This document shows positions 1 through 64,000 of a stretch of DNA of 64,000 bases, in pieces (within the stretch, counting starts at the first letter, position 1; each line of letters begins with the position of its first letter). Origin of the DNA: Takakia lepidozioides. Its lineage: Eukaryota; Plantae; Bryophyta. Below the pieces are notes generated by a model that saw only the letters and a list, made by a program, of their open reading frames with translations, did no database searches and was not told the DNA's origin. Where the stretch lies: contig CM060733.1 of the NCBI GenBank assembly GCA_030704615.1, forward strand, positions 61,566,001-61,630,000, written 5' to 3'. The position numbers and the translations under genes were made by a program.

Positions 1-3000
1 CTTCCTCCAACCATGCGCCCACTACCTGCTTTCTGTTTTGCTTTGGAAAAGAGGCCTTTGGGAACTGGAGATGCAGTCTTCCATGGCCAGCTATGATAAG
101 CTTGTTGGATTCGTGCAATCCTGTACTGGGCTCTAATTATGTAAGAACTGTTAAGTCGGCTTTTAGGTCGGGAATGGTAGCTTGCAGGGCTTCTGGACGG
201 TGGGTTTGCGAAGTTCTCTGCTCTGATTAATGGACGTTTGACAACTGAGAGGCGTTGATGATTTTTGGGGGTCTTGGGAGCAAATCGAGCAAAGCGGGCC
301 ATGGAGGCAGGGAGACTGTAGCCCTGTATAGTGAAGAAGGTCTCATTTCTGACAAGCTCTGGTAGCTTCCCATGGTAACGACGTGTAATCATCAATGTTT
401 CCTGTCTAGGGTCAGCCAACTTTCCCTTTGCAAAAGCCTGACCCAGTGAAATTTTCAGCTGTGGTACAGGGTTAGCGCATGGTGGCTCGGGTGATGGCGG
501 CTGGATGGACTTGCAAACCAGTGGTGTTGCAGTCTCCCAAAACAAACACCCAGGTGATGCTCTTGGGAGGGGGGGAAATTTTGCAACGCTTTCTTTGACT
601 TGGGGGAGCTCCACTGGCAATCTGTTTTCCTTGCTTGGTGTGCTTCCTCTAGAACGCCAGGACTTGCATTCACCTGTCAGACGTGATTAAACGTTAACAA
701 ATCCCAACTGAGACAGAACTTTTGACGTGCACCTCTTTCTGTCACAAGAATGGGGTTGAACAACCTACACACAATAGGCCAAGAATACAATAGCTATTGA
801 TTGCAATCTACTAACTTCCGCACCAGAGTCCCAAGTCTCTATTTGGATTTGATATGGGACATGCCTCTCAAATATGCATCTCCTGTTGTTTTGCAGATCT
901 GAAGATTTGCTGCCAAAGAAGCTTACACAACTGAAAACCCAGGTCCATCTCTTCAGTGATTGTGAATCAGTGTCTCTGGCCACTCAAGCAACATAATAAG
1001 GCACCTGCACGAAGCTGGATTAAACGGCGGGAGGTATTTGTGGAGGTTCCGAGGTGGGTATCTGCTTCCCTCATACTACTTTCGGGTTGCTTGATCAGAT
1101 GCCAGGTTGCTACATCAGACACTCTTGACTAGTGAAATGTGTTCTACTCTCCCGTATCTGGATACCATATAAGAGATATACCAAGTTACACACTAAACTC
1201 AACAATAGTAGATCAAACACCAAAAGACTTGGAAAGAATAGACAGTGACTAACCCTGTCCACTACGATAGTTTTGCAAGATTTGTAGTGCACTTGTCCCT
1301 TGTAAGGCACTTCCTTTCCCTCTAATGCTAACTCTTGCAGTTGGCATTGACCTTGACCTCTTCTGTCGCATGATGGTGCCGTGACTGGCTCTCTTCTGCT
1401 TGGCTACATGAACCACTTCCCTCATCTTAGGAGGCACTCTTGTCTCGCCATATTTCTGAGCTCCAACCCTTTCCAAAATACGTTCCTCCCCATCCCCCAG
1501 CATTTGTGAGACTCCCCCATCGCTCTTCCCCACCCAAGCCAACACCTTGTCATCTTCCTTGCCCAAAAGCTTCTCCAAACTGGCAACCATGTCATCCCTC
1601 TTATCTAACCTTTTTAAACCCCCTGTACATTCCCTTTGCAATCCTCCCATGTCCCCTGCCTTCCAATTTGCCACTTTTTCCAATGCGCCCATCTGTCCCA
1701 AATCTTCTAGAGTACCTATGCCTGTCCTTATCGTGAGCATTCCAAACACCTCCGTATCTTCCATGCCCACGGATCTGCTCTTCTCCCTATTCATATCTTC
1801 CTCGAGTCCCTTTGGTGAGACTCCACCACTCTTTGTGTCCTTCAACCTATCAAATGAAGGTTCTCTCTTCCCGAAGTTGGCCTCAGCCCCATATATCTTC
1901 GCCCGTGCTGACAATGCTGCAAGGGCCGCCGTCCTGGCACAGCGTTGGGCCTTCTTTCTGCTTTCAATGCGAGCCCGTAGTTTTCTCTTCTCCTCGTCCT
2001 CCTTTGCCAGTTGCTCTTGCTGCCTTTCTTCCCTGACTTTGGCTATGGTGTCCTTGACCTTCATGTCAAATGAATGCTTGAATGCTGCTTCTGATCCGGA
2101 TAAAAAAATATTGTACAACTCCTGTAATTTTTTGTCATCGGATGGATAAATTCTATCATACTTGCCTTTGTTTAATAATTCATGCTCCTCAAAGTTGTCT
2201 TTATTCAGGTGAAAAACCATTTGCGGCCCCTGTGGTTTCCCACAACTGTCACTCTTCACTTTCTCAATTCCTGGTTGGCCCTTCCCATATAAACGCATCT
2301 TCGTACCTTTCTTTTCCTGCAGCCATAGATGCACACAGCGGCACCCATACACACCAGTGGGTGACAATGGGTGCACATGTCTACGACACCCACTACAGGA
2401 TGCTAATGACAATTGCTATTAAACACCCCTCTTTCTGGCGACTCTCTAGCGGTTAGGGACCTTATGCACAAACTCAGAAATCTCAGGTGGCCTGCAATAT
2501 GCTTCCCCATTTGTGATTCTCACGAGGGTCATTTCTCTGGCCTTTCTTGGGCACTGGGCACTAAGTAACATGTTATGACTTTTGGCTTTGGATGGCTACC
2601 CATCAAATTTTAGCCTATTTGACATTACCTTGCTTACCTCTCGCTTGCAACGGTTTACTTCGCTGCTGTCTTGAGTCTGACCTGTGTGTGGTTGCAGTCA
2701 GGCTCATTTTGGTGATCCTATCCCCTTCAAGAACATATGCTGATACTTAATGATTTCACAAACCCATTTAAGTCATGTTTCATGGTACTGAATGTTGCTA
2801 GACAAATTCACAAATAGTTTCAAGAGATGTTCTAACCTACCTGCAGCCTCAAACGTGAGACTCCTGATGGGTCCATCCGTACCAACTTCAGTGTATCCGT
2901 AATGAGTGCTTCCTTGACTTTAAGATCCAACGGTGTATCAATTGAGAATGAGGGTGAGTGATTTACCTATAGCACATCAAAACACCAATCACACAAAGTT

Positions 3001-6000
3001 AGATCTCTGCTTGCAAAATTTTGATATGATGTGCCAAGGGGACAGGTTTTATGAAAGAGAAATACCTCCAAGAGCCAAGGTGCACATTTGTGGTCAATCA
3101 ATACATCCATACCCAACAGCTCGAAGCAGGAGCGACCGTGGTCATCTTCGTTCAGATAAGTGTGATAATTGTGAACTAGAAGAGGCACGATTGTGAGTAC
3201 TGTCATAACTACAATTTGGCTAATCTGGCGATGCAACTTGACTGTGTCGAATCCCCGGATTGACAGTGCTTTGAACAGCGAACTCAGGGCCCACTTGTGG
3301 CCCTTATTGGTCTCTGTTGCACTCGTATTGAAATGAAAATTGGAGTTGTATTTGTTGAGAGCATAGTTGGTCAAGTGCATGCAGCTGGTAGTCAAATTGC
3401 TGGGCCCGGGTTTCTGATATCTCTCAGTGCAAAATCGGACGATCCCCTCTCTGTCAAGACAGTGAGCAGAAACATCCCCTCTCTGTCAAAGAATCAAGAG
3501 TACTTCCCTCTGGAAAGAGTCTAACCTATAAAGAGAAGGTAGTCATAAGACATGGTTTGCCATAGCTCTAACCTAGAAAGAGAGTAAGAAAAAGAGAAAT
3601 TGCTAACATGCAAGTAGCAACTGCAAGTGCCTTGTGAACACAGAAGAAGAAAAATTTGGCAATGTCCTCGTACAAGATGAGAGGGACAGAAAAGGAAAAT
3701 CATTGAGCCCAAGGGACACAGATAATAAAACAGAACCATAGAAAGTACTACTATTATCAACATGTATTGCTAATAAATGAATACTGCTCCTAGACTTGGA
3801 ATTGGAAGAAACACAAACACAAACACAAACACAAACACAAACAGACGAACTGAAGGATAGACTAAAAGTAAAACCTGTAAAGATAAAGGCGGAGGGGATC
3901 ACATGAGAGAATAAGTACGTAAATGCGCAGGTCAAATTTGTAACCATTGATCAGCATTGGATTTGTCAGATACTTTTGCGCCAATAAGTTTGAACCAGGA
4001 TACCCATCAACAGCACGCCTCACATCTACCGCACTCTGTGCCAACACGACCCCTCTTCCCTGCAGCAATCCCAACAATGACCATCATGAACACCAAACGT
4101 TTCGGTTTGCTCGTGCTTCAATGATACTCTATCTGATCTGACTTCGGAGAAACGAGGGTACATGTGCATGTAAAACTGCATTCTAAGGCCAAAATGCCAT
4201 AGGCACAACCTAGTGAGCACATATCTTTCTCTCAGAAAACAGAAGCAGAGAGGAAAGGGGGATTGCAAATGCCCGTTGTGTGGGCAACCTTCACTTTCTG
4301 ATTCATTGTCCTGGGTACTCTCACCAGAGAGACATCCTCTTCAAATCCCTCAAGGGAATTGTGCCTGTACCTCTGTTTAAGAACTTTGAAAGTCTTGAGG
4401 CTGAGCCAAAAGTCCAGGCTGGGCAAACCACACACAGCAGATTGATGCTTGTGTAAAGGGATTTTCTAGAGGACAAAAATCCTTCCCCCCTCCATGAGAG
4501 AGAGAGAGTGAGTGGGAAAGCTAACAAGTAGGGTGTTTTTTCCTTACTATTAATTAATCACTGGATTTTTGGAGAGCTTCCATAATCAATTTACAGACCT
4601 AAAATCCATTGATATTAGGCCCCCATAGCTCTAATAGGCATGGGGGACCTTCACTAACTTGGTAAAAGTCAGTGTCAGCCCCTGACAAAGGTAGTTTCTG
4701 TCCCTTTGTGTTCCGCTCAATCTGAACGCGGGGTCAATGGCCACAAGGCTACGGCAAACAAACATCTTATGAGTACACTCTCTCAATTTTCTTGCCCCCA
4801 GGGTCTTGAGCATGTCCACGGGGAAACCCTGGGACTGTTGGAGTGGGCACCAACCTCAGCCAGAAAAAAAACCCATAGACTTAATTTCTCTGTCTCTCTT
4901 TCTTCTATCACCCCCCACCATATTACGTGGCCTGTTTCATCTCCCATTCACAGGCCACTCAAAGGAACACTTATGTTTCGAGTTACATTTGAAATGAGTG
5001 AAGAGTAATTCTATGATTGTCTGATACGCTGATGGTAAACCTTTCCCTAACCATAGCGAGAAAAGTTCCAAAGTTCTAGATTTCCATCCTCCCACCTTCC
5101 CCATCCCAGAAATTGATTTTGACTTGTGACCCTTTACACATCGATAGCGACAATCTTTCACATCATTGCCAAAGGAGACTTTGGGAAAAGCATCGCACCT
5201 GGCTGCCATTGTCTGGCTTGAGTATATATGTTCTCACTTTGGAAGTACTGAAGCATGCCAACAAGTCTGGGAGTTGATTGGGCAGAACAAACGCTCGTGG
5301 GAAAAACTTATAATGTGAAGGAAACAACCTGAGCATTTGCACCAACAAATATCCATACATCATTTTCACTTGCATGAGGTGACAGCATCTGCAACAAGCA
5401 GTATTGAATCGGGCATGTACTGCATGATTTCAACAGTACATACTATTATACCCTGACCTCACTTCTAAGCATGGCCCATCTGGAAATAAGAGTGGAAATA
5501 GTAGTAGTTCAGATGCCTAGCCTTGTCTTGGCCGGCTTTCCATTTAGCCTTGTGAACATACAGGAACCAGCTTCAACAGTCTAGAATGAACAAGGAGTCT
5601 GACTATGAGTGTCTTGGGAGGGAGAGTAGGGAAAACAGTGAGACCTACTTGTGCATTGTGGTCAGGCTACGGAAGAGCGACTTTTTGCGGCAGATGGAGA
5701 GCATGCCATGGAAATGGTTGATCTTCTGCCCTTGTTTGAGCAACATCAACCTTTCTGGACCAACGGACAAATCTGCAATTCAACCGCATGAAAGAGCGCA
5801 ATGAAAGAGCCACCTCATGTCCAATCTCCTGCCCCTGAAAAGCACCTGATCACTCTCTTTTGGGGTTTTTATACAGTCTTTTCCTACTCTTCAACTGTAC
5901 ATTCCCCTTCTCATGCTAAATGATGAAGCGAGGTCTGCCTTACATCAAAGTGAGTGCTTGTACAGTAAGCGTAGACCCTGGCTGAGAACTGACCCCTTGT

Positions 6001-6403
6001 CCTCCCTGAATTGTTTCATGACTCGACCATCCTCTTTCTGTCCGAACGGAAGGTCTGATGCCTCCAGCTTGGAGCATAACAAGTTGCACATTAGGATGTA
6101 TTTGATCTCATAAGTAATTCTCAACACTACAAAGAAATAATGTGCTTTAGAGTCCTCGTCCATGCAAAGATGCCAAGTTTCCCCTGTCCTCTCAAAGGGC
6201 AGACAGAGAGGGGAGCGCCCAAGGAATATACCAGTCCAAACCAAGTGACAATGTTTGTCATCGTCTCCGCCTTCTTCCCATCCATTCTTATGAAGCACAA
6301 TACGTAGGACTTCATACTTGCAACAAGAGAGGTCAATCATCGGCACATCTCCCTTTCTGGTCCTTCTCTTTGACCCTGGTGCTGACCCCAGCCTTTTCTT
6401 CAT
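1..6403 (-). CDS. Tubulin polyglutamylase, TTLL6/TTLL13-like, multi-exon, 3' end runs off the window
   Basis: GT-AG exons read by eye: 6403(or 6438)-6232, 5772-5649, 5328-5199, 4059-3875, 3450-3066, 2966-2841, 2316-1254, then probably 1109-1004 and 673-<1 (open frame to base 1, phases consistent). TTL-domain motifs: QKINHFHGMLSICRK, YILKPDNGSQGRG, QKYL..P.LINGYKFDLRIYVL, EGIVRFCT..Y, MHLTNYALNK, CFELLGMDVLID..PWLLEVNHSPSF.IDTPLD. Confidence 0.9.
3810..3843. repeat. (ACACAA)n microsatellite in a TTLL intron
   Basis: About 5-6 copies of acacaa visible directly. Confidence 0.9.
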
Positions 6404-7599
6404 AATCCGCTGATGCCAGCCCAAGCTCCTTTCAGGGTCTGCTAAATGTCAGCTCTCTCTCCCTCTCCCTCACACACTCACAATCACAACATATTATGTG
6501 CAAACTCTGCCTCTCCATCACCCAACCAGCGCCAGAGATTTTCTAACCTATCAGCGTCAGTATTCTACAGGGCCGAACTCATGCCATCGCAATATCTCCC
6601 ACTCTCTACACACCTATATATCCTTCCCTACATCACTTGATCCTGTGATAGGAACCTGGATAGGCAGGATCGGCTCTGCTTATTTTATGGTATATGTTAA
6701 ACTGGTTCACTGTAGGCTTAGGCATCCAGTGCTTATCCCCATACCTCTTGGAAGCTCGACACATCATTTGTTGCCTGGTACCAGTTGGTCCACAATCTAG
6801 CTCGCGCCGTAACTAGATTTGTATGAGCTGAAGTATTTGAACCATTTAAAAACTAGATCCCAAAATGTATACATCTCTGTACAGATATATGTATACGTAC
6901 ATAATTTAGAGTCCCTTGTTTTCTGCTTGAATGTTTAATGTATCCACCCTCAAGCAGCCACAGACAGGACCTACTTGAAGTTCAATTCACACCCAGAGAT
7001 CTAAGATACCCCAGCTTGTCGACCTAAAAACAGGTGTCACTGAGAAGAGATCACTAGCTTCAGCTCAATGAATCCGAACTTTCCACAGGGGTGATCGGGG
7101 TCCAGGCATTCGGCCTTCAGGCACTCACCCCTGCGAGAATGCACATCCCTATTGACCATAAGTCTCTGTCTGTTTCTGCCTGCGACGATTTTTTTCCCAT
7201 TCGAATCTTCTCCAATATTTTTCTGACCCCCTGTCAATCACAAAAGACGACCAGCATTATACTGAGGCATTAGCCTTGAAGGCCATCTCGAGGAGACCTG
7301 AAGAAGCTGACCGTCTTCAACTGACATACAAATCCTGGATGTGCCTACAAATCCAATCAAGCCATACATCCAATCAACTTGCAGAGCATGTTAAGTTTCG
7401 CTAGCACTGAGCTCTTAGGAACCATAGGGGGGGCGCCATGAACTCTTGTTGGGTTTCTTATGTTTGTAGTGCACTCAATTTCGCTGATGGCAACAACAGT
7501 GCCAGGACACGGGCCTGGTTGAGCTGGCGTCTCAAACCGTCATCTTACATTTGCACCATAGCAGTACCGGTAACTCAGTCAAAAGAATAAAGTGCTCAC

Positions 7600-8225
7600 C
7601 GCTACATTCCTGAGGATTGACTGGGAGGACTGCCACCCGCGAGCAGCATATCTCCCTCTTTCACTCTCCATCCACAAAAGCAACAAGTTTTTTTTCTCTA
7701 AGAGTTCTAATTTCCTCTTCTCCAGTGCTTCCTGTGCCTTCAATCCGTCTCCCTCCTCGCCCTCCCTGGTCTCTCTGATCTCGACCCTCTTCAACTTCTC
7801 TCTCCACTCTCTCTTCATTCTTCGTCTCTCCTCCATATTCACTCTTTCTCCACGATCGTGTATCTTACACCTCTCTTTACAACCTCCTTTAAAATCTCTT
7901 TCTTCATTCTCACTACCTCCGATCAATCAATCTTATCATCAGTCCTTCTCTCATCCGTCCAATTAAGTAGGGCTCAATACTGCAGATGGAGTGGCCGAGT
8001 GGCCGAGTGAGTGACGGTACTAGGAGTACTTGGATACAACCTGCTGGGTCTACGGCATCTGACGTAACGGAGAAGATCACTACAGCTTACGATTCCATCT
8101 ACAATATGCCCTCTACCTCCACACAAACGTTCTAGGAGTACCTTTATTGTGTTCCCTCTAAGTCTCGGTTTCTTCCTCCTGGATCTGGCTTTGGCCCCTG
8201 CGCCTGCATACAACTTAATCGCCAT
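7600..8225 (-). CDS. Possible upstream exons (E/K/R-rich coiled coil), perhaps an N-terminal extension of the TTLL gene
   Basis: ATG at 8225 gives MAIKLYAGAGAKARSRRKKPRLRGNTIK followed by a GT donor at ~8141. The charged ORF 7579-7926 has a GTGAGC donor near its end, and a plausible acceptor lies at 6438. No recognisable domain. Confidence 0.35.
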
Positions 8226-9194
8226 GGCCAGAGACACAAAGAAGGAGAGAGATACACAAAAGGAAATGAAGGAGGGGAGAGGGGACAGGTATGCAGGTGT
8301 GGTGGTGGCAAGGGTGGTGGGGTGTAACGGTTGTCGCAGACAGCAGCAGAGATCCGGAGAGACGGGGGCCGCCACACTGCCCTTTCCCCTAACCAACCAC
8401 TCTCTAACTAACCCGCCTCCGTTACCCTCCCCCACTTATCTACCTACCCCCTAATCTTCATAATATTTTTCATCGATGACCACCAAAACCACTTTGGAGA
8501 TTTTCATCAATAATCCACTCATTCATTGTCTCCCCTTCATTTTTTTTAATATATATGAAATAACAAACCCTGACCCTAGTAAGGCTCTTTCACAAGGTTA
8601 ATGTTTTTAAGTAAATTTCCTTGTTTTTAATAAGGGTCCCAAATTCTAGCAGAATTCGCCGCGGAATGAAAAGGCTTCCTCCCCTTTTCTTCTGAAGAAA
8701 TAATTAATAAGAAACCACACACTGAAAAGGAACTCCAACACCACACACAAAAAAAAAGGGAACTTAGAGTCTATTTGTTGGAAAGGGAAAAAGAGAACCA
8801 AAAAAAAAAGAGAAAAAGAAAAAAAGAAACCTGAATACATGTACGTAATAAAGTTCATTCGGTGGCATCTCTATTTTAGTGTTACCCAAAACTAGGGTTA
8901 TGATATTTTGATCCTCAGATTTACTTAAATGCATGAGAGCTATGGTCTTTTATTTAAATAAAATAAAATAAAAGGGGGATTGTAGCCCTTTTCACTTTAT
9001 TGAGAGCTATGGTTCACAATGAAAGATTTAGTAAACTTGGCTACAAATGTTTTTATTTATTTAAATCACATTTATGTCATCAAATATATATAATGATAAT
9101 CCAAAGCATGTCAACTTCCCCTTGCCACAATTTTCAGTCATGATAGAAATTTTAGGACCCTGAAATAAATTTGTTGTACAAAGTGGAATGTGTA

Positions 9195-10359
9195 GGGAAT
9201 TCCAAGAAGCCCTTGATGTGAAATGCATTGCAATTCACTTGATCACCCCCCTAAAAGTGCGCAATTCAATTGAATTGCAAGGGCAATTCAATTGAACTGC
9301 TAAAACTAGCTTGAAAACAACCCTAATTTGCAATTCAATTGAATTGTGAATTTGCAAACCAATTGAATTGCGAATTGACAATTCAATTGAATTGTAATAT
9401 ATAATTTTTAAACTTATTTCTGTATATAATATATATATATATATGTATATGTGTATATTCAAATTATACTTATACACGTATAAGAGTATAAGCTAAAAAT
9501 ACATGTTGCCCGTCTATTCTTGCTGCCCCTCTTTCTTGTGCCCTTGAGGAAATTGTGGAGTTGTGAAGCCAACCTCAGCCTCAGCGAGAAAGGGAGAGCC
9601 AAAGAGGGAGAGAGATCAGCAGCTTCATGTGATTCACTGGCAAAAGAAACATGGCTGGCTCTGAAAGAAACAGACAAAATCAAACCTGACAATTGATGAA
9701 AGTCTTCCCCTGCATCATCATGTAGTCCCCTAACACTAGTATCTGGCCCAGGACAAAGAAAACAAATGATATGTTCATCTTCAGAATTATCAAAAATAAT
9801 ATTGTTTCGATACCCTTACAAAGGTATCGTGTTGAAGTTGGGATGTGTGTTCCATGTAAGTTTAATATATCAAACTCTTACACGTTGATACTCTTACATT
9901 GGTATCATGTTTGGTATATGTACATAGCCATATATTGGGACCAACATCCACAAAGAGGGACAATCCCCCTTTAACAAGCGCTTTGTGACTTCCTCTCTCT
10001 CTCTCCCTCTCTCACTCTCCCTTAGGCTTATCTCGGGCTCAAGCCTTACCACGGGCAAAGGATTGACAGACGGACAGCAAGAATAGACGGGCAACATGTA
10101 TTTTTAACTTATACTTTTGTATGCGTATATGTATAATTTAAATATGTACATATATATACAATATATACAGAAATAAGTTAAAAATTATAGATTACAATTC
10201 AATTGAATTGTCAACTCGCAATTCAATTGAATCGTGTGTGCCGACAATTCATTTGAATTGCAAATTAGGGTTGTTTTCAAGCTATTGAATTGCGAACTTT
10301 TAGGGGGGTGATCAAGTGAATTGCAATGCATTTCACATCAAGGCCTTTTTGGAATTCCC
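9195..10359. mobile_element. Non-autonomous DNA transposon/MITE with ~300-bp terminal inverted repeats
   Basis: GGGAATTCC...GGAATTCCC termini flanked by TA on both sides. 9195-~9526 is an imperfect reverse complement of ~10073-10359. The arms contain repeated CAATTCAATTGAATTG palindromes. No transposase. Confidence 0.85.
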
Positions 10360-10633
10360 TAGAACGTGATCAGTGTGCAGTCAAGTGCCTGCAAATTCTG
10401 TGCTTGCTCCCACAAATTTCTCACAAAACTTGTACAACTTGAAAACTGATCATGGTAAACTAATGTGTGCGTGAAGGGCAAGGTCTCAAGCAAAGATCTT
10501 CATGGCAATAAGTTAATGTTAACAATCAAAGCCTAAAGGTCAGCAAGTAGAATATTAGGGCTTGCCGCATGATGCATTGAAGTAAAACATTTGAAATGGG
10601 TTTGAAATTATGTCGATCTAGATCAGAGTGTGT

Positions 10634-11641
10634 CTACAAGTCAGATGCTCGTTTGCCAAACTCTGCCAGGCTGAGCTGATCCAACATGTAGCCCACCACG
10701 TGATGGACATCGCCATATTCTGTTGCTACCTTTGAAGCCATATCTTTAACTTGTTCTCGATTTTTCATGTCTCGTTGGGCACCATGTTTGAAATGTGTAT
10801 CCAAATAGTAGCCCTCCAATTTTAGGTACTCCTCTCCCATACCAGGATTAAACATTTCATCAACACATTCTTTTGCAAGCTCTCGTTGAACTCGAAGCGT
10901 AGGCAGCTGAAGTCCTCCTGCTGTGGCTAAGCGTCTTAATATTTGGCCAACCTCGGCTTTGAAGTCATCGTGCTTACATTTTTCGTACGTATACAGTCTA
11001 CCATTGGCAAAAGCTCGTTTGTACTTATCGTTCAGAAAGTTTGTTAAGCGTTGTTGTATGATTATAGAGCTATCGCACTCTTGATGCCAAAATCTACTTA
11101 TTTGTCTTAGCTCCAACGCTTTTTCGTCAGCCTTTAATGGCTTAAGTTTACGGTGGACATATGTTTCCATACCATGACGCACTGTTTGAGGTGTCAGTGT
11201 GTTGGCAGTTTTGTTTGCCTCCATGTATGCATTAAAGATACTCGGATTAACATCAATACTAGTTGGATGTTGAATGTTCATGTCTCTGGGACTTCTCTTT
11301 GAATTGCTCTTCGGCCGACGATCTGGCAAATATATATCGTTGCTGGTTTCAGATTTTCGTTGTTTACGACTCGGTTTTTTCCCCTTTTTTGAACTAGCAC
11401 TCAGTGTAAGGTGTGCTGCCATCATGTTGTTGTCATGTTTCAGTTGGTCTCGACTAGCTTGAACCCTGCCTTTTCGCAAATTGCGCTCAAAATCAAGCAT
11501 AGGTGAAATTGATTCTATCAACTCCGAATCCGACGAATCTGTTGCTTTGTACATGGGCTTTCGAGGACTGCTTCGATATGAAGTCTCGGAAAAGCCTAAG
11601 AAATTTGACATTGGAGCTGATACACAAAGTTTTTCTTTCAC
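10634..11641 (-). CDS. Uninterrupted 335-codon ORF of unknown function
   Basis: Long ORF in AT-rich DNA, first ATG at 11611. The N-terminal half is basic and low-complexity and the C-terminal half looks helical. I recognise no domain. Confidence 0.55.
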   Translation of the reverse strand: MKEKLCVSAPMSNFLGFSETSYRSSPRKPMYKATDSSDSELIESISPMLDFERNLRKGRVQASRDQLKHDNNMMAAHLTLSASSKKGKKPSRKQRKSETSNDIYLPDRRPKSNSKRSPRDMNIQHPTSIDVNPSIFNAYMEANKTANTLTPQTVRHGMETYVHRKLKPLKADEKALELRQISRFWHQECDSSIIIQQRLTNFLNDKYKRAFANGRLYTYEKCKHDDFKAEVGQILRRLATAGGLQLPTLRVQRELAKECVDEMFNPGMGEEYLKLEGYYLDTHFKHGAQRDMKNREQVKDMASKVATEYGDVHHVVGYMLDQLSLAEFGKRASDL

Positions 11642-13577
11642 TTTTCAATGACCTAGTAACAACAACTGTGGATCTGTATCATTTCAGTGTATCATATATG
11701 TTAAGTACTGTACAATCCTGACTAATTTACTTTCACTGGTGTCAAATCCAGTCTAACTACTTTGTAACTAGTGTCACTATAGTTCTAATTATATTAAGAT
11801 AGCCTGACTGATATTGCATGTAATTTATTTATTTTAAAATTTTATTCAGAATGAAACTTGAAATTCTATCACAATATAAAACAATTACATAATATGAGAA
11901 TATACTTGAAAATATGTATGTAATTTTCCTGGATATTCCAGAGGGCCTGCCTGTTCCTGATGTTTTGCCGGCTGATAATGCTGTGGTAGAAATTATAAAT
12001 CTCAAGTCTAATTACCTGTTTGATAAGAAGACAAGGATTCAATTGGCTGACGTTTCATTACTTTAAGCAAATACCGACAAGTTGGGTGCGCATTATAGAA
12101 CTTCAAATAAGTTTGGGTATAAGATATTGTTTAAATATGAGATAATATTGAAGACTTTACCAAGACGAATTAGATTATTAGTTTCCAGCACCATGACACC
12201 TAAATTTGTATGAATTGAATGAGCATGAAAATTGTTACAATTGAACTACGAGGATTCGCAAATTAGCTTGTTGTTTGAAGTACTAGCTGGAAGGAGATCG
12301 GCGAAAAAGAGAAGGAGAAAAAATATTTGAGAGTTGTGAAAAACAAATTGTTCATGGTAGGAAGGAAATGAGGAAATGAAGTCTTAAATACAGAGAGAAA
12401 AATAGAGCAATTTTGAGAGAATTTTGTGGGAAGTGATCCTACAGAATATTCAGCAGTAGGAACTAAACTTAGAGAGAAAGAATGATTGAGATTATATGAT
12501 ATGAGTGGATGCAACCATCTAGATCTTTGGAGGAACATACCAAACATCTGATGGGAATGGCAGACTTATCCTTGTTTAGCTTACTATAAGCCCCTCTTTT
12601 TAATTCCTGGACCACTCTCTAATGCACGCAAACTTATTATGTTATTATGGGGCAGTGTTTTTTGTTTTTTGTTTTTTTTTTTTCATATTTCCAAAATTGC
12701 GGGCGGGGCCACCTGTGAAATTCACCCAGTGCCCATGTGGCGAGAATATCGAGGTGACAAAGTTAGAAAAGTGGCTATATTCCAGGTGTCACGTAATCAT
12801 TGGTCCACGTCGTCAAGATTAGGCTCCTGGAATTTATCTCCTGTTGCTTTTTGGCAAAAATCTCGGATTTTACCCCCCATAATTCCTTTGTACAAGTAGC
12901 TGACCGAGTTTCCAGGTCGAAATCTGGCGATTTTTCGCCAGAAAGAAATACACTGTTATGGGGGGCTTATTATGATATTTTCAATCCTCACTTTATAATT
13001 ATCAAACGATGAAGACCACGGGCCGCCTCGCCTAATGGTACACATTCAATTGAAATTGTGCCGTGATCACTTCTCAGTTATTGAAATACCTGGATGTAAA
13101 ATGTTAATAAAAATAGGATCTATATCAAATTCTTACATTTTAATATATACAATTTATCCATTGTCTATTTTCAATCATTACAATATTTAATACATGATGT
13201 ATTTTCCATTTATATTCAGTAATTTATAAATATATCCAACCCCATTTTTTTTTTATAAAAATGGCTAGCTTCTACATAGATAATTACGGTATTACTAGTC
13301 ACCGCAAATGGGCCTTTTCCATTTGGAATGTGGACACTAACCAGCAACGCAGATGCCCAAAGCTCTCTCAATCAAGTAATTGAAAGTCCTCCCGTGAAAA
13401 CCTATGGGTTTTTTTCCCTGCAGGCAGCGACCTTATGCACGTAAGATCTCTAGGGCAAGGTTCCCTGGGATCTTATGCCCTTCATCTTTTCTTTTCTATA
13501 TATATATATATTTTTAAGAATCTCAGCCATCCACCACAATCTTCAAGAGATCTTGGCCATCCACCTGGGGAAAGAAC

Positions 13578-14279
13578 CAGTGTTGTGTGGGTATATAGTA
13601 TACCCCGATATACCCGCAGGGTATAATCATTTAACTATAACCGGACCCGACGTTTTTGCTTACCCGCCATTAGAATAAAACCGAAGGGTAAGGTTAATAG
13701 ATAATTACCCTTACCCTCTATTATATAACCGGATTGTTAGGGTGTGGTCTTACCTTGCCCCCCAAGTAGGTAAGTGTTAGCTCAAAGCGTATATCCATCA
13801 CGGGTAAATCATGACCTTCCTCCAACCTAGGTAATCCATTGGGCCACCTCACTTCAAACCTGGGAGGTAAATAATGGCCCAACACCACCCTAAGAGGCCT
13901 ATTTAAGGTCGGCCAAGCCCCATCGCTTGTGGCACTTGCAGATCAGCCCTCTTGCTGATCCTGTTCCAAAGGTGCTTGTGCTTCGCAACAAATAATACTC
14001 TTTTGGAGCTCGCAAAGGTTGTCATGTACCTAGGTTATCCCTCAATTATTTTGTCAATATTGCAAGCATTGAAGAATACATCTTAATATAAAATTAAATA
14101 AACAATAAAATATATATATTTAATCTTTTTATACCCTGAGGGTATAAATGAGGATTTTTGTTATTTATATCTACCCTTCAAAATTGACCAATAGCCCAAG
14201 TTACCCGGAGGATAAATATAACTTTAAAAATATAATATATCCGGTATGTTTTAAGACCTCACACACCCGCATAACACTG
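13578..14279. mobile_element. Non-autonomous hAT-superfamily element (702 bp)
   Basis: TIRs CAGTGTT(G/A)TG(T/C)GGGT. Perfect 8-bp target duplication GAAAGAAC at 13570-13577 and 14280-14287. Subterminal ATACCC/GGGTAT motifs. Confidence 0.9.
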
Positions 14280-14694
14280 GAAAGAACCTACGTCTTTAGG
14301 TAGTGGACGTCGCCCACTTTGGTGTTTGGGTCATACTGCCTCAATCTAAAGTCTACACCCTTAGACTACTCCCCTCACACCGCAGTATCTCTCAGAAGGA
14401 CAACGGTGAATGCTAGATCGTGAGCTTGGTAACGTGAGCCTGTGAGCCTGCACAAGCTCACGTAAGCCCAGCCTAGTAGGAAAGGTCCTATGACCGCAAT
14501 AAGTAGACCTATAACCGCGAAAATCTGACCTATTTTGTGGGAAAATTGATCTATTACCGATCTATGTCATAAATGCAATTGCATACACACTTGTTGATGA
14601 CGTGAACTCAAGGTCTATTAGCCTAAGCTTAGATATGAGGAACTTTGTCCATAGCTGACTAGCCAACACTTAAAAGAAGCTTCCAACATAGAAA

Positions 14695-15545
14695 TGTCGT
14701 GCACCTAAGCATCATGCCGCAACATACATTGTTGCCCAACCGCACTTCCTAGCATATAATCCTAAACAACTATGCCACAATAAGAGAAGTGAGAAAAGAT
14801 GAACCCACTCTATCACTCTATGTCAAGCCAATGGCACCTTTGCTAAAGGACTCCACCATAAAGACTTCACCCACATTCCATCTCAAGTACTAGAGCTATG
14901 GCAGCGAGAGAGGCATCGGGAAGCTCGATAGAGTCTTCCTGAGCCTCATGTGGAGATAAACCTCTCCACGTCCCAAGTGAGGTTCGCCACCTCACTTGGC
15001 ACATGGAACCAAATGAAGTCCTTATGCCAACAAAATATAAATATAAATGTAATTAGCTAAAGATAATTATTTCTACTAACTATGACTAAAACCATGACAA
15101 CTGTTGTACACATACATCGTTGTCCAACCACACTTCATAACATGTAATCCTAAAAAACTATCTCACAATCGCCCTCTTAGCTGGTGATTAGGTCCCCTTA
15201 ACACCGGATAGCTGACAAGTATCCATCCCAATAAGACCATCGTTTGGTCTCCAACCGCACAATTCCCAGTTTCTGAAGTCGCTAGATCAAGAGGCTGGGT
15301 GCAAAAGTAGCCCCATCGTTAGTCGTATGTCTGCAATCCATGATCTTCAATTGAGTATCAAGGGCGTTGAACTCCCGCTAGCTAGACCTTGGATCACTTG
15401 TCAACCTCACCATTGTCATGCCCACTACCTCTGTCTAAGGCATCATCGATACAACCATTCTCCGCTAGGAACCTCCTCAAGTGGAGGTGTCAAACATCCT
15501 ATGTACTACCCCCTTGAGCATTTATCACATACCCAATACTACTGC
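14695..15545 (-). mobile_element. Decayed 3' end of a relative of the 29-41 kb Gypsy element (PHD remnant, 3'UTR, PPT, A-B-A terminus)
   Basis: Minus strand encodes VCDKCSRG*YIGCLTPPLEEVPSGEWL. It shares a 3'UTR motif (GACTAACGATGGGGCTACT) and CCAGCTA(purine run)CGATTGTG with 40330-40490. Segment A occurs at 15102-15167 and 14695-14781, and the element ends ...GCACGACA. Confidence 0.85.
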
Positions 15546-16544
15546 ACTTGGGGGGGGGGGGGGGTAGGGTCACCCCAACGACCTCCATGAGGTCGCTAAA
15601 ATGGGGCTAAATCGGCCGCGGCCAAGTCCCAGACATCGACCCTATGCCGTCGGTCCTCCGTCGCTAAAAAGACGTCGTTAAGTAGGGACTCAAGACCGAC
15701 CCCCAGAGGGTCGCTCGGTCAAATTTATAGCTCGGCCCAACTCAACCTCTCACCTTTCAACAATCGTTCCTTGGCAGTCAACAAATGCAACCTCCTGCCG
15801 ATTTCTTTAGCATATAAATTGTATAGGATTATGGCTGCCCGAGCTCCCTGTAAGGCCTGAATGACTTTTCTTTTTTGTTCTTTGGCCTCCGTCTGGGTTT
15901 TCGTGACCTTGAGACCCTCTCGAGTTGTTGTCAACTCAAATTCATATACCCAATGCGCTGAAGGCGATGCCCAGCACAAGCCCAGGTCTGGCGATGGTTC
16001 CCCTAGTAGATAGTCCACTTCCACTACCAAACTTGGGTCCAAGGATGACTTCAAAACACCAACAAACACCTCACAAACATTGACTCGAACTTAAACTCAG
16101 GCGTCTGCTCATACGCTTCTCGCGTCTTTTCAGCTGCTGAAGCCGAAGAAGACGCCAGATCACCACCGGCCGCAAAAGCTCGATATGCTGGTATCACAAA
16201 TAGACGTTTGTTAGCACGGGCTCCCTCTCTCACACTTTCGCGCGCCGCCATCGTACCTTGTCATTATCCCTATATCCTGCTTTAGACACCCTACATAGAA
16301 TGTTTCGTCCAGGCTAACAAAAAATCTGCCAACCGTCATTCTCATTCCAGGAGTTATTCCTCTTCATTTTCCGGCTTTGAGCTAAAATGGGGCATGCAGT
16401 TCGGTTGAGCTAGCTAGCGAGAAGCAGGAAGGATCCCTTGCAGAGGACCTCAAATGCTTACCCGCCGATTCCCTCTCATCCACATCTAGAATATACTTCA
16501 TCCATCATGCACACATCAAAAGTATGACGCCTCCCGAAGGGAAC

Positions 16545-16686
16545 GTAATTTATGGTGTCACTTGACCCCGAAGGCTACTGCCTTCCAGCAGGAAGGTGGA
16601 CACCTTCATGACACACTAGACGGTGGTTTGAACCCACAACCACATCCAACGTGGTATGTGCCCATTACCACTGGGCTACATGCTGG
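16545..16686 (-). mobile_element. tRNA-derived SINE-like repeat, family 1, copy 1
   Basis: Minus strand has an A-box TAGCCCAGTGG and a B-box GGTTCAAACC. The 3' end CAAGTGACACCATAA is shared with copies at 24308 and 50659. Confidence 0.7.
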
Positions 16687-17013
16687 TTGTCAAATTAACA
16701 TCAACTGAACGCAAAATGAACACCATTACATCAGCCAGCTTGGCCTTTCTTAATTGGTTCCACAGATTTGCTTAACCAGGTCAGATGCCATGCAGGCAGG
16801 TGAGGATAAGCTAGTTGTTCAGGTAAAGACAAATGTTTAATTAGCATGAATGTTGCCCCCTTCACGGTGTTTCCATCCTAACGGTCATCCATCCATATTT
16901 ATGTCATGGAATATCATGTAGGTGGAATCAGCGGGTTTACATTAGACATAGGATGGGAGTTGAATGCGCGTGTGCGAAGCTTGCCGGTACGGTCTTCGGA
17001 GCTAGTTGGAGGG

Positions 17014-17588
17014 CCCCCGTGGGCCCGCGGTCAAATCCCCACCCCTGCTTCCCTCGTGTATGCTTCAAGGGTCCCATGCTCCATGTTCCCGCCGCGGCGC
17101 TCCCTCGTTCCTGCCCTGTCGCTCCCTTGTTCCCGCTCCTCTGCTCCCCGCCCCTCTGCTCCCCTATTATTGCTCCCATGTTCTCCGCTCCCCTGTTATT
17201 GGAGCGGCGAAGCAGTAGAATAGGGGAGCAATAGCACAAGGGAGCTCGGAGTAGTAACAAGGGAGCGGCAGAGCAATAACAGAGGGGAGCAAGGAGAATA
17301 GGGGAGCAGCGGACACACATGGGAGCGGTATGTAGGTGGGAACAGGGGTGTAGAGATCCGCTTGAGGGATGCAAAAATCTAATGGTACCTCAGTCAAATC
17401 CTTAAACATAGGATTTCCATCGCGCCATGGGCGAGATTTAAACCCAGCACCCCGGCAGCAATGGTCAATGCATCCAGCCACCAAGCTACCTGCCGCTTTC
17501 TTGCAACACCCTTGGAATTTTTATGTTTTGTACTATAATACAGGCAATAACGCAGGGGTGGGGATTTGACTGTGGGCCCCGCCAAGGG
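17014..17588. mobile_element. Old MITE-like element with ~35-bp imperfect TIRs and internal foldback repeats
   Basis: GGGCCCGCGGTCAAATCCCCACCCCTGC at ~17021 matches GCAGGGGTGGGATTTGACTGTGGGCCC at ~17552 in inverted orientation. Internal CTGCTCCC and GGGAGCAG runs face each other. No TSD found. Confidence 0.6.
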
Positions 17589-18642
17589 TGTCCGGGCCAT
17601 CACATGCTCCATAAATATAATTGTGCAACAACACTCAAAATGCACGTATACTAAATTGCAAGTGAGGTACCTTCTTACCACACATGATAATCTGTCTCAA
17701 TTTACAGAGCATGATTCCCTCACTAGTTAAGCCTGCGTCAACTTATATCCTCCATTTGTCACCTCAACCCTCATCCAATTTTGCTTGATCAAAAAAAGAA
17801 TCTATCTACATGTTAAGCATAAGAAAACACTGACCTTCACCTCAAAAGCATGTAACATCCTTAGACACCTAATGAAAAGTGTGCAGGCAATGAAAGAAAG
17901 GTGCGGACCTGTTAATGCACCATCGATCAAACAGACAATGGCAGGAAGCATGAGGAAATACTCATAAAAGCTAGGACTTCTGAAAAGTTGAGCAATGCAT
18001 ATGATAAGAAGAAAGATAGCCAGTAACAGCGAAAAGCAGGGTAGAAACACAGTAATATGTAAAGTCACACCCACAAATGGCAGAGTTTGCCAGATGCTGT
18101 AAGTCACAATTGTTGCCAGTTACGGGACAAAAACATGCTGGCCAGTTTCAGAAGCAGAGTATCAAGTTGGAAAGTCTTCTAGGCAATGTCATAGCCTCAC
18201 CCCTGATGGTCTAGCACCACTCTCTCACCAGCTGACTGGCCCATGGTGGAAGAAAAAGGAAACGAAGAGATAGATTGTGCAGAGGCCACCTTAGCAGAAG
18301 ATGCCTCATCAATGAGCAGTCATTTCATACTGAGGGGGAAGCAATGCCTGAGCGTTAGTTAATCCTTGCCATCACTCTGGAATGAAGTGCTCAGATGTAT
18401 ATGAATATCATGTGACACTAATTATGCTCCCAACACAAAGAAACCCTTAGATTAAAGTGGTTTCATGAATTTGAACTGGACAAGATAGCACAGCTTCACT
18501 GTACGTTACCAGTCAAGAATGCACTAAACCGAAGCAAGAATGAGTTTCAAATCCAATTAGTCAGCAGGGACATCTGGGAGACCTTCAAACCCTAAAGGTG
18601 TTTTTGGTACATTTGAGTGCCTTACAACTTGGGTGCCCAGCT

Positions 18643-21600
18643 TCACTTTCTGTATAAAATCTTCCCACTGTAGCCATAGTCATCCAGAAGTTCCTCGTTT
18701 TCACGCCATTTGTCCCTTACATTCACTTTAAGCTGTTACATACAAGCCCATCGTTGGCCATGCAAGTACCATGTTAATGACAGGCCAAGACTAATACAAC
18801 TATCCCAGAAGTTAGTAAACTGAATTCCTTTTAAGACACAAAAGCATCCATGAGTACAAAATTCCACAAATGGGCGGTTGAAAACACAAAAGCAAACAAT
18901 GAGAAATCTTTGAGAGGTGGAGCATAATACCTCCACATAGACTTCTTTGCCCACAAATTGCTCAATATCCAGTCTAGATGCAGTTGCGAGCACCTTTAGA
19001 GCAAGCCCTTCCTGTGTGTCAGTTCAAGTAGTTGTTAGACTTGCCTCTCTCTTTTGTGCCAGCTTTATTAGCTGAAGTTTGGGGAAACACTAGAAGGTCT
19101 AGACCTGAAGAAATATGCATGGCTGATGCAGCCATACAACGCAAGCGCTGCCTAAACGTCTTGTAAACAGAGAAATCACAATGTCACCTGTACCCCAACA
19201 AAGAAGTGCACAACGTCAAGTAGAGCATGAATGAAACAGGCAGGAGCACACCTTCCCAATCAGGACCCCTTTTTGGGAGTCCTTTTCAACCACAACCTCC
19301 AGCTCAATAAAATCCTTGGCTGCTCTTCTCTCCATGTACTTCAGTACATTCACCTGTCACTCTCCCTGAAGTAAGCAACCAGAATCACAACCAGCAAACA
19401 TAGTCGCAAAGCTGGCACTGCAAGATACCTTGAGAGGCCTGAGGATGGCTGGCATAACCACACTATCACAAGTTGGACATGCACACAGCTGCAGCACAAC
19501 CTCAAGATTTTGGGCGTGAGGTCAACATACCTGGCACACATAAGGTATTTCATTCCGGTACTGTAGAAATATCTTCTCCCTCACAAGCTCAGCAACAAAG
19601 AACCGCTCTGGATGTTTGCTGACGATATCCTGGGAGAATGAAACTTTGCACTGAGATAAAGAGACGCACACTCTTCCTTCCCCAAACAGAGAGTTCAGTT
19701 CAATGCAGCTCTAGAAGAAGGGATGCTTCTCTGACTCCTTTGCCGAGTCCAAAACATGTCCATGCAATGCAACCAGAAAGACAGGAGGTGTATCCTGCTA
19801 GGATTCGGAAGCACAGCCACAATTGTTATTCCACACTCAGTAAATATTCTCCCATGCCACATTTCCTCAGTTAAGGTAAGCTGAATTGAGGATGACAGTT
19901 GGAAGCCATCACTGCTACGTTATCAGATGGGCGAATTTTGGAGACCCCAAGAAATTCATGAGTTTGGAGTTTCCATATCCAACATGGAGCATGTAGCTGC
20001 TACACCATTACTCGGCAGTAGCAGCAGTGTTTGCGGATAACAGTGGTTACCTTGGGATAGTAGGCAGGCCCATGTGGAAGGCGATCCACCAGCCACTTTC
20101 TCACCTCCTCCACCCCATGTCCTTGCTTGGCACTCACAGCTATCACTTCGTCTACACCACCAAATTCCTTGTACCACTAGAAATCACCCCAAGCACTCTT
20201 CATGTCAGGTACACGGCCTAGAACCCTGCAGCAACATGACAGAGCCTCCTTTGACATCAGATTCTATTCAAAGGCATCACAGCTAAGGTCTTGCCCTAAA
20301 GCCTTCTGACAATATAAAGGATACCGATAATTAGGAATGTCTTAACACACATCATGTGACCAATCTGATGTTTGAGCACTGGTCCAAAAGGTACCTCTTT
20401 CTTCTTGGCAAGTTCACCGGGTTTAAGCAGATCCTTTTTGTTCAGCACCAATAGAGTGGGTCGCTGACTTGTGACCATTATTGCCCCATCCTCCAAAATG
20501 TCTGACACCTGCACCCTTTGGGTAAACTCTTTGTATAAACTACCACACGCATAACCATTGCTTCTAAGGCATCTCCCGAGTGACAAAAAAAATTATATCA
20601 TTCTTCGGTACCACACTCAGTTTCATTGTGCTTATTTCTGTTTTTCGACATAAATTTGCAGACACTACAATAATAAGAGAACTAAAAAGAACTACTCAAA
20701 CAAACAGTATTTCCATCTGCAAAGGGTCAAGAGCAAAGCAAAAAGAGTCAGATTGAGATATAGTAAGTCATGAAGCACTGATCATGACCTGTTGAGGGAC
20801 ATGACACGAATCCACCACCACCAGCACACAGTCGGCATCAAGGGTGGCACTTCGCACATTCTGCATCATCATCTTATCTAGCTTCCGTGTCTTGTTTGGG
20901 ACCACTCCAGGAGTATCGTACAGCATCATCTGCTAGGGACCACTCACTCTAGTCACTCCCACATCCTCTTCCTTCTCGGCTGTCCATCATTGCAAATTAG
21001 CATCCAACTAGTGTGCGCATACGGACACAAGGAGATTCTTACAATAACAACTACAGTTGTGCAATTCTTCCACCATGTGCAAGAATATATATCAATTGGA
21101 GAGCCTAGTAAAGTTTGAACTCAGGTTTAAGAGGTAACCAAAGATTAAAGATAGCCACATCACAGGTAAAGAAGCATTTGAGATGAAAACAAAGGCAAGA
21201 GAACAACAAGAGAACAAGACAATCTACAACCTATATGAGAGTGACAAGCTGTTACAACTCCCTACCGACTTCATCAGTTCCCAACAGAGGGTGCAGACGT
21301 AATGAGTTTCTGTGTCAACACGGGAGGACTCAGCAACGCCCGTTTTAGCAATCAAATCCTAAAACATACCAGACCTAAAGAGAAAGATAACTGAGAACAC
21401 TTCACATGCTCCACAATATGTACTCAGACAGTTTTTGACAGAGACCGCATCTCCAATTCCAGATATCCATGGCCTTCAAATAGAGCATCAACTTGACCAT
21501 TTTCTGTTCAACTCAAAGTAGCTCAATCTCACACATCTTGGATGTTGAGAAGGACTGTCCTATAATATGCACAGTGATTAGACGAAGAGCCACCTGATAT

Positions 21601-22775
21601 TCAGAACTCGAGCAGATTCCAAGAATGCGGTGTCGTGTGGTTTGAGGCTTGTGTGTCACAATGGACAATTTCTGACCTATCATCTGATTAAGCAGTGTGC
21701 TTTTGCCCACGTTGGGCTTCCCCACCAGCGCTATATAACCTGCATCGTACACCTCCAATTTCATGTACAATGCAGCGTACTACCTCATAGCCACAATCAA
21801 CATGCTCAAATTCCAACCAACCACCAAATCACCGTATGGACACCCGTGAGGAACACCACATGTTGCTCAGTGAACAATCGTTATTCCCAAGCAGGTCAGA
21901 TAGCTTGAATCAAATCCTCAGGAAAGGAACGGTGTGGGCCCAAAGTTGGTGCCAAACCATTCCATTAACTTGACCCCCTTCCACCCACTTCCACATTCAA
22001 TTTACATTTAACCTTCGTGAGCTCTTTTCACTCCTTCAGTATGTGGGGGGACCCGAAGTTGTCCGCAGTTTCTCTCTTTTCGAATTGATGCCTTTCCTTC
22101 ATGACTTCGCCACCTATACACTCCTGAAAATGAATGGAACTAGCTAGAATATAAGAACCCCTCCGCACCCCTTCCAAAACTTAAAACTATTTCAGTCTAT
22201 CAGCTATTGCTCAGTTTACGAGAGTCTTAAAATTGCAGCATTGTAGGAAGAGAGCATGGGAGCGAACCGCTTCGGTGGTCAGGGTCCATCTTTAAGTCCC
22301 TGATATCGGAGTCTCGCTGAGAAGGTGGAGGGGCACTGTTGGCATCGGTGAACAACTTTCTGTCTGGCTTTTCATTCAACGTGAAGATAGAGGTCTTCGT
22401 CTGACCACTGCTGGCACTCACAATATGCGCTAGTCGCTGTCTTCTACTTGTTGCCCTTGACGAATTTTTACATGCAAAGCGCCCCAGTGCTACACTAAAT
22501 CCGAAAAGGTGCTTTTGAGCGAGCGGGGAGGTTATCTCTTGCGTCAGTACTAGTCCTACAATGCTCCCACGATGATTGCGCTCCCTCCTTCTCGGATGCG
22601 CATAGCTGCCAGGTCTCCAAGCTGGGGATATGCATTCGCAGAAAGCCTGGCTTGACCCACTGGCGGGGCAGCCTCTGCCGCACCTATTCCATGATACTCC
22701 ATGGTGCAGCTGCCTCAAGTGCTTGCCCACCCACTGCCAATTACCTCCAAAACAAGGTGACAACACGAGATGCAT
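18643..22775 (-). CDS. ERA: Plastid-type Era GTPase (KH domain), 9 exons
   Basis: Approximate exons: 22775-22268, 21739-21594, 20929-20789, 20508-20395, 20178-20051, 19629-19531, 19353-19253, 19011-18930, 18732-18643. G1 GKPNVGKS, G2 KPQTTR, G3 DTPG, G4 NKKD, G5 SAK. KH region [18 protein letters not shown] and [11 protein letters not shown]. Transit-peptide-like N-terminus. Start codon uncertain. Confidence 0.93.
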
Positions 22776-22849
22776 CACATGATAGAATGCAAGCACACGG
22801 GATGCAGCACAGCAGCAGCTCAACCATGACCTTCCCACACAACCTTCCC

Positions 22850-22895
22850 AGGCTCTGTAAATTCACTGGACGTTAAAGAAACTTTATCTTTATCT
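22850..22895 (+). repeat. 5'-truncated 3' tail of a second SINE-like family
   Basis: AGGCTCTGTAAATTCACTGGACGTTAAA(G/C)AAACTTTATCTTT matches 43433-43473 with one mismatch and ends in TTTATC repeats. Confidence 0.6.
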
Positions 22896-24307
22896 CTTCT
22901 CCCCCCAAGCCAATCAAACCATCATATCTATCTTCTTGTGCTAATCTTTTCCCTTCCTGTTTTTCTGTTGGCTAGTTTCTTTAGTCTATCACATAAAAAA
23001 GGCAAGGAAAAACCTTTGGAATAATCCCAACCCAAGTTTCTCCAAAAACCAGATGCCTTGATTTTTAGGATCCTTCTGGTCTGAGATTACAACCCACCGT
23101 GCTCTTTGGCTGGCCCTGACAGATTTGGGGGAGAGAAATGGTTGAAGCAGAATTGAACCTGCTGAATGCAAGTTACTGCCAAACTTACCAGCACCAACGC
23201 TACCCTGGTTTGTACATTTGGTACATACCTTCCACACAAGGGAAGAGAACCAATCTCGTGTGCACTATTGAGGACCCATTTTTGTCTAAGACAAGCACCA
23301 GATTGGACTGCTCAAAAAGATTAAATTGCACCAATCTCACAAGCAAGTGGCCCAATGGTCCTAGTTGGCAATAAACTTAAAAGACAGTGCACAGAGAGGG
23401 ATGGATGTAGTGGAGCCTGGTCATAGTCCACACTGTTGCAAGCACAGTGAGACATAAGTTAAGAGCCCACTTTGTTGCTGGCAATGTACTGTGCATGGTG
23501 ACCTTCCTTTTCCTCGTGCTGGTCAAATCCACACTTTACCTAAGAGGTAAAGTGTAAAGTCCAGTTGCCGGGATTTGAGGCGCCTGTCACGAGGGATAAA
23601 GACCAAGGGACAGGATTTTACCTTATCTTGGGATGTTACCTGGGATTTCAAAGAATCATAATTTTTCTTTTTTCTTTTTCCTTCAAACCGCTGTGGTGAA
23701 AAGATTTTCTGTTCAGTTGGAAACTTTGGACTAAAATGTACATGACATCCATCCAAGGAAACCTTCTCAACCTCCGATTTCACATCAACCCTCTGTTAAT
23801 CTAGCCCCTCTGAGCGACACCTTGGCCCCAAAGTAGCCAGCAAGCCACATCCAGGCAGCCAGCAGAGAATCTTTGGATTCTCGTTTCATGAATTTTGGAC
23901 TTTGAAAAGCCATAACTTTCAACCAATTTGGCCAAAGAATTTCGAGCAGCTTGCACTGGGTAGCCAGTGAATGAATGAATGAGCAAGAGGAAAATTCCAA
24001 ATATTCGTTGAAGGTTCTCAGAATATGCTGAAGCGAATTGAAATCCCACTCACGCCACAAAGATCGCAAAATTATTTGAATTTTTTTGAAAAAATCAATT
24101 AAACACCCACACTTGATTCTGAGAATATGCTCTTTTGCGAAACTGTCTTTACAACTTTCGGTTTTGTGAACCTTCTAATGGCTGTAACTGGACAATGCAA
24201 TTGCCTAAAGCTCTCTCATTGACTCAAAAGCCCCAAGGTGCCCATACATTAGATGATTTTTCTCTTATAGGTGGGTTGGGCACAATCGATGTGTTGCTGA
24301 AGCAAGC

Positions 24308-24437
24308 GTAAATTATGGTGTCACTTGAAACTTCCAGTGGACATCTTTATGAACCCACAACCCATGAACCTTTATTACTTGAACTGACAATCACTAATGA
24401 AGTGGTTTATGCCCCTTATCACTAGGCGAAATGTTGC
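24308..24437 (-). mobile_element. SINE-like family 1, degenerate copy 2
   Basis: Shares TTATGGTGTCACTTGA, GAACCCACAACC and a TTATGCCC..CACT segment with the 16545 and 50659 copies. Confidence 0.6.
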
Positions 24438-25486
24438 CTCCATCCAATATCTGCCCCAAACACCCGAAAAATCAAATCAGCTAGAGGCGAGCTGACGCTT
24501 AAGCGACTGTCCAAATAGAAGTGGCAGCGTGCATTCTAGCCCAAGTGGTAAATGGCATGGCCCCACTTGGCCGCCAAGTGCCGCTGTGTGGGCACATAAT
24601 TATGGAAACTTCTAAAGTCCATAACCTTCTAAGGGGGTCCGCTGGAACACATCCGCCTAGCCGCTTTTAATTCTAGCACGGGCTGCAGACGGCAGGGTGT
24701 AAGAAGAGCACTGTACCAAACCAGGCAGGGAATGTAGCTGAGCGAGGATGAGCGCGAGGACCGTGTAGGGGAGGATGGAGCCCATGAAAGTAGAAGCACA
24801 TTGACAATCAAAGACGTGTACATTCCTATGCACTATTGGACTTGTAAATCGAGATGTCTATATTGATTGATGGTTGTCTCTGAATTTTATACACAAAATT
24901 AGCTTGCTATCGGATTTGGTTTTGTTCTGAACTCTACTCCGCAACCCATCTGACAATTTTCTCAAGATCAACAGGAGAATAAGGGGATGGGTTGCGGAGT
25001 AAGGTAGCGGCATCTAGAAGTGTTCGTTGCCTTTGTGTGTCCCTTATTTTTAATGAATGAAGTAATTACGCGGGGTCCCACTACTGTGCACTTTTGTCGT
25101 GGAGACAGTTCAAAATACAAATTTGCTTCCGCTTAGGTACAGCATGGTGTGCTTTGAAGTATGTGCAGCTTAATCAATGGTAGATTAGTGAAGATAATTA
25201 CGCAACAATGCGGCCGATTTTCGATTCAAATTCAGATTCGTTTTTGAAAATGGAGCGGGTGTTTTGGGACGACGCCCAGTTATTATAGCAGCCACACATG
25301 AATGCAGTGTGGATTCGTTATGAACTTCATATACTACTAAAATGCACACAGTTTATCTTGTTTCAGTTTATAGCAGTAGCTAATCTCACCCATAATGGAC
25401 TTGAATTTCCGTCTTAGCCAGGCCTTCAGATTGCTGCCAGACACAACTCTACGCCTCCGTCGGTTTCTCGGAAGAAAAGCATCTTA

Positions 25487-26452
25487 ATGAGTGAAACCAT
25501 GGTGGCCAAATGGGAGAGTGGTATTTTCAATACTATGAAGAAACTACGTGGTTTGGATCCACCACGAGATGATGAATTCGAGCTCGAGACATTTGATTCA
25601 TTTGGCATTCCATATGCACGGTTATGGTGTCATGAATGTCAAAAAGAATATGGGTCCAGGTGCACACTTGATAAAGATCCAAACATGGTGTTGGACAATT
25701 TTTTCAGGAAGCACGTCCGAGGTTGCACCAAACACGAAAAGAATTATGTTGCACGTCGGAAAAGAAAATTGAAAGATGGTGTCCAACTAGTCACTTCCTT
25801 GGTTGCTGAAAATGGACATCCTCCACTTACTTTCCTTCCAATCACATACAACTTCAAAGTTGTGATTGATGAAGCAATTTCTGAACTTGAAGCTTTCAAC
25901 AATGAGAGGGCAGATGCACGTTTTTTGGTAATTGACCATACAATTGATTATAGTGACCATCGGCGTGTGAAATTCAGATGTGAGATATGTCGTGATCGTT
26001 TCTTTCAGCTTTGTCCTCGAACTGGAAATTTGAGGACAAGCATGATAGAACATCTAAAGGCCAATCGTCACATTGTGAATTATGGTAAAGAACAGACTGG
26101 AGAGGAGGAGGGAGGTGTGGCTCTTACTGGGCTCAGAGGTCGACCCAAGAAACGAACTCTTCTTTCAAATCAGACCTCATTGTCCACTTTTTTCCGACGT
26201 GTGGTTTCTAAGCCTAATAATGGGGCGATTGAGTCAAGTTCTTCAGAGGACTTGCGCCCAACTATAGAGAGGAGATCAGAAAAGGTTGATGGAGGCGTTT
26301 GTGATGAAAGGACCGCGGAGGGTTTTTCACCGCTACCATCGTCTTCCGCTGGTTTTTATGTGGAGCTTCCCTTGGAAGAGAGCCGAGAACATCTTCCTAG
26401 TCATTCTCGTTCAACTACTACAACTGCCCCAAGTAAGAGCATAACAAGATGA
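25487..26452 (+). CDS. Single-exon protein with two C2H2/BED-like zinc fingers, an AT-hook and a PIP box, probably transposon-derived
   Basis: Intact 321-aa ORF. CHEC...HVRGCTKH and CEIC...HLKANRH fingers, RGRPKK AT-hook, and QTSLSTFF matching the Qxx[LIM]xxFF PCNA-binding consensus. Confidence 0.65.
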   Translation: MSETMVAKWESGIFNTMKKLRGLDPPRDDEFELETFDSFGIPYARLWCHECQKEYGSRCTLDKDPNMVLDNFFRKHVRGCTKHEKNYVARRKRKLKDGVQLVTSLVAENGHPPLTFLPITYNFKVVIDEAISELEAFNNERADARFLVIDHTIDYSDHRRVKFRCEICRDRFFQLCPRTGNLRTSMIEHLKANRHIVNYGKEQTGEEEGGVALTGLRGRPKKRTLLSNQTSLSTFFRRVVSKPNNGAIESSSSEDLRPTIERRSEKVDGGVCDERTAEGFSPLPSSSAGFYVELPLEESREHLPSHSRSTTTTAPSKSITR

Positions 26453-26717
26453 CACAACAAGAGGAAGAACCCTAAACTCTGAAGTCCATGTGATTCTAAA
26501 CTGTCTGAACGTTTGGTGGCTAGTAACATTTCCAATTGTTGCATGAGTAGATCAACAATCAGCCAAGTACACTCCTTGTCAGATTTCGGCTCTGCACCTA
26601 AGTTTACTACCACTCCTGGAAGGAAATTAAGTACTTTTCCCCACAAGTAATGCTTTAATCTATAGTCCAGACAAACAAAAAGAGCATACGGAAACAGATT
26701 CAGGTAATAAAACCCAC

Positions 26718-27512
26718 CTATTTCTTCACAACAACCTCCTTCTTTGAGAGAGTCAGCTCAAGAGGGCATGGCGATGACATGTAGGCTGCAAGTTGAACTA
26801 GAAGTCACCAGTGGTTATTCTGAAGACCTAAGACGACTGTCTGCTGTACGACGTGGATATTATGTTCTGCAAGCGAGATTAACCAGCTAAGAACCACTGG
26901 AATATATCTCGGCATAGCGAGTCTACCAAACACTTCAAGATATGCTAACATTTTCACATCCTAGGCAAAAATAACCTCTGCTTGGGCTGAGAACCAGCTA
27001 GATTAAAGGGAAAAGGTAAGATGCGCATGACTAGTGCTGCGATCATGTGCTCAGTAGGTTCGGTGGCGCTGCTTCTGGGCCTTATTGACCTGTATGTGTG
27101 AAATGACGAGCGTGTCGACAGCAAGACCGAGTCACAAAACACATGACAAGCAACAAGAAAAATGCCACAGATGTTAATGGCAAGCTAAACTTTTGCAAAT
27201 ACTTGATAGAAGGAGCGGGTATAACTTGAAGCATGATTGCTTCCAAGAGCACTCAAAAATTGGAGAGAGAAGTGAAGGGTGATGAAGTCAATACCTCAGC
27301 ATTGATCTCTGTTTTCTTCAACAATCCAAGCAAGAAAGTAGCAGACTTCACATGCCATCGTCCCTGTCCATTAGAATGTCGCGACTTCGCTTGAGCTGTG
27401 TAGAAACGGCGGAAAGGAATATCTTGTTTGTAGGCTAGCACATCTTCCAAGTACCGCTTGGCCTTCGCAAGCTCAAAGTGCTTGATTGCCTATGCTGCTT
27501 CTCTGGTGTTCT
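26718..27512 (-). pseudogene. RPL17: Intron-retaining pseudogene of 60S ribosomal protein L17 (uL22)
   Basis: Three exon remnants: [35 protein letters not shown](del)[27 protein letters not shown] (~27512-27295); GLAVDTLVISHIQVNKAQKQRHRTY*AH (~27130-27040); YMSSPCPLELTLSKKE..VKK (~26785-26718). In-frame stops and a deletion are present. A telo-box-like AACCCTAG lies upstream at ~28084-28091. Confidence 0.9.
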
Positions 27513-28343
27513 GTAACAATGAGGCAAAACTTCCACATCTCAGTGGACCTATCAAGCATATAGCTGTAATGAAAAAAGCTGACAAATAGCTAATCATGTT
27601 TGCACCTAAAAGTTCGAGATGTAGAGGCCACCACAATATCTTAATACATATGGCCACAACACTTCATGTCATAATCCCTCACGTGGAGATCTCCTAGAAT
27701 AATCTGAAGGAGTACCGCAAATGCAAAAATCCCTCCCCAAGCCGCATTCAGATTCAAGTAAGTTGCCGCACTGTGGCACCTGCGTTTATACCTAATGCAT
27801 TGCTGCTGCGGCTGACGAGTTGGCAGATCACATGAACAAAATGCCAGAGCCTGCACAATGAAGAAAGTTGAACAAAGTCCGCACTGGAACTCTACTATTG
27901 ATGATGCACTTGACAATTCAGGGAATCATCTTCCACAAGATCTTAGCCAGGAAATCTACAGCCATCGGGGACTCCAAGAAGGAGTGCAATCACTACATAG
28001 AGTCTGGAGATGTTGGAAACCACTTAGATAGATCGAGTTGTTGCTGCAGCTGTTGGCGCCGCCACGAGAAAGACGCGGGGAAACTAGGGTTGCTAAGCGT
28101 GAAAAAGGAGGGAAAAGCAAAGAAGAGATCTCAACCGCACAGTACATCTTAGCAAAACTCAAGTGGTCTTAGGGTCAAATCCCATCTACAAATGCAAAAA
28201 AAGACTTGCACCCTTATATGTATATATAAATTTTGTAAAGTTTATATAAATGCATTACCCCTCCGTATACTTAAACATTTTGACAATCATACCCCTGCCC
28301 GTACATATATTTCGTACAAGATTTTTTTTCAAAACCCCCTGTG

Positions 28344-29107
28344 CGGAAAAATATTGATCTCACATGGTGTTGTAGCCTAATGAAAGAGTGGACCCCCCCC
28401 CCCCCCCCCCCCCCCCAGATCACGTTGACATCCCATACGTCGCACGCACTGCAGCCTCTAGACGTCTCCGTGTTCAAGCCTTTCAAGTCTACGTTTCGGA
28501 ACTATAGGGACGTGTGGAGTATAGCAAACAAAGGGAAGGCAGCCAAGAAAGAGAATCTAGTGCAATGAGTTTCTTTGGGACTGAAAAAAACATTGTCAGA
28601 AGTGAACATTAAAAAATGATTCTCCACCACAGGGATTTGGCCTCTGAGGCCTACTGCCATGGCAAACAAGATGGGGCCATGATCTAGTTTTGCACAAGAG
28701 CCACCTGCAGCAAATGAAGATCACACCAGCTGCATTGACGATCAGGCAGCAGATGAGGACCAGAGACGAGATCCAGCTATTGAGGAGGTGATTGGCAATA
28801 TGGTTTCCGAAACCCAAGAAGAGTGTATGCACTATTATGTGCAGATGGAGGACGATGAGGAGCCCACAAATGAGGTTGTTGATGAGGATATCCTTGCAAG
28901 CAGCCAGGAGTCTCAACCACTTGCCCCCGATCGGGAACTGTCAATGCTTGCATACACGGGTCCGAACAGTATAGCCTCACCCTACTAGAGGCTCCTGCAC
29001 CCAACATAAGGCGAGTGACTCAAGATGGACAAGTTTTGATCGATTATTCTAAATCCATAATTATGACTAGTGACGACTACGTCAATTCCCTGGAGCAGAA
29101 AGCACTA
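28344..29107 (+). mobile_element. pogo/Fot1-like transposase remnant, left copy of the duplicated target
   Basis: SHTSHALQPLDVSVFKPFK...NIKK.FSTTGIWP is the pogo DDE_1 C-terminal signature. Contains in-frame stops. Nearly identical to 41004-41764. Confidence 0.85.
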
Positions 29108-29453
29108 TGTCAAGTTAAATAAGCACAGTGTGAAAACAGCTAGAATAAAACTAGTTATTTGTATTTAACACTTGGATTTAGGTCAAGTGTTAAATCAGGT
29201 GTCAAGTTTAGTTTGACACCTGGTCCGTCTTATCTTCACGAGAGCGGCAGTCGCGCAGCTCATCTTTCTCGAGTTGAGCCTGCGCGACCGAGCTCCTTCA
29301 TGCGTTTAGATCTGAGTGTGCTTATGATGGGAGTGTAGGTTGTTGTGGGGTGGAGTCCCCATAGCTTGGGGTGCCCCTGGCTCGACTTCTATTTCTAAGA
29401 GTGATGGTTTGGTTTTCATGCTTTGCATCGTGTGTGTCCTTAGCTTTCTTATC
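29108..29453 (+). repeat. Terminal direct repeat segment B1 (346 bp)
   Basis: Identical to 40572-40917 except for two C/T differences seen by eye. Confidence 0.95.
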
Positions 29454-29454
29454 A

Positions 29455-29470
29455 CTCGAGAGAGATGAGC
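29455..29470 (+). promoter_or_regulatory. Putative self-priming primer-binding site
   Basis: CTCGAGAGAGATGAGC immediately after B1 is complementary to GCTCATCTTTCTCGAG at 29258-29273 (15 Watson-Crick pairs plus 1 G-U). No TGG-type tRNA PBS. Confidence 0.65.
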
Positions 29471-30322
29471 TTGCATCTGTGAGTGCCAGAGGTGAGTTTA
29501 GTTTTAGCACTTGTGGTTTTTGTTTTGAAAGTGAGAGAGACGGGGGCTCTATGTTGGTTAAAACTTGAGCTGCAGGTTTCTCTGGTAGATTCTAGCCTTG
29601 CGATTGATCATCAACTTGTCGTTGGTTTTCCTATGCCTGCCCCTAGTTTGCATGTGATCGAAGGCCTTCCTATGTCGGAGGCACCGGTGGTTCTTTACGC
29701 ATATATCAAGGGTCTCCACTTCCGAAAGGCAGATGCGCTCTTGTTGGATAAGTGATCCGGCGGCATTAGTTCGTCAGGTTCACAGTGTCATCGGCGACGA
29801 GCTTGCCTTACGCAGGTGTGGGTTAAAACAGTGCTATCAGGCCAGTAATCCAGGGAATCAACACACGAAGCTTCTGGACTGTGGCTCTTCTCCTGAGAAG
29901 GGGCTGCTGGGGAAGCCAACGTCATAGCTGAGCGCACATTCCAACTGGGTGCTTGGGTTGAGCCCTCCAGCAACGATGCTGACGAGGATGTAAAGGCTAG
30001 AATGGGCAGGGAGCTCCATCGGCTGGTCCTAAGTATAAAGCAAGAAATTGAAGCTGTTTCTTCTTCCCTGCTCTCTTGTTCGCAAAAGCCTGACCTTCGT
30101 CGTCCCCTATGCGCAGATGTGATCACAGAGGCTTGGATACTAAGTATCTGCAGCAGCAATGGATGCCATTAGATTTCCCGTTGCCATGGCCACTGGACGA
30201 CGAGAGGCCCTTGCAGCAACTGCAGAATCAGACAATGATAATTGTTGGTGACTTTGTCAGCTCCACCAAGCTTGCTAAAGCTCTCCTATGTGCTCTGGCC
30301 ACCGTTGCTCCTGTGGAGGTCC

Positions 30323-31050
30323 ATCTGCTGGTTCTAGAGTATCCTCCTGCATGTCCTCCGCCCAAATGCCCAGGGTTTATGATATGGTCGTACAATACAG
30401 ACACTAATCTGTAAAACCAGAATGCCTCCTGCTTGTGCTGGATGAACCGCAGCTGCGACGCAGGCCTTGAGACGCTTTGGTCTGCACTGACAGCCCGCAA
30501 TCGAAGACCGCTACTGTTTCTCCTTCTGCTCACATGCACGCTCCAGTTCTTGGCTTATAATTGCCCGCTGAGCAACAAGCCTGTCGACGCTAACCTATGT
30601 AAGCATGATGATGAGCTCAAACCTGCAGGATATCCCGAGAGAAGCCTTTGTTGGTTGTCCACAACTGTCACCGGCTTCCACTGCCATTGCAACGATGGTG
30701 CGGCCATCCTTGCAGCCATTGCCATCGCTGAACAAAACCCAATTCAAAAACAGCCTGACTTACTTCAGATTTGCCTCGATGATCCTACCTTGGTGGTGTA
30801 GATGTTGGTGGCGGCACGGGATTCGCCACATTGGGGATTGGAAAAACTGTGGATGCCAAGAATGTGAGCATTCTGGATCAATCTCCTCACCAGCTTGCTA
30901 AAGCAAAGGAGAAGGCACCTCTCAAGGAGTGCACGATTATTGAAGGGGATGCAGAGGACTTGCCGTTCGCGACCGACTACGCGGATCAATATGTGTCTGC
31001 ATGAAGCATTGAGTACTGGTCAGATCCACAGCATGGTATCAGGGAGGCAG
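30323..31050. pseudogene. VTE3: Captured fragment of MPBQ/MSBQ methyltransferase (VTE3/APG1) with the 5' part inverted
   Basis: Minus strand ~30719-30323: transit-peptide-like sequence, then RPASQLRFIQHKQEAFWFYR..YDHIINPGH/WAEDMQEDTLEPAD. Plus strand ~30775-31050: LDDPTLVV/DVGGGTGF.TLGI.KTVDAKNV.ILDQSPHQLAKAK.K.PLKEC.IIEGDAEDLPF.TDYAD.YVSA*SIEYW.DPQ.GIREA. Stops and frameshifts present. Confidence 0.92.
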
Positions 31051-31623
31051 TCGAGTTGAAGTGCAGGCTGCCGGTAATCTCCCTCCATGCGAGCTGGAAC
31101 TTACGGGAAACGACCTGAGAGTCAGCAATGATAAGTATGTGGGACGGACACCTGAACAAATGCAGCTGAGGGATGACGAAGCGGCAACGCGGTCCATCAT
31201 GGAGGAGAAGCCGATCGGAGTCCAACAAATCGAGCTGCTCCGTGGTAATGGCGAGGCGACCCCAAAACAACAGAGAACTACATGAACATGTTCGGAACCT
31301 GTAGATAACCTGGGAACAGTTTTTAATGGTGAGAACGTTTTGGTGTTAAAATAAATAAATTAAAAAAAAAAACCTTTTTTTTTATCTAATTCAAATGATT
31401 TAGAGCTTGGTTGGTCATATCTTTGTCAAATGGACTCCGTTTGACTCAGTTTTTGGGAGGATAGCTGCAGAAAGGGGAAATCTACCTACCTAGACTCTTT
31501 TGGGACTCTGCTAAAAATCTATGGAATTTTTAGAGTGTGAGTGTGCCATAAAAGATCCACAATCCTGTCTCTAGAACCTGTGCTGGTCTATATGAGAGAC
31601 AAATTTGTGGATGTACTCCTTGC

Positions 31624-32250
31624 ATGGCTGGGGGAAATGAGGACGTAATTGAAGGGCAGGTCTCTTCTCTTAGCCTGTGCACACAAGGGGACAGGATTTA
31701 TGTTTCCCAAGGAACTCAGACTGATTTGAGTGGAGAACAGTTGGACGAGTTGATTGCATACTGGGAGTCAGGCATTAGCAGTAGACAACAGACTGCTGTA
31801 GTTGGCATTGAGGGCCTCAATATCGCCTTGGACAGTCAGAACTCTGTTGGAGCCAGCAGTTCTGCAGCTGTAGGTGAAATACCAAAGTGGGTGAAAGCTA
31901 GGCTTGGAACACAGCCAAAGACAGCCCCGGGGACCAAGGTGTTCAGCCACAAGGCCGTGGTGTACTGGAGCAGAGGAGCAGGAGCTACACAAGTTTGTGC
32001 AATCAGACATGGTTGCAGCCGGATACGCTCTGCACAGGGCAACCACGAGCGGGGGTTCATCAGCAATGACATGTTTGTTGTGCGTGAAGGAGATGCAGTC
32101 ATTCGCAATGAGGACACCCGCAACCGTCTCAAAGCTTTCGAGTTGAGAGACTATCAGACCCTACCTTTGTTTTCTTTAGTGTTCAGTGAGCGGGAGATAG
32201 GGAGTATTGCTTTGTCTCTACCTGGCAGAAAGAGGAGGAGGGTTGGTTAG
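31624..32250 (+). CDS. Extra 208-aa ORF upstream of gag, function unknown
   Basis: ATG-initiated, uninterrupted, sense-oriented ORF within the element leader, ending in a basic RKRRR tail. Confidence 0.4.
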   Translation: MAGGNEDVIEGQVSSLSLCTQGDRIYVSQGTQTDLSGEQLDELIAYWESGISSRQQTAVVGIEGLNIALDSQNSVGASSSAAVGEIPKWVKARLGTQPKTAPGTKVFSHKAVVYWSRGAGATQVCAIRHGCSRIRSAQGNHERGFISNDMFVVREGDAVIRNEDTRNRLKAFELRDYQTLPLFSLVFSEREIGSIALSLPGRKRRRVG

Positions 32251-32892
32251 AGCGAGCTACTGTAGCTTGGGACAAGGTTAGTGGCAGGTTTCTGGACATA
32301 GATATACCTCCTACACCTTACCATCATGCAGAGCGAGGCACTTTGAGAGAAGTCTGGCAGTTGATAGCATAGATCAGGATTAGATCTTGCTTGGTCGGGC
32401 TTCTATTCTTCCCCTCCATCTCTGTACTATTTTCATTACCTTGTACTTGTAGTTGCCAAAGCCTCTCTTGGTGGAGGCCAGTCAGTCCGGGGTTTTGGGC
32501 TGGGATATTCTGCAGGATCAGCATTGCAGCTGGATTTTGGTGTGGGGGTGTTGATGTTTTGATTTCTTGTGTTTGGATCCCCCCCAACACCTGCATGCTT
32601 GACTGTGCGCCATGTTGGTTTTGTGTGGGCGCTTGCTTTCATAGGGATTAGGCCGGATTTGATCACCGGTCAATCCTAGAGTATGCTGTCGGTGGTGAGG
32701 CTGGAGTGATGACCAGCAAGACCACCAGTGTTTCTTCTATGGTGAGGCTGGGTTGATGACCAGCCAACCATAGGAGTTCTTGCGGTGGATGCAGGTGCAG
32801 GTGCCCTGAGCCATTGGGATATGACCCTTAAAACTGCAACAGGTGCCCACCCGTGTCACTATTAGATTAGTACTAGAGCCTTATAGTGTCAC

Positions 32893-34494
32893 GTGGAGGA
32901 GGTGCACATTGTGAGTGTCATTACGGAGTTACCCAAGGGTTTTGAGGGGAGTACGGCTACAGGCAGTAACAGTGAGAGTGGGTTCACAAGACGAGGTATT
33001 CGGTTCAGACCACCTTCACCGCCACCCTCAATTACTGTAGAGTCAGACACAGACTCGGAGGCTTCATCAACAGGTGTGCACTTTCATTCGCCATTGTTGT
33101 GGGACGACATGGAGGAGATGTATGGAGCTACCAAGGGGCCTCGTAGGTACTCTGGAGCTGTGGGCACAATCGAGTTGGATGACTTTATCCAGGAGTTCGA
33201 CAGCTGGTGTGATTTGCAGCAGATGCGCAATCCACAGCTATTCACCCCATTCATGGCGTGGAAGGGACTGTTCCAGCATTTGGAAGGCCCGCCTATGGAC
33301 GATTACCACGAGTTCAGGCGAGGACATGAAGCAGAGATTGAGGAGTGGAGGATGTATTGGTCACCTGACTACGTCTCCATTACTCGAGGCACGACGCGAC
33401 CAGTAGCTGCATCAGTACCAATAGCTCCCACTGCCAGCACTAGTAGTGGAGCAGGTAGTGCTGGTACTTCTGCAGGTGGTACCAGTTCAAAAGGTGCTAC
33501 TACTCCTCCTGCCACAACTACAACACATGTGCCTAGATTCAACCCGGTGGTGGAGTTCTTCCAGGAGTTGCGGAGGAACTACCAAGGTGTACGGACAGAG
33601 AAGCTGCGAAGTTTGCAAGACTTCCAGCGCAAACCCAGTGAGAGCCTGCGAGAGGCGTACACTCGTATGAGGCGCTTGATAAGTGTGACCCAAGGGGTTA
33701 CTGAAGCTCAGGCAATCCAGTTTTGGTATGGAATTCTGGACAAGGAGCTCAAGAGAAGGGTGCGAGATGCAACCCTGTTACAAGCAGCCCAACCCACATT
33801 AGCAGATGTGTTTCTGCTGGCTGAGCGGATTGAGCTCAACATGGTGGAGGAGCGAGTTGTTACAATTGGATTTGGCAAGGACATGCCTGTACGGGGCACA
33901 GCTGTCAGCCCACAGGCACAAGGGACTGCCCAACAGCGTGGTCAGGGGGGCAAGGTTGCCCAGCCCAAGTTCCATGGAGCTTACAGGGGACCTCAGGTGC
34001 AGAGGCCCGTGGCATCTTTTGCAGGCCAACAGCAACCAGGGGTGATATGTTGGACATGTGGAGGACCCCATGTCAAAAGAGATTGCCCAGAGAATGGCAG
34101 AAGGCCGGCACAAGCACAGCCTGCACAGTTGCAGTGTGGGCATTGTGGCAAGTATGGGCATGGAGATGCCCAGTGTTATGACTTGCATCCTGAGTTGCGC
34201 CCAGGCCAGTTCCAAGGGAACAATGGTGGCCGGGGGCGAGGTGGACCAGCCCAAAGAGGACGAGGTGGTCGGGCACGAGGTGCAGGCCAAGGGCAAGCTC
34301 CACATGGCCAAGGACGCGGAGGTCAGGGTGTTGACCAAGGCATGGCCAATCGGCTTCAGCAGCTAGAGCAGAGGCTCGCTGCCATGGCTATAGCTCAGGC
34401 GGTACCGGCTCCCAGGCGGGATGGTCCACCTCCTGCTCCTGAGGGAGGAGATATGGGAGGCATGGGATTATGTGCGGAGCAGCACTACCACTAG
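32893..34494 (+). CDS. gag: Gag with two zinc knuckles and an RGG-rich region
   Basis: Retrotransposon-gag-like FQRKPSESLREAYTRM. Knuckles CWTCGGPHVKRDC and CGHCGKYGHGDAQC. The reading continues in the -1 frame (..ESAAAVTR..). Confidence 0.9.
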   Translation: MEEVHIVSVITELPKGFEGSTATGSNSESGFTRRGIRFRPPSPPPSITVESDTDSEASSTGVHFHSPLLWDDMEEMYGATKGPRRYSGAVGTIELDDFIQEFDSWCDLQQMRNPQLFTPFMAWKGLFQHLEGPPMDDYHEFRRGHEAEIEEWRMYWSPDYVSITRGTTRPVAASVPIAPTASTSSGAGSAGTSAGGTSSKGATTPPATTTTHVPRFNPVVEFFQELRRNYQGVRTEKLRSLQDFQRKPSESLREAYTRMRRLISVTQGVTEAQAIQFWYGILDKELKRRVRDATLLQAAQPTLADVFLLAERIELNMVEERVVTIGFGKDMPVRGTAVSPQAQGTAQQRGQGGKVAQPKFHGAYRGPQVQRPVASFAGQQQPGVICWTCGGPHVKRDCPENGRRPAQAQPAQLQCGHCGKYGHGDAQCYDLHPELRPGQFQGNNGGRGRGGPAQRGRGGRARGAGQGQAPHGQGRGGQGVDQGMANRLQQLEQRLAAMAIAQAVPAPRRDGPPPAPEGGDMGGMGLCAEQHYH

Positions 34495-35029
34495 AGCAGG
34501 TGGAGTCTGCTGCAGCCGTGACTCGAGGAGCAGCACGAGTTCCTGAGCCACGAGGTGCAGAGGTGGAATTGGATCCACAGCGTGGGGAGGCAAGCCGTCA
34601 GGCAAGGCTTCCTCAGTCATTCACATTGGCGGAGACTGTGTCGACGCCATCCATGGCACCTAGTTCTCGCCCGACTGTTACCGAGGCGGAGGTTACTATG
34701 CCATTGGGGAGAGCTACACGTGCAGCACTTGACACCTGCTGCCAAGGCTAGTGCGCCGGTGTGTTATTGGGGGCAGCCACCTCTGTGTGTCAGCCCCACT
34801 GTTCTCGGCAACATGATTGCGACGCCGGGGTGAGACCAGCTGCAGTGTTCAGACTAGCAGCAACACTCTGTGAGAGTGGGGAGGTCACTTCATCTTCTGC
34901 GGAGTTAGTGGAAGGTGTAGTGGCAGAGGGATCCTCGGATTTGAGGGTCAAGACTGCCACGGCTGCGCCATGGCAAGTTGCAGCTGCCAGGTTGACGGAG
35001 CTGCCAGCTAGGCCAGCCTTGAGCGCGCC

Positions 35030-35470
35030 ATGGTGACACCTGGAGTTGTCTTGTTAGACAACCAGGGAGGCATTTTCACTTTGAGTGGACCGGCAGGCAA
35101 GAAGTACCGGCCACTGCGGGTCTTGTTGGACTCAGGAGCTCAGCCACTGATGTTGGGCAGAGCTGCTATTGCAGGTTTGGGCCTCATGGAGGCGGATATG
35201 GAGCCTTGTCCTTTCCAGATACAGACATCTCTGGGAGGATCAGAGCAGGCTCGCGGCATGACACGGCATCAGTTGGCTATTAGACTGCAGCCGGATCATC
35301 CTGTAGATGGCTCAGTGATGCGAGCCAAGGCCATTGTGACAGACGCGGTCTCTTACGATGTCCTCGTTGGTGGGGCAGTGTTATACCCCATGGGCTTCAC
35401 CCTGGATTTCTGGGAGGAGTCAGCATCCTACAGGCCTGGATGGCAGTCAGGGGATGGTCGCCGTGCACAG
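35030..35470 (+). CDS. Aspartic protease domain of pol
   Basis: VLLDSGA catalytic motif and YDVLVG..L C-terminal motif. Confidence 0.88.
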
Positions 35471-35839
35471 CTCCCTGTGACATTCATTGGGGGTATTGCA
35501 GCTGCCCAGCGGGGCAAGATGCCAACACTAGCCGCCTTCACAGCTGCAGTTAGTTGGCCTGGAGAGTTGCTGGAAGGCAATGCCCATGCAGAGGATGTGC
35601 CACCTCCAGCAGAGCAGGATGACATGCATGGTACGGCGGAGTTGCCTGCCATGGTTGCTCACACTCCGTTGTGGGGTACGAGCAAGGATTTGCAGCAAGC
35701 TGCTGATGGACGGGTGCAACAAGCTTGGGAAGAAGCTTTTGTACCGTCAGGAGAGGAGGAGAGTGCGGTGATTGCACCAGGGCCACCTCAGTTGTCACCA
35801 TTGGACACCACACCTCTTGTGTGGCAGCGGCCGGATGAA

Positions 35840-36800
35840 GGCATTTGCCTTCTGGACTTGTTTGGCGGGATCAGCACCGGATTGGCTGCTGTGCTACAGG
35901 CAGGTGTGCGGGTAAGGCGTTACCTGTATGTGGAGAGGGATGAGACTGCACGACGCGTCTCACTGCGCCATGTGCTCAGTTGGTACAGCAGTACCCTGAC
36001 TTGTTGCCTGTGTCTGCAGTTCGTGGATACCAACAAGCCTTGCCAGCAGACATTTCCTTGTTGGGGGCGCAAGATTTGGAGCAGGTTGGCTCCATTGATC
36101 TGATAGTGGCAGGTTGGCCCTGCCAAGGGCATTCATCAGCCGGGCATGGCAATGGATTGCGAGACTCGAGGACGGGTCTGTTTTGGGAGATGGTGCGGAT
36201 TTTGCGCTGCTTGCAGCTTCATCAAGCTGTATCTCCAGCATACATCTTGGAGAATGTACCACTGATGGGTGATTCTCGGGCCAGGGTGATGGCCAGTGTG
36301 CATCAAGTCCGGTCGTGGCTTGGGTCAGCAGTGTTGCTGGATGCAGCTGCAGTGGGGTCACGGGCTCATCGTCCACGACTATGGTGGACTAACTTGATGC
36401 CACCCGCACTGCTCAAGCGTGCATTTGATGGGGTGCAGCGGCCAGCACACCTCACCGTGGATGGCATTTTGGACACAGGAAGGCAGTCTCAACGTGTGAG
36501 ACACGATGACCGTTCGCCTTTGGCAGTGGTCAACAGGGTGGGTCAACCACGAGCAGCATTACCTACACTGCTCAGCTTCCCAGGATCCCATGCTTTTCGG
36601 GATGGTGGACCTGGCCTCCTGTGGGATGCTCAGTTGCAGCAGTTAGTGGAGCCTAATGCCGACGAGCGAGAGCGGGCTATGGGGTTTTCCACTGGGACCA
36701 CGGCGGTGCCTTCTCTTTCTGAGGCATCACGTCGTCAGGTGTTGGGGCAAGCAATGGATCTCAATTGCTTGACCTGGATTGTCAGCTTGGCTATGGCTGA
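35840..36800 (+). CDS. DNMT3-like C5 cytosine DNA methyltransferase domain, with one frameshift at ~35975
   Basis: Motif I LLDLFGGISTG, II YVERD, IV DLIVAGWPCQGHS (catalytic Cys), VI YILENV, VIII AHRPRLWWTN, IX ERERAMGF, X RRQVLGQAM. The motifs are in linear order and resemble DNMT3 (SLFDGIATG, AHRARYFWGN, EMERVFGF, RQRLLG). Confidence 0.92.
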
Positions 36801-37089
36801 GCAACGTAGAGTGCGGAGTGCACTTCCCTTGACGGTCTCTCTGCCTACCGAGACGGTACAGGCAGCGAGTGGGGGCGAGCCGGTGAGGACCACGAGGTGT
36901 AGACATCCATGGCACATGTGGGAGGTGCTCGAGGTTCAGAGGGAGTTGGCAGCGAAGGCAGCTGTGATGGATGAGGTTGGGGATTCTTCTCGGGATGAGG
37001 AGGTTCTCAATGATGAGATGATGGGGCAGGATGAGGCCTTGTCATTGACTGAGCAGGAAGGGGGTACTGCTCAAGAGGTTGCAGCATAG

Positions 37090-40000
37090 CAACCACGGGA
37101 CGCGTCCTCTACCTCTAAGCCCACTGGACTTAAGGTTGCAGTTACGGAGGACAATTGGGAGCCTGACATTGGACCCATTGTCACCGGAGGAGAGAGACGA
37201 CGTATACGGCGGTTCCTGAGGGCTTACAGGAATTGCTTTGCCTTCAGTTTGAAGGACTTGGGAGCACTGAAGGGTCAAGAGATCCGTATTGAGTTGGCCA
37301 CTGACACGCCAATCTTTCGGAGACCCTATAGATACAGTGACATGGAGAGGTCTTTGATTCAGATGAGGACTCAAGATCTCTGGGAGGCAGGTTTGGTGGA
37401 GCTCTCTGGTGGAGAGTATGCTTCAGCCACAGTGATGCCAGCTAAGAAGGATGTCTATGGCAATTGGACGGAGAGACGTATGTGCGGTGATTACCGGCCT
37501 GTAAATCGTCAGACCAAGTCCGATAGGTATGCCATGCCAACACCAGAGGAGATCTTTGATGCCATTGGGCATTCCAAGGTCTTTAGCACGTTGGATTTAC
37601 GATCCGGATATCACCAGTTGCCGATCAAGGAGGCGGATAAGCAAAAGACGGCATTCTGGGGGATCAATGAGCACGGGAAGGATTGCCTATACCAGTGGCG
37701 GTTCTTACCATTTGGGCTTAAAAACGCTCCCGCTGAGTTTCAAAGAGTCATGGACAGGATTCTAGCAGGGGTGGAGTTTGCTCGGTGCTACATAGATGAC
37801 ATCATCATCTTTAGTGCTACGGTGGAGGAGCATGAGAGACACCTTCAGGGGGTATTTGAGCGCTTGAGGACGCACGGATTGAAGTTACATCCGGGCAAGT
37901 GCAAGTTTTTCCACAACCAGATTGAGTATCTGGGTCACATGATATATCCTGGAGGATTGGGGGTACAGCAGACTAAGGTAGAGTCCATTGCACAGGTTCC
38001 ACGCCCCACGGATGTGAGCCGAGTTCGAGCTTTCATGGGGTTAGCAAACTATTACAGACGGTTTGTTAAGGGATTTAGTGCCATTGCAAAGGCTCTAACC
38101 AAGCTGACCAAGGTGGACCAGGAGTGGCAGTGGGAAGATGAGCAAGAACAAGCTTTTCAAGAGCTCAAGGCGAGGTTGACCTCGGCGCCCATCTTGAGAC
38201 GACCTATCAGGGGGCGTCCTTTTCAGCTGCATACAGATTGGAGCATGCTGGGGCTTGGAGCGGTGCTCACACAGGTGGATGATGAGGGAAGAGAGTTCGT
38301 AGTGGCTTATGCTAGCCGCTCGAACAATGCTGCAGAGTCTAAGTATAGCTCATATGAGGGAGAATGCTTAGCTGCAGTGTGGGCCGTGGCACACTTCAGG
38401 TGCTATCTATACGGCAATCTCTTCACCCTTGTCACGGATCACCAACCACTCAAGTGGTTGATGGAGTCAGACAAGCTTACGGGGAAGCTTGCACGGTGGG
38501 CACTCATCCTTCAAGAGTATGACTTTCAGGTGGTGCATCGACCGGGTTTGGTCAATCGAAATGCAGATGGGTTGAGTCGCAATCCATGCACGAGCCAGCA
38601 GGATGACACTGGAGCTCGGTGGCATGGTGAGACGGACGAGGAGATGGTGCCCGGATGGCATGCATCTGCATTTCTGTGTATCTTGGCAGCGGAAGGCCAG
38701 GTTGGACCTACAACAGGGATGACTGTAGATCAAGTGTCTGAGGACCCTGAGGCCAGCAATGAGCAAGGTGGCGCCAAAGATATACATGAGGATTCAGTTG
38801 TGTTGGACTACCTCCGCAGTGGAGACACGGCAGCCACTATGACTGCCAAGGAGAGGGATCGGATCCTACAACGAGCCAAGAGGTTCAGGTGGGAGGGGAC
38901 ACACCTGCTCCGAGTGTGGGAGGATGGTCGAGTGAGGATTGTGCCTCACCCAACACAGCGGGCACGGTTAGTGCGGCATGCCCATGAGGAGTTGGGGCAT
39001 TTTGGGGTGCGACGCACTCATAGTCTACTGCAGGGGCAGTATTGGTGGCGTGGTATGCACACAGAGGTGCAACAATTTGTGGCTAGGTGCATGGTGTGTG
39101 ACAGGGTGCGTGCTTCATTCAACGCCCCTACTCCACAATTGCACCCTCTTCCGATCATGGGATTGGGCTACAGGTGGAGTCTTGACTTCGCAGGGCCGTT
39201 GCCACTGACCATGCGCCACAACAAGTACGTGTTGGTGATGGTGGAGCACTTCTCCAAGTGGATTGAATTGGTTCCATTGCCTGATAAGGCTAGTGAGGGA
39301 GCTGCGTATGCATTCTTGGATTGTGTGCTTAGCCGATTCGGTGCTCCAGCTGAGGTACTCACGGACCAAGGGAGAGAGTTCTTGGGGGAGTTTCAGGCTT
39401 TGTGTGACAAGGCCTTGATAGACCACCGCACCACTTCTCGGGATCATCCTGAGGCCGATGGCTTGGCAGAGAGAGTTGTTCAGACAGTAAAGAGGGGTTT
39501 GCGCAAGTATGGCTTGCAGAAGGGACACCTAGGAGATTGGGACCTTCAGTTACCCTGGTTAGCCATGGGCTACAGGTTCAGCAAGCAAGCATCACTTGCC
39601 TCCTTCTCACCATACTTTCTTCTCTTTGGCCGAGAGCCGGATTTGCCTACATCCATTCGCAGAGAAGCTGCTACAGTTCTTAACCTTGACGATCCGGACG
39701 TGTGGGCACGTGCATGTGAGCAGCGTGCAGAGTTGTTCAAGAGAGTCATGCCCATGGCTTTCGAGAACCTTGCCATTGCACAACACCGTGATACGTTGAG
39801 GTATGCTACCATACGTGGTGGGGGCTATCGTCCTGGGGTTCGGAGATTCAACCCTGGTGACTATGTCTATCTGCAGCAGACTGCTCCTACGACCCTGGAT
39901 GTGACTGCAGGACGTGTTATTTTGAGGGTTCGAGAGGTCTTGCCCTCAGGCGTCTTGGTCTTGGAGGGTCGGGATGGCATAACTTGGAAGGACCATGTGC

Positions 40001-40224
40001 GTAATTGTGCGCCATGTCACCTTCCGAATGTCGATGGCAGGATTGACCCAAACCTGGCAGTGGTATCTGCAGGTTTGAGGTGCATGTTGTGTGGGTCTGC
40101 TAAAGGGGCAGCCACCATGCTGGTGTGTGATCGATGCTCTAGAGGTTGGCATATGGGATGCTTGACTCCACCTCTTGAGATGGTTCCGGATGGGGATTGG
40201 TTATGTCCACATTGCATTGGATAG
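37090..40224 (+). CDS. pol: Pol: RT, RNase H, integrase and C-terminal PHD finger (uninterrupted)
   Basis: RMCGDYR, LDLRSGYHQ, LPFGLKNAP, YIDD. RNase H: LHTDWS, YEGECLA, TDH, NADGLSR. Integrase: HHCC, SLDFAGP, TDQG, DGLAER. PHD: C-X2-C..CDRC..H..C..W.CPHC. The frame is open from 37090, in frame with the MTase past one TAG at 37087. Confidence 0.97.
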   Translation, partial: QPRDASSTSKPTGLKVAVTEDNWEPDIGPIVTGGERRRIRRFLRAYRNCFAFSLKDLGALKGQEIRIELATDTPIFRRPYRYSDMERSLIQMRTQDLWEAGLVELSGGEYASATVMPAKKDVYGNWTERRMCGDYRPVNRQTKSDRYAMPTPEEIFDAIGHSKVFSTLDLRSGYHQLPIKEADKQKTAFWGINEHGKDCLYQWRFLPFGLKNAPAEFQRVMDRILAGVEFARCYIDDIIIFSATVEEHERHLQGVFERLRTHGLKLHPGKCKFFHNQIEYLGHMIYPGGLGVQQTKVESIAQVPRPTDVSRVRAFMGLANYYRRFVKGFSAIAKALTKLTKVDQEWQWEDEQEQAFQELKARLTSAPILRRPIRGRPFQLHTDWSMLGLGAVLTQVDDEGREFVVAYASRSNNAAESKYSSYEGECLAAVWAVAHFRCYLYGNLFTLVTDHQPLKWLMESDKLTGKLARWALILQEYDFQVVHRPGLVNRNADGLSRNPCTSQQDDTGARWHGETDEEMVPGWHASAFLCILAAEGQVGPTTGMTVDQVSEDPEASNEQGGAKDIHEDSVVLDYLRSGDTAATMTAKERDRILQRAKRFRWEGTHLLRVWEDGRVRIVPHPTQRARLVRHAHEELGHFGVRRTHSLLQGQYWWRGMHTEVQQFVARCMVCDRVRASFNAPTPQLHPLPIMGLGYRWSLDFAGPLPLTMRHNKYVLVMVEHFSKWIELVPLPDKASEGAAYAFLDCVLSRFGAPAEVLTDQGREFLGEFQALCDKALIDHRTTSRDHPEADGLAERVVQTVKRGLRKYGLQKGHLGDWDLQLPWLAMGYRFSKQASLASFSPYFLLFGREPDLPTSIRREAATVLNLDDPDVWARACEQRAELFKRVMPMAFENLAIAQHRDTLRYATIRGGGYRPGVRRFNPGDYVYLQQTAPTTLDVTAGRVILRVREVLPSGVLVLEGRDGITWKDHVRNCAPCHLPNVDGRIDPNLAVVSAGLRCMLCGSAKGAATMLVCDRCSRGWHMGCLTPPLEMVPDGDWLCPHCIG

Positions 40225-40484
40225 TGGGAGTGGATACAACCATGGAAGGCTAACAAGAAACGCAAGGCCCAGCTACTAGGAGACCTTGAACACACGAGGT
40301 CCTGGCTCAAGTTCACAGATTGCAAGACGGCGACTAACGATGGGGCTACTCTTGTACCCGGCCTCTTGGTCTATAGAGTTTGAGTACAATAGGGACAGTG
40401 ATAGAGGACTTAGTACGGCTGTGGCTATTACATCTTGTAGCTATCTGGAGGTAGAGGGACCTATCCACCAGCTAGGGGGGCGAT

Positions 40485-41004
40485 TGTGGCAGACTACTTT
40501 ATTGTGCATATATGTGTGGTGTGGTTTGGACAGCGATGTAGTTGTGTAGCGATATGTATGCGCACGACAGCTGTCAAGTTAAATAAGCACAGTGTGAAAA
40601 CAGCTAGAATAAAACTAGTTATTTGTATTTAACACTTGGATTTAGGTCAAGTGTTAAATCAGGTGTCAAGTTTAGTTTGACACTTGGTCCGTCTTATCTT
40701 TACGAGAGCGGCAGTCGCGCAGCTCATCTTTCTCGAGTTGAGCCTGCGCGACCGAGCTCCTTCATGCGTTTAGATCTGAGTGTGCTTATGATGGGAGTGT
40801 AGGTTGTTGTGGGGTGGAGTCCCCATAGCTTGGGGTGCCCCTGGCTCGACTTCTATTTCTAAGAGTGATGGTTTGGTTTTCATGCTTTGCATCGTGTGTG
40901 TCCTTAGCTTTCTTATCTATTGTGGCAGACTACTTTATTGTGCATATATGTGTGGTGTGGTTTGGACAGCGATGTAGTTGTGTAGCGATATGTATGCGCA
41001 CGAC
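40485..41004 (+). repeat. 3' terminal A1-B2-A2 repeat block
   Basis: A (~85 bp) at 40485-40569 and 40921-41004 brackets B2 at 40572-40917. The A1|B2 junction is GACA-GC-TGTC. Confidence 0.95.
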
Positions 41005-42193
41005 GGAAAAATATTGATCTCACATGGTGTTGTAGCCTAATGAAGAGTGACCCGCCCCCCCCCCCCCCCCCCGAGATCACGTTGACATCCCATACGTCGC
41101 ACGCACTGCAGCCTCTAGACGTCTCCGTGTTCAAGCCTTTCAAGTCTACGTTTCGGAACTATAGGGACGTGTGGAGTATAGCAAACAAAGGGAAGGCAGC
41201 CAAGAAAGAGAATCTAGTGCAATGAGTTTCTTTGGGACTGAAAAAAACATTGTCAGAAGTGAACATTAAAAAAGGATTCTCCACCACAGGGATTTGGCCT
41301 CTGAGGCCTACTGCCATGGCAAACAAGATGGGGCCATGATCTAGTTTTGCACAAGAGCCACCTGCAGCAAATGAAGATCACACCAGCTGCATTGACGATC
41401 AGGCAGCAGATGAGGACCAGAGACGAGATCCAGCTATTGAGGAGGTGATTGGCAATATGGTTTCCGAAACCCAAGAAGAGTGTATGCACTATTATGTGCA
41501 GATGGAGGACGATGAGGAGCCCACAAATGAGGTTGTTGATGAGGATATCCCTGCAAGCAGCCAGGAGTCTCAACCACTTGCCCCCGATCGGGAACTGTCA
41601 ATGCTTGCATACACGGGTCCGAACAGTATAGCCTCACCCTATTAGAGGCTCCTGCACCCAACATAAGGCGAGTGACTCAAGATGGACAAGTTTTGATCGA
41701 TTATTCTAAATCCATAATTATGACTAGTGACGACTACGTCAATTCCCTGGAGCAGAAAGCACTACTCAAAGTAGAAGCAGTTGCAGCTAAAGAGAAGAAA
41801 CAAGAGGACCAACGCATTGCACGAGAGAAGAGGGCGGCAGAGAAATTAGACAAACAAGAGGCAATTCGGATCAGAAAGGCAGAAGCTGCAGCCAAAAAAA
41901 CGTATGATGCACAGTGCACAAACAAGGCATTGGGGGAGTATGGCAATCGCCTGCATGCACTGTTGAAGTCAGGAGGGCCTATCAGGCACCATGCCCCGTT
42001 CTATGGATTGACACCCCTAATCTGCAGGCATAACAAGGCCATGGCAATACGACGACGTCGAGCAAAGAAGGCAGGTGAAGATAGTAGCCAGTTTGTCACT
42101 GTGGCTCCTACCTGGGCACACGGAGAGCAGTTACGTGGGGTCCCGCACTTGACACCATTGAGGAGTGTGATCGGGCAGCGAGAGGCAGCATAA
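41004..42193 (+). mobile_element. pogo/Fot1-like transposase remnant, right copy and C-terminal continuation
   Basis: Repeats 28344-29107, then reads on into IMTSDDYVNSLEQKALLK..., a coiled-coil C-terminus. Element ends not identified. Confidence 0.85.
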
Positions 42194-43308
42194 GGGAGGC
42201 ACCATGGATCTAAGTAAGTTAAGTAACCGACGAGCAGAGCTGGTATGTGGCGGGAGCTGCACAGGGATGGCGGGAGAACTAGAAATGAGGAAGGCTGGTG
42301 TGTACATGGGTCAGCTAGTTTACGGTTCTGAGATGGCCATGTATGACGTGTTGTCGGTCAATTCATGGCAAACTTAGGGTTCGTATATGCTACATGTATG
42401 CTCAATTTTTGTACAGATCGTTATCCATGCAGGGAAAGTTCTAGATCCTTCCGTGGGTTCTGGGTCTTAGTATTAGGTATAGTGGCGTTCATTATTATAG
42501 GTAGTTGGACGCAATTCCCCGGTGAGAGGCAGTTGGCTCTCATCATGTACATGGCTTGGTTTTGGATATTTTTGGGGATCAATGTATGTGCACACATGGC
42601 ACCTTTACGCTTATATCAAGGAGGAATATATGGCATTCAGGGGGACCTATTGAGCAGAAGTGGGATAATGTGTACCTTAACTTTGATAATTCATGTATAT
42701 TACATCTGTGAACGGAAAATTATGTGCTTTGCACAAAGAATTTGTTGCTTCATTTGCTGATCTGCCCATGTAATTTTTGTGGCATTGCACCCTTTGAGCC
42801 GTGTATAGTGCTTAAAGGCACACTTTAAGATACCGCTACCTTATACTGGTGGCACTTCTGAGAACAATGTTCAAGCCTTACAAATTAATTGATTAATCTT
42901 AAAATAAAAAGATACTCAATCAATTAATGGCACTACTTTTATGTGCTCCTTGTTCCAGATGTCATTGCCGCTGATGTTGCGGCTGCATGGAATTCTCATG
43001 ACCCTCCATAACTTATTGGCAGTGGATTTTCTCTTTTTGCAAAAAGTTCCTTATGATGCAGGAGCTTTCAAGCCAAGGACATGGCAAATCTTCAGGGTTC
43101 CACCATCAAGCAATCAGCAGGTTGCGTTTGTTTCCACTGCCGCTCATGTGGTAGCGCCATAATCTACAACATCTAGAAACATCTACACGCACATTGAATG
43201 CCCATGCAGCCTCTGCGCGCAGGCCCCTACTCCTGCGCTAGTTTCTCGCTTCCCATTCGCCGATTTGTTCTTAGGTTCATGTTGGGGTACATTATTGACA
43301 CTTGGACT

Positions 43309-43473
43309 TGACCGGAGTTGGTTGGGTATTTGTGCCTTGCCTGTGCATAACCTAGGTGATCCTGGGTTCAATCCTTCAACATGTGCCTTCAAACCGTCCG
43401 TTGGCCCCTCGATGGCCTGTGTGTTGAGCAGTAGGCTCTGTAAATTCACTGGACGTTAAACAAACTTTATCTT
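43309..43473 (+). mobile_element. Candidate tRNA-headed SINE, family 2
   Basis: B-box-like GGGTTCAATCC at ~43364 and a 3' tail shared with 22850-22895. The A-box is weak. Confidence 0.5.
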
Positions 43474-44536
43474 TTGAAAACAAACAAATACGGTAAACTA
43501 GCGGGGTTTTAGTTTTACCCGGCTCCCTCATGAGTAAAGGATAGTAACTATTAGAACGATCTGACATGACCCACCTATACGAGGTTGACCAGGACCCTCA
43601 CGTTCGGAGGAGGTCCGAGGGAGGGAGACGTCGCTGTGCAGCGGCTTACAATACTTAGCAGCTAGCTGTCTATGATTCTCACATCCCTGCGTGATCCTTG
43701 AAGCTGCAGGATTTTTTCCCACACACAGAGCGGAGCCATTTCCTGCATCTGCGTATAAAGTGCACGGACCAGAAACCATGTTTTGCTTCTTTTTCTCAAT
43801 CACTGGTGGAGATGGCAGCGTGTTCCGGTGTTGACTTGAGCGCCACATGCGGATATGACTTACAGCCTTTGGTCATGGAGGAGCATTTTGATACAAGACT
43901 ATATGCTTATCCATACCAAGGTCCTGTCTTCTCGTTTCGGTCATGCAAGAGTGCTTACATCATGCAAAAGATTAAGGGACTGGGCTGTGGAGACCTCCGG
44001 GCTTGGAATCCAGACTGACCTATCCAGCAGAAGCCAATCTAATCAGAAAGCACACAGGATAGTCAGACAAGGGCTGTGATTAGTATATCTGGCAGGTAGG
44101 TCAACACTGGAGTATGCAACAGCGGTGGCAGGAGCTCTTTAAAGATCTTTCACACTGGTCGGACTACAGCGTTGACAAGGTGAGCTTTCTTCATGTGGGA
44201 TTCGAAGGAGTGTGTTATGGAGGGAGGAGTTTGACTGATTCTGGTATGAGAATGTTTTGTGGACTGGAGTGTACCCCAAGAAGTTAGAATCTCGATTTAT
44301 TCTTCTAAAACTGCTTTGCGTAAGCAGGGCATGAAAGTAGGACGCCCAAGATCTTTTCTCTGGAGTTTGCAAGTTACTTGGGAGGTTTAATGGTTGTGGC
44401 CTGTTTAAAATTGTGGCTACTCAGCTTCTCCCTTTTGATTTGTACAAACCAATCCAAGATCTCCAGTCTACCTACACAAACAGTGCACACAAGAGGTAGT
44501 GTGAATTGAGGGTTGGTTCAATGCTCTTTGAGTGCA

Positions 44537-45604
44537 AGACAAGCTGATTTCCATGCCACAAGGTCGAGAAAGTCTAGTGATGGTGGAAAGACATCAGACT
44601 GCACTTGTGATTCTGGTGTGGATGGTCAAGCTCCTCCAAAACTGGATGAGTGTAACTCTCCGTGAGCCTGATTAGAGGGGCGGCTATGTCATACACAAGC
44701 TTGTTTAACATTTGTAAGTTGGACACGTTTGTACATTCCTCATTGTGCTACAAGCAATAGACAAGCTGATTTCCATGCCACAAGGTCGAGAAAGTCTAGT
44801 GATGGTGGAAATATATCAGACTGCACTTGTGATTCTGGTGTGGATGGTCAAGCTCCTCCAAAACTGGATGAGTGTAACTCCCCGTGAGAGCTTGTAAGTT
44901 GGACATGTTTGTACATTCCTCATTGTGCTACAAGCAATAGACAAGCTGATTTCCATGCCACAAGGTCGGGAAAGTCTAGTGATGGTGGAATGATATCAGA
45001 CTGCACTTGTGATTCTGGTGTGGATGGTCAAGCTCCTCCAAAACTGGATGAGTGTAACTCTCCGTGAGCCTGATTAGAGGGGCGGCTATGTCATACACAA
45101 GCTTGTTTAACATCTGTAAGTTGGACATGTTTGTACATTCCTCATTGTGCTACAAGCAATAGACAAGCTGATTTCCATGCCACAAGGTCGGGAATGTCTA
45201 GTGATGGTGGAAAGATATCAGACTGCACTTGTGATTCTGGTGTGGATGGTCAAGCTCCTCCAAAACTGGATGAGTGTAACTCCCCGTGAGCCTGATTAGA
45301 GGGGCGGCTATGTCATACACAAGCTTGTTTAACATCTGTAAGTTGGACATGTTTGTACATTCCTCATTGTGCTACAAGCAATAGACAAGCTGATTTCCAT
45401 GCCACAAGGTCGGGAAAGTCTAGTGATGGTGGAATGATATCAGACTGCACTTGTGATTCTGGTGTGGATGGTCAAGCTCCTCCAAAACTGGATGAGTGTA
45501 ACTCTCCGTGAGCCTGATTAGAGGGGCAGGTATGTCATACACAAGCTTGTTTAACATCTGTAAGTTGGACATGTTTGTATATTCCTCATTGTGCTACAAG
45601 CAAT
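44537..45604. repeat. Tandem array of five units (222, 180, 222, 222, 222 bp)
   Basis: Units start AGACAAGCTGATTTCC at 44537, 44759, 44939, 45161 and 45383. Unit 2 lacks 42 bp. Few substitutions between units. Confidence 0.95.
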
Positions 45605-45845
45605 AGAGCCCAAAGTGACTTGCACAAATGTTGTTGACAGCTACACCAGCATTCCACAAGAGAACCTGCCAAAGTGTTGATGTTCGTCAAGTTTCAGGCA
45701 CCAAGGTCAACCAGGGAGCATGAAACAGCTCGGGAATTCCTTTAAGATCCGTCTTATTGGTGGGACAACCGAGATGGCAAGGCGTGGGTTTCTTCTTTTG
45801 ATGTGAAGGAGTTTGTCTCGTCTTCAATGGTTGTTCCTGTCTGGA

Positions 45846-54162
<8,317 letters not shown>

Positions 54163-55300
54163 CCCACCCCAGCATTCACAATCACTTGTCCCTCACAACT
54201 GGCTACTTGTGCCTCACAAACCCTCCTCCTCCCTCACCACCTCTCCTTCTCCTCACCACCAAGCAGACTGACTTACCACGACGCTCTGAATTGCTTGTCT
54301 GTTTTGCTCCATAACAGTAGTCTGTGGGCGTGGATCCCCCACAGTCAATGTCAGAGTCCAACCCCACAGTTTGGTCGTAATTCTGCAGCCAGACTAGACA
54401 GGACCCAACACCATGCAGCCATTGCAAGGCAGCCACATGAATTTGTAGCGTGGGTGCCCAGCAGAGAGCTGCTCACGATCATGAAAAGTGCAATGTACAC
54501 ACCTGACAAGCACGAGAGGTCAACATAAATGATATTATTAATTTTGCGTGCAGAAGAGCAACGGACGCTTGTCCCGCACTCTGCACAACAGCGACGTCCA
54601 TCACCCCGCCGCCTGCCCTCTTTCTTAACACTTTCCATGCACTTAGTTATAAGTTACTCTCCTGCCTGCTCAATGCCTCCCACTCGAATTTGAATGGGAG
54701 TTATTTTTGCGCCTTGTAAGAGCCTGAGCCCTCACTCCCACTTTCTTTTTCATCTTTTTTTGGGGGGTGGGGGAACGGAAACATCTACTAGAGCGAATAC
54801 TCACATACCAAGCCCCAGTGAGAGGAGAAATTCAAAGTAAGCTCAGCCATGAGGCACAAGGCTCATTGGACACCGCCCAAGGGAAAGGGAAGAAAATGAA
54901 TCACACCCGACAAGGTAGCAGGCACCATCACCTGGGTGGCACTCCCTGCTCTACCTGCTGCTATTCTGCTAAAAACAGACTTATCTATAACTTGCAATCT
55001 GATTTTTCCCTTTTATCCTTGTTTCCAAGGAAACACCAGCCCGGGCGTGAGGGGGAAAACAAATGCATGGAATACATGCCAGCGGTGCTCTAGTCAGCAC
55101 AACCTATCACGCATACATAGAATTATTCATCCAAGGATTTCATTCACTTACATATATGGATGGGATATTCCTGCTACATGTGTCTTAATCTAATTCGAAA
55201 CTTGATCGCTGCGCTAAGCATCGAGACCCTTTGCATAGGCAGGGCCAATAAACTTCCTTACTGGGCCATGAAGGCAAACGGGGGCATGAAGGTATAGAGA

Positions 55301-55835
55301 TAGGGGTTTGAACCAGTGTTGGACTGGTATCAAGTTTTTTTACATACCAAACTGTCCTGGTACCAGACGCATCACAAAACTTTCATACCAGTCTGGTCTA
55401 TATAATGGTGGATGTATTTTTTTTCCACATATTGGTATGAATATGAGTATTACCAGCGAGTATTACTAGCTGGTATGAGATATCAACTCTGGTATCATTC
55501 CAAAGCCATCTTGAGTTACAAATGTGTCAAATGGCAAGTATCAAGTGAAAACAAATAAAATATACATAAAGAAATAAATATACTTAAGTACAAATATATA
55601 GGCAGATGTACACATAAATTACTTCAGTATACATACCAGAGTAAATTAGGAAGAAGGTGGGGGAGTATTGGTATTGTGGCTGGTATGAAAGAACTGATAC
55701 CAACCTGATCTGGTATATGACCAAGTACTCTCCCAAATGATACCAAACTAGTATGGTATCTAATACCAGTGCATATACCAGTATTATATACCAGTCCTTC
55801 ACCTATATACCAGTCCAACACTGGTTTGAACCCTA
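55301..55835. mobile_element. MITE with TAGGG-type ~29-bp TIRs (hAT-like)
   Basis: AACCAGTGTTGGACTGGTAT near the left end and its reverse complement near the right end. Many internal CTGGTAT/ATACCAG motifs. No TSD recognised. Confidence 0.7.
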
Positions 55836-58084
55836 GACCCACAGGTCAATGCACAGCATGTCTTACCACCGGGGCAGAGCCCTGTTGTTCTGGATTGTCA
55901 TTCGCTAACAAAAACAAGACCAATTAAAGGCCTCTCACTTTAAGATAATAACGTCTTCAATGGCACGTGCGAGGTGGCCGGTAGCCCCCGCGCACGGACG
56001 CCCGGCTCCCCCTACCCCACCCCACCCCGCCCCACCCGCGCCCCCGTCTGCCGCGCGGTCAATCCCGCGCCCATGAGTCCGCTGCCCTCAAGTTTGCCAA
56101 TCCGCTGTTGGCCAGTCCGCTGCCCAACAGTCTACCAGTGCGCCAGTCTGCCCGCCAGTCCGCTGCCCAGCAGTCTGCCAGTTCGCCAGTCTGCCCACCA
56201 GTCCCCTGCCATCCAGTCCGTTAACGGTGCAGGATCTCCACCGTCCGTTCCCATAACCCATCCGAGCCCTCCATTTTTAGGGCTGCAAAAATGGCAATGA
56301 TCTTGCCACCAAATCCCGGCTGCTCTCTTTTGACTGCTCTTTGTTGTCTAATGTTGCGGTAGGCGTTTCCATGCATAGGACTGTTCCTCTTTTGCGCGCG
56401 ATGTTCATGATGATGATGAAGCGTGTGCTTGAACATGAGAGGACTGTCTCGACACTATAGCCACCATCGTGCATATGCTTCCACTATTTTTGCCTTCTTG
56501 TTGTGCTTTCGGGAACCTTCGTTTTATGGTGTGGTTCTATGTCATAAATATGGAAAATGCGGGCATATGTCCTCGATAACGTCCTCTGCTTGTGATCCGT
56601 CATGATACGTTTAGCCCCTTCGTACTGCATCCCTCATGAGAGCCTTCACAAGTTTAGTTCGTTAAAGGAACCCATGGGTAACATGGGTGCGAAAATGGCG
56701 GAAGCGTATGCACATGGAGGCGTGTATTGCAGATTTCGTATCGGACGATGGGACTGTTTATGTGACCAAGTATAGCGGCTTGCATCCGTCGTGCATAAGT
56801 TGTGGAAAATGGTGGAGAATCTGAAGAAACCCAGCTTTGTGATGGATCCACATGGTATTATATAAGGGATGGCAACACAAAAAAACAATATGAGTCGTCA
56901 CGGAACACCATCCAGTCCTAAGGTCCTCAAACATCCACATACACCTGTTGAATGCAGATGTTTGAGCCACGACGGGAGTAGGTACAGAATCGGTACATTG
57001 TCGCATTTTCCAGGAGACGGACCAGGCTGAGACAATTGCATCCGCAAATGCGCGTGGATGTTTGAGGTCTGTTGTGCCACGAGTCTGTTCGCAGTGGGTC
57101 CGCTAGTCCGTCAGTGCTCCGGATATTCCCCTAATCACGTGCATAACAGTCAGTTTGGAGGCGGTATGCTGGAAGTCCGTCTGTTGGGATATCAGTCTGT
57201 CGCACTTGTGAATTTGTCAGTCTGTTGTGTCGGAAGTCTGTTGCAGTAAGTCTGTTCGACTTCTTATTTTTCCTTCGGTCAGTCTTTTGGCTTGTTCTCC
57301 CGCCAGTCTAGCGAAACGTCCGTCTGCTGGACAGTTCTCCTCTATGGATATTAGTCTGTTGGACTGTGCATGCATCAGTCTGTTGTGCCGCGAGTCTGTT
57401 CGCAATGGGTGTGTTTGACTTTCCTGTTCTCCCCTTACTCTCTTTTGTCTTCATTCCGCCTGCTTCTTTGCAAACCAGTCTGCTGAACTGGAGGTGTGCT
57501 CGACAATCGTTCCCTGATGGATATCAGTCTGTTTGCCTGGTACTTTGTCAGTCTGTTCTACTGCCAGTCTCTTTGCAGTGTGTCCGCTGGTAGGGAAATG
57601 CCTGCAATATGAAGCCGCTTCGCCTCAGCAAAGCGAACAGTCTGCTGGACTGGCGGTACGGTGGACTCTCGGCCCGATGGGAAATAAGTCTGCTGCACGT
57701 GCGAGGACCGTGGATGAATTTAGTACGATGCATTCGTTCGGTTGACGTATTCAATGCGATGACGGGGGATAGTTGGCGCCTGTGAAATCGCGCCACGTTG
57801 GCAGTGCCATGCCCGCTTTCCCCCTTCTACTTCTATTTTCTTCTCATGTTCCCCGTGTCGACTCCATTCTCTTCGCGCTTGTTTCTTCGCACTGTTTCGT
57901 TTTCCTCTTTGCGTTTCCATCACCGTAACAAAAGAGGACAGTTCTTCCCCAGGTGTGGAGAGTCGCGGTGAGCCGCGAAGCGTCGCAAACACGCTCGCCT
58001 TCGTAACAACTCGAAGTTCATCGGCTCGGTGAGCTTCTGACTTGCTACAGTGTTTACATTCCATTATGTGTCCTCTTCTCCAAC

Positions 58085-61066
58085 TATTTCAGAGAAGTGG
58101 TGTCGTGATGATGTTGTGCTTGAGCATGACATTAGAAACATCATGGACAAGCTCGCATGTGAGACTTTCAAGCGACATCAGGATGAGGGGACCAGTCTGA
58201 AGATGTGGAAGGAGGCCCAGCCCCAGAGTGTTTTCTTCTATCAAGAGGACACGCCTGATGCCCCTGCTGGAGGAACACGGCGCGGCAATGTCGACCTCAA
58301 ATTTGCCATTGGCATTCAAACAGAATTTTAGAAAAAAAACAATGCTCCAATGGATGACAAACGTATCGTCTCTTGTGATGCGACCTTCGGAACGAATGAA
58401 CACAAGGTGTGTGGAATCGACAGCGTGGACTCCTGGGAGCATGAGAGCATAGCATCTTTCACTGTGAAGGGGATCAGTGGGGAGCAGGGGATCAGTGGAG
58501 AGCAGGGGCACAGGGGGAGCATAGCCTTATCCGATGTGTAGGGGATCACGACATTGGGTCATCACCAGTGACCTATTAATCCCCCTATCGGATTCGACGC
58601 CACGGCTGCCTCAGCCCATTAGGGGACTAGACACATAGGCCAAACTCCATTTTGTATACTGCTGTGTATATATTGGGACCATTTTGGGACCATGACGTGT
58701 ACTTGTGTGATTCGTAGTGAGGGGTGCGCCCGCAGGAGGGAAGACAACTTAGCAAATGCATGCCTTGGGGGGTTATAGAGAGGAATGATGGAGGGATGGT
58801 CTCCTTCCAGGGGATCATGGCATAGCCCATAGGGGGGATCACATAATACTAAAATGAGAACAGAAGGGGTTGCAGGGTTCAGGGTTCACCTCTTGTGATT
58901 TCTTGTCATTAATTTCAGTAAAATGTTTCGCCTATTTTCAAAACAAAAGTACTTACATTGCACATTTTCGTCTTTGTGTGCAGTATGCCATGTATACTCT
59001 TATGGTCTTCGACATTTGGTTGAACGACATCCTTGTTGCATACATAATATCTTCAAGAAACAATGCCAACGATTTGTCAAGTTGGATGTTGGCTCTTCGT
59101 CAAAGGCTCCAGGCCGATCAGCCGGATTGGCATCCCAACGCATTCATTGTGGACAATGCCGATGCTGAGATTAACGCCATTCGGTTTGTTCTCAATCCCT
59201 CCCCCCTACCAATAAACTTCCATTGTCTGCTTCTGCATGAGGGGAGCACTAAGAGGGTAACAGTCACAATGTTTCCTGCAGGGGGATCCGTGTAGAGGGG
59301 ACCAAGAGTGTAGGGTTGCATGGGGGATCAGTGAAAGGGGATCGATTATGGGATCAGTGATCAGGGGACCAGGAGAGGGTACCAGGGGATCAGGAGCAGC
59401 AGATCTCACATCCGACAATGATCGAGGGTCCAGGAGTCCAAGGATGCATGGGGGGATCAGTGAAAGGGGATCAATTATGGGATCAGTGATCAAGGACTTC
59501 GGACACTCAGGGTACCAGGGGACCAGGACCAGCAGATCTTTGATCTGACAATGTGATTTTTATCGGCCTTTCATTGGCCATAGGAGGGCTCATGTATTCC
59601 CCTTTCATTGCCTTCACTGGATCTGCATGAGGGGTTTCAGTCAAAGGGGATCAGGGCATCAGGGAATCAGGGGTTTAGTGAAAGGGGATCAGGGGATCAC
59701 GAGCAGGGAGCACTTATCAGAGATTCATACTTGTATCTGATTTTGTGGTGGTCCTGTTGTGGTATTGTAGTGGCCTTGCTAATGCCGTTTTGTGGATGGT
59801 TCAGGCATACGTTCCCAGGGGTGCCGGTTTTCCTGTGCCTTTGGCATGTTCGAAGGGCCTGGCTGAGGAATGCCATCGAGAAGATCAAAGGATGCCCAGT
59901 TAAGGGCCGATGTATTGCAAGGTATGGGTGACATCATGTACAATAAAGGTGGTCCCATTGGTGACTCTTCGCAGGCCTGGGCTGTGTTTAGATTGTATGA
60001 GTTACAAACAAAGTATCCCGCAGCTAAGCTGTTCTTCTTGTATATCCACAAATGGTGGATCCCGAAAGTGGACATGTGGATTGTTGGAGCTCGAAATATC
60101 CCACATGCCGGACAAGATACGAATGTTGTAATTGAAGCGTACCATGCGAACCTGAAGAGGCGCTTGTCCCAAACAAGACAGAAAATGGACGGGCGTCGAC
60201 TGGATTGGTTGGTCTACATCCTAACAGGTAGCCTCCTCACACATTACTGGTATATTTCAACCTTGAAAGTTGAAGGGTTCATTCGCAACTCTAGGATGGA
60301 ACATTTCGTGCAAAATGCGGTGTGGATGGCTGGGCAGATACCGGAATCCAACGTGGAATTGCCCGAGCGCACGGGGGATCCTACGAAGGTAAAAAACATG
60401 TCTTCTCCAGGCACTGTATACACTATATGCAATCCAGCATCCGAGTGGGCTTGTTGTGACTGCCCTAACGCCATGGAAGGGAACCTATGCAAGCACCAAG
60501 TGAAGGTGTTCAAGATGTTGCGGCCACAGGTACCAGAGGGTTGAATTGTCCGAACTTGTGGAACACGACTTGGGACACTCAATGGGGGCATGGCCAAGCT
60601 GCTCGACCCTGATCCCCTGTCCGCTGCGGAGCCCCCGTGTGACACAGATCCCATGTGTGGCATTGACCCCCCTGCACCAGACACAGTTCCGGTTGGCAAT
60701 GTCTTGGGGGAGCAGCAGCCCCGCCATGAATCGTAGGCAACTGTCATGAAGGCCATCGCAGAGGAGATGCTCGGTTTGGAAGTCTGTGTGAAAGGTAACA
60801 TGGCCCTTCATAACCATCTTTTGAGTGACCTTCGTGTCACGAGAGGAAAGCTAGCACAAATGGCCACACGCATGGCTGCGGGTCTTCTCCTCCCACATCT
60901 TGTAAGAAGGTTTGAACGTGTTCAGGATGGATCGGGAATGAGTTTGAAGAGAAGAAAGGATTGGGTAGAGGTTCGTCTTGGATCCAAAAGAGTCTCAGCA
61001 ATCCCTCCATCTTCGTCTATTTTGCATGCACTTTGTCAAGTTGGGCGTCCCAGATTGAAGGGTTGA
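58085..61066 (+). mobile_element. Decayed Mutator-like (MULE) transposase with SWIM finger
   Basis: Spliced remnants: FAIGIQT..., CDATFGTN, YTLMVFD, FIVDNADAEINAIR, FP....LCLWHV, TNVVIEAYH, SWIM CDCPNAMEGNLCKH. Stops and frameshifts present. The element probably spans ~55930 to beyond 64000. Confidence 0.85.
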
Positions 61067-62259
61067 GAGCAAGCAGGTTTATGCTCTTGTGCTCCCATTG
61101 AGATTGCTGATTTCCCTGAGATTGCATTCTCATCGAAACATTTGGTATCAAACAATTTCTCATTATTCAAAATGGTTGAAGCTATGTTCAGTGACGCATG
61201 TGTTCTGTGATTCACAATGGAATGAAGGAGATGTGGATGATCATCCACCTTTTATTGCAATTGAGTCTGTATGCATGCATTTGCAGTGATGTGCAAAACA
61301 CAAATTACCGCCCACTTTTATGTTTAGCCTTTAAATTAACAGTCCTGAATTCCAATACTGAAAAGCGGTTGCCACCAGTCTCTAGTGTGTTCCCTACCAC
61401 CATTTTTGCATTGCAAGCACACTGCTCCCCTCCTCCCATCATGCCCCTTCTCCCATCATCCCCCTCTTCGTGTAGTGCTTCGGCCTCTGCTCCCCTGAAA
61501 TGAGGTTCCCTGATCCCCCTGATCCCCCTTCTCATCACAGCTGGCCCCCTCACACCCCTGCTTCCCGAGGTTGTGCTCAGCTCCCCGTGATCCCCTTCCC
61601 ATTCACTGCTCCCCCTCATCCCCCCATCCCCTCTGGCTTCGCAATGGACTTATATGCCCGGTCCCCTTCACCGTGCACTGCTCCCCCATGTATCAACCAA
61701 AGAGTTCGCTCAACAAGGCAGTGCGGCTGTCATCCGGCGGGGCAATTATTGAAGCCAGCCTTGTGTTCAGTGACCCATGATGTTTTGTGCGATTCACAGT
61801 GGTATGAGAGACATTTGTGGTGACCTCGTGGGAACCATTGGATTCCCATAGTGTATATAACATATCGTACATCGTATATGTGGTTTTGAAAGCCATTCTG
61901 TCTCTAACCATTATACATTCGCTTCCACGTGAACCCACCAGTTCAAAGTTCTCCATTTGAAAAGGAGGATCAGTGCATTTTTGCAAGGCAATGCACATAA
62001 AACCGATGCTTCAGGTATCACGTACCTTTGAAGAGCAAATACACTGTCTTGGACTAAAGCAAGTTTGTGGGCTCTGGGGTCATCTTCCGACTCTCGGCTC
62101 TCGCCATTGTTGGGCAAATTTCAGATTTTGCTTTGGGGGTTTATTTCAGTTTTTGTTGCTGCTGATGCACCACTCGACATGCAAAGGACGTGACCTTGCA
62201 TAGTGCAAAAACACACATGACCTTTCACAACTGCCCCTTCACACGCGACTTTCACCAGT

Positions 62260-62860
62260 TGATCCCCGATCCCCCGATTCGAAACCTACCGTTTCCTCAT
62301 CCCCTCACCCCGTGGTCCCCTCATCCCCTATCCCCGTCCAGCTCCCGACATTCCCTCCATGATCCCTTCGTCTCCCGGCCTGTTCCTCTGGTTCCCTGAT
62401 CCCCTGGTCTCCCCGCCCGCTCCCCTATCCTCGTTCCCTGATCCCTTGATCTCCCCAACCATTCCCTGGTTTCCCTGATCCCTGTTCTCCCCACTAGTTC
62501 CCCTAGTTCCCTGATCCCCTCATTTGCCTGGCCATTCCCCTGGTTCCCTGATCCCCTGATCTCTCCCGCTTGTTCCCCTGCTTCCCCGATCCCTAACCCC
62601 TATACAATCCCTTGTCTTCTTCATCCCCTCATCCCCCCGACCGCCCTGAGCCTGAGCCCCCTGATCCCCCCCTGAACGCCTTCAGGCTCCCTTATCTCCC
62701 TCATCCCCCGTTCCCCTGGCTAAGTCATCCCATGTGGCACCAACCCCCCCGGTTCCCTGATCCCTCTACCCCCTCGTTCAATGACCCCCTCATCCGCCAC
62801 ATCCTTGGTTGTCTGATCCACCTCAAGGATCCCCTCACCCCTTCATCCCCTTCACAACAC
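62260..62860. repeat. Pyrimidine-rich CCCTGATCCCC low-complexity repeats
   Basis: Many (GTT)CCCTGATCCC units, which are the reverse complement of the GGGGATCAG units at 58468-58550 and 59320-59720. Confidence 0.75.
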
Positions 62861-64000
62861 AGTGGACACCAAAGAAGGCACAAAGGGATTACAAAGAGGA
62901 GGACAAGCTTCATTTTTTTTTTAGTGGGGAATGGAGATACAATAGCTACATCCGAGGCATGCACATGCAACAGTCTACGCTGTAAATCTGCATCATCCTA
63001 ATTATCCACTATCCATCCACAAAGAAAATCCTGCTTTGATACTGCATACTCACATGTAAACCAATTTGCTGTAAAAGTCCCCCCCCCATTTTTTTGTGAT
63101 TTTGGTCTCCAAGTATTTATGTATGAAAGTCATTACAAAGTAGCCACACTCCCAGCCGCTTGATTGTTGTGGCACCTCAGGTTCCAGCCACTCCCATGCC
63201 ATTATTTCATTCAACCATGTGATCCCCCCACCTCTGCACTTCTTCCATTATCTGCTCCCCCAGAAGTGCCTACCCTCGTCTCACCGCATGCTATCCCATC
63301 GGACTCATCTCCCTCCTCACATGAGTTTTCTTTTTGTGCTCCCCCCTCATCTGGTACTGCTTTAGTGTGTATCACTGCTCCCTCCTTTTCTGATCTCCCT
63401 TTAGCCCTGGCAGCCCCCACCTCTACTTCCGATTTTTTGTCTGCTCCCCCAGATCTGTCTTCTACGAAGCATGCATCCGTGTGTGACCCTGTTCCCCCCC
63501 TGTCTGCCCCTGACTTCCACTCTTCTTCCCCACATCTGTCTACTCTCTTGCATGCTACTGTGACTCCCTCTAGTCCCCCCCTCAGTGCTCCATCACCTGA
63601 GGTGTCATCCCCCAACGTTCTTCCCGATGTCATGCCTGTTCCCCTCCATGTATATGCTCTGTCACGGGCTGTTGTGTCTCTCTGTGGTCCTTTACTCTCT
63701 GCCCTTGTCCAATCACCTCCTTCAACTCATCCCAAGTTTGTGTGTACTTCCCACGTGGAGAGGGAGGATGTGCCAAGATTGGTGGATCCAACTACCAAGT
63801 CCAGGCGATTTGCAGCTGTTTCCATCCTCTGCCGCCGACACAGAGGTTGAGGTTATTTCAACGTTGGTGACCCCTGAACGCCAGTCATTGGCAGGGAACA
63901 CCGAATTGGCAACGGAGGGGTTTGTTCCGCCCATGTCAGTTTTCCCAGGTGCACCCCCGTATCATCCACAGGCCATCCCGTTGTTATCCGCACTCACAGA

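Follow-up and report, generated by a model that had tools for sequence, protein, structure and literature searches.

A Ty3/Gypsy-type element with split direct repeats in Takakia lepidozioides, and its possible integration from end-joined cDNA opened at an internal palindrome

How does a Ty3/Gypsy-type element come to lie in a genome with one part of its repeat at the left end and more than a whole repeat at the right? The question is raised by positions 29108..41004 of a 64,000-nucleotide stretch of Takakia lepidozioides DNA (the window, meaning the whole stretch analysed), where the repeats follow the order B-internal-A-B-A. We consider it probable that integrase opens end-joined, probably circular, cDNA at the palindrome of the 5' LTR and not at the ends left by reverse transcription. 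On the same reading, and with the same confidence, inserted copies of this Ty3/Gypsy-type element with a DDE integrase have both outer ends at a CA-GC-TG palindrome that lies within the repeat.

Repeat layout and coding content of the focal copy

Self-alignment establishes the order B-internal-A-B-A, in agreement with the original observation of B only at the 5' end and PPT-A-B-A at the 3' end. B1 (29108-29453) and B2 (40572-40917) differ by 2 substitutions in 346 positions, and A1 (40483-40568) and A2 (40919-41004) are identical at 86/86. The repeat features are as follows.

29108..29453, + strand: B1, the 5' repeat, its TGTC start being the left integration end (self-alignment)
29258..29274, + strand: predicted self-primer within B, complementary to the primer site (fold z -4.4; 0/300 shuffles as good)
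29454..29470, + strand: primer-binding site of the self-priming type, with no TGG start
40474..40482, + strand: polypurine tract (PPT)
40483..40569, + strand: A1, with GACA at its end (self-alignment)
40566..40575, no strand: palindrome GACA-GC-TGTC at the A|B junction, the putative integrase site
40572..40917, + strand: B2 (self-alignment)
40918..40918, + strand: single extra base at the B|A junction (self-alignment; a form without it occurs in read contigs)
40919..41004, + strand: A2, with GAC at its end and the terminal A missing (self-alignment)

The PPT stands directly before A1 and the primer site directly after B1, and so reverse transcription would define A+B as the repeat, as had been proposed. 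The palindrome GACAGCTGTC, already recognised as the A|B junction, occurs at 40566-40575 and nowhere else in the 64-kb window. The outer ends had been described as its exact halves; this holds on the left, which begins TGTC, and fails on the right, which reads GAC then G, the final A of GACA being missing. The B|A junction reads TTATC-T-ATTGTGG. The two complete LTRs of a canonical provirus, with their PPT and primer-site bounds, are absent, the 5' end being B only in the focal copy and in 11/11 relatives. What is present is the split direct repeats that characterise PAT/Ngaro elements, in a DIRS-type order when judged against the legend text for the Klebsormidium element KnitGypsy-Dnmt3 (PMC5890265). 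Predicted self-priming is clearly better than in shuffles (at most 3/300) in just 7/11 sequences.

The coding features are these.

30783..31001, + strand: SAM-methyltransferase fragment in the leader, likely a host-gene capture (PF13649, E 8.8e-10)
32887..34494, + strand: gag, a stop-to-stop frame of 535 aa (PF03732, E 0.0012, below cut-off; 58% to Marchantia P0123)
35012..36103, + strand: aspartic protease and first C5 DNA methyltransferase motif, frameshift-broken (53% to P0123)
35944..37089, + strand: remainder of the C5 DNA methyltransferase, with an in-frame TAG at its end that is common to relatives (PF00145, E 2e-13)
37090..40224, + strand: RT, RNase H, integrase and PHD finger, open over 1044 aa

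By its proteins the element is Ty3/Gypsy, with gag followed by the PR-RT-RH-IN order and an RT nearest to that of Ty3; its best match among solved structures is Ty3 Gag-Pol (E 7e-95). Segment 35012..36103 has no Pfam match itself; its reading is supported by an intact relative (L006) in which Asp_protease and DNA_methylase follow in that order. A PHD finger occupies the integrase C-terminus where Tcn1 chromoviruses carry a chromodomain. A leader ORF at 31552-32250 has no Pfam match and no counterpart in 80 loci from metagenomes. The methyltransferase, the PHD finger and the self-priming signal, like the 764-bp duplication discussed below, had escaped earlier notice.

One explanation of the layout borrows the mechanism of PAT/Ngaro elements, whose repeat order is the same (PMC5890265): a tyrosine recombinase, in cis or in trans, would insert a circle at the A|B junction. 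The DDE triad is intact, as first noted (D699, D759 and E794, a D-35-E spacing, of the 1044-aa ORF), and the family has TG...CA ends and 4-bp duplications. No recombinase domain, moreover, was found in the 58 ORFs of 29108-35100, in the four main ORFs or in 69 of the 98 ORFs listed for four relatives, of which two are intact, a result that extends the original observation that none was visible. We regard this explanation as exceedingly improbable and already largely refuted.

Ends, junctions and the flanking duplication

The layout is family-wide, recurring in 19 distinct insertions among the 80 metagenome loci and in a second copy within the window.

14695..15533, - strand: old 5'-truncated relative (68% nucleotide identity) with the PHD end, PPT, A 15169-15102, 2-nt spacer, B 15099-14782 and A 14781-14695 ending GCACGACA

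Related copies start with TGTC and end with GACA, and 21/21 insertions (20 by pattern, L063 by eye) have an A|B spacer of 2 nt. The 4-bp target duplication by which a DDE integrase is recognised is perfect in 6/9 complete relatives, retains three of four bases in 2 and is absent in 1 (chance of the observed pattern, 3e-12). In these 6/9 the TG...CA ends and the duplication sit at the internal CA-GC-TG site and not at the natural ends of the LTR, as expected if integration uses the A|B site in the way first suggested. L026 has no target duplication and retains AGC before its left end. The palindrome site is found again downstream of the PPT in six loci with 46-74% integrase identity, and 0 times in 372,947 internal bases. 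Relatives with a C5 methyltransferase upstream of RT (PF00145) come from liverworts, Sphagnum and Closterium; two scans of viral contigs returned no locus.

Full LTRs at both ends, the layout that would have spoken against the original prediction, were not encountered: all 11 of the 5' ends are B only, and none of the 3' ends counted has a full A-B directly followed by flank. The mirror form, B-A-B-internal-A, occurs at 0/11 5' ends (p about 2e-4 if the process were symmetric), and 17 insertions have a single A at the end. The 3'-end count leaves out 30/80 loci, which have scant downstream DNA, are truncated, or belong to distant lineages with contigs ending at or before the repeat. Six further loci were set aside, namely L025, L034, L039, L079, L006 (cut or collapsed) and L022 (B|A only, entered solely in the 20/37 ratio), and 5' ends with a truncated B (L019, L020, L065) were not counted.

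The B|A junction, whose variation between copies had been put forward as a check, is indeed variable. It is precise in only 8/18 insertions, as expected of end joining; the others differ by +1, +2, +19, -1, -2 and about -8 or larger deletions. Within 10 insertions of one family, the distance of A2 to its own A1 (0.090) is smaller than that to other copies (0.127-0.130; permutation p 5e-5); the A2s show no clustering among themselves (p 0.40). In a second family, represented by 5 insertions only, the homogenisation of A1 and A2 gives p 0.75. We count the tracking of A1 by A2, together with the variable junction, in favour of end-joined cDNA. Gene conversion could mimic the homogenisation signal.

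These data also bear on the idea that reverse transcriptase itself creates B|A, or that B|A is a copy of the parent RNA, through a jump from template end to template end or a templated route like that of PAT/Ngaro elements, and that integrase trims the resulting linear cDNA at two palindromes. A template would likewise give a near-fixed junction, and 8/18 are precise; against this, the 10/18 imprecise junctions include primer-site remnants and one 19-nt insert, and A2 follows its own A1 and not other A2s. We think a templated junction unlikely.

The focal copy itself lacks a short flanking target duplication and lies instead between long direct repeats.

28344..29107, + strand: X1, left copy of the 764-bp duplicated target, a pogo/DDE_1 transposase remnant (self-alignment; PF03184 on the matching part of X2)
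41004..41764, + strand: X2, right copy of the 764-bp duplication (self-alignment)

X1 and X2 are a 98.8% identical direct duplication inside a DDE_1 (pogo-type) transposase remnant. Could the whole layout be that of an ordinary LTR element that was rearranged once or misassembled? The 764-bp duplication and the lost terminal A are abnormal, read contigs show homopolymer differences from the window upstream, the duplicated stretch lacks a doubled depth, and at one diagnostic site only the X2 base appears (the sample may be another individual). The layout nevertheless recurs in the 19 insertions of other assemblies and in the second window copy, and in public runs contigs of the focal family read through the B|A junction, which bears on the earlier worry that raw reads might not support A2. 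Such an origin for the layout is very improbable; the assembly doubt touches the 764-bp duplication, not the repeat order. For the duplication alone, by our own estimates, a one-ended insertion has an even chance, an artefact is distinctly less probable and recombination between two copies less probable again. The right end of the focal copy likely failed, host repair leaving both the lost A and the duplication; there is precedent for one-ended insertions accompanied by duplications that range from hundreds to thousands of bp (PMC5041404).

The B|A form shorter by 1 nt is carried by at least 2 (X1) and at least 10 (X2) contigs of public runs, and neither outer junction of the focal copy is bridged among the read contigs listed. 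A fall in depth at the end of B reflects divergence between sub-families, which begins before the junction (loose ends). By the read contigs, the focal family is abundant in the Takakia lepidozioides genome. No RNA run carrying the element was found among the runs listed in the public-run search; in one possibly-RNA run, from one study, a contig stops 5 bases short of the end of A.

Routes to the split repeats

The proposed cycle would begin with an RNA that starts inside B1 and is self-primed. Reverse transcription, judging from the positions of the PPT and primer site, would yield linear AB-internal-AB, and host end joining of the two natural ends would make B|A anew in each cycle, as the junction variation suggests. 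Both strands of the palindrome would then be cut after CA, with a stagger of 2 nt, to produce ends like processed retroviral ends, and these palindrome-derived ends would be inserted with the 4-bp duplication seen in relatives. In the copies observed, two-repeat products come only from the 5'-LTR palindrome; of the two palindromes it lies closer to the natural ends, and no other choice leaves a replication-competent copy. Copies of the form B-internal-A would go back to circles with one LTR, to double cutting or to A-A recombination at a later stage.

The original prediction was of circularised AB-internal-AB cDNA cut at the palindrome. The end-joining pattern at B|A favours it; its implication of equal palindromes does not fit. 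Random cutting of a 2-LTR circle would give B-A-B-internal-A as often as B-internal-A-B-A. Although the two palindromes of a sealed circle share identical context for 87-176 bp in one direction and for about 300 bp in the other, the mirror form is missing, so that an extra bias must be assumed. This absence, the 17 single-A insertions and the lost final A are features beyond the original prediction. Counted against our preferred reading are the focal copy, without terminal A or 4-bp duplication, the ends of L026, the self-priming signal in only part of the sequences and the second-family result.

A circle may also be dispensable. Integrase could cut linear cDNA at the 5'-LTR palindrome and insert both new ends, the host closing the natural-end break within the chromosome by end joining (B-internal-A-B-A) or by repeat annealing (B-internal-A). 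The product and the variable B|A junction would be identical, the single-A insertions would be accounted for, and the missing mirror form is explicable if B-B annealing is efficient. This route requires near-total loss of the mirror form, however, and, if the Chlamydomonas element Gypsy-7a shares it, an A of 8 bp, which is too short for the intasome footprint of a separately held end. We hold it to be rather unlikely.

End-joined circles of LTR elements are usually regarded as dead ends. If opening of end-joined cDNA at the palindrome is correct, a retroviral-type integrase can routinely act as a circle-opening transposase in a widespread lineage, and host end joining is part of that lineage's normal cycle. 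Finders that apply the criteria underlying REXdb (PMC6317226), namely a pair of LTRs with TG/CA ends plus a target duplication, may then miss or mis-bound this abundant family.

Comparison with known systems

PAT/Ngaro/TOC-type elements, which have the DIRS order, share the repeat order of the focal copy, and in both the internal junction matches the two outer ends. These elements generally use a tyrosine recombinase; the focal family differs in its DDE integrase, TG...CA ends and 4-bp duplication. SymbioDIRS likewise uses a tyrosine recombinase (PMC5890265), in contrast to the DDE integrase of the focal element.

The layout had been thought new to described Gypsy lineages, which proves incorrect: it was described, without explanation, for KnitGypsy-Dnmt3 of Klebsormidium nitens, where the Fig. 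4c legend of de Mendoza et al. 2018 reports DIRS-type repeats with Gypsy domains (PMC5890265). Like the focal copy, KnitGypsy-Dnmt3 has Gypsy domains and a C5 methyltransferase in its polyprotein region and a DIRS-type arrangement (A-coding-B-A-B); the account is one legend sentence, and the accessible text of PMC5890265 does not mention termini, target duplication, palindrome or mechanism. The accessible parts of PMC2774666, PMC9977147 and a 2026 DAM preprint add nothing further on the layout. No paper on the mechanism in this lineage was found in the literature searched, whose coverage excludes most subscription papers, theses and Repbase reports. K. nitens protein P0303 falls in the integrase clade of the focal element (SH-aLRT 99 in a quick unrooted tree with no outgroup); it is without a methyltransferase and was the sole K. 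nitens protein retrieved, so it is only a candidate for the KnitGypsy-Dnmt3 family.

Tf1/Sushi and Tcn1 chromoviruses resemble the focal element in predicted self-priming; they differ from it in that the focal element has a PHD finger in place of the chromodomain, and split repeats (PMC6317226). HIV integrase linearises 2-LTR circles at their palindromic junction (PMC4372172), and foamy virus 2-LTR circles are also reported to be cleaved (PMC1180852, PMC1905944). As in the route proposed here, a DDE integrase cuts a palindrome in continuous DNA to give integrable ends; in these viruses cleavage takes place at the circle junction, regenerates normal ends and serves as a side route, whereas in the focal family the site is within the repeat and cutting there seems to be the usual path.

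A new lead is Gypsy-7a_cRei of Chlamydomonas reinhardtii, a PHD-bearing Gypsy like the focal element; the final 8 bp of its right LTR are missing from its left LTR (Craig et al. 2023, PMC9940879). In its repeat-library entry these 8 bp also stand between the PPT and GC-TGT, giving B-internal-A-GC-B-A, and Gypsy-7a thus appears from its sequence to have the focal layout with an A of 8 bp, against 87 in the focal element; its internal part opens with TGG, a tRNA-type primer site. Common descent is suggested by a 44-47% identical C. reinhardtii polyprotein (P0227), which is not identified as Gypsy-7a. The element is active in laboratory strains, with 86 new insertions in CC-4532 (PMC9940879), and as an active candidate it makes each step testable now.

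We are evenly divided on a broader proposal, that in one Gypsy clade, with Gypsy-7a a member and with a range from chlorophytes through streptophyte algae to bryophytes, the integrase site has shifted into the LTR. The clade would normally use an end-joined cDNA circle, opened always at the built-in CA-GC-TG nearest the circle junction, more like an IS3-type circle than any studied LTR element, and Chlamydomonas Gypsy-5a, -21 and -24, with the site at the other end, would give the mirror layout.

Repeat structure and flanks of the element

Self-alignment of the window confirms the B-internal-A-B-A layout of the element at 29108-41004 (+). The full order is B, internal region, PPT, A, GC, B, T, and A; the A|B junction is the palindrome GACAGCTGTC, which lies at 40566-40575 and occurs only once within the 64-kb window. 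The outer ends had been read as the two palindrome halves. This holds for the left end, which is the TGTC half; the right end reads GAC and then G, so the terminal A is absent from the element. A short target duplication was looked for in the flanks and not found, and the element is bordered instead by a 764-bp repeat.

Repeats, flanks, and conserved stop of the element (repeats and flanks from self-alignment of the window)
29108-29453 and 40572-40917, B1 and B2: 2 substitutions in 346
40483-40568 and 40919-41004, A1 and A2: identical
28344-29107 and 41004-41764, X1 and X2 (left and right copies of the 764-bp flanking duplication): 98.8% identity
37087-37095, in-frame TAG then CAR: separates gag-protease-methyltransferase from RT-RH-IN-PHD

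The duplicated flanking DNA is a DDE_1 transposase remnant, and its copies differ by 3 substitutions outside the C-run region. In a sample that differs from the window elsewhere, read depth across the duplication is not doubled and reads show only the X2 base at one diagnostic site; on balance the reads weigh neither for nor against the duplication. One-ended insertions are described for HIV in the text retrieved from PMC5041404; the element agrees with them in having a normal left end, a truncated right end, and a long duplication. At 28195-28321, read contigs are one base longer than the window at each of five sites, most of them homopolymers, which suggests indel errors in the assembly. The element's frameshift near 35970 and its absent terminal A could be similar errors.

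Other features of the window
2967-6448 (-): exons belonging to a gene of the tubulin-tyrosine-ligase family (PF03133, E 4e-22 on 2970-3485)
9193-10361: inverted repeats, AT-rich and nested, spanning about 1.2 kb and resembling a MITE or foldback element
25418-26452 (+), 10634-11644 (-), and 1249-2415 (-): frames without stop, 336-388 aa, no Pfam match; the first has two Cys/His motifs
44537-45607 and 45983-46428: tandem repeats of 222 bp and 237 bp, the latter within an open frame of 338 aa that has no Pfam match
59867-60544 (+): weak SWIM zinc-finger match (E 0.01) amid low-complexity tandem repeats, likely a MULE transposase remnant
16546-16690 and 50658-50792: tRNA-like stretch in two 71%-identical copies, possibly a SINE; ARAGORN called no tRNA genes in the window

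Layout and junctions across relatives

The split-repeat layout is a family trait. Within the window, a decayed minus-strand relative (15533 to 14695, 68% nucleotide identity) has PPT-A-(2 nt)-B-A and terminates in GCACGACA. Among 80 related metagenome loci, 30 of them unscorable at the 3' end, PPT-A-B-A is present in 26 (19 distinct insertions once loci that share flanks are merged, L016 and L017 on identical coordinates) and PPT-A followed by flank in 18 (17 insertions); 1 retains B|A only, and another 5 are either cut or collapsed. None of the scored 3' ends has a complete A-B with flank after it. All 11 distinct intact 5' ends begin with TGTC and have no A upstream, one of them with only 58 bases of flank. 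In the 9 copies that retain both ends, the 4-bp duplication is perfect in 6 and agrees at 3 of 4 bases in 2, and the remaining copy shows none (probability by chance 3e-12). Named relatives come from liverworts, Sphagnum, Klebsormidium, Closterium, and chlorophytes, and a quick unrooted integrase tree groups the element with sequences from bryophytes and streptophytes (SH-aLRT 97-99).

B-internal-A copies (L002, L012, L029, L058, and 13 further insertions) keep the 4-bp duplication where both ends are visible, L002 being short by 2 bases to call; the duplication is absent from one such copy, L026. These copies would be dead on arrival, without the repeat needed in strand transfer.

The A|B site is fixed and the B|A join variable. 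In 21 of 21 insertions, A and B are separated by 2 nt; where this GC has decayed, GT or AC is the usual outcome. An A|B-type site also lies 3' of a G-run in six loci that are more distant (46-74% identity in integrase). The exact palindrome 10-mer has no occurrence in 372,947 internal bases. At B|A, the join of the primer-defined and PPT-defined ends is precise in only 8 of 18 insertions; the remaining 10 show 1-2 additional bases, an insert of 19 nt, or deletions, as for end joining. Takakia read contigs span this junction; a one-base-shorter form appears in 2 and 10 contigs (two runs, one sample), and what follows the A ends is either the palindrome or mixed sequence. In one family (10 insertions), the distance of A2 to its own A1 is 0.090 versus 0.127-0.130 to other copies (p 5e-5), and A2s do not cluster together (p 0.40); another family, with 5 insertions, gives no informative signal. 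Because A2 is nearest its own A1 and B|A varies, A2 appears to be recopied along with A1, and the B|A join to be formed afresh each time.

Coding content and priming

The element is Gypsy by its proteins; in structure it is not a canonical LTR provirus, nor is it a tyrosine-recombinase element. It codes for gag, protease, a C5 DNA methyltransferase, and then RT-RNase H-integrase-PHD, and Ty3 Gag-Pol is its top solved-structure match. One frameshift disrupts the methyltransferase, and an in-frame TAG follows it; the 1044-aa RT-RNase H-integrase-PHD frame is open. The DDE triad is intact, as originally noted (D699, D759, and E794). A Pfam scan of 58 ORFs from 29108-35100, the element's four main ORFs, and 69 of the 98 ORFs listed for four relatives finds no tyrosine recombinase; the other 29 lie over or beside decayed RT-IN regions.

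Comparison among copies indicates that the TAG is not decay, because L006, an intact relative, is built of the same two frames and at least 11 related loci (including L006, L048, L010, L019, and L061) have a stop with CAR directly after it. Given this signal, which we take to direct read-through, the conserved TAG-CAR is likely a read-through stop. In the leader, a SAM-methyltransferase fragment (PF13649, 30783-31001), resembling a plant VTE3-type gene, is likely a captured gene piece; a 232-aa frame without stop (31552-32250) has no Pfam match and no counterpart in the 80 related loci.

The 17 bases after B1 are complementary to 29258-29274 within B (fold z -4.4; 0/300 shuffles), which points to self-priming by the element RNA. 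The pairing is retained despite different sequence in two other families and is clear in 7 of 11 sequences tested. Self-priming is likewise predicted for Tcn1 in the text retrieved from PMC6317226.

Proposed integration route and known systems

The original observation is confirmed with two corrections; its interpretation, that a cDNA circle is opened at the palindrome, is partly supported. We lean towards integrase opening a putative end-joined cDNA at this internal site. Reverse transcription would produce AB-internal-AB, and cutting after CA on both strands of GACA-GC-TGTC would leave two ends, each with CA at its 3' terminus and a 5' overhang of 2 nt, the form that retroviral ends take after processing. 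Their insertion would yield TG...CA termini and a 4-bp duplication, the pattern seen in relatives, and the host would join the natural cDNA ends before or after insertion. The problem is the mirror product. A sealed circle has two palindrome sites, so cutting the other one would give B-A-B-internal-A, which is found in 0 of 11 5' ends (p about 2e-4 if both sites are equal, a value that would be weakened if B-A-B were lost faster by recombination). In all families scored (A 87-176 bp, B 290-346 bp), the palindrome used lies closer to the natural ends than the other does; it may also be the first to turn double-stranded in the final cDNA. Internal-site integration would surprise a specialist, and it is now directly testable.

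The layout had been thought absent from described Gypsy lineages, which proved incorrect: the Fig. 4c legend for KnitGypsy-Dnmt3 (PMC5890265) states a DIRS-element repeat structure with Gypsy domains, as in the window element. The layout is thus already described, though the literature searched yielded no explanation of it and no further paper naming KnitGypsy-Dnmt3. Library boundaries provide a strong lead that Chlamydomonas families share it. In the retrieved text of the v6 paper (PMC9940879), a left LTR without the last 8 bp of the right LTR is stated for the active Gypsy-7a only among these families; in its library entries, the same 8 bp also lie between PPT and GC-TGT (by eye, from entry boundaries). 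Classed by eye from entry boundaries alone, the 24 numbered C. reinhardtii families include 8 (2, 3, 6-11) whose internal entries end in CA-GC; except in 10a, from 6 to about 52 bases before this ending recur at the right end of the LTR. Another 7 end directly in a purine tract, and six are unclassed. The internal entries of Gypsy-5a, -21, and -24_cRei begin with GC-TG plus the LTR start (PMC9940879 supplement), possibly the mirror layout B-A-B-internal-A. Finally, HIV integrase can linearise 2-LTR circles at a palindrome, according to the text retrieved from PMC4372172; there the cut falls at the circle junction and is a side route, whereas the cut proposed for the window element would fall inside the repeat.

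Follow-up and report, generated by a model that had tools for sequence, protein, structure and literature searches.

The closest described system is KnitGypsy-Dnmt3 of Klebsormidium nitens, a retroelement that carries a non-permuted Dnmt3-like domain under purifying selection between protease (PR) and reverse transcriptase (RT) and that combines Gypsy domains with DIRS-like repeats (PMC5890265, legend of Fig. 4c; this and the other papers named here are cited from their accessible parts). In that accessible text, seven land plants were surveyed with Marchantia and Sphagnum not among them, and the reviewer file argues from one frame shared with RT. Two further sources, PMC12344493 and a 2026 preprint (bioRxiv 10.64898/2026.05.21.726589), speak of 'streptophytes' and may cover land plants. 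The preprint describes EpiLTRs, LTR elements that likewise encode both a chromatin reader and a cytosine methyltransferase; there, however, the reader is a chromodomain, the cytosine enzyme is DNMT4-related and an adenine methyltransferase is also present, whereas the element found here has a DNMT3-like enzyme and a PHD finger.

We analyzed a stretch of 64,000 nt of Takakia lepidozioides DNA (in the following called the window) and found an element that is almost certainly a Ty3/Gypsy retrotransposon with a DNMT3-like C5-methyltransferase (MTase) between protease and RT and an integrase (IN) tipped by a PHD finger (Table 1). Unlike KnitGypsy-Dnmt3 and the one-frame MTase-RT case of PMC5890265, the window lineage has a land-plant host and a conserved stop in readthrough context between MTase and RT; a PHD finger, readthrough, self-priming, the junction and target duplications find no mention in the accessible text on KnitGypsy-Dnmt3. 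An initial reading of this DNA from its letters alone (the sequence-only reading) was right that MTase retroelements are known from Klebsormidium, but it scored the novelty too high: as far as the accessible text goes, the lineage is described there, and LTR elements with MTase plus chromodomain appear in the 2026 preprint. The literature covered, outside of which most subscription papers lie, yielded no account of the family in land plants, of readthrough in its members or of the way it integrates. Our comparison suggests that a land-plant lineage, a likely readthrough putting the enzyme on the Gag side and ends pointing to integration at an internal junction are new. The whole scenario, in which a dead, recent copy related to KnitGypsy-Dnmt3 belongs to a family using readthrough, a packaged enzyme that would methylate cDNA and an integrase that would open an internal palindromic junction, appears to us reasonably probable.

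The domain order Gag-PR-RT-RNase H-IN with a DDE integrase is that of Ty3/Gypsy LTR retrotransposons, but the two full identical terminal LTRs expected of such elements are absent, and a split A..B-A-B arrangement is found instead. The Gag start agrees with Marchantia homologs and the frame of RT, RNase H, integrase and PHD finger is open over 1044 codons. Alignment to unbroken Marchantia proteins placed frame shifts near 34.45 kb, 35,018 and 35,973. One open reading frame (35012-36103) holds the protease and MTase motifs I-II and another one (35944-37089), in a different frame, motifs IV-X, with the break at about 35,973, contrary to the sequence-only reading, which had put the domain in frame with the protease. 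Because of these frame changes the window copy is dead. The breaks are not a family trait, since at these positions the other copies, all taken from public contigs, show length differences; the breaks may be particular to this copy, be shared by its subfamily or be assembly errors. All well-supported coding length differences to other copies lie within 1.5 kb (34469-35973), with none in RT-IN among the 12 of 75 listed, and this clustering may reflect assembly errors or a defective subfamily. The near identity of A1 and A2 (Table 1), of B1 and B2 (0/86 differences) and of the flank copies (3/690 aligned positions outside the C-run) indicates that the insertion is recent. Summed contig depth, which is no copy number, was far greater within the element than in its flanks. 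A captured, broken fragment of a UbiE-family methyltransferase, which we take to be VTE3-like, is a low-copy part of the element (low summed depth). It lies in a leader stretch (29800-31300) of low-copy captured host sequence, part of which may be inverted, as in one contig position 30365 is linked to 30798 of the opposite strand. A 232-codon frame in the high-depth leader (31552-32250) gave no match in Pfam and none in the fetched loci or proteins. An older fragment with the PHD end and 3' region of the same element family, 68% identical, lies on the minus strand at 15107-15533.

Table 1. Features of the element and its flanks in the window (positions as in the 64,000-nt stretch)
Feature	Positions	Strand	Details
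Host flank X	28344..29107	+	764-bp target duplication, aberrant for family
Repeat A1, left end	29108..29454	+	starts TGTCA; 2 differences to A2 in 346
A1 stretch complementary to primer-binding site; predicted RNA 5' end and self-primer	29257..29273	+	17 pairs
Primer-binding site (PBS), self-priming type	29455..29471	+	directly 3' of A1
Captured broken UbiE-family small-molecule methyltransferase fragment	30783..31115	+	PF08241 E=2e-9, PF13649 E=9e-10
Gag, two zinc knuckles	33109..34494	+	PF03732 weak, E=0.001; 58% to P0003
Aspartic protease and spacer	35012..35839	+	DSG at 35129; from sequence; aligned homologs match Asp_protease_2
MTase N-part, motifs I-II	35840..35973	+	protease frame; frame break at end
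MTase motif I (DLFGG)	35855		
MTase motif II	35927		
MTase C-part, motifs IV-X	35974..36810	+	catalytic Cys, Glu, Arg-x-Arg
MTase motif IV (PC)	36118-36123		
MTase motif VI (ENV)	36250-36258		
MTase motif VIII (RxR)	36370-36378		
MTase motif IX	36664		
MTase motif X	36742		
In-frame stop with CAR-YYA context	37087..37095	+	predicted readthrough signal
RT-RNase H-integrase, open	37090..40224	+	D-D-E at ORF residues 699, 759, 794
PHD finger, integrase C-terminus	40081..40215	+	KDM5-PHD1/CHD4/PHF21A/BAZ2 type; PF00628 E=2.5e-10
Polypurine tract (PPT)	40474..40480	+	directly 5' of B1
Repeat B1	40485..40569	+	ends CACGACA
Internal junction (J): B end, 2-nt spacer, A start	40563..40576	.	palindromic; predicted integrase attachment site
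Repeat A2	40572..40918	+	
Repeat B2, right end	40919..41004	+	terminal family base missing here
Host flank X, second copy	41004..41764	+	

The C5-MTase motifs listed by the sequence-only reading, from I to X, were all recovered in sequence and alignment, in linear order and without the circular permutation of DRM-type enzymes, and a profile search returned DNA_methylase (PF00145, E=2e-13). The domain is intronless and has its catalytic residues. By sequence its nearest solved relatives are DNMT3A/B (E 2e-7), with HhaI behind (2e-4). A fold model of the C-part only (without motifs I-II), built from the alignment (pLDDT 83.7; 32.5 from a single sequence), is again nearest to DNMT3A/B (Foldseek E 5e-11, TM about 0.57). 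Residue conservation was counted over 217 homologs, of which the aligned number varies by position: the catalytic Cys is kept in 193/195, the Glu of ENV in 200/202 and the two Arg of motif VIII in 197/207 and 203/207, whereas the Pro preceding the Cys is kept in only 104/194. The earlier view of a DNMT3-like, element-borne and conserved enzyme in a land plant is supported. Across copies the domain is under purifying selection with a dN/dS of about 0.1: we obtained 0.09-0.12 for the window versus nine family-1 loci, a comparison in which dS approaches saturation, and L046 and L047, a pair that is not saturated, gave 0.13. Decayed copies of family 1 compared with each other reach 0.50, similar to RT (0.47). 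The domain is not neutral cargo. In a sequence atlas, the closest matches were clusters of phage C5-methyltransferases and a single streptophyte cluster, which is a lead only; 17 loci on viral contigs with short, distant methyltransferase matches were left out.

Next to 216 cluster representatives that pass E 1e-30, we examined 75 longer homologs, 21 of which are named bryophyte proteins (17 from Marchantia polymorpha, 2 from Calypogeia fissa at up to 74%, and 2 from Sphagnum). These 21 are bryophyte gene models, and DNMT counts taken from bryophyte annotations are too high because they include domains that belong to elements. An integrase search added Riccia, Coleochaete, Closterium, Klebsormidium and chlorophytes; in the Coleochaete record we saw RT-IN-PHD (79%) and no methyltransferase. 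The K. nitens protein KFL_009030040 has PR-MTase-RT-IN in a single frame, with 45% identity in the MTase and 49% in RT-IN. In trees of MTase and of RT (midpoint-rooted, including K. nitens and the window, without a host DNMT3/DRM outgroup) the window is sister to Calypogeia, Marchantia and family 1 (97/95; FastTree 97). When matches are summed, the Sphagnum proteins come nearest to family 1 (60-71%), and for family 2 the nearest is a second Calypogeia element (59-62%). Domain and RT lie in one open frame in family 2 and in K. nitens, while in the window lineage they share the frame with a stop in between. The chlorophyte-type relatives (Scenedesmus is named; P0215, P0218, P0210, P0298, P0302, P0205, P0211 and L095) carry the MTase between RNase H and integrase, and therefore the domain has moved within the polyprotein. 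For the REXdb clades Phygy, Selgy and Chlamyvir, the accessible descriptions mention neither PHD nor methyltransferase, and a Pfam scan of our element showed neither the adenine methyltransferase nor the chromodomain of EpiLTRs.

We observed the A..B-A-B layout in 11 distinct insertions including the window; a one-off circle insertion as the origin of the split ends was rejected, as the layout is family-wide. Eight loci (L024, L028, L030, L040, L042, L057, L082 and L088) show a short form, A-internal-B without A2-B2, which may come from insertion of a one-repeat circle or from later recombination between B1 and B2. The element ends are TGTCA...CGACA, and an exact 4-bp duplication flanks six of the nine copies with both ends (L030, L048, L055, L062, L069 and L074), the others being L040 (3 of 4 bp), L060 and the window. 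The 764-bp duplication and the lost right-end base of the window fit a one-ended, host-repaired insertion and not the 4-bp rule of the family. At the B1/A2 joint the two ends of the element abut with a 2-nt spacer and form a palindrome, also in L046 and L049, and CACGACA-NN-TGTCA occurs about 90-190 nt past the PPT in all PPT-bearing lineages, these two loci included. The same A1...B1-A2-B2 split direct repeats with abutted ends at B1/A2 are described for Ngaro, PAT and VIPER (PMC6681497), but our element has a DDE integrase, a protease, a PPT and 4-bp duplications and no tyrosine recombinase: the five long plus-strand frames scanned gave no match to such an enzyme, and the integrase is of the rve type. 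Complementarity of the PBS to the element's own repeat is shared with the self-priming chromoviruses Tf1 and Tcn1 (PMC6317226), which unlike our element have a chromodomain and lack PHD finger and split ends; after the integrase, where Tcn1 has its chromodomain, we found no chromo match and the PHD finger instead. The self-priming pairs of the window exceed the best of 20 shuffles (12 pairs), and its fold has z=-5.3; up to 20 pairs are found in family 1 and 12 in family 2. Each of the three families pairs through a sequence of its own. Of 26 repeats tested, only 12 beat all shuffles.

From this structure we propose the following route. The RNA would start in mid-A1 and prime itself on the site following A1. 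Most ribosomes would stop after Gag-PR-MTase, and a few would read UAG-CAR-YYA and yield RT-RNase H-IN-PHD. As the PPT precedes B1 and the PBS follows A1, reverse transcription from PPT to PBS should give a linear cDNA with a full B-J-A repeat at each end, which would make A2/B2 the joint of those ends, formed from the free cDNA ends before or after integration. The integrase would then cut J (CA/NN/TG) of the left repeat and insert the DNA with a 4-bp duplication, resulting in A-internal-B-J-A-B, and the PHD finger would hold the complex on H3 tails that carry no modification. That the integrase opens end-joined cDNA at J is in our judgment probable. Retroviral integrase can likewise cut abutted palindromic ends at circle junctions, after which the DNA is able to integrate (PMC1905944, PMC4372172); in retroviruses this is a side route at newly joined ends, whereas here the site is inherited within the repeat and apparently normal, so that the end structure suggests a DDE integrase routinely using a circle-junction-like site. 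Standard LTR finders would mis-call such ends. A simple free circle would offer two identical junctions, yet the mirror product A-B-J-A-internal-B was seen in 0/25 distinct left ends, which speaks against it; methylation of one of the junctions might account for this. Seven of the eleven A/B joints are precise or nearly so and four are imprecise (L074, L060, L054 and the window), which could be due to later mutations.

As an alternative, the split repeats might be copied from an RNA running through A2-B2 in a DIRS/Ngaro-like manner, for which no end-joined circle is needed. The repeat order is indeed that of Ngaro, PAT and VIPER (PMC6681497), most A/B joints are uniform within a family and, of the two products that a circle could give, just one is observed. 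However, the PPT immediately 5' of B1 and the PBS immediately 3' of A1 mark out B-J-A as a repeat of the standard kind, B2 would stay uncopied if strong-stop DNA landed on A2, and two loci resemble end-joining, namely L074, in which most of B is lost at the joint and the exact 4-bp duplication is intact, and L054, whose rearranged context still holds 11 nt of the PBS. We therefore consider copying through A2-B2 unlikely and prefer opening of the end-joined cDNA at J.

With respect to the function of the enzyme, new cDNA would be its likeliest target, a reading to which we give slightly better than even chances; Gypsy polyproteins are processed by the protease, and a position in the Gag polyprotein implies packaging in LTR elements. 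Methylation of cDNA was also proposed by de Mendoza 2018 (PMC5890265). Depletion of CpG/CHG as a sign of self-methylation was rejected, since the element (CpG observed/expected 0.42-0.55) equals the host background (0.49-0.50). The solved domains nearest to the PHD finger are those of CHD4, PHF12, KDM5A/B (PHD1), ATXR5, DPF3, PHF21A and BAZ2. Several of them are readers of unmodified H3 tails, and the PHD finger of the element lacks a Trp at what we take to be its position in the H3K4me3 cage. The PHD finger would steer the integrase and has no anatomical tie to the MTase in the window lineage. This bears on the claim of the sequence-only reading that PHD reader and MTase writer form a self-contained unit, and on the related possibility that both cooperate at the insertion site. 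The two domains are co-retained from chlorophytes to mosses, Scenedesmus-type elements have the MTase between RNase H and integrase, and the PHD finger resembles readers of unmodified H3, which the ADD domain of DNMT3 itself also reads. The anatomy is against it: in the window lineage the conserved stop and RT-RNase H part the MTase from IN-PHD, the bulk of the MTase would arise in products that lack IN-PHD, and processing by the protease would separate them, which makes such cooperation improbable. We regard as similarly doubtful that the MTase silences the element itself once inserted or has RNA as its target, and not packaged cDNA; these roles are raised in the discussion of PMC5890265, and in the same paper yeast with the K. 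nitens domain showed no methylation, a result called inconclusive there that also counts against the predicted activity on cDNA, but fold and motifs are those of DNA C5 enzymes of the DNMT3 group, besides the packaging implied by the Gag-polyprotein position. Methylation of the new cDNA is thus preferred. Marchantia offers a genetically tractable host in which the role of the captured enzyme, left open in 2018, can be tested. In a bolder reading, a lineage found across green plants would regularly insert end-joined cDNA after a cut at the inherited palindrome, and its Gag-level MTase would act like the modification part of a restriction-modification pair, methylating the conserved CG/CHG of the junction so that the integrase cuts one of the two copies; if true, this would explain the exclusive A-internal-B-A-B product, but we estimate it to be very unlikely.

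The placement of the MTase 'inside Pol' by the sequence-only reading is half right: past one TAG (37087-37089) the domain is in frame with RT-RNase H-IN-PHD as stated, and in the window lineage this conserved stop parts Gag-PR-MTase from RT-IN-PHD. Decay as the origin of the TAG was rejected, because it is invariant in other host copies and stop+CARYY is conserved across loci. Positions 37085-37096 show no variant of at least 3% in contigs of four runs from three samples, while 37083, 37084 and 37097 vary. We looked for stop+CARYY in the 360 nt that follow the domain (background 0.12 per such stretch) and could score 74 of the 80 fetched loci plus the window, leaving out five that were too short and two without domain end; the loci are partly non-independent (L045=L048, L058=L060, L063=L065). 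Stop+CARYY follows the domain in 30/36 family-1/window loci and in 4/4 of a third lineage (48-53% identity), compared to 0/33 in family 2 and 0/1 for the chlorophyte-type locus. The full CAR-YYA is found in the window, L046, L047, L049 and L075 and CAR-YYC in family 1. The second codon after the stop encodes Pro, Leu or Ser with the YY bases kept, and therefore the constraint is on the bases. The first Met of the RT frame in the window is residue 85, within conserved RT sequence, and many close homologs terminate 55-180 residues past the MTase domain. A hairpin 3' of the stop reaches z below -2.8 in four of eight loci, not in family 1, and the upstream control also gives -3.5.

UAG-CAR-YYA is the readthrough consensus of TMV and works with UAA too (PMC3542737), and a CAR-YYA-type stop likewise governs the downstream polymerase frame in MuLV, Tca2, SIRE1 and TMV (PMC3542737, PMC2194720). 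Compared to these stop-separated elements, the stop here follows Gag-PR-MTase and puts an enzyme on the abundant side. That the stop is read through in a programmed way, giving much Gag-PR-MTase and little RT-IN-PHD, is therefore in our view very likely as judged from the sequence, and owing to the TMV-type signal the enzyme is likely part of the abundant Gag-PR product and cut off from IN-PHD. Family 1 speaks against this to some degree, as it matches the consensus less well (CARYYC, not CARYYA) and has an in-frame ATG two codons on. This ATG would suit a plain stop with RT-IN made by re-initiation or from a spliced or separate RNA, and layouts with Gag-PR and RT-IN in two frames exist in other plant LTR groups (PMC6317226); however, the ATG is absent in the window, L046, L047, L049 and L075, CARYY persists across saturated synonymous distances and no well-supported joint removing the stop was found among the contigs (one contig has a 37-nt skip), so that we consider a plain stop very improbable. 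A contig of one run, of which it is uncertain whether it is RNA or DNA, is unspliced across the stop. If the readthrough signal works as predicted, particles would contain more of the enzyme than of RT and integrase, and this predicted excess favours cDNA as its substrate.

Besides the element, the window contains on the minus strand a host JmjC demethylase gene (49550-54147) that is JMJ706-like and 52-60% identical to proteins of seed-free plants and gymnosperms; in a quick tree it groups with Sphagnum (SH-aLRT 91, below the star of the tool), which points to a land-plant host and most likely to a moss. A gene of the tubulin-tyrosine-ligase family lies on the minus strand at 2967-6448. We also observed a non-autonomous DNA-transposon-like element with long terminal inverted repeats (9193-10361), a MULE-like transposase fragment with a SWIM finger (59867-60544) and two tandem arrays (44537-45682 and 45983-46428) of about 222 and 237 bp.
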